Positions 1 to 29,317 of a stretch of 29,317 bases of DNA are shown here, one piece after another (the stretch's first letter is position 1; each line of letters opens with the position of its first letter). Origin of the DNA: a virus (Duplodnaviria; Caudoviricetes). A program made the position numbers and the translations under genes. The DNA is taken from positions 1 through 29,317 of the IMG/VR virus record IMGVR_UViG_3300030332_000794. One strand, given 5' to 3'. Below the pieces are notes generated by a model that had not been told where the DNA came from, ran no database searches, and saw nothing but the letters and a program-made list of their open reading frames with translations.

Positions 1-2
1 TA

Positions 3-2969
3 AAGATAATTGACCAGTCAAAATTGTTTGTTTCTAAAGGTATGCCAGGAGCAAGAGGCTCTTCAAAGAAAATACCTATGTCTGATTATATTGCTGGTCT
101 TCCAAATAAATATCATGGGGATGGTTCTTTATGGGTGTCTTCTGAATTACTTGATAAAACAGCTGAAGCTATAGGTAGAGAACCAACATCTAATTTATCA
201 GCAAATATGAGAGAAGTGAAGAGTCGTGTAAGGTGGATAAGTAAAGAAGATGACTTCTCTAATTTAGAATATCCTAAAGCTGAAGAAGGCGATTTACTTG
301 AAGGCACTCACTATGTGGCTTTTAAATCTAATGAGTTTGTTCCAGAAGAAGACATATATATCACTGATGAAAATGATAATATCATATTATATACTGAGAG
401 AGATGGAAGACATATCTCTATAAGGGATGGCGATAATAATATATTTGATATGTTTGGTACTCTTGATGAGGCTAAAGAACCAGACGGAGGCAGTGGAGCT
501 TTCAAACTTAATGGCAGGGTTGCCACTGATATACTGACATTACCTGAGGAATCTAGGCGTATAATTAAAATACCAAAGCAACAAGGTCATAGTAGTGCAG
601 CTTTCCCATGGTTCTGGCTATCGCATTTGCACCATAGGGATTTTGATAATCTGCGGTTCTCCATAATGTCTAGGATGCTGAGTGTAGCTAGAAATAACAT
701 GGATATAATGTTTGCTACGAGACAAGACCCTCGCACTATGAGAGCTTTAATGGGGCAGTTTAAGTCTGATGGGCTGTCTATTATGAGTGAAGTAGATATG
801 TTATTAGAGCCCATACCGGGGCAGATGATTGAAGATGGGTTTATGCATCCTCATTTAGTAAAAGGTACGGTAGAGCCTATAAAGAATAGGATGCTTAAAG
901 AAAACTCATATAAAGGAAGACGTAGAGGTTTTGGCAGTTATCCTGTAATAAAATCAGATTTATCAAAAACCATTGTTAAGTCAAAAGATGGAGCAGTATT
1001 GAGTGCTGATGATGTGACTATGGTTAGGTTCTTGAAAGACTCATTAAATGTTACAGGATTCGGAAATGATCTTATAGAGAATATCAATGAAGCATTACGC
1101 ACTAATCCTAAGTATTTATTTGCTGGTAGATGGCCTACTTATTCTCCAAACAGTGTGTTCCTTGCTAGGGTTGAGAAAGTAATGCCACATGGACATGGTC
1201 ATGTTGTATGGTTTCACCCAGATACAGTTATAGGTAAGCTGCAGGGAGATCATGATGGTGATAATGCATTTCTATTAGCAATGTATTTTGGTAGAAATTA
1301 CTCTGATAGCAACATAGTGAATCTTATGAGGTCTAAAGAAATAAAACAGGCTTTTGAAGCTAGGGATCAATTTGTACGATTAGAGTACTTTGCTAAAAAA
1401 GGTGTAGGATACAAGGTTACTAAGAAATCTGATACATATATAACTGCTGGCAGAGTAGGAAGGGGACTCAATTCTCAAGGCATATTGATGAATGCTATAG
1501 ATTTCATGGAGAATATGTACTACAAAGATATGAAAATGGAGGTAGGAGGGCAAAAAATAGTAGTAAGAGACCCAGAAGGTTCTTCTATAGTGATGAAATA
1601 TGCTAAGCTTAATGATAATGTTACTCAAGAAATGCTTGCTGATTCAAAGATGGGCGTTCTCGTAGATAGAGATGGAAATAAATGGGAAAGCGGAGACAGA
1701 TATTTAATGACAAGTCCTATGATGGAGCTTCGCATACTTCTACAAGCTGCAGTAGACAATGCTAAAGAAGGGTTGCTTGCTGACTGGGGATTTATGGGGT
1801 ACAATTTTCTTATACCTAAGATATTTATTCAGGAGAATGGCTCTCCTATAGGCAGTAAGCAGTCTGTATCAATATCTTCATTAGTAAGAAGAGAATTAAT
1901 GTACAATGTTTTAAGACGTGGTGTTGATGAGAAGACTAAGAAGTCTCAGAGCATGGCTGATATGTTTGCATCAAGCAAAGATATGTTTGATTTAAACCAG
2001 ATGTCTGGAAAACAGCGTGGAGCTGAAATAATGAGGAGGGCTAATATAAGAAGAGTGAGGTTTGGCAATAATAGCAAGCTGTATAGAAATACAATGGATA
2101 TTAGTGACTTAACATTCAATAATAAACTAACAGCTATGGAACAGCTGATCTCTATACCACATGAGTCTATGGTGAAATATCAAGAGGCTAACCCAAATGA
2201 TAGTGTCTATGAGCATCCTTTTGGATATCATCCTAATAGATATGTTAGAGCAATCATGCAAACTCAAAAAGATTTATATACAATACAATCTCATGAAGCT
2301 AGATGGTATCCAGAAATAGGATGGGAGAAAGAAAAACAAGTTGGAAGGATATTTGCTAATAACGTGACAGGTGATTACCATAGAATAATGATGAATGCTA
2401 GGATGCACAAGGATATCACAAAAAGCAGAATTACAGCTGCTGGGTATCCATACCAAGAAGATATAATTAAATTCATTGATAAATGGTTAAATCATGGAGA
2501 TAAAAAGAAAGGCATCCCATCGTTCTTAGAACTATCAGAAGAACAACAAGCATATGCTACATTAAGATTTTTAAGAGGAACTATACAATTTTCTAATAAA
2601 ACTAAAGAAAAGATCACTAAACGTGAAGAATATTTAGGAAACTTGATTTTAAATTTAAGAGAGAAGTTGACTAAACCAGAGATATCTGAGAAAGAAAGAG
2701 AAAGAATTGAATCTAATATAGAAAAGCACAAGAATACTTTAGCAAAGAGTAGAGAGCCTTCGAGCTGGTTAAAGATGGGAAGAGCTCGAGATATAGAAAA
2801 GATTTTACCAATGCCCTTAATGCACCCCGGTGTATGGTCTGAGTTTATTAACAGATTTGGCCCTAACTTAAGGGAAGCATCTCAGGAGAAAGTAACTTTA
2901 AGTGCAGACGCTAGGTATGAAGAGCATAATGATAAGACATATGAACAGTTAATGAAAGGCTGTAAATGA
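3..2969 (+). CDS. Giant two-barrel (double-psi beta-barrel) RNA polymerase, probably virion-associated; 5'-truncated
   Basis: Frame is open from base 3 (KIIDQSKLFV...), so the TTG at 24 is not the true start. GRWPT (R at 1128)...WFHP...LQGDHDGD (DHDGD at 1248-1262) parallels beta' NRAPTLH...LHP...NADFDGD. DGSLWVS (~120) and AAVDNAKEG (~1746-1772) resemble cellular RdRP/crAss-RNAP motifs. Confidence 0.85.
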   Translation, partial: KIIDQSKLFVSKGMPGARGSSKKIPMSDYIAGLPNKYHGDGSLWVSSELLDKTAEAIGREPTSNLSANMREVKSRVRWISKEDDFSNLEYPKAEEGDLLEGTHYVAFKSNEFVPEEDIYITDENDNIILYTERDGRHISIRDGDNNIFDMFGTLDEAKEPDGGSGAFKLNGRVATDILTLPEESRRIIKIPKQQGHSSAAFPWFWLSHLHHRDFDNLRFSIMSRMLSVARNNMDIMFATRQDPRTMRALMGQFKSDGLSIMSEVDMLLEPIPGQMIEDGFMHPHLVKGTVEPIKNRMLKENSYKGRRRGFGSYPVIKSDLSKTIVKSKDGAVLSADDVTMVRFLKDSLNVTGFGNDLIENINEALRTNPKYLFAGRWPTYSPNSVFLARVEKVMPHGHGHVVWFHPDTVIGKLQGDHDGDNAFLLAMYFGRNYSDSNIVNLMRSKEIKQAFEARDQFVRLEYFAKKGVGYKVTKKSDTYITAGRVGRGLNSQGILMNAIDFMENMYYKDMKMEVGGQKIVVRDPEGSSIVMKYAKLNDNVTQEMLADSKMGVLVDRDGNKWESGDRYLMTSPMMELRILLQAAVDNAKEGLLADWGFMGYNFLIPKIFIQENGSPIGSKQSVSISSLVRRELMYNVLRRGVDEKTKKSQSMADMFASSKDMFDLNQMSGKQRGAEIMRRANIRRVRFGNNSKLYRNTMDISDLTFNNKLTAMEQLISIPHESMVKYQEANPNDSVYEHPFGYHPNRYVRAIMQTQKDLYTIQSHEARWYPEIGWEKEKQVGRIFANNVTGDYHRIMMNARMHKDITKSRITAAGYPYQEDIIKFIDKWLNHGDKKKGIPSFLELSEEQQAYATLRFLRGTIQFSNKTKEKITKREEYLGNLILNLREKLTKPEISEKERERIESNIEKHKNTLAKSREPSSWLKMGRARDIEKILPMPLMHPGVWSEFINRFGPNLREASQEKVTLSADARYEEHNDKTYEQLMKGCK

Positions 2970-5900
2970 GTTATTGTGACGACAAGAAATTTGTAGTTGA
3001 ATTGACTAAAGAAGTGAGGTCTGCTTTAGAGGCTGATCTTCAATCAGGCATAGAGGATATGATTGAAATACCTATAGACAAGTCTGAAATGTTCATTGAA
3101 TGGGAAGGTAAGCCAGCAGTAGATGTTAAGAAATCTGTTAAGAAAGAAAAAGAAAGATATGATGAGCATACTAAGTTATATAATTATTTGCTTGAAACTA
3201 GCAAAAAACACTTATATGAAAGCAATAATCCGTTCATAATACCTGCTGAAGCTATAGATTTGAGATTAAAATGGATACAAGGAGTATTTCAAGAAGCATA
3301 TTTTCAGTCTACATTTAAAGATAGGCGTAATGTATATATGTCTGGCTTAAATAACCATGATAAGTGGGATGCCGGAAAGATACGATATATAAGACACAAA
3401 ATACAGGGATGGGAAAAACATGCTGAATTAGAAGGTAAGGGTCTTAGTAACTATGAGAATACTGTAAAAAAACCTATTATCGTAGCGAGGTCTCTTGACC
3501 CTAAGGGATATGCTGCTGAACTTGTAAAAATGACAGAAGAATTACTTGACTCTTACTTACAACGTGGATACCCATGGAAAGTAAGTATTATTGATCCCAT
3601 AACTGGAGAAAAGAATCCTATTGCTTTAGATAATATAGATAGACGTATAAGTGGGATAAGCGCAAGAGGAAGCGTTCAGGGGATGACTCAGCAACAAAGC
3701 ACTATGGCTGCTGTGCAATTATCAGAAGAGCTTCTTCATAGTGAAGTAAGAAATATTATACCTAGAGATATACCTACTGATCCTAAAGAGTTTATTAAAT
3801 GGCGTAACTCTTGGAAGGGCAAGCGTTTCTTTGAGCAGATTTCTGTTGGTGAATCTGAAAGGCACGAGATTGGTATCGATGGTTCAAGATATGTTATGAT
3901 ACCTCTCCATCCAGATAAAGTTGGAAAGAAACTATTAAGGCAACACCGTAAAGGGCAAATAAAAGAAGGTATTCTTTCTAAAGGATCAGACCCAGGAGAG
4001 AATGAAAATGCATACCTAGTATATAGAATACCTGATAATGTAGGTGATTTCTTTGATGATATAAGAAAAAATAATCTTATTACAGAAGAAAAATTAAAAA
4101 AACATTTAATTCCTACTGAACTAGAAGAAGGGTTATTTACAGCTCAAGAGCATAAAGTATTTAAATATGAACAGATGCCTAATAGTTTTGCTCCAAAGAG
4201 AAAGTATGCTGACTGGCGACGTGGAGTTCAATTTAATGACCAAACTTATGAGCCTCCTAGCAGTTGGATGCCTGAGATGTGGGAATCTCTTAAAATGCAG
4301 AGAGATTGGAATGAGATTATATTTAATAAACTGTTAAAAAATGATTTTAAAGAAGCTTTATCAGAGCTTCAGTATTTTATGAAAACTGTTAATAACCAGC
4401 TTGTAAAAGCAGGATGGAATGTTGAAGATATAGAAAATATGATGGAGGGTATTAACAGTATGGGAGGATTGCTGTACAATATTCATGAAGACAGTGAGGG
4501 CAACTTTATGACTTCCAATATGTATGCTAGAAAGGCTTCTAAATGGAGCTATGGTCATATAAGGTTTGAAGAGCCAATATACCAAAGCATGCTGGAAGAA
4601 GCCTATCATACTATACAAACTGCATACTTACCTGAAATGGAGGCTCAGTTAGCTGTCGACTATAATATATTAGCAAGTGAAGAGGCTAATGAAGCTGAGA
4701 AAGCAGAATCTCTTGAGCGAATATCTGAAATAGAAAACAAAAAGAATTTTTATGAAGAAATGTCAGCAAATATGGAAAAACGCTTATACAATGAATCTGA
4801 TGGAGATGCTGATACAAATGAAATGGTTCTTGCAGGCAGGATACTAGCTACAAAAGCAAGAACATTATTCACAGACCATAAACAAAGAAGAAAAGATAGG
4901 TCTGTAAATCCAGAGTATGTCGACCAAGCTTCTAGAACAATAGAGATTATGAGAGTAAGGACTCAATTACTTAAAACTGTAATGGCTTTACAGCATAACC
5001 CTAAACTTGCTGAATATCTAGTGGATCAAACAAAAGCAGCTTCTGGAGATGCTGATATACAAGCGGGACTTTTAGGCTTAAAGTATGGTGATGAACGAAT
5101 AGCTAAGATGCTTCCAGATAGATGGGATATCGAGGCTGTAAGAACCTCAGGTTTAATGTACAGAGGATATAGAACTGGGGCCAATTTAGGTATGTGGACT
5201 TCCGTTCCTAATAATATGCAAAGAATTACTGGGGTTATTAACTATGGAGCTAAGCCTGTGTTCAGCGCAATGAGAGCTCTTAGCTATGGAGACCCTGTTG
5301 GAAATTTTACTGTAGAGCAGCTTCGTGAACAGGTCGAAGAAACTGGAGTACTACATCCAGGAAATGCGTTTGTTGATATGCTCACTTTGGGTATGGACTT
5401 AGGAGGGGATTCAGATTGGAAAGAAGGTGTACTTCCATTAATAGATATAGCTAGATTATTTAAAACATTAACTCTTGATAAGTGGTTAGACCAAAGTAAG
5501 TCATGGGATAAGATGTTATCTACAGCAAGGTTTAGGGCGACACAAGGTGAGATAATACAGGTTAAGGAGTTGAGAAGAGTAAAATCTGAATTATATGAGA
5601 TAGTCCATGGTTCTTTTAAAGATAATAAAAGAGAACAGGCTAGATTAGAGAAAAGATTATTAGATTTAAAATTGGGATTAACTCAAGCTCATATTAACAG
5701 GCTTGTAAGATGGAAGTTAGAATACTTTCCGCTTACTGTTGCTGAATCAATTTTCACTATGAAAGGTAGTGAAGAAAGAATGAGGTCTGAATTTGCTTAT
5801 ATGGGGTTTGTAGAAGCTTACAATCAAGGTAGAGTAAATGTGCCTGAAACTGGAGAATGGAAATATACTGATTCTCCAGATGCTGTAGATATGGCAAGGC

Positions 5901-6676
5901 TGTATGTATATATGAATTTATTTGGCATGACAAAGGTTATCGCTCCTAAAATGATGAGAGGAGCAGTCGGAGGTTCAGCATTCCAATGGAGACAATATGA
6001 TTATAATGAGATTATTGTAGAAATGGAAGTTTTGAGAGCTGCCGCTTTATCGCCAGAGTATGCTGAATCTAATGCTGCTCTTGGTTGGGGAGTTCTTCCA
6101 TTTAGAGTCAGTCTTCAGGTTGCAAAGAAGATGATAAGAGGTGGGACTCATTCAGCTAGGTTGCTTGGAGTGCCTAAAGAAAGAGTATTGTATTGGCAAA
6201 AGATGATACGGATGAATAAAGAACATGATGATAAAAATCTAGACAGAGCAACTACGTTTTTACTGACAAGGGGATTAGCATCACTTGCTTCTAAAGCACT
6301 ATATTTTAATTTCGCTCCTTATACTGTAATGAAATCGGTTAGCACATTATTGCGGACAGCTTTTAGGGATAAAACAAGGGTAAGAGGATTAATGGGACTT
6401 GAAAGCCCTCTTATTTCGAGAGCATTGACAATAGCTATTATTACTGCTATGGCTGCTGGATTGATGAGAAGTGGGGAAGATGACGAAATAGAAGACTTTA
6501 TAAGAGATTGGTTGCCAATCGAGATACTTACATTATATTTATGGTTGGCTGATTTTGGAGAAAACATATACAGAGGAGCTAAACCGTATCTGCCTACCCC
6601 TGTAAGGGAACTGGCTCCCGGCGCTCCGGGTATGGATGAAGCTTACGAGATGCTAGACGACTTTATGTCATTCTAA
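2966..6676 (+). CDS. Large helical protein, probable internal virion/DNA ejection protein
   Basis: 1236-aa ORF whose start overlaps the RNAP stop; last gene of the + operon. The C-terminal region (AVDMARLYVYMNLF...P.MMRG..G.SAFQWRQY plus hydrophobic segments) resembles podoviral ejection/large polyvalent proteins. Function inferred. Confidence 0.6.
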   Translation: MSYCDDKKFVVELTKEVRSALEADLQSGIEDMIEIPIDKSEMFIEWEGKPAVDVKKSVKKEKERYDEHTKLYNYLLETSKKHLYESNNPFIIPAEAIDLRLKWIQGVFQEAYFQSTFKDRRNVYMSGLNNHDKWDAGKIRYIRHKIQGWEKHAELEGKGLSNYENTVKKPIIVARSLDPKGYAAELVKMTEELLDSYLQRGYPWKVSIIDPITGEKNPIALDNIDRRISGISARGSVQGMTQQQSTMAAVQLSEELLHSEVRNIIPRDIPTDPKEFIKWRNSWKGKRFFEQISVGESERHEIGIDGSRYVMIPLHPDKVGKKLLRQHRKGQIKEGILSKGSDPGENENAYLVYRIPDNVGDFFDDIRKNNLITEEKLKKHLIPTELEEGLFTAQEHKVFKYEQMPNSFAPKRKYADWRRGVQFNDQTYEPPSSWMPEMWESLKMQRDWNEIIFNKLLKNDFKEALSELQYFMKTVNNQLVKAGWNVEDIENMMEGINSMGGLLYNIHEDSEGNFMTSNMYARKASKWSYGHIRFEEPIYQSMLEEAYHTIQTAYLPEMEAQLAVDYNILASEEANEAEKAESLERISEIENKKNFYEEMSANMEKRLYNESDGDADTNEMVLAGRILATKARTLFTDHKQRRKDRSVNPEYVDQASRTIEIMRVRTQLLKTVMALQHNPKLAEYLVDQTKAASGDADIQAGLLGLKYGDERIAKMLPDRWDIEAVRTSGLMYRGYRTGANLGMWTSVPNNMQRITGVINYGAKPVFSAMRALSYGDPVGNFTVEQLREQVEETGVLHPGNAFVDMLTLGMDLGGDSDWKEGVLPLIDIARLFKTLTLDKWLDQSKSWDKMLSTARFRATQGEIIQVKELRRVKSELYEIVHGSFKDNKREQARLEKRLLDLKLGLTQAHINRLVRWKLEYFPLTVAESIFTMKGSEERMRSEFAYMGFVEAYNQGRVNVPETGEWKYTDSPDAVDMARLYVYMNLFGMTKVIAPKMMRGAVGGSAFQWRQYDYNEIIVEMEVLRAAALSPEYAESNAALGWGVLPFRVSLQVAKKMIRGGTHSARLLGVPKERVLYWQKMIRMNKEHDDKNLDRATTFLLTRGLASLASKALYFNFAPYTVMKSVSTLLRTAFRDKTRVRGLMGLESPLISRALTIAIITAMAAGLMRSGEDDEIEDFIRDWLPIEILTLYLWLADFGENIYRGAKPYLPTPVRELAPGAPGMDEAYEMLDDFMSF

Positions 6677-6720
6677 AAAAAACGAGGCGAGCAACAGTTT
6701 GTTAAGCTGCTACCCGCCTC
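6675..6720 (-). terminator. Rho-independent terminator ending the leftward arm
   Basis: Minus strand GAGGCGGGTAGCAG-cttaacaaa-CTGTTGCTCGCCTC (14 bp, 3 G-U pairs that work only on the minus strand) followed by G and T8. Confidence 0.85.
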
Positions 6721-6742
6721 TAGCCCGTTAACCACAAGTAGG

Positions 6743-6856
6743 CTAATTCAAGAGCTTAGTTAGTTTATGTATTTCGGTATTAAGTTTCTTTAACAGTTGT
6801 GATATCTCGTATATAATTTCTTTTAAAATAGGGTCGATATGTTTCTTCTTATTCAT
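6743..6856 (-). CDS. Small hypothetical protein (37 aa, amphipathic helix)
   Basis: Not in ORF track: MNKKKHIDPILKEIIYEISQLLKKLNTEIHKLTKLLN; G-rich RBS, overlaps upstream stop, fills the gap before the terminator. Confidence 0.6.
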   Translation of the reverse strand: MNKKKHIDPILKEIIYEISQLLKKLNTEIHKLTKLLN

Positions 6857-7076
6857 CTATCCCACCCCCTATTTCAAAATAGATTTTATACACTCCCAAT
6901 TTTATGCATGATCTATAGCTAGATAGGTGTAGTTCAAACCATAATATTGACGATAGTATATCAACAGCATATACTAGTTGTACAATAAATGCTTTGATTA
7001 TGTAGTGTTCGATTTTTATTAGAGGCTCTAAGTTGAAATCCCATTTTTTCTCTATATCAACTTTCTTCACTGCCAT
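6849..7076 (-). CDS. Hypothetical protein (75 aa)
   Basis: Likely start MAVKK at 7076 with AAGGAG RBS (ORF track starts at 7109). Confidence 0.7.
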   Translation of the reverse strand: MAVKKVDIEKKWDFNLEPLIKIEHYIIKAFIVQLVYAVDILSSILWFELHLSSYRSCIKLGVYKIYFEIGGGIDE

Positions 7077-7551
7077 TTTTTCTCCTTTCTTGTTCCATAT
7101 AGAGTCCATACATTGCTATTAGTATGGCATCTGAGTTGTACAGTGTGACTCTTTTATCTGTGTAATGTGAGGCCATCTCCTTTAATGACCGTTTACGTTC
7201 TTGTTTTTCTTTAGGTAGTTTTATATTTAGTTTATCCTGCCAGTATTTCATCCACTTCTGAGGACTCATTAATACTGTGCGTACTTTATATGCTGCTAGT
7301 ATTCCCTGCCATTGTCCATAGTTCTGTCCAAACTTAAATAATGAAGACCTTCCATCATGAGGCATTGCGTGTACTAGCTCTAAGTAAGCTACCGCTCTCA
7401 TATTTTTATCTACATATTCAGAATTTTTGGATGTTCTGATAATGTCTGCCATTCCTTCTGTTGTCTTTGGACACTTTACAATAGTGTGAAGTCCATTACG
7501 CCAAATAGCCACTCCACCACTCTTACCCGGGTCTATTCCTATTATTGTCAT
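7057..7551 (-). CDS. RuvC-like Holliday junction resolvase
   Basis: N-terminal IIGIDPGKSGGVA, YLE, FKFGQNYG, PQKW and DAILIA are typical phage RuvC-fold motifs. Confidence 0.85.
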   Translation of the reverse strand: MTIIGIDPGKSGGVAIWRNGLHTIVKCPKTTEGMADIIRTSKNSEYVDKNMRAVAYLELVHAMPHDGRSSLFKFGQNYGQWQGILAAYKVRTVLMSPQKWMKYWQDKLNIKLPKEKQERKRSLKEMASHYTDKRVTLYNSDAILIAMYGLYMEQERRKNGSEES

Positions 7552-8870
7552 TTTACATCATCCGTTTCTGCCATATCTGAGTTCATATAGAATTTGCATC
7601 TGCCACCATTAAAGCCTATCATGTGAGTGCCAATTTTACCATACCTACTCTTAGATACTATTATTTCGCTTTTATATGGGGAGTATCTTTCACTGTCGAA
7701 GTTATGACCATAGAATACAAACATTGCAGATTCAGCTGTTTGTTCTATTACACCAGATTCAGCATAATCGCTCATTCTGGGCCTTGGGTCTAACCTCCTT
7801 TCAATTTCCCTATTCAGTTGCGAAACTAATATAGCACTGCAGTCTTCTTGTTTGCATATCCACTTATATTCCTGCATTATTTTCTCTATCTCGAACCTTC
7901 TGCCTTCTCTCACTCCATTGACATCAATCAGTTGGATATAATCATCTATAATAACATCGGGTTTGTATCTTGATATCTCTCTTAGACATTCTGACAGCCC
8001 TCTAATGTTGTCATACATCATAAAGCTGCCATAATCTTTCTTTATTTTATTAGATGTGGATTCAAACTCTTTCTTGTTAGTCTCTGATAGGTCATTTCGT
8101 CTTATATTACCGTATTCTAAGCTACTACTTTCCATTACTACCATCTTCTTCAACATTTCTGTGTTGCTCATCTCTCGATTAAATAACATTACTCTGTATC
8201 CTTGCTTAACTAACCCCTTTACCATATTGATTACTAGAGTAGTTTTGCCATGTCCCGGCCTGCCTCCTAATACAGTTATTTCCTTTCTTGTCATTCCACC
8301 AGCAAACATATCAAGATGTGCTAAATTAAATGGGATAAGATTAGAGTCTTCTTTTACTACAGATTTCATCTCTTCCACTAAGTCTTCTATATCTTTTATC
8401 TTAGATGGTTGTATCTGTCTCAGTTCATTTATGAGTTTACTGTGTTCTTCTAGTATGTTCCCCACTTTCGTATAGTCTTCATAACTTGCATTAACAAGGT
8501 TGTGAGCTGATTTAGCAGTCTCTCTTTGTATGTATCTTTCCCAAACAATTCTTGCATATTCTTCTACATTTGCGGTTGACGGTATAGACTCTACTAATCC
8601 AGTAATATAGTATGCCATGCTTTCACCTTTGACATCTTTTACTTTATCATTTAGAGTTATGAAGTCTATTGTTATTTGGTTTTTGTATAGTTCCTTTACA
8701 GCTTGCCATATTATTTTATTATCATCTTTATAAAATGCATCATCTTCCCTTACCCAAGCCATTCCTATCTCATGCTCTCTTGCTCCACCATTTATCATAC
8801 ATCCTAATAAAGCTTGTTCAGCTTCATCTGAATGTGGGAGTAGTTTTATTTCTCCGTTTGTATTTTCCAT
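7548..8870 (-). CDS. dnaB: DnaB-like replicative helicase
   Basis: LPHSDEAEQALLG N-domain, Walker A GGRPGHGKT, IIDDYIQL, SQLNR, ESGVIEQTA, KSRYG. Confidence 0.95.
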   Translation of the reverse strand: MENTNGEIKLLPHSDEAEQALLGCMINGGAREHEIGMAWVREDDAFYKDDNKIIWQAVKELYKNQITIDFITLNDKVKDVKGESMAYYITGLVESIPSTANVEEYARIVWERYIQRETAKSAHNLVNASYEDYTKVGNILEEHSKLINELRQIQPSKIKDIEDLVEEMKSVVKEDSNLIPFNLAHLDMFAGGMTRKEITVLGGRPGHGKTTLVINMVKGLVKQGYRVMLFNREMSNTEMLKKMVVMESSSLEYGNIRRNDLSETNKKEFESTSNKIKKDYGSFMMYDNIRGLSECLREISRYKPDVIIDDYIQLIDVNGVREGRRFEIEKIMQEYKWICKQEDCSAILVSQLNREIERRLDPRPRMSDYAESGVIEQTAESAMFVFYGHNFDSERYSPYKSEIIVSKSRYGKIGTHMIGFNGGRCKFYMNSDMAETDDVK

Positions 8871-8871
8871 T

Positions 8872-9711
8872 TTATTCCTCCTGAAATAATTGAAATTGTG
8901 TATTTGGTTCGTAGTTCATTATAACATATTCTTTTCTTTCTATGTCTCTTGATTTCTTTGTTGCCCCACTATATCTCAGTTTTATTGTTTTTAAGTTATA
9001 TTTAGAATACAACTCTTTTACTTCATCTCTATGATCGTAACTAATCATAAAGTTTGCTCCACCGCTGTCGATCTTATCAACGTATTCTTTTAGTCTAATA
9101 TGATCTTCAGCGTCAAAGTTATTCATATAGTAGTTGCCTTTATCTGTAGCTATGAAATAAGGTGGGTCTAAGTACCAAAAGTCTCCTTCTTTTGGGTTGT
9201 ATTTATCTACTAATGTAGCGAAATCGAGGTTCTCTATTGTAGTTCCGCCTATATGCATCTTTGAATATTCAAGTTCATCTCTCCAGTTCTTGTTCATATC
9301 CTTGTTCATTGAGAACGGTGTATGTACAAGTTTATTGAAACTATGTCTTATACAATAGAGGTACTTAGCTGCTTGTAAAGAGTCTGGAATTACTATATCC
9401 TTTTTCTCCTTAATACCCTCCCTGAAATCTAAGAATAATTTTCTCGATTTAGGAAGCCAATTTAGGTAATAGATAAGCATATCAATGTCTTCTATCACGG
9501 ACATATATAGGTTAACAATATTATTGTCAATATCATTAACTACATTCCAAGATACTTTAGTCTTCCTAAAGAACATTGATAGACCCCCAGCAAATATTTC
9601 AATATATCTTTCATGGTGGGGTATGAGCGGAACAAGTATTTTGCTCAGCTCATACTTTCCACCATAATAAGGTATCACTATAGGGCAATCATACCAATCA
9701 AGGCTAGGCAC
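8872..9711 (-). CDS. DNA adenine methyltransferase (Dam/D12 class), orphan
   Basis: PYYGGK, EIFAGG, NDID, YLDPPY motifs. Likely GTG start at 9711 overlapping the upstream stop (track starts at 9753). Confidence 0.9.
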   Translation of the reverse strand: MPSLDWYDCPIVIPYYGGKYELSKILVPLIPHHERYIEIFAGGLSMFFRKTKVSWNVVNDIDNNIVNLYMSVIEDIDMLIYYLNWLPKSRKLFLDFREGIKEKKDIVIPDSLQAAKYLYCIRHSFNKLVHTPFSMNKDMNKNWRDELEYSKMHIGGTTIENLDFATLVDKYNPKEGDFWYLDPPYFIATDKGNYYMNNFDAEDHIRLKEYVDKIDSGGANFMISYDHRDEVKELYSKYNLKTIKLRYSGATKKSRDIERKEYVIMNYEPNTQFQLFQEE

Positions 9712-10477
9712 TTGCCGCCCATCTACTAACTGCAGGATACAACTGATTTTCAATGATATGAGTAGCTTCAGTCTTCCTGTTCATGCTATGAGACAGCACG
9801 TTTGTACCTACGTTCAACAAATCCCAATATGTCTTTGGTTTATCAGCTATTAATCTGCCTGTTATGACTTCATTAGCCTGTATTGGGAACATCTTGATGA
9901 ACTTTATTATATGTTTCTCTTTCAAATCGGTGTCGAATAAGATAGGAAAATCATCTTTAAAGATCATCTTTGTTTTTTCCATAGTGTTATCTATTACAGA
10001 CTCTAGGTCATTCAGAGATATGTTATAGACGCTATGCTTGTTAGTATATTTACCAACAACTACACCTATGACTAATCCATTACTGCAAACTATTCTGAAA
10101 GCTCCAGACATAATATTTACTCCGACAGTTCCATTGTAGCTATTGTCAAATATAATCTCCGGTTCAATGTTTTCATTTTTGCCAAGATTAACTTTATGTT
10201 GTGGGAAGTGCCATTTAACACGAGTTCTTGCTCCATTGTTAAATGTGACAGCTTCTTTAACTTTCCCTTTATTCTTCTTAATAATGGGATCAGCATATTT
10301 CATAACTGTTTTATTATCAACAAGTTGGTACTCATCTGTCATACAGCTAAGAACCGCTCCGGTGTCTTCTCTGACTATGAATTTGTATCCAGAAGAATCT
10401 ATTTCTTTACCTTTTTCTGGAATCCCAATTGCTGGAACTTCTGTTACTGGGAACATTACTGATTGTAAATCACTCAT
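9704..10477 (-). CDS. DUF932/DUF945-family phage protein
   Basis: REDTGAVLS...YQLVDN and NSYNGT...GAFRIVCSNGL signatures; start MSDLQ with AAGGAGAG RBS. Confidence 0.8.
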   Translation of the reverse strand: MSDLQSVMFPVTEVPAIGIPEKGKEIDSSGYKFIVREDTGAVLSCMTDEYQLVDNKTVMKYADPIIKKNKGKVKEAVTFNNGARTRVKWHFPQHKVNLGKNENIEPEIIFDNSYNGTVGVNIMSGAFRIVCSNGLVIGVVVGKYTNKHSVYNISLNDLESVIDNTMEKTKMIFKDDFPILFDTDLKEKHIIKFIKMFPIQANEVITGRLIADKPKTYWDLLNVGTNVLSHSMNRKTEATHIIENQLYPAVSRWAASA

Positions 10478-10886
10478 TTTTCTCTCCTTGTTCATGATTT
10501 ATTACGGGAGGCGCAGTACCTAACATACGCCTTTCATTTTTTCTAATACTGTTTGCATTAGAATTTCTATTTTGTATTATTGATCTTAGATACGCAAATC
10601 CCTTTCCTTTTGCATAGTGTCCAGCTTGATAGTACTGCTCTATGCCCCATTGGACTGCTGTATCGTCTATGTCTCTTACGCCATATAGAAACAGAAAGTA
10701 TGTTCCACCATCTTCTGTATCTATGTTATTTACTATTAACTTTGCTATGTTTCTTATGAGTTTTACTGTTTTTTTGTTTCTTAGGCTTATTAGGTCTTTT
10801 ATTTCTTTAGATTTATTGTATTTTTTGAAATAAGAATATCCGCATGAAGGACACTTAAATGTCTGTGAGTCACTCGCTTTCTTCAT
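10470..10886 (-). CDS. Zn-knuckle protein with DnaD-like C-terminal motif (possible replication initiator/loader)
   Basis: CPSCG near the N-terminus; FAYLRSIIQN resembles the DnaD YxxxIxxN motif; lies upstream of dnaB. Function is inference. Confidence 0.5.
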   Translation of the reverse strand: MKKASDSQTFKCPSCGYSYFKKYNKSKEIKDLISLRNKKTVKLIRNIAKLIVNNIDTEDGGTYFLFLYGVRDIDDTAVQWGIEQYYQAGHYAKGKGFAYLRSIIQNRNSNANSIRKNERRMLGTAPPVINHEQGEKNE

Positions 10887-11097
10887 AGTCTTTCTGCATA
10901 TTGTCGTGTATTTTATTTAGATTAGTGAATACTGGATTATCTTTGTTGTCTCGTATATTCCTGTGAGCTTCTAAAAATCCTTCGGCAACTTCTAGTGAAG
11001 TTTTCCCAGTTAGCTTTGAAAGAAAACCAACTTCTTCAACTAGTTCATCTTTTTTATTATTCTCACATAGATATGATATGTATGCCATTTTTCCCAT
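10870..11097 (-). CDS. Hypothetical protein
   Basis: Start MGKMAY with AAGGAG RBS; coupled in operon. Confidence 0.75.
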   Translation of the reverse strand: MGKMAYISYLCENNKKDELVEEVGFLSKLTGKTSLEVAEGFLEAHRNIRDNKDNPVFTNLNKIHDNMQKDYEESE

Positions 11098-11111
11098 TAT
11101 ATTTCTCCTTT

Positions 11112-11342
11112 TTAGTATGTTTTTATCCAACCATCTTTTCCTTCACAGACTGGACATATTTTTTTAGGTTTACCATAAGTAACAAAATCTTTATAATATA
11201 ATATCTCTTTAGGATATCCTTTTTTTCTGTTGTTTCTTACAGTTTGAATTTCCCAGCAATCCTCACATTTATTACAATATGAGACTACCGAGTCTGCTTT
11301 TCTAGCATCAAATGATTTACTATCAGCAGTTTCTTTTTTCAT
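11112..11342 (-). CDS. Small Cys-rich (Zn-binding) hypothetical protein
   Basis: CNKCEDC and CPVC; ATGA overlap with upstream gene. Confidence 0.75.
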   Translation of the reverse strand: MKKETADSKSFDARKADSVVSYCNKCEDCWEIQTVRNNRKKGYPKEILYYKDFVTYGKPKKICPVCEGKDGWIKTY

Positions 11343-11737
11343 TCCTCTTCCATTGATTTATCATAAGCAATTATTTGAGCATTTGTGTCATGATATCTAT
11401 TTTCACTGCTGTCATTCTCATCGCCTGGATCATGTGGTGACACCCATTTTACATTATCTGGTGTAGTAACATCTTTCCCAACCACTGGTACATTAATATT
11501 GTAGTTGCTGGGATAATTATCCATATCCTCTAACATTTCTTTATTATTATATTCATCAGCAGTAGTTGGTTCACCATCAAGAGCTGCTCTTGCTACTCCT
11601 CTAAGATATACAGAATTTGCTTGATCTCCACATGATGCTATTTCACCTAATGCATGAAAATATCTATCCAATCTCTCCGACAGCCATCTTACATGACCAT
11701 CTATTTTTTCCAACTTGTCTTGTATTTGTTCTTTCAT
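11339..11737 (-). CDS. Hypothetical protein
   Basis: 132-aa ORF, AAGGAG RBS. Confidence 0.75.
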   Translation of the reverse strand: MKEQIQDKLEKIDGHVRWLSERLDRYFHALGEIASCGDQANSVYLRGVARAALDGEPTTADEYNNKEMLEDMDNYPSNYNINVPVVGKDVTTPDNVKWVSPHDPGDENDSSENRYHDTNAQIIAYDKSMEEE

Positions 11738-11747
11738 TTTATTCTCC

Positions 11748-12041
11748 TTATACTATTTTAGCTTCTGTTTGTGAGGCCCATCTGTGTTTACCTAGATAAA
11801 ATGCTTTATCTTTTTCTGATACATGACTAACTGATGTAACTAAAACTGTAGCAGATACATCACTTACATCTACCAGTACAGCTCTTGTCCCAGACTGTGT
11901 TTCCACTAGTTCCCCAATTCTTATGTCTTTTAAATATTTGCAACCTTTAGCAGGTTTCCAATCAGGCCCATTCTTCATAGCTGCCTTTGCTAGTTTATTA
12001 GCCTGATTGATTTTCCTTTTTAGAATATTGATTCTCTTCAA
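11748..12041 (-). CDS. Hypothetical protein
   Basis: 97-aa ORF, TTG start with GGAGAG RBS. Confidence 0.7.
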   Translation of the reverse strand: MKRINILKRKINQANKLAKAAMKNGPDWKPAKGCKYLKDIRIGELVETQSGTRAVLVDVSDVSATVLVTSVSHVSEKDKAFYLGKHRWASQTEAKIV

Positions 12042-12225
12042 GTTCTTTCTCTCCCTGTATTATGTCTTCTTTTATTTTAGTGAAATCAGTTATTATTTTA
12101 TGGAACATATTGCTGTTATCAAAATTACTAAAATGTTCACATGACTTTTTTGCATGAACAAGTGATATAACAACCCAATCTATTTCAGATTTTGTTAATT
12201 TTATTGTTGCTGATGATTCCATCAT
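11998..12225 (-). CDS. Hypothetical protein
   Basis: 75-aa ORF overlapping both neighbours in the operon. Confidence 0.7.
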   Translation of the reverse strand: MMESSATIKLTKSEIDWVVISLVHAKKSCEHFSNFDNSNMFHKIITDFTKIKEDIIQGEKELEENQYSKKENQSG

Positions 12226-12572
12226 AATACTACTTCTTTCGAAACATATGGAGTACGAAAGAAATCAACCTTTTTCATAATATCTTTCGGTATATACCAT
12301 TGCTTGCCTTGATTACCGTGATTCTGTAAGTTTCCGTTATTTTGAGCAGCTCTTATACCTATTGAAAGAGTAGTTCTTTTAACAGGATCAATAAATATAA
12401 ACTTTTTGATCTTATTATCTTTAGCATATCCCATCAGTTTATTATCAAATGACAGGAATCTACCATTCCATAGGACTGCTGTACGGAATGAAAATTCTCT
12501 TATTATTTTATCATCTATATGTTTGCCAAGAAATGTCTTACGGTCATTGACTATTGTATATATAGCTTTCAT
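12222..12572 (-). CDS. Hypothetical basic protein
   Basis: 116-aa ORF, AAGGAGAG RBS; first gene after the 12605-12675 RNA element. Confidence 0.75.
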   Translation of the reverse strand: MKAIYTIVNDRKTFLGKHIDDKIIREFSFRTAVLWNGRFLSFDNKLMGYAKDNKIKKFIFIDPVKRTTLSIGIRAAQNNGNLQNHGNQGKQWYIPKDIMKKVDFFRTPYVSKEVVL

Positions 12573-12604
12573 TTTTCTCTCCTTATAAAACTATAATTGG
12601 GGGA

Positions 12605-12675
12605 AAGGGCGACTATCTCAATACCAAGGAGAGATAAGGGGGAACATGATACAATATTTGAGTTCAGCCGCCCTT
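12605..12675 (-). ncRNA. Putative three-way-junction RNA/leader with anti-SD tract
   Basis: Closing stem AAGGGCGGCT/AGTCGCCCTT, inner GAAC/GTTC and ATCTC/GAGAT hairpins; contains TCCCCCTTATCTCTCCTT; starts 6-7 nt after a -10 box. Confidence 0.6.
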
Positions 12676-12681
12676 ATCTCA

Positions 12682-12710
12682 AAGTTACATTCGTTGTGTA
12701 TTACAATCAA
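12682..12710 (-). promoter_or_regulatory. Sigma70-like promoter
   Basis: TTGATT-N17-TAACTT on the minus strand. Confidence 0.65.
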
Positions 12711-12739
12711 AAGTAATTCCTTAGTATTTTTCAGATACT

Positions 12740-13378
12740 CTAGAAGGGTACGTCTTCTTCAAGTTCGTCTTCTGATAATACATCGCCATCTGGCCATTGT
12801 ATTACGTTGTTGACTTTGAAGGTTGCACGCTTCTCTTGTTGATCTGAAGGCAAGTGCTTTGTTTCAGTAGTGACAAATTCATGTCTCTTGACTGTAATCA
12901 AAACAGGTTGACCGCATACATCTTCTTCTTCAAGAAGAATGAGCTGTTTAACCTTCTTACCTTCTACTTCCTCTTCTTTACATGACATTCCGAGGTTATC
13001 AAGAAGTTCAAAGTATCTGCGATTCTTACTACTTGAGCTTGTATCAGTAAAGATAAAGAACCCATTGTCATAAAAGGTTCTATCTTTTAAGTGAGCACAT
13101 CCTATCGTGGACTGTTCATCACTTCCATTACTAGCTGGGATTCTTTCACCTGTCTGTGGATTCTTCTTGTATTCGTATCCATCCATTTCCCATTCAAGTT
13201 GTGTAAGTTTAGCAACTTCTGGAGCTACTTTGTAGGTCATGTTGACTACAATAGCTTCACCAGCTCTTGTGTTAACTTCCTTTGTGGAAAGCGATGTTAT
13301 ATGAGCTGGGTAAGTCCCCTCTTCAATAGGTCTCCATTGAGAGTTGGGATCGAATGTTGCATCGAGTGTTTTAGCCAT
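12740..13378 (-). CDS. Single-stranded DNA-binding protein (DUF669/gp2.5-like)
   Basis: PIEEGTYPAHI N-terminus, acidic tail ending EEDVPF, located in the recombination cluster. Confidence 0.7.
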   Translation of the reverse strand: MAKTLDATFDPNSQWRPIEEGTYPAHITSLSTKEVNTRAGEAIVVNMTYKVAPEVAKLTQLEWEMDGYEYKKNPQTGERIPASNGSDEQSTIGCAHLKDRTFYDNGFFIFTDTSSSSKNRRYFELLDNLGMSCKEEEVEGKKVKQLILLEEEDVCGQPVLITVKRHEFVTTETKHLPSDQQEKRATFKVNNVIQWPDGDVLSEDELEEDVPF

Positions 13379-13393
13379 TATGTCTCCTTATTG

Positions 13394-13669
13394 TTATTTA
13401 TTATTGGTTTTAGGTGTGATCGTGTACTTTTCAAGCAACTTCTGGTATTCAGCTAAGAAATTTTCCATATTCTTGCTTGGTTTTGTGCCTTTACCACCTC
13501 TCATATAAAGGCATGGTTGTACCATTTTGTTATCAGCAGTTTTTATAAACCTCTTTGTAGGCTTTCTGGTACTTACAGTATCACTGTTTTTCAACTCAGC
13601 GATTGCTTTATCAGATAAAACACCTGCTTCTTTTAGTTCCTGAACATTATCGGATTTTATTTTACCCAT
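13394..13669 (-). CDS. Hypothetical basic protein
   Basis: 91-aa ORF, AAGGAGAG RBS. Confidence 0.75.
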   Translation of the reverse strand: MGKIKSDNVQELKEAGVLSDKAIAELKNSDTVSTRKPTKRFIKTADNKMVQPCLYMRGGKGTKPSKNMENFLAEYQKLLEKYTITPKTNNK

Positions 13670-13931
13670 TGTTCTCTCCTTTTATTGTGGTTCTTCCAAA
13701 TGTCTCTGGTTGAGGCAGTGGAAGTTCTTCCATTGTGAAAGTGTGAAATGATGGATTTACAGTAAGAGCTGTATTCTCTTCTGTCTGAAATACCATCATT
13801 GGTTTTCCATTCAAGAGTTTAGTGCCTTTATACACTACTCTCCTAAATTCTTTTCCGTCATTGGTTCCTATAGTATAACATTCTTCTTCTTTAAGAAGTC
13901 CGTCATCATAGCTTCTATTCAGATTTTTCAT
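13662..13931 (-). CDS. Hypothetical protein
   Basis: 89-aa ORF overlapping neighbours. Confidence 0.75.
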   Translation of the reverse strand: MKNLNRSYDDGLLKEEECYTIGTNDGKEFRRVVYKGTKLLNGKPMMVFQTEENTALTVNPSFHTFTMEELPLPQPETFGRTTIKGENNG

Positions 13932-14547
13932 TTTTATTTTCCAGTTCCCTTTCTAGTTTGGCAAATGATGCATTATAGTTAGCAGTATTAATGCTTTGGT
14001 CTTTGATTAACTCATGCACTTGAGAAAGTCGGTCTTCACTTATTTCACCAGCAAGAACAAGTATATCATTCTTCTGTTCATCAGACAGCTCCATATCATC
14101 TACTTGGTTGCGGTACACATCATCTGCAATATTGAGATAAAAGTTGAAAGCCTTCTTTATACAATCCGTATTAGACGCTTTAATATCGTTTCCTATATCA
14201 ACAAACTCATTTGTACCACGTTTCTTCTGTATCCTATGTGCTGCTACCATATCGCCTTCACGCCAGATACCTTCATCATACCATTTCAGTCGACCATGTA
14301 TTACATAAGCCTCACTTCCTAAGTTCTCGGTTTTCTCTATTGTCCATGACCAACCGGGATATTCTTTATCAACAATTTCTCTCATATAAGAGAACTCTAC
14401 ATAGTCCATACCCATTTTCTTTTTCACAAATGGTTTGGGTGTTGACATATCAGACACTTTCTTATGTTTAAGCGTTATAGCTTCTCTTATTATATCTGTT
14501 GCAGCTAACATTTCTTTGTCAGCTATGACTACTGATTTATCGTTCAT
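13915..14547 (-). CDS. Sak/Rad52-like single-strand annealing protein
   Basis: TPKPFVKKKMGMDYV...YPGWSW...DIKASNTDCIKKAF..L.IADDVY matches the Rad52/Sak pattern; adjacent to an exonuclease. Confidence 0.8.
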   Translation of the reverse strand: MNDKSVVIADKEMLAATDIIREAITLKHKKVSDMSTPKPFVKKKMGMDYVEFSYMREIVDKEYPGWSWTIEKTENLGSEAYVIHGRLKWYDEGIWREGDMVAAHRIQKKRGTNEFVDIGNDIKASNTDCIKKAFNFYLNIADDVYRNQVDDMELSDEQKNDILVLAGEISEDRLSQVHELIKDQSINTANYNASFAKLERELENKNEKSE

Positions 14548-14680
14548 TATCTCTCCTTATTTTATGTTTTATTTTATCTACCATTGCAAATACAAATAAT
14601 ATCAATCCTAATATCATCATTGCATCTATTAATATATACATTAATGGCAATAGGATATTCGTTGCTAACCATTCCCCCAT
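14537..14680 (-). CDS. Small membrane protein (47 aa)
   Basis: Not in ORF track: MGEWLATNILLPLMYILIDAMMILGLILFVFAMVDKIKHKIRRDNER; AAGGA RBS; hydrophobic stretch plus basic tail. Confidence 0.65.
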   Translation of the reverse strand: MGEWLATNILLPLMYILIDAMMILGLILFVFAMVDKIKHKIRRDNER

Positions 14681-14699
14681 AATATTATTCCTTTATTTA

Positions 14700-15440
14700 T
14701 TATGTTTTAGATATTGTACTTGGGCAGATACTGCTATATGAACAATATCCACACTCCCAATTTTCAAATGGAACTCCTTCTATTATGCCCGGCATGAGTT
14801 CTTCTTCAAAATATTTCTTACCAGTATCTTCTAACCATTGATTAAGCTCTACCCAGTATTCTAAAGCAGTATCCATCCATCCATTCATTACAAGTTTTTC
14901 TCTCATCATACTTGTGTTCTTGTTATAGAATACTAAATACATCATCATATGGTCAGGATCAAATCTTTCTTTGATTGCCATTCCATATGTACTTAACTGC
15001 ATCTTATACATTCTGGTAGAATTTTCTTTCCTATTCTTCTTTATACCAAATATAGTAGACCACTTAAAAGCAGCTGCTGTCTTTAAATCATATAAATTAA
15101 AGGTGCTTTTATCATCTTCATTAATTATTTCACCATAATCAAATGTTCCTGTTACATTTAATTCTGGTATTATTATATTTTCTTCAATCCATATTAGTTT
15201 TTCGGGATTAGCATCTTGGTACTTAGTTATAGCTTCTTCTACATCACTGTGTACTACAGTGCCTAACCTTAAAACTTTGAGCGACTTATTATCTAAGTCA
15301 TCTTTTGGAAAATCGAAATAAGAATACAGTTGTTTTCTGTAACAACTACCTGCTGATGATGCGTGAAATACATTTTGATCACGCTCTCTCCTCAAATTTA
15401 TTTCTTTAAGATAATCACAATAGATAGATTCTATGTTCAT
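14700..15440 (-). CDS. Cas4-like PD-(D/E)xK exonuclease
   Basis: HASSAGSCYRK, GTVVH, GTFD...YDLKT, QLSTY, C-terminal CGYC-x5-C (1+3 Cys Fe-S pattern). Confidence 0.85.
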   Translation of the reverse strand: MNIESIYCDYLKEINLRRERDQNVFHASSAGSCYRKQLYSYFDFPKDDLDNKSLKVLRLGTVVHSDVEEAITKYQDANPEKLIWIEENIIIPELNVTGTFDYGEIINEDDKSTFNLYDLKTAAAFKWSTIFGIKKNRKENSTRMYKMQLSTYGMAIKERFDPDHMMMYLVFYNKNTSMMREKLVMNGWMDTALEYWVELNQWLEDTGKKYFEEELMPGIIEGVPFENWECGYCSYSSICPSTISKT

Positions 15441-15464
15441 TTTATCCCCCTTTTAAATTGTCTA

Positions 15465-15493
15465 AATTTAACAATATCTGAGTTTACGATCAA
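15465..15493 (-). promoter_or_regulatory. Sigma70-like promoter for the recombination operon
   Basis: TTGATC-N17-TAAATT with extended -10 TG; shares TTGATYGTAA with the 12710 promoter. Confidence 0.65.
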
Positions 15494-15500
15494 TAACTAA

Positions 15501-15593
15501 TAGTTTGGGGGCGAGGCTGCATCCACCTCAGCCTATTCATTTGAGGCCTAGTTAACCTCTATTCTTTCTAAATGCATTTTTGCCCCCAAACCA
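15501..15593 (-). ncRNA. Structured RNA domain A (three-way junction)
   Basis: Closing stem GTTTGGGGGC/GCCCCCAAAC (10 bp perfect, 12 with extension); inner CATTT/AAATG plus GAGGT/GCCTC arm, and an AGGCTG/CAGCCT hairpin. Confidence 0.55.
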
Positions 15594-15598
15594 ATTTA

Positions 15599-15709
15599 GC
15601 AAAGCAGTAAGAACCATGCTACGGATATAAGCCCCATGTCTTTATGTTCTCTTGTACTTCAGTTTTCAACATGGAAGGCACGTGTACTTTATTAAGCCAT
15701 CTGCTTTGC
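15599..15709 (-). ncRNA. Structured RNA domain B (multi-branch)
   Basis: Closing stem GCAAAGCAG/CTGCTTTGC; inner CTTC/GAAG and GAGAAC/GTTCTT plus CATG/CATG arms. Confidence 0.5.
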
Positions 15710-15715
15710 AAATAA

Positions 15716-15795
15716 TAGGCTGTGGATAGTTACAACGCTCATTATAAAATCTCAGGCCTGAGACTTATGAACATGCCCGGTGCCACCACAGCCTA
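15716..15795 (-). ncRNA. Structured RNA domain C (long irregular hairpin)
   Basis: TAGGCTGTGG/CCACAGCCTA, TGTTCAT/ATGAGCG and AAGTCTCA/TGAGATTT helices; G-U pairs favour the minus strand. Confidence 0.55.
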
Positions 15796-15798
15796 AGT

Positions 15799-16344
15799 TC
15801 AACAGATTTCGAAACCACCACTCTTGTCACAGAATTGTGCGAAATCTCTTACATTCTTTACACTAAATGGGTATTCTGCAATCCATGGTTTTGTTTCGCC
15901 TTTTCCATCACATCCATTGCATTTACCTTTAACGAACTCATCATTGCGTATACCTTTCCCATCACAGAGATTACATTTTTCAGAATCTAGATCATCTAGT
16001 GTTTTTTCTCTATCAGATGCATATCTTCTGATATGACCTTCTTTGTCTAACTTTCTGATTCTTGCTGCCATTCTCTTTGCTTTTGTTTTAGATATCCTAT
16101 GCCCATTATTCATTTCACCTTCTGTCATATCTTTATCAGTTAGTATATCATCACACATAAAGGAAACATAGTTCCATAGAGGTCTCCACCACCATACATT
16201 ATTTCTAAAATATGCTCCGGGAGTGTTCATCTGCCAAGCAAAATATGCTTTAGACTCTTCTTCATCATATTTACCCTGACCCCAGTTTGGTTGATCTGGA
16301 ATCACATCTGTTTCAGGCTTTAAGCCATATACATCGAACCCCAT
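15799..16344 (-). CDS. Hypothetical protein with DnaJ-type CxxCxGxG zinc finger
   Basis: CNLCDGKG...CNGCDGKG; YFRNNVWWWRPLW motif; AAGGAG RBS. Confidence 0.8.
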   Translation of the reverse strand: MGFDVYGLKPETDVIPDQPNWGQGKYDEEESKAYFAWQMNTPGAYFRNNVWWWRPLWNYVSFMCDDILTDKDMTEGEMNNGHRISKTKAKRMAARIRKLDKEGHIRRYASDREKTLDDLDSEKCNLCDGKGIRNDEFVKGKCNGCDGKGETKPWIAEYPFSVKNVRDFAQFCDKSGGFEIC

Positions 16345-16547
16345 TAGTTTTTCTCCTTATTTGTTCTATTTTTCTTCGTTTTTTGGTCTATATGTTTATA
16401 ATATCGAGCCATCCGAAGCGGCACGACCTTCTCTTCGTTGCATTTACCACAACATCTTCCTTTAGGGTTAACTGGCCAAGGATTATGACCACCTCCCCAA
16501 CCATCTAAGTCAGATATTATCTTATTGCTACATATTATACATATCAT
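16344..16547 (-). CDS. Small Zn-finger protein
   Basis: CIIC...GHNPWP...RCCGKC. Confidence 0.75.
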   Translation of the reverse strand: MICIICSNKIISDLDGWGGGHNPWPVNPKGRCCGKCNEEKVVPLRMARYYKHIDQKTKKNRTNKEKN

Positions 16548-16744
16548 TTTCTCTCCTCCTCTTCATATATATAGTCTAAGAGGTCTGAATACTCTTCGAC
16601 TAGTTTGATTATTTTGTTTTCTATTCTGTTTAATCTGATTACTATGCTTATAAAGAAACACAACATAAAGAATACATAAGCTTCCCATGCTAACATGAAT
16701 GGAGCTGTATTTTCTAACATAGACTCCCAATAATGTTTAAACAT
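16544..16744 (-). CDS. Small membrane protein
   Basis: One hydrophobic helix followed by an acidic tail; AAGGAG RBS. Confidence 0.7.
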   Translation of the reverse strand: MFKHYWESMLENTAPFMLAWEAYVFFMLCFFISIVIRLNRIENKIIKLVEEYSDLLDYIYEEEERK

Positions 16745-16746
16745 AT

Positions 16747-16983
16747 TTATTTCTCCTTAGTATCTGCGATTGCATTTGCTATATTATTTAAAGCGTCTGC
16801 TATATTATTTAATGAATAGTTCACCTCAAATATTGCATCTACAACGCCTTTATCATAGTCATTTATGAAACTGTGTCGTATTGTTTGTGTTAGATTGCCA
16901 ATTTGCCTTCCAACTGAACTGTAATCAGATGATTTACTCAAGCTTTCAGCTATATTGTTTATTGCCTGAAATGTTTTATCCAT
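16747..16983 (-). CDS. Hypothetical helical protein
   Basis: 78 aa, heptad-like LNNIADALNNIANAI; AAGGA RBS. Confidence 0.7.
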   Translation of the reverse strand: MDKTFQAINNIAESLSKSSDYSSVGRQIGNLTQTIRHSFINDYDKGVVDAIFEVNYSLNNIADALNNIANAIADTKEK

Positions 16984-16986
16984 TAT

Positions 16987-17274
16987 TTATCCTTTCTCCA
17001 ATATATCTGTTATTTTGTCATATGTTTCTTTACCAGACGATGATAATCTATAATAGTCCCATCCAAGCATTTTTATCAATTTAACGAGTTCAACCTTACT
17101 ATTCTTTATCAGCTTTACTCCAGACGGGTTAGCCATAGAATATGGAGGCCCATAATCTTGTGTACGATCATGTTCATCTTCATGATTCAAGCATTCATCA
17201 CACATACGTTCATCGACATCGCCTGTTTGCTCAGTATATTCATTATTACATTCACAACATGTCCATTTTACCAT
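16987..17274 (-). CDS. Hypothetical Zn-binding protein
   Basis: CCEC...CDEC; AGGAG RBS. Confidence 0.75.
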   Translation of the reverse strand: MVKWTCCECNNEYTEQTGDVDERMCDECLNHEDEHDRTQDYGPPYSMANPSGVKLIKNSKVELVKLIKMLGWDYYRLSSSGKETYDKITDILEKG

Positions 17275-17295
17275 TTTCGACTCCTATAGTTATAA

Positions 17296-17326
17296 GAAAT
17301 AGGCCGGAGTGTATCCAGCCTATTCC
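17296..17326 (-). terminator. Intergenic hairpin (weak terminator/attenuator or processing site)
   Basis: GGAATAGGCTGGA-tacac-TCCGGCCTATTTC (13 bp, 2 G-U) followed by TTAT; the U-tract is imperfect. Confidence 0.55.
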
Positions 17327-17336
17327 TCGGTTACTA

Positions 17337-18125
17337 TTAATATAGTTTAATAGGATTACGGTTGTTCCAGTTATACACATCCTCTATCATGCGTAAATAG
17401 TCATTCACTTTAGTGCAATAGACGAATTTCATTGGCACTTGTTCTACTTTCTGCATCATTCTGTCATGTTCAAACTCTGGATGTGTCATTAAGTCCATAT
17501 AGACTCTCAGGAATGTTCTATGACGGTATATTCTGTCATTAAACTGTTTAAATTCCTGTATTTTACCCAGCAAATCGTGTACAATCTCCAATCCTTGAGT
17601 TATTTTGAACTCACCTCTGCGAAACTCTTCAAGCATTGATTTATCATTCCTACCTGCTAACACATTGATGAGTGTTGAGATAGGATACTGATATTGCTTT
17701 TTAAAGCCATGCAGTATGGAATAGTCCTGTATTCCTCTTTCACAATAGTGATGCAGTGAGTCATACAATGACCATTTATCCTGAACTGAGTTAACCATGC
17801 CTATATCATCAATCTCCATATCAGAGAATCTATAATATATTGGCAGTCCCAGTTCCATACAGGTTATAAACCTGTGTTGGCCTTCTATTACAATCAGGGT
17901 CTTACCATTTTCAGAGACTAATACTTTAATCTCATTCTCATTAGTAAGGTCTTTGCGCTCAATGACTTCTTTCATCCTTGAGATTTTCCCCGGTTTAATA
18001 AGTCTATTGCTTTCAATAAGCAAGAACTTATCATAGTTATCTGTTTTGAACACAGGAACCATTATTACATCATCTCCCTCCGTGAGAGATTTTTGTTTGC
18101 GGTTCATCTTAAGTTCTTTAATCAT
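17337..18125 (-). CDS. ParB/Srx-like N-terminal domain protein
   Basis: NR...IVIEGQHR motif; likely start MIKELK at 18125 with AAGGAG RBS (track starts at 18221). Confidence 0.75.
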   Translation of the reverse strand: MIKELKMNRKQKSLTEGDDVIMVPVFKTDNYDKFLLIESNRLIKPGKISRMKEVIERKDLTNENEIKVLVSENGKTLIVIEGQHRFITCMELGLPIYYRFSDMEIDDIGMVNSVQDKWSLYDSLHHYCERGIQDYSILHGFKKQYQYPISTLINVLAGRNDKSMLEEFRRGEFKITQGLEIVHDLLGKIQEFKQFNDRIYRHRTFLRVYMDLMTHPEFEHDRMMQKVEQVPMKFVYCTKVNDYLRMIEDVYNWNNRNPIKLY

Positions 18126-18144
18126 AACTTGCTCCTTAGTATGT

Positions 18145-18318
18145 TTATGAGTATACTCTTTTGTTTTTAAGAATATAGAATTGTATAGCCAGTGGGGCTT
18201 TATACTTCTTCTTCTTACCATTTAAGAATATATAACCTCGTTTTCGTGATTTACTAACTTGTCTCGGTGTGCAACCAAGCTCCCTTGCTAGTTCTTTATT
18301 AGTTTTTTTATTTAACAT
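18145..18318 (-). CDS. Small HTH DNA-binding protein
   Basis: NKELARELGCTPRQVSKSRKRG helix-turn-helix pattern; start MLNKK with AAGGAG RBS. Confidence 0.65.
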   Translation of the reverse strand: MLNKKTNKELARELGCTPRQVSKSRKRGYIFLNGKKKKYKAPLAIQFYILKNKRVYS

Positions 18319-18595
18319 TATTGTCTCCTTCACTATTTGTTAAATCATATGCAAACTGCCATCCACAGTCATCATCATACCATGATATTTCATCAATTAC
18401 TGTATCGCAGTGTATTTGTATGTAATCAAAATCATTACTTTCTATGAAGTCCCAGTACCCTATTCTTAGATACCTAACATCATCGAGGCTGGTTTTAAAA
18501 TGGATATCATCCTTGTTATAACCTTTCATGCCTAATAATAATACTATTTTGTTTTCTATACCACTTTTAGGTGGGTATTGTTCTGAGTATGTCAT
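18308..18595 (-). CDS. Hypothetical acidic protein
   Basis: Start MTYSEQ with AAGGAG RBS. Confidence 0.75.
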   Translation of the reverse strand: MTYSEQYPPKSGIENKIVLLLGMKGYNKDDIHFKTSLDDVRYLRIGYWDFIESNDFDYIQIHCDTVIDEISWYDDDCGWQFAYDLTNSEGDNNVK

Positions 18596-18596
18596 A

Positions 18597-18719
18597 TTAT
18601 TTCTCCTTTCTGCGATTTGCGAATACATCTTTTAGTATAAATGATATTGCTACAGCAAATGTGGCGTATAATACTATTATAACACAAGCTCCTAGAAATT
18701 CTGTAGTTGTTATAGACAT
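18597..18719 (-). CDS. Small membrane protein (40 aa)
   Basis: Not in ORF track: MSITTTEFLGACVIIVLYATFAVAISFILKDVFANRRKEK; GGAGG RBS, TGATG coupling. Confidence 0.7.
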   Translation of the reverse strand: MSITTTEFLGACVIIVLYATFAVAISFILKDVFANRRKEK

Positions 18720-19240
18720 CACTCCTCCCCTCTGTAACCTATACAAGAAATAATATTTTGTTTAGTTTCTTTCTTGCACTCTTCATGCTCACATGGCACT
18801 ATAAACTGTCCATCTTCGTTAGCATCTACATCCCAACCATTACATTTATATTTAAATTCAACTGATCCACCTTCATACTCTACATCCAGTAGTTCATCAC
18901 TTTTCAGTCTAATTAAACAGTATAATTTCTTGTTAGACTTATATCTTCCTACATGGACTACTGCATCATATTTCTTATCATCTGGAGTAACTGTAAAACA
19001 TTCTATTCTATCACCATATTTAACTTCAGGCATTATACCATCTACAAATGATACTATATCAAAGCCTATCATCATCTCAAGTTCTCCATCAAAGTATATA
19101 GGGAAGTGATCTTCATTATTATTCACAGGCTTACCTGCTAACCTTTGAGCTTGTGTAGTCCTACTGAGGTATTCCTCTTCACTGTCAAATGCACCACCCA
19201 TGAATGATGGCTCTTGTCCGCAAAATATTGGTTTATCCAT
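18719..19240 (-). CDS. Hypothetical acidic protein
   Basis: 173-aa ORF, TAATG coupling, GGAG RBS. Confidence 0.75.
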   Translation of the reverse strand: MDKPIFCGQEPSFMGGAFDSEEEYLSRTTQAQRLAGKPVNNNEDHFPIYFDGELEMMIGFDIVSFVDGIMPEVKYGDRIECFTVTPDDKKYDAVVHVGRYKSNKKLYCLIRLKSDELLDVEYEGGSVEFKYKCNGWDVDANEDGQFIVPCEHEECKKETKQNIISCIGYRGEE

Positions 19241-19686
19241 TATACTACTCCATTTCTTAGTTCGTCTGTTAAGATCATGTATTCATTTTTAACAAGCTGG
19301 TTGTCTGATTTAGATGATATTTGAGCTGCGTGGCTTCTTTCATCTGACTCATAATGCTCAGGCACCTCCATTGCTAGTGGAGGGTCTTCACCTTTAAGCC
19401 AATACAATGTTTTAATCACTGTAATATATATTCTTTCATGTCTATCACCACCAAGCCACCTCATTGAGGCTATATTCCACTTTAATGACTCAATAAGATT
19501 ATCTACAGCACTCACAGTTTTAGCAAACTCATCAGTATTATGCATATACTCTATCTGTACCTCTAAGTCATCTATGCGGGCCTCCATATGAAACACCGCT
19601 GTCTCTAAGTCACCATATTGACTGAGTATCCTACTAACAACTCTAGCTTTATATTCTTTGAAGTTATATTCTTTCTCTTCACTCAT
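19240..19686 (-). CDS. Hypothetical protein
   Basis: 148-aa ORF, GAGG RBS. Confidence 0.75.
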   Translation of the reverse strand: MSEEKEYNFKEYKARVVSRILSQYGDLETAVFHMEARIDDLEVQIEYMHNTDEFAKTVSAVDNLIESLKWNIASMRWLGGDRHERIYITVIKTLYWLKGEDPPLAMEVPEHYESDERSHAAQISSKSDNQLVKNEYMILTDELRNGVV

Positions 19687-19699
19687 AGTTATACCTCGA

Positions 19700-20026
19700 T
19701 TAGTTAGGTGTTATTATATCCATGTCTTTGAAGTCTGGTGGTGTCGTCATATCATCATCGTCATCATTATCACTACTATCTGATAAGTAATCATTAGCTA
19801 ACATAACAGACTGTATCAGTTCTTTAGGTTTAATACCTATCCTTGTCGCAACAAGAGCTGACATTGTTGTAGCATTACTTTGAAGATTATCTAACTCTTC
19901 ATCACTGGCTATTTCACAACAGCCTGTATCTCTTATTCTGCCATGTAGCTTCGCAAGCATTGCTACTATTGTATTCACCGCTATCATTATAATCACCCGT
20001 TCACTTTTATTTAGTTTACGTTTCAT
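19700..20026 (-). CDS. Hypothetical protein with acidic tail
   Basis: 108-aa ORF, AAGGAG RBS, poly-Asp C-terminal region. Confidence 0.75.
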   Translation of the reverse strand: MKRKLNKSERVIIMIAVNTIVAMLAKLHGRIRDTGCCEIASDEELDNLQSNATTMSALVATRIGIKPKELIQSVMLANDYLSDSSDNDDDDDMTTPPDFKDMDIITPN

Positions 20027-20066
20027 GTGTGTTTCTCCTTTTATGGTTATTATGGTTCAAGTATGA

Positions 20067-20136
20067 GAGGGCAGCCTTTTATCACATGAGAAAGGAGCTG
20101 TGTTAGCACTTGCGGAGTACTATTGAGACTGCCCCC
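20067..20136 (-). ncRNA. Putative three-way-junction RNA with anti-SD loop
   Basis: Closing stem GGGGGCAGTCT/AGGCTGCCCTC (11 bp, 2 G-U), TAGTACT/AGTGCTA hairpin, and a CACA/TGTG hairpin with loop GCTCCTTTCTCA. Confidence 0.6.
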
Positions 20137-20142
20137 GAATTA

Positions 20143-20415
20143 TTAAATACCGTATGTATGCTGAAGTGTTATTGACTCCATATGCACATCATATCTTCTG
20201 TAATTGAAATGTATATCGGGATGACCTTTATGTAAAATAGGTCTTTCACCATGAAATGATTCATAGTTATCAACATAAAATGCTTTAGCTACACCATTCT
20301 CCATCTCACCTATTCTAGTACAATTGAAACTGTGCAGTAGTTTACCTCTTCCATTAAATCTAGCAGTCCGTTCATATAACTCTACCAATATAGCAGGATA
20401 AGTTTGTGTAGCCAT
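20143..20415 (-). CDS. Hypothetical early protein
   Basis: 90-aa ORF, AAGGAG RBS. Confidence 0.75.
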   Translation of the reverse strand: MATQTYPAILVELYERTARFNGRGKLLHSFNCTRIGEMENGVAKAFYVDNYESFHGERPILHKGHPDIHFNYRRYDVHMESITLQHTYGI

Positions 20416-20450
20416 TAGTTACTCCTTTTAACTATTTAAATCTTTTAGAA

Positions 20451-20528
20451 GAGTAAGCGGCTGCTGGTATAGCTGTGTGTAGTGTGACATGACGTTCACT
20501 TTATAATGCAACCAACAACCACTTACCC
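20451..20528 (-). ncRNA. Structured 5' leader / sRNA
   Basis: 18-bp stem GGGTAAGTGGTTGTTGGT/ACCAGCAGCCGCTTACTC with 4 G-U pairs valid only on the minus strand; inner GTGA/TCAC hairpin. Confidence 0.55.
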
Positions 20529-20535
20529 ATTGTAT

Positions 20536-20565
20536 AAGTTAATGCCCAAGTCGGGTGTGTATCTA
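20536..20565 (-). promoter_or_regulatory. Possible sigma70-like promoter with AT-rich upstream tract
   Basis: TAGATA-N18-TAACTT; the -10 is identical to that of the 12710 promoter and lies 7 nt before the stem at 20528. Confidence 0.4.
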
Positions 20566-20614
20566 TATGTAATAGTAGTATAAATATGTAAGTATATATA
20601 TATAGTAATAAAGG

Positions 20615-20652
20615 AAAAAAGCGAGAAAGAGGGCCCGAAGGCCCTCGATCTC
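20615..20652 (-). terminator. Rho-independent terminator after the first leftward gene
   Basis: GAGGGCC-TTCG-GGCCCTC (cUUCGg tetraloop) followed by TTTCTCGCTTTTTT. Confidence 0.85.
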
Positions 20653-20658
20653 TGAAGG

Positions 20659-20892
20659 TTACATGCCCTCTTCGGTTGCCAACTGATCCATCTGAGTGAC
20701 CAGCTCGTCATCTTCAAGGGAATCGACTGTGGAAGGGGTTGCCAGGTACTGAAACCCACTGCCTGCGTGCTTGACCAAATGGTATGCCTTACCCTCGTGA
20801 TCTATCGTGCCATCACTTACTTTGGCTTCGATGGGTACGATCTTCTCCTGATCGTCTGTCTTTACTGGTACTGTTACGTTGATTACTCTCAT
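20659..20892 (-). CDS. Small acidic protein, first gene of the leftward arm
   Basis: 77-aa ORF, TAAGGAG RBS, has its own terminator. Confidence 0.8.
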   Translation of the reverse strand: MRVINVTVPVKTDDQEKIVPIEAKVSDGTIDHEGKAYHLVKHAGSGFQYLATPSTVDSLEDDELVTQMDQLATEEGM

Positions 20893-20919
20893 AACCTACT
20901 CCTTATTTTATGGTTAACT

Positions 20920-20945
20920 AAGAATCGGATTCTTCAATAATCCGA
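20920..20945. repeat. Overlapping inverted repeats
   Basis: AAGAATC-G-GATTCTT (20920-20934) overlaps TCGGATT-N7-AATCCGA (20925-20945). Confidence 0.6.
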
Positions 20946-20985
20946 GAAAGGTTTCCGGGCTGACTTTGTCTACTTATCAAAATCC

Positions 20986-21007
20986 TGTAATTTTTTTAGT
21001 AATTACA
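20986..21007. promoter_or_regulatory. Operator-like inverted repeat
   Basis: TGTAATT-N8-AATTACA immediately upstream of the rightward -35 box. Confidence 0.4.
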
Positions 21008-21009
21008 AC

Positions 21010-21038
21010 TTGGTCGAATTAGGTTTACCACTTAAATT
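21010..21038 (+). promoter_or_regulatory. Sigma70-like promoter for the packaging/structural operon
   Basis: TTGGTC-N17-TAAATT; same pattern as the leftward promoters. Confidence 0.5.
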
Positions 21039-21081
21039 ATAGGGTGGTTGGGAGGGAGAAGAAGAGGATAATGTGTAAGAA

Positions 21082-21234
21082 ATGATAGACCCAAATAAAA
21101 AGAAAAAAGACAATGGACTTAAGGTTGTTCAGCAGTTATCTAATCATAACAATGAAGCTATTAAATCTCTAATAGCCCTAGTAAATTCATTAAGTAAAAG
21201 ATTGGAAAAAGTTGAAAACCGTTTAGGTCTATAG
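21082..21234 (+). CDS. Small coiled-coil protein (50 aa)
   Basis: Not in ORF track: MIDPNKKKKDNGLKVVQQLSNHNNEAIKSLIALVNSLSKRLEKVENRLGL; abuts the next ORF. Confidence 0.6.
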   Translation: MIDPNKKKKDNGLKVVQQLSNHNNEAIKSLIALVNSLSKRLEKVENRLGL

Positions 21235-21450
21235 TTGAGTAAATCAATAAAAGAATTAGAACTCTTGCCTGAAGAGGCTCAGGAGTTTGTACTAAGGAGT
21301 TTGTCTAGGAAATTAGAACCTTTGCAGATAGATGATGAAATATACATGATCCCTCACGAAGTAAATGATCTCATTGATAACTTAATTGCTCAAATACACG
21401 AGTTGCGTATAGAGAGCATGAAGGCTTTAGTTGGAACAAAGGGAAATTAA
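21235..21450 (+). CDS. Hypothetical protein
   Basis: 71-aa ORF, TTG start directly after the upstream stop. Confidence 0.7.
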   Translation: MSKSIKELELLPEEAQEFVLRSLSRKLEPLQIDDEIYMIPHEVNDLIDNLIAQIHELRIESMKALVGTKGN

Positions 21451-22201
21451 AGGAATAACTCACTGTGTCTATGAAGACATAGATGAGTTTAAAGAGAAAT
21501 ATCCTAATACGGTAGTGAGACCGGATTGGCGGGATTCGGATGAAGGTGATTGGGTATACAGTGACGATGGCCGTATAGTACAGTTGTTGAAAGTCAGTAA
21601 GAAGATCAGCCACCCTAATGACAGAAAAGTTTATAAGTTTGCTAAAGGATGGGTAAGGACTATAGTAGGGAGTTTTCTAAATAGACCTAATATAAAGATG
21701 GATACAGACTTTAGCTCACACTCAAATAGATACACTTTCAGTAAAACTCTAAAAGACACTAACAAAAGAGTTAAAGAAAGAACTAAAATTACTAAAAAAG
21801 AAAAAGAATTTGCTACTAATGTAGTCGTAGGTTTAGGAGCTATCGAGGCATATAAAAATGCTTATAAAGAAATGTCCGACCAAAAAGCCAGAAAAAAAGC
21901 AACTATTCTTTTAAAACAGGAGAGAGTAATGAAAGAGATAGAAAAATCTGTATTAGATGTAGCAAAAGAAAAGGGCATAGACCACGAATATGTTCTAAAC
22001 AAACTAAAGCATCTTGCAGATTTTAGTGATGACGATAATATAATACTGCAGTCTACAAAAGAGCTAGGTAAGATTGTAGGAACAACAGGTAATATTGTGA
22101 AACAGAGAGAAATGGGTTTACTTGGTGTATTTCAAGGGTTTTCTTCGGGAGAACTCGAAGGAGCTGAGAGAAAAGAGCTATCTGCTGCTAAAGAAGATTA
22201 G
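21431..22201 (+). CDS. Terminase small subunit-like protein with N-terminal extension
   Basis: TKKEKEFATNV...AIEAYKNAY...ARKKATILLKQERV...STKELGK fits the TerS HTH pattern; upstream of TerL. Confidence 0.65.
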   Translation: MEQREIKGITHCVYEDIDEFKEKYPNTVVRPDWRDSDEGDWVYSDDGRIVQLLKVSKKISHPNDRKVYKFAKGWVRTIVGSFLNRPNIKMDTDFSSHSNRYTFSKTLKDTNKRVKERTKITKKEKEFATNVVVGLGAIEAYKNAYKEMSDQKARKKATILLKQERVMKEIEKSVLDVAKEKGIDHEYVLNKLKHLADFSDDDNIILQSTKELGKIVGTTGNIVKQREMGLLGVFQGFSSGELEGAERKELSAAKED

Positions 22202-22216
22202 GGGAGAAACTATTAT

Positions 22217-23293
22217 ATGTATATAAGAGATGCGGACGATAATGGTATAGTCTGTCCTCATTGCAGAGCCACTTCATTAAGAAAAGATGGTTGGCAATAT
22301 TGGAAAGGTGGAAAGAAAAGACAAAGGTGGTACTGCAACGCATGCGGTAGAAAGACGATAGCTCCTTATATTATAGAGAAATCATTATTTACTGTAGAAA
22401 ATCTTGATCCCGAGCATTTGCCTATAAGTACATTAATCGAGGAACGAGAAAGAAAATACGAGGTAAAGCATAAATCAAAAAAAGGCAAGCAGTTAATAAC
22501 AATTAACATAGAGATCAATGGCCCGATAGGCATATGTCACTTTGGAGACCCTCATGTTGATGATGATGGTACTGATATAGCAAGTATATACAAGCTATGC
22601 AATTTGATTAATAAAACAGAAGGGATGTTTGCTGGCAATCTTGGAGATGTACAGAATAATTGGGTAGGCAGACTATCATTCTTATATGGACAGCAGTCAA
22701 TGTCAGCTAAAGAATCATGGAGATTGACAGAACATTTTATTAATTCAGTGCCGTGGATGTATCTAATAGCAGGGAATCATGATGTATGGACAGGAGATGG
22801 TGATCCTCTTGATTTTATAATGAGGGATCATCAAGGTCTATTTGAGAGATGGGGAGCCAGGATGAACCTTAAATTTCCAAATGGTAAGGAAGTAAGGGTA
22901 AACGCACGTCATATGTTTAAAGGATTCTCTATGTGGAATACAGCACATGGTGTAGCCAAGGCAGCTCAGATGGGATGGAAAGACCATATATTAACTTGTG
23001 GACATATCCATGTATCTGGTTATCAAGTATTAAAAGACCCTGCAAGTGGACTTATAAGCCATGCTCTGCAAGTAGCTTCTTTTAAAATAATGGATGCCTA
23101 TGCTGAAAAGATGGGATTAGATGATAGAAACATATTTAATTCACCAGTTACAATTATTGACCCACGGTATGAGGATGATGACAACAGATTAATTACAACT
23201 ATATTTAATCCATATGAGGCAGCTGAGTATCTTAATTTTAAAAGAGAAAATTGGCGTAAAAATAATGAGAAGAACGCATCTAAAGACATTTGA
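22217..23293 (+). CDS. Zn-ribbon + calcineurin-like metallophosphoesterase
   Basis: CPHC...KDG...RQRWYCNACGR (InsA-like ribbon); GDPH, GD, GNHD, H and GHIH motifs. Confidence 0.85.
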   Translation: MYIRDADDNGIVCPHCRATSLRKDGWQYWKGGKKRQRWYCNACGRKTIAPYIIEKSLFTVENLDPEHLPISTLIEERERKYEVKHKSKKGKQLITINIEINGPIGICHFGDPHVDDDGTDIASIYKLCNLINKTEGMFAGNLGDVQNNWVGRLSFLYGQQSMSAKESWRLTEHFINSVPWMYLIAGNHDVWTGDGDPLDFIMRDHQGLFERWGARMNLKFPNGKEVRVNARHMFKGFSMWNTAHGVAKAAQMGWKDHILTCGHIHVSGYQVLKDPASGLISHALQVASFKIMDAYAEKMGLDDRNIFNSPVTIIDPRYEDDDNRLITTIFNPYEAAEYLNFKRENWRKNNEKNASKDI

Positions 23294-23471
23294 AGCAAGT
23301 ATCCCTTCAAAAATAGAACTTGATTTAGATGTTGCAATACGGGATTTGAAGAAATATAAAAGTGAGTTACCTTTTAACTTATACAGCCTTTCATCAAAAC
23401 ATGTCGGTTATTTAAAAAGAATGTTTGCTATTATAGAAGGCCTCAAAGTACCAGAGAGGTTTGTTGAGTAA
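23265..23471 (+). CDS. Hypothetical protein
   Basis: Likely start MRRTHL at 23265 (track starts at 23214); fills the gap before TerL. Confidence 0.6.
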   Translation: MRRTHLKTFEASIPSKIELDLDVAIRDLKKYKSELPFNLYSLSSKHVGYLKRMFAIIEGLKVPERFVE

Positions 23472-23476
23472 GGAAG

Positions 23477-25045
23477 ATGGCTAATATAAACAGTCAGGAT
23501 GTAAACAAAGCAGAAGAGGCCCTTCAAATGGCTCATAAAGACCTTATTTCATTCGGGAAACTGTTTTTACCCGATGATTTCTTGCGAAGCGAAACTCCAT
23601 TTTTTCATTATGAGATGGCTGATGTTATTGATGACAGGAATGTAAAGCAAGTAGCTATTATTATTCCTCGTGGTCATGGCAAAACTGTACTTACTAAAGC
23701 ATCTATAATTAAAGATTTTGTATTTTGCGATAAAGATAACTTCTTGTTTTATGCTTGGGTGTCAGCTACGCAGAAGTTAAGTGTAGGCAATATGGATTAT
23801 GTTAAACATCACTTTGAGTATAATGATAGAATAAAATATTACTTTGGCAATCTTCGTGGAAAGAAGTGGACAGAAGAGGATGTAGAACTAACAAATGGAT
23901 GTAAACTTATTAGTAAAAGCAATGTCGCAGGAATTAGAGGTGGAGCGAAATTGCATAAAAGATACGACCTCATTGTATTGGATGACTTTGAACATGAACA
24001 AAACACAATCACAAGAGAAGCAAGGGACAAAAACGCTAATCTGGTCACCGCTGTCGTTTATCCGGCACTTGAGCCCCATACTGGGAGGTTACGGGTTAAC
24101 GGCACGCCTGTACATTATGATAGTTTCATCAATAATCTACTCACGAACCACGCTAAAGCTAAGAAAGATGAAAAAGAGTTTGCTTGGCATGTTATAACAT
24201 ACAAAGCATTTTTAGATGACGGCTCACCTCTATGGTCTTCTTTCTTTAATAAAAAGAAGTTAGAAGAGAAGAAAAAATTCTATCGGGACTCTGGACAGCC
24301 TCAGAAGTTCTTTCAGGAATATATGATGGAGGTAATGAGTGAAGAAGATGCAGTATGGACAAGGCAGCATGTACAGTACTGGGATGGATACTACAAACAT
24401 AAAGAAGGTCTCAATTATATAGTAAAAGATGGCAGTGAGATACCAGTTAATACATTCATAGGATGCGATCCTGCTACAGATATAGATACTAAGCATGCTG
24501 ACTTCAGTGTAATCATAGTAATAGCTATTGATACAAATAATGAACTGTATGTATTAGAATACGAGAGACATAGAAGTGTACCAACTATAGGGAGCAAGAA
24601 TCCAGAGGATGGTGAGATAATAGGCAAGAAAGGAGTAGTCGATTATATACTAGAACTACATCAAAAATATAAATGCATATCGTCTACTGTAGAAGATGTA
24701 GCTATGAATAGAAGTATCTTTCAAGCCCTAAATGATGAAAGAAGGCGCATAAATCGGTACGATATTGCCGTAATACCTGAGAAACCGGGCGGAACTAATA
24801 AGCGAAATCGCATTTATAGCGGCCTTTCGGCCCGTTTTAGTACCGGAACTGTCCATTTACGGAAAAATATGTTTGATTTGATAAACGAAATACTTACTTT
24901 TGGGCCGAAAATGGCTCACGATGACACAATTGAGAGCCTTTACTATGCGCAAGTACACGCATTTCCGCCAAACTTCAGTATGGATGAAAAAACAAAAACT
25001 TGGACAACATTTAAAAGAAAAGCAAAAAGCTGGGTAGTTGCATAG
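23477..25045 (+). CDS. terL: Terminase large subunit
   Basis: Walker A PRGHGKT, Walker B LIVLDD, GTP coupling motif, FFQEY, GCDPA...DFS and HDD nuclease motifs. Confidence 0.95.
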   Translation: MANINSQDVNKAEEALQMAHKDLISFGKLFLPDDFLRSETPFFHYEMADVIDDRNVKQVAIIIPRGHGKTVLTKASIIKDFVFCDKDNFLFYAWVSATQKLSVGNMDYVKHHFEYNDRIKYYFGNLRGKKWTEEDVELTNGCKLISKSNVAGIRGGAKLHKRYDLIVLDDFEHEQNTITREARDKNANLVTAVVYPALEPHTGRLRVNGTPVHYDSFINNLLTNHAKAKKDEKEFAWHVITYKAFLDDGSPLWSSFFNKKKLEEKKKFYRDSGQPQKFFQEYMMEVMSEEDAVWTRQHVQYWDGYYKHKEGLNYIVKDGSEIPVNTFIGCDPATDIDTKHADFSVIIVIAIDTNNELYVLEYERHRSVPTIGSKNPEDGEIIGKKGVVDYILELHQKYKCISSTVEDVAMNRSIFQALNDERRRINRYDIAVIPEKPGGTNKRNRIYSGLSARFSTGTVHLRKNMFDLINEILTFGPKMAHDDTIESLYYAQVHAFPPNFSMDEKTKTWTTFKRKAKSWVVA

Positions 25046-25242
25046 TGGCTGGAAAATCTACACATAAGATACAAAATCCTAAGAGCATGAAGCCTTCATC
25101 TCTTGAAACAAGAGCAAATGTAGGTACTTTACAGACTGATGTTGGAGGCCCAAAACATTCTTACTGGCAATCTTTTATGCCGAAAACAAAATCTTTTGTA
25201 AAAAAGAAACTTAATGTACTGTACTCACAAAGGAGGAAATAA
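25045..25242 (+). CDS. Small basic hypothetical protein
   Basis: 65 aa; GTG start overlaps the TerL stop. Confidence 0.6.
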   Translation: MAGKSTHKIQNPKSMKPSSLETRANVGTLQTDVGGPKHSYWQSFMPKTKSFVKKKLNVLYSQRRK

Positions 25243-25367
25243 TGCCAGCAGGTAAAGGAACATACGGTTCGACCCGAGGAAGACCGCCAAAGAAAGGGAA
25301 ATCAAATGCCAAAGTACGGAAAAAGAAGCAGAGAAAGACTAAAAGGCGTAAACGCAAAGCTAGTTAA
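25242..25367 (+). CDS. Very basic AT-hook-like peptide (41 aa)
   Basis: Not in ORF track: MPAGKGTYGSTRGRPPKKGKSNAKVRKKKQRKTKRRKRKAS; strong AAGGAGG RBS; RGRP motif. Confidence 0.7.
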   Translation: MPAGKGTYGSTRGRPPKKGKSNAKVRKKKQRKTKRRKRKAS

Positions 25368-25686
25368 TGTCTTAAACGAACTCATTAAGATCATGGACGT
25401 TACTATTATTGAAGGTCTGCGATCAGAGGAGCGTCAGGCAGAGCTTCTTAAAAAAGGTGCGACTAAGGTTAAATATAGCAAACATATGGAAGGAAAAGCG
25501 GTTGATGTTGCTCCGTATCCTGTTGATTGGGATGATCGTGAAAGGTTTCATTATATGGGCGGTATGCTACGTGGTATAGGCCACGAAATGGGAGTAAAAA
25601 TCCGATGGGGCGGCGACTGGGATTCTGATGGCGAAATAAAAGATAACAATTTTGATGACTTAGTTCATGTGGAGATTAGAGACTAA
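25306..25686 (+). CDS. M15-family (L-Ala-D-Glu) peptidase endolysin
   Basis: EGLRS..RQ, SKH...AVD, RWGGDW, DLVHVE zinc-peptidase motifs. Confidence 0.9.
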   Translation: MPKYGKRSRERLKGVNAKLVNVLNELIKIMDVTIIEGLRSEERQAELLKKGATKVKYSKHMEGKAVDVAPYPVDWDDRERFHYMGGMLRGIGHEMGVKIRWGGDWDSDGEIKDNNFDDLVHVEIRD

Positions 25687-27929
25687 TGGCACGCAAATCA
25701 CGAAAACTAGCTGATAAAGTATCAGACCTCTTCTTAAAGGCAAATAGCTCAGATAGGCAAAACTGGGAAGCAAATGCTCAGAAGAGCTACGAGTTCTTCC
25801 TAGGGGATCAGCTATCAAAAGATGAGAAAGACGACTTGCAAAGTGGTGGAATGCCTGATTTTATTATCAATAGAATAACTCCTGTCATAGAAATGATGAA
25901 GTACTTCACTACCGCTAATACACCAAGATGGCAGGCAGTTGGAGCAGAGCAAAGTGATAGCGATGTAGCAGCAGTCCATGCAGATATAGCAGACTACTGT
26001 TGGTATAATTCTAACGGTGGCAGTCTATATTCTAGTGTTATTCAAGACGCACTTATAAGAGGTGTTGGTTATATGCAGGTAGATGTAGACCCAGACCAAG
26101 ACCGTGGAATGGGAGAAGTCGTATTTAACACTGTAGACCCATTTGATGTTTATGTAGACCCCACATCGAGAGATTTCTTATTCAGAGATGCTAATTATAT
26201 TATAGTAAAAAAGGATATACCTAAAGAAGAACTACAGAGAATCTATCCAGAGTTTAAAAGAAAGATAAAATCAGCTTCATCTGTAAATGTCAATCTTAGC
26301 GGAGGGTTCAGTAGTCGGGATTTTGATGATACTGATCTTACTTTTAGAGAAGAAATAACGGTTGCATACAAACAAGATGGTGAAGAAGATGAGATAATTG
26401 ACTTATATGAATGTTATTTTAAAGAGAAAGTTCCTTTCGTAAATATATTTGTGAACATGCCGCCCTCGAGAGAAGAAATGGCAGAGATTAGTAAAAGGGT
26501 AGAAGAGGAAATAGCAGATTTTGCTAAAGAGATGGAAGTCCAGATAGTAGAAAAAGAATATAATTTAATGGAAGCTGTACAGAAAGGCGAAATAATTGAA
26601 GAAAGAGCTAGGCTTGAAATAGAAAGAGCTAAGAGAGATGCTGTAGATCAGATAGAGAACAAAAAGAATGTATTAACTAGCCAGTTAGAAGAACAAAAAT
26701 CAAGAATAGAAAATAGAGTAGTTACAGAAGGCGAATTTAACATACTGATGGCTGATGAAAATTTGTCATCAACTATAGTCGATTCAGTAAAGTTTTATGA
26801 AGATAGAATAAAAATGGTAGTGACAGTTGGTGATAAACTATTGTATGACAGTGCTCTCGCAGTCAAAGAATATCCAATTGTACCATTTGTCTATCAACAT
26901 ACAGGAACTCCTTTTGCACTTGGAGCTGTATCTCCATTAGTAGGTAAGCAGAGAGAGATAAATAAAGCTCATCAAATCATGATCCATAACGCCAATTTAG
27001 CATCAAACCTAAGATGGTTCTATGAAGAAGGCTCCATTCCAGAAGATGAATGGGAACAATATTCCTCATCACCGGGAGCTTTATTGAAATACAGACAAGG
27101 ATTTACCCCTCCCACTCCCGTCCAGCCCCTTCCACTAAACGCAGCTTTTTACAATATTACTCAAAATGCTAAACAGGACATGGAGTATACTTCTGGAATT
27201 TATTCGTCAATGCAAGGCGACACGGGTTCCGGGCCTGAGACATACAGAGGTCTGCTTGCTATGGATGAGTATGGAACAAGACGCATAAAATCATGGATGC
27301 AAAATATAATTGAGCCGTCTCTTGAGCATCTAGGGAAAATCTTTAGAGACTTTGCACAAGATACATATCAAGCTCATAAGGTATTTAGAATAGTACAGCC
27401 AAATAATATAAATGAAGAAAAAGTTGTTGAGATAAACGTACCAATCTATAATGACTACGGTGATGCTATAAGGAAATGGAATGATTACGCAACTGCAAGA
27501 TTTGATATAAGAATTATGGGAGGTTCTACATTGCCTCTTAATAGATGGGCTCTTCTTGAGGAATACTTTAAGTGGTTCCAATCGGGATTAATAGATGATA
27601 TAGCAATGCTATCAGAAACGGATGTTAGAAATAAAGAATCAATTATCAAGAGAAAGAGTGTTTATATGCAACTCCGAAATCAAGTAGAAGAATTGACAAG
27701 TATTGTCACAGATAGGGAAGGCACTATAGAAACACTTGAAAGACAGTTAGTCCAATCAGGTATACAAGATAAAGTAAAAGATGCTGATGTAAAAATTCAA
27801 AAAGACTTACTCGAAACAGAGGCTGCACAAAGCATGTTTAGAGAAAAGATGAAAAGCGACACTAACTTAAAGTTAAAAGAACTAGGCTTAGCAGTCTCAG
27901 ACGCTAAGAAAAAACAAGCAAAGAAATAG
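25686..27929 (+). CDS. Portal protein (P22-like)
   Basis: 747 aa downstream of TerL; FFLGDQ, INRITP, DPFDVYVDP, YPIVPF, QREINK motifs and a long C-terminal coiled coil. Confidence 0.88.
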   Translation: MARKSRKLADKVSDLFLKANSSDRQNWEANAQKSYEFFLGDQLSKDEKDDLQSGGMPDFIINRITPVIEMMKYFTTANTPRWQAVGAEQSDSDVAAVHADIADYCWYNSNGGSLYSSVIQDALIRGVGYMQVDVDPDQDRGMGEVVFNTVDPFDVYVDPTSRDFLFRDANYIIVKKDIPKEELQRIYPEFKRKIKSASSVNVNLSGGFSSRDFDDTDLTFREEITVAYKQDGEEDEIIDLYECYFKEKVPFVNIFVNMPPSREEMAEISKRVEEEIADFAKEMEVQIVEKEYNLMEAVQKGEIIEERARLEIERAKRDAVDQIENKKNVLTSQLEEQKSRIENRVVTEGEFNILMADENLSSTIVDSVKFYEDRIKMVVTVGDKLLYDSALAVKEYPIVPFVYQHTGTPFALGAVSPLVGKQREINKAHQIMIHNANLASNLRWFYEEGSIPEDEWEQYSSSPGALLKYRQGFTPPTPVQPLPLNAAFYNITQNAKQDMEYTSGIYSSMQGDTGSGPETYRGLLAMDEYGTRRIKSWMQNIIEPSLEHLGKIFRDFAQDTYQAHKVFRIVQPNNINEEKVVEINVPIYNDYGDAIRKWNDYATARFDIRIMGGSTLPLNRWALLEEYFKWFQSGLIDDIAMLSETDVRNKESIIKRKSVYMQLRNQVEELTSIVTDREGTIETLERQLVQSGIQDKVKDADVKIQKDLLETEAAQSMFREKMKSDTNLKLKELGLAVSDAKKKQAKK

Positions 27930-27971
27930 TTTTTTTTATTTGTAGTTTGTGTTATAAGTTAAGGAGTAATT

Positions 27972-28835
27972 ATGACTGAAGCTAAAACAGACAACCTTGA
28001 GGCAGATATACTTGCCGAAAGCTCTGAAAGTGAAAGTCAAGAAGCTGATAACTTTTTTGAAGCTCTTGACCGCAAGGTAAACGAAGGTATACTGGAGCCT
28101 GAAGAGAACACAGCCGATACTGGTGCTTATGAACAGAATTTAGAGGAAACCTCGGAAACGGGCCCTCAAGAATATTCTGAACAAGAGCATGACTGGGAGA
28201 AAAGGTATAAAGACTCAAGCTCGGAGGCAAGACGATTAAATGATAAAGTCTCTGAATTTGAACCTTACTTACCTATTCTTGACGCAATGAAGCAAGACCC
28301 AAATCTAATTTCTCATGTGAGGAATTATTTTGAAGGAGGAGGTGATCCTCCTAAGAGTGTCAAAGAGCAACTTGGATTGGATGAAGATTTTATCTTTGAT
28401 CCAGACGAGGCTATTGGAAATAGCGGTTCTGATTCTTCAAAGGTGCTTCAATCGGTTATTGACGGAGTAGTGCAACGCAGACTAAAGGGCTTTGCCCAAG
28501 GTCAGCAAAAAGCTACTCAGGTGCAAACTCAGGAATCTGATTTTCGACAACGTCATGATATGAGTGAAGAAGAATGGAAAGAGTTCCAAGATTACAGTAA
28601 ATCAAGGACATTAACTCTTGACGATATTTACTTTTTAAAGAATAGAGATAACCGTGATAGGCAAGTAGCTGATTCTACTCGTAAAGAGATGAAAGATCAG
28701 ATGCAAAGAGTCAGAACTAAGCCTCAATCAGTAGCCAAATCAGGCCGATCTGGTAAAGTTGAACGATCCGATGAAGATGTAATCTTTGATTCGATATTGG
28801 GTGTTGACAAGGAACTAGAATCGGCATTTGGTTAA
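27972..28835 (+). CDS. Capsid scaffolding protein
   Basis: Acidic N-terminus, WEKRYKDS coiled coil, position between portal and capsid genes. Confidence 0.7.
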   Translation: MTEAKTDNLEADILAESSESESQEADNFFEALDRKVNEGILEPEENTADTGAYEQNLEETSETGPQEYSEQEHDWEKRYKDSSSEARRLNDKVSEFEPYLPILDAMKQDPNLISHVRNYFEGGGDPPKSVKEQLGLDEDFIFDPDEAIGNSGSDSSKVLQSVIDGVVQRRLKGFAQGQQKATQVQTQESDFRQRHDMSEEEWKEFQDYSKSRTLTLDDIYFLKNRDNRDRQVADSTRKEMKDQMQRVRTKPQSVAKSGRSGKVERSDEDVIFDSILGVDKELESAFG

Positions 28836-28881
28836 AATTATGAGACCATATGCCTTAATTGAAAAATAAGGAGAAGGAAAA

Positions 28882-29317
28882 ATGGCAGATGTATTTAGCC
28901 TCGAAAGTGGCTTAACTGAAACCTCATCGCCTTCTGGTCTTAGTCCAGCGTCATCCACCATTTCAACTGGTGATCTTCGTAGAAAATATAACTTTGGAGA
29001 CAGGGTATCGGAACTAGCAATAGCTCAAGACCCTTTTTTCCGATTTGTATCTCAAGTAGCGAAGAAACCTACGGATGACCCTGAATTTAAGTTCACAGAA
29101 AGACGACCTTCGTTTCACAAAAGGTATGCCTATGTGACTGGTTGGAGCGCCGCAACTTTTGCTGGCGACGCTGGCACAATGAACCAAGCTACAGTTACTT
29201 CTACTCTGGTAGACGGAGCTGGTGATATCCTTTATGTACAGATGGAGACTGATTATAAGTCTTCTGGTAACGTAACGAATATCTATGGTTCAACTGGCGA
29301 TGCCTTTAAAGTAGGAT
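28882..29317 (+). CDS. Major capsid protein, 3'-truncated
   Basis: Not in ORF track; open to the window end: MADVFSLESG...GDLRRKYNFGDRVSELAIAQDPFFRFVSQVAKKPTDDPEFKFTERR...; AAGGAG RBS; follows the scaffold gene. Confidence 0.8.
   Translation, partial: MADVFSLESGLTETSSPSGLSPASSTISTGDLRRKYNFGDRVSELAIAQDPFFRFVSQVAKKPTDDPEFKFTERRPSFHKRYAYVTGWSAATFAGDAGTMNQATVTSTLVDGAGDILYVQMETDYKSSGNVTNIYGSTGDAFKVG

Follow-up and report, generated by a model that had tools for sequence, protein, structure and literature searches.

A predicted closed-stem RNA element with exposed loop words on the early strand of a phage contig, and its possible action on host mRNAs

Phages related to the one studied here hold closed-stem elements of ~70 nt in which the stems vary, the loop words are fixed and the words occur in different combinations. 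The copy in the window (the whole stretch of 29,317 nucleotides that was analysed), termed element A, is likely, as judged from its predicted fold, to be a structured RNA in which a C/U-rich, anti-SD-like loop is exposed. The reading that we favour, and hold at a little short of even, is that element A is a small RNA derived from the early transcript, which would pair with a few host mRNAs at purine-rich start regions and lower their translation.

The window is a 29.3-kb phage contig with genes for terminase, a P22-like portal, DnaB, a Dam-type methylase, a Holliday junction resolvase and a ParB-like protein. Minus-strand genes span about 6850 to 20900, and because of their content the minus strand was taken to be the early strand. 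The close relatives are metagenomic contigs, several of them marked Tara; a search of phage collections gave matches below 25% identity or none, and no close isolate. In the host search, TerS, the 212-aa gene and the integrase of L331 had no relative among the genome contigs, and a 38-nt piece of the tRNA-Met of L096 matched in 7 scattered genomes. This tRNA-Met(CAT) lies at 4071-4144, in the early region of that one relative. In the window, a large plus-strand ORF (24-2969) carries a DxDGD motif (GDHDGD), presumably the catalytic motif of two-barrel RNA polymerases; it gave no sequence match in Pfam, PHROG or PDB.

Element A begins 6 nt past the stop of the 90-aa gene (20143-20415), and its stem ends 27 nt ahead of the SD of the next gene, which codes for 108 aa (19700-20026) (Table 1). 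The minus strand is predicted to fold at -25.5 kcal/mol, and 0 of 200 shuffles were as stable; the plus strand of the site has a z of -1.16. The 70 nt, 11-bp closing stem and two hairpins described in the initial annotation were recovered, on the minus strand: the closing stem contains two G-U pairs and encloses a 7-bp hairpin and a 4-bp hairpin with the loop GCUCCUUUCUCA. Orthologs were found in five records. L001, L405 and L444 are identical over the 70 nt, and L002 and L390 share one variant (z -3.06), in which P1 is kept through a G-C to G-U change, a 12th pair is gained, P2 is unchanged, and 5 nt and the 4-bp hairpin are gone. As the 4-bp hairpin is absent from this variant, the three-way shape is not essential. 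Thus, what all orthologs retain is the closing stem and the loop words, but not the three-way shape; the three-way RNA of the annotation stands as a fold predicted in the window and falls as a conserved trait. A consensus scan for intrinsic terminators found no such site at or after element A, nor on the minus strand downstream of it (11500-20066).

Table 1. Predicted RNA elements and associated features, with positions in the window
Feature	Position	Strand	Basis
Element B, behind the 212-aa gene	12605..12680	minus	two covarying helices with common bases
Element A, predicted closed-stem RNA of ~70 nt	20067..20136	minus	fold z -3.74; orthologs
P1 5' strand, pairs with 20067-20077	20126..20136	minus	pair probabilities 0.88-1.0 (three pairs printed)
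P1 3' strand	20067..20077	minus	predicted fold and pair probabilities
P2 hairpin showing word M2 ACUCCGCA (20111-20118)	20104..20122	minus	M2 invariant in orthologs
P3 (4 bp, dispensable), loop word M3 GCUCCUUUCUCA at 20087-20098	20083..20102	minus	loop predicted unpaired, at least 0.9
24-nt stretch matching the L299 element, 20/24 bases	20074..20097	minus	sequence match
SD of downstream gene (start 20026), 7-bp complement of M3	20034..20041	minus	no covariation in relatives
Element C, second closed-stem RNA candidate, CA-rich loop	20451..20528	minus	z -4.79
Conserved motif, likely early promoter that would drive C and A	20537..20551	minus	61/61 distinct occurrences on early strand
Late-gene carriers of the M2 complement	L032, L050, L055, L068, L070, L086, L135, L136, L156, L160, L172		

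The wider set was obtained by scanning 80 of 461 TerS loci and 80 of the 82 loci of the 212-aa gene for stems and words. Its members lie between genes on the early strand, measure about 60-100 nt and have closing stems of 10-17 bp, and three words recur in them: M1, CACAACUACAA; M2, ACUCCGCA, which occupies hairpin loops in the related phages; and the looser M3, with a CUCC or CCUUC core. With coding matches included, the M2-type word was counted 55 times on the early strand vs 3 on the other, and the M1-type word 44 vs 10 times. Most elements combine M1 and M2; M1 with M3 is seen in L023 and L029, M3 alone in L037 and L068, all three words in L078, and M2 with M3 in element A. Three relatives (L034, L037, L068) have two elements each, with different word sets. 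The closing stem of the M1-M2 elements is 98.7% paired among 25 sequences, and 5 of its 10 pairs carry two-sided changes. In 55 distinct elements the words are predicted to be unpaired (M1 at 0.70-0.99, M2 positions 3-8 at 0.79-0.93); the counts of word presence among these elements, 40 and 49, are circular, since the words served to pick them. In 100 sources, a covariance model of the M1-M2 family, R1, matched 31 times below E 0.01, always on the early strand; many of these matches are its own training set.

The substitutions within the words were also compared. All nine in M1 and 6 of the 11 in M2 are A>G or C>U, changes that keep wobble pairing. This bias weakly suggests pairing with a fixed partner; it is weak because the words are nearly all A and C, the members were picked by word-containing patterns, and the five other M2 substitutions are A>C. 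The M3 variants define no single fixed target. An exact complement of M2 occurs within the coding sequence of a late gene (homolog of window 25306-25686) in 11 relatives, the copy in the window being without it; codon coincidence is a possible cause. The early intergenic regions are also packed with other GC-rich closed-stem or multi-hairpin types (L003 4500-4950; L029, L032, L050, L068, L078), one of which, at 4827-4915 of L003, has a UCCUUUCU loop.

Like members of the set, element A lies on the early strand and has a GC-rich closing stem that encloses a hairpin with M2 in its loop. R1 gave no match to 20067-20136 up to E 10 with filters off. A second model, R2, built without the window and L002 as a sequence-only model from a poor 8-sequence M3-bearing alignment with no base pairs, likewise gave no match to it. 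Pairwise similarity between element A and the family members was below z 2 for most of 60 comparisons. The M2 8-mer has one copy in the window and is present somewhere in 23 of 100 shuffles of 29 kb. As both models missed the copy and similarity is weak, assignment of element A to the set rests on motifs, namely the M2 8-mer and a 24-nt match to the L299 element. Further pattern scans gave little: a stem-anchored pattern returned 10 matches in the viral scan, 2 of them orthologs and the others chance by their appearance, and what M2-M3 patterns added was limited to known elements and, in metagenomes, to 5 of 61 loci (L390, L405, L444, L431, L438). In bacterial genomes, 17 matches of the M1-M2 pattern passed the stem filter among 120 of about 160 estimated matches; they were taken as chance because all lie in GC-rich DNA without a common stem. 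No two-word target of M1-M2 was evident among the same 120 matches, with both strands scanned.

The L299 match comes from a second phage group. Scanning viral contigs with the M1-M2 pattern gave 63 stretches, and 32 of the 62 parsed matches passed the stem filter, some of them by chance. Among the pattern matches are three marine loci, L299, L308 and L331, with an integrase gene and a Cro-like HTH gene, which share no protein or DNA match with the window in the 6-7 kb compared; only one member of the integrase cluster is named, and it is an uncultured Mediterranean phage. Two strong predicted hairpins (z -4.3 to -5.6) stand right behind the HTH gene; M1 is in the loop of the first, M2 comes next, and an M3-like word is in the loop of the second. 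R1 scores these elements at E about 0.01, from the words rather than the stem. M3 was absent from the search pattern, and the L299 element nevertheless agrees with the 3' part of element A at 20 of 24 bases; of 6.68 million 24-mers, none but copies of these two elements reached that level. The sequences of L308 and L331 diverge in this stretch and keep only CUCCCUU. The same words in the same order in phages without a protein match point to a partner outside the phage. The second hairpin in L299 (2370-2420, minus strand) runs right up to the start codon of the following ORF, ahead of which no SD can be seen.

The position of the elements relative to genes bears on whether they act in cis or in trans. 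For 36 of 52 elements no SD-plus-start was found within 60 nt by a strict pattern that misses a few weak starts, and the neighbouring genes differ between relatives. M3-bearing elements follow an apparent homolog (by eye) of gene 18308-18595 in six relatives and precede the ParB-like gene in four; the element of the window is elsewhere. In a 6 by 6 swap matrix the loops showed no preference for their own RBS, such as would mark an int-alpA-like cis leader. The ParB-like RBS does not covary with M3. The lack of a near start in most elements, the differing neighbours and the absence of loop/RBS covariation argue for action in trans. No complementary site of at least 9 nt is common to the phages across 10 genomes or fragments, most of these records being partial, and none was found near the element in the three temperate loci (L299, L308, L331).

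The initial annotation had read element A as an anti-SD RNA that times phage translation through named RBSs. Its four complementary sites (18603-18611, 7082-7090, 20035-20041 and 18131-18137) are all present, each just before a start codon; those at 7082 and 18603 complement the loop over 9 nt, and that of the ParB-like gene over 7 nt. AGAAAGGAG occurs 4 times in the window vs 0.31 expected; one copy is element A itself and one is within the terminase gene. SD words are enriched in the window generally, AAGGAG occurring 35 times. When the 42 start regions of the window, a few of them placed approximately, were scored for pairing, the loop paired at -9.1 kcal/mol or better with 19 of them, and the two best were ones that the annotation had not named. 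The RBS matches are thus not special: any anti-SD loop yields such matches, and a match between an anti-SD loop and the phage's own RBSs is no evidence of targeting.

Fixed exposed words, variable scaffolds, indifference to neighbours and occurrence in two phage groups are consistent with a host-supplied partner, and CUCC in two of the words suggests pairing with purine-rich start regions of some host mRNAs. In the reading that we favour, element A would be transcribed as part of the early transcript and then cut out and released as a small RNA. Since no terminator comes after the element, this release would need processing; c4 RNA, for its part, is processed from an operon transcript. The predicted closed stem would display two C-rich loop words, M2 and M3, which may base-pair with the purine-rich start regions of a few host mRNAs, and translation of the paired mRNAs would be turned down.

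Other functions were weighed against this one. The strongest of them, an improbable one in our estimate, is that of a decoy or sponge: the exposed words would imitate what a host small RNA targets, or would bind a host RNA-binding protein, and so titrate the small RNA or the protein. The GcvB target consensus, which the prophage anti-sRNA AgvB carries according to the available part of PMC4104026, has 7 letters, and M1 opens with 6 of them. CA-rich unpaired runs recur in elements A and C and in relatives, and the same words are found in two phage groups. Element A, however, is without M1 and without an AgvB-like terminator scaffold, and the CUCC of M2 and M3 is more simply read as anti-SD. A nut- or put-like antitermination signal, with a cis effect on the polymerase that transcribes the long early operon, is quite unlikely. 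The early-strand place near a likely promoter would suit it, as would the site of the L299/L308/L331 element right behind a Cro-like HTH gene; nutR and putR of lambdoid phages have the same place, behind a Cro-like gene, and M3 may be likened, on our assumption, to boxA. Against this, no intrinsic-terminator-like site was found on the minus strand downstream of element A in 11500-20066, three relatives carry two elements with different word sets, and the position of the element varies. A processing or stability element, whose stem would be cut by a nuclease or would shield the ends of early mRNA segments, was rated slightly lower still. The intergenic site, the AU-rich flanks, the 10-17-bp stems and the many different closed-stem elements among the early genes are in its favour, yet it leaves unexplained why loop words stay fixed within variable stems and recur in the different scaffold of L299.

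Two readings built on the SD-like complementarity were given very little credence, and the same for both. In one, element A is a cis leader in which M3 pairs back to the SD of the next gene in a pseudoknot; the 7-bp complement 27 nt past the stem, kept in L002, is what recommends it. Against it, this RBS ranks only 16th-19th of the 42 start regions (-9.1), pairing with the own RBS in L078, L068, L023 and L029 is weak (-3.3 to -4.2, below the pairing of these loops with the RBS of the window), most elements have no near start, and there is no Rfam match. The other is the model of the initial annotation, in which an anti-SD RNA times phage translation via the named RBSs or, as a mimic of the 16S 3' end, blocks all host RBSs. 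It draws on the 9-nt and 7-nt complements and on the related M3 elements that adjoin the ParB-like gene in four relatives. No conserved phage target was found across the 10 genomes or fragments compared, the ParB-like RBS and M3 do not covary, and timing through the named RBSs is not supported, with two unnamed start regions that pair better and 19 of the 42 at -9.1 kcal/mol or better. A generic blocker would strike those regions as well as its own neighbour, and broad blocking of host RBSs would hit the phage's own strong SD sites too. Mimicry of the 16S 3' end is not borne out as the defining trait, for the two words with greater constancy, ACUCCGCA and CACAACUACAA, are not SD-generic, and there is variation in the third.

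Some known RNA classes were rejected. tRNA mimicry was considered for the 7-nt M2 loop; ARAGORN found 1 tRNA in 25 loci, unrelated to the elements. The base that follows an anticodon obeys a rule in tRNAs, and the base after the would-be anticodon here is a pyrimidine. For an HDV-like or hammerhead ribozyme there was no Rfam match, and the core motifs were not seen by eye. The element may also be likened, on our assumption, to a type II-C CRISPR repeat; Rfam gave no match of that kind, nor one in line with boxA. At the gathering threshold, Rfam 15 gave 0 matches in the window and 0 in 10 related loci; scans by E-value gave only weak unrelated matches or none.

Three described systems come near to the elements. 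The cuckoo sRNAs of alphaproteobacteria consist of 2-4 adjacent hairpins, each with CCUCCUCCC, in bacterial replicons; as far as the available part of PMC4615179 describes them, they share with the present set variable stems, a fixed anti-SD-like loop word, modularity and poor capture by covariance models. Unlike them, the present elements lie in phages and enclose up to three different words in a closing stem, with no Rfam match, and the cuckoo-defining word CCUCCUCCC is absent from element A. The c4 antisense RNA of phages P1 and P7 is, like the elements, a phage RNA with pairing sequences in loops, which block translation near an RBS; by the available text of PMC12197685 its target is the phage's own ant mRNA, whereas no own target was found for the present elements in the phage sequences compared and Rfam gave no C4 match. 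The prophage anti-sRNAs AgvB and AsxR (EcOnc) combine a variable 5' seed with a 3' region of about 42 nt that is conserved. They are alike in being short phage RNAs with exchangeable seeds on a scaffold and host RNAs as their aim, and M1 resembles the AgvB seed; in contrast to what the available part of PMC4104026 describes, the present seeds are constant, the stems vary and no terminator follows. In their proposed working the elements resemble the cuckoo sRNAs, c4 and AgvB, yet lack the trait by which each is defined in the available parts of these papers. No published description of the loop words was found, and three supplements of PMC10690425 held no match, although the family may be among the candidates of that paper.

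The initial annotation had also given element A the same architecture as 12605-12675 and placed both in one family of anti-SD RNAs. Local similarity between the two is at chance level (z 0.6, with 88 of 300 shuffles as high), and the predicted fold of 12605-12675 is not the three-way junction of element A. Element B trails the 212-aa gene in many relatives. It has two helices supported by 16 aligned copies: 12673-12680/12631-12638, with 8 pairs that are 100% paired and 3 two-sided changes, and 12666-12675/12605-12614, with 10 pairs that are 99.4% paired and 4 two-sided changes. As they use common bases, the helices would alternate or form a pseudoknot. The C/U-rich stretch of element B is the 3' strand of the first helix and forms no free loop. 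Placing elements A and B in one family is therefore not supported; of the proposed family, the recurrence of such exposed loops in relatives holds, and element B is no member. As a separate observation, element B appears as a conserved RNA of ~130 nt (12605-12735, minus strand), also with an upstream AU-rich hairpin and with no Rfam match. In L124 (8360-8470), L125-L128 and L132 a different conserved stem-closed element stands in for it behind the 212-aa gene.

Upstream of element A lies element C, with a predicted 18-bp closing stem, which is the first feature behind the likely early promoter; similar stems occur in L032, L068 and L078. The conserved motif ahead of it often stands directly before an RBS or before the first base of an element, as in L030, L034 and L032, and is likely to be an early promoter of non-standard type. 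In L444, which is without the 90-aa gene, element A is 17 nt behind element C, just downstream of the motif. The missing segment comprises the 90-aa gene and its RBS (20143-20436), with ATTTAA at both ends in the window, and by this comparison the 90-aa gene appears as a removable gene between two RNA elements. The consensus scan passed over one likely terminator, a GC-rich hairpin with a U-rich tail behind the 77-aa gene, at 20620-20650 of the minus strand.

According to the available part of PMC12197685, most phage-encoded small RNAs known so far come from a small number of phages that infect enteric and other model bacteria. The uncatalogued elements found here occur in dozens of contigs of marine phages and also in a second group of phages, and their words are concrete seeds for finding the host and the targets. 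A bolder extension, possible but on balance doubtful, starts from one uncultured host whose marine phages, lytic and temperate and not related to one another, would have mix-and-match small RNAs in common: three seed words would be swapped between scaffolds, placed in tandem behind an early promoter and directed at conserved RNAs of the host, the same ones in every case. The seeds would then show which host pathways each of these phages has to silence before any other. If the elements do act on host mRNAs, they would represent an RNA-level takeover tool of abundant ocean viruses.
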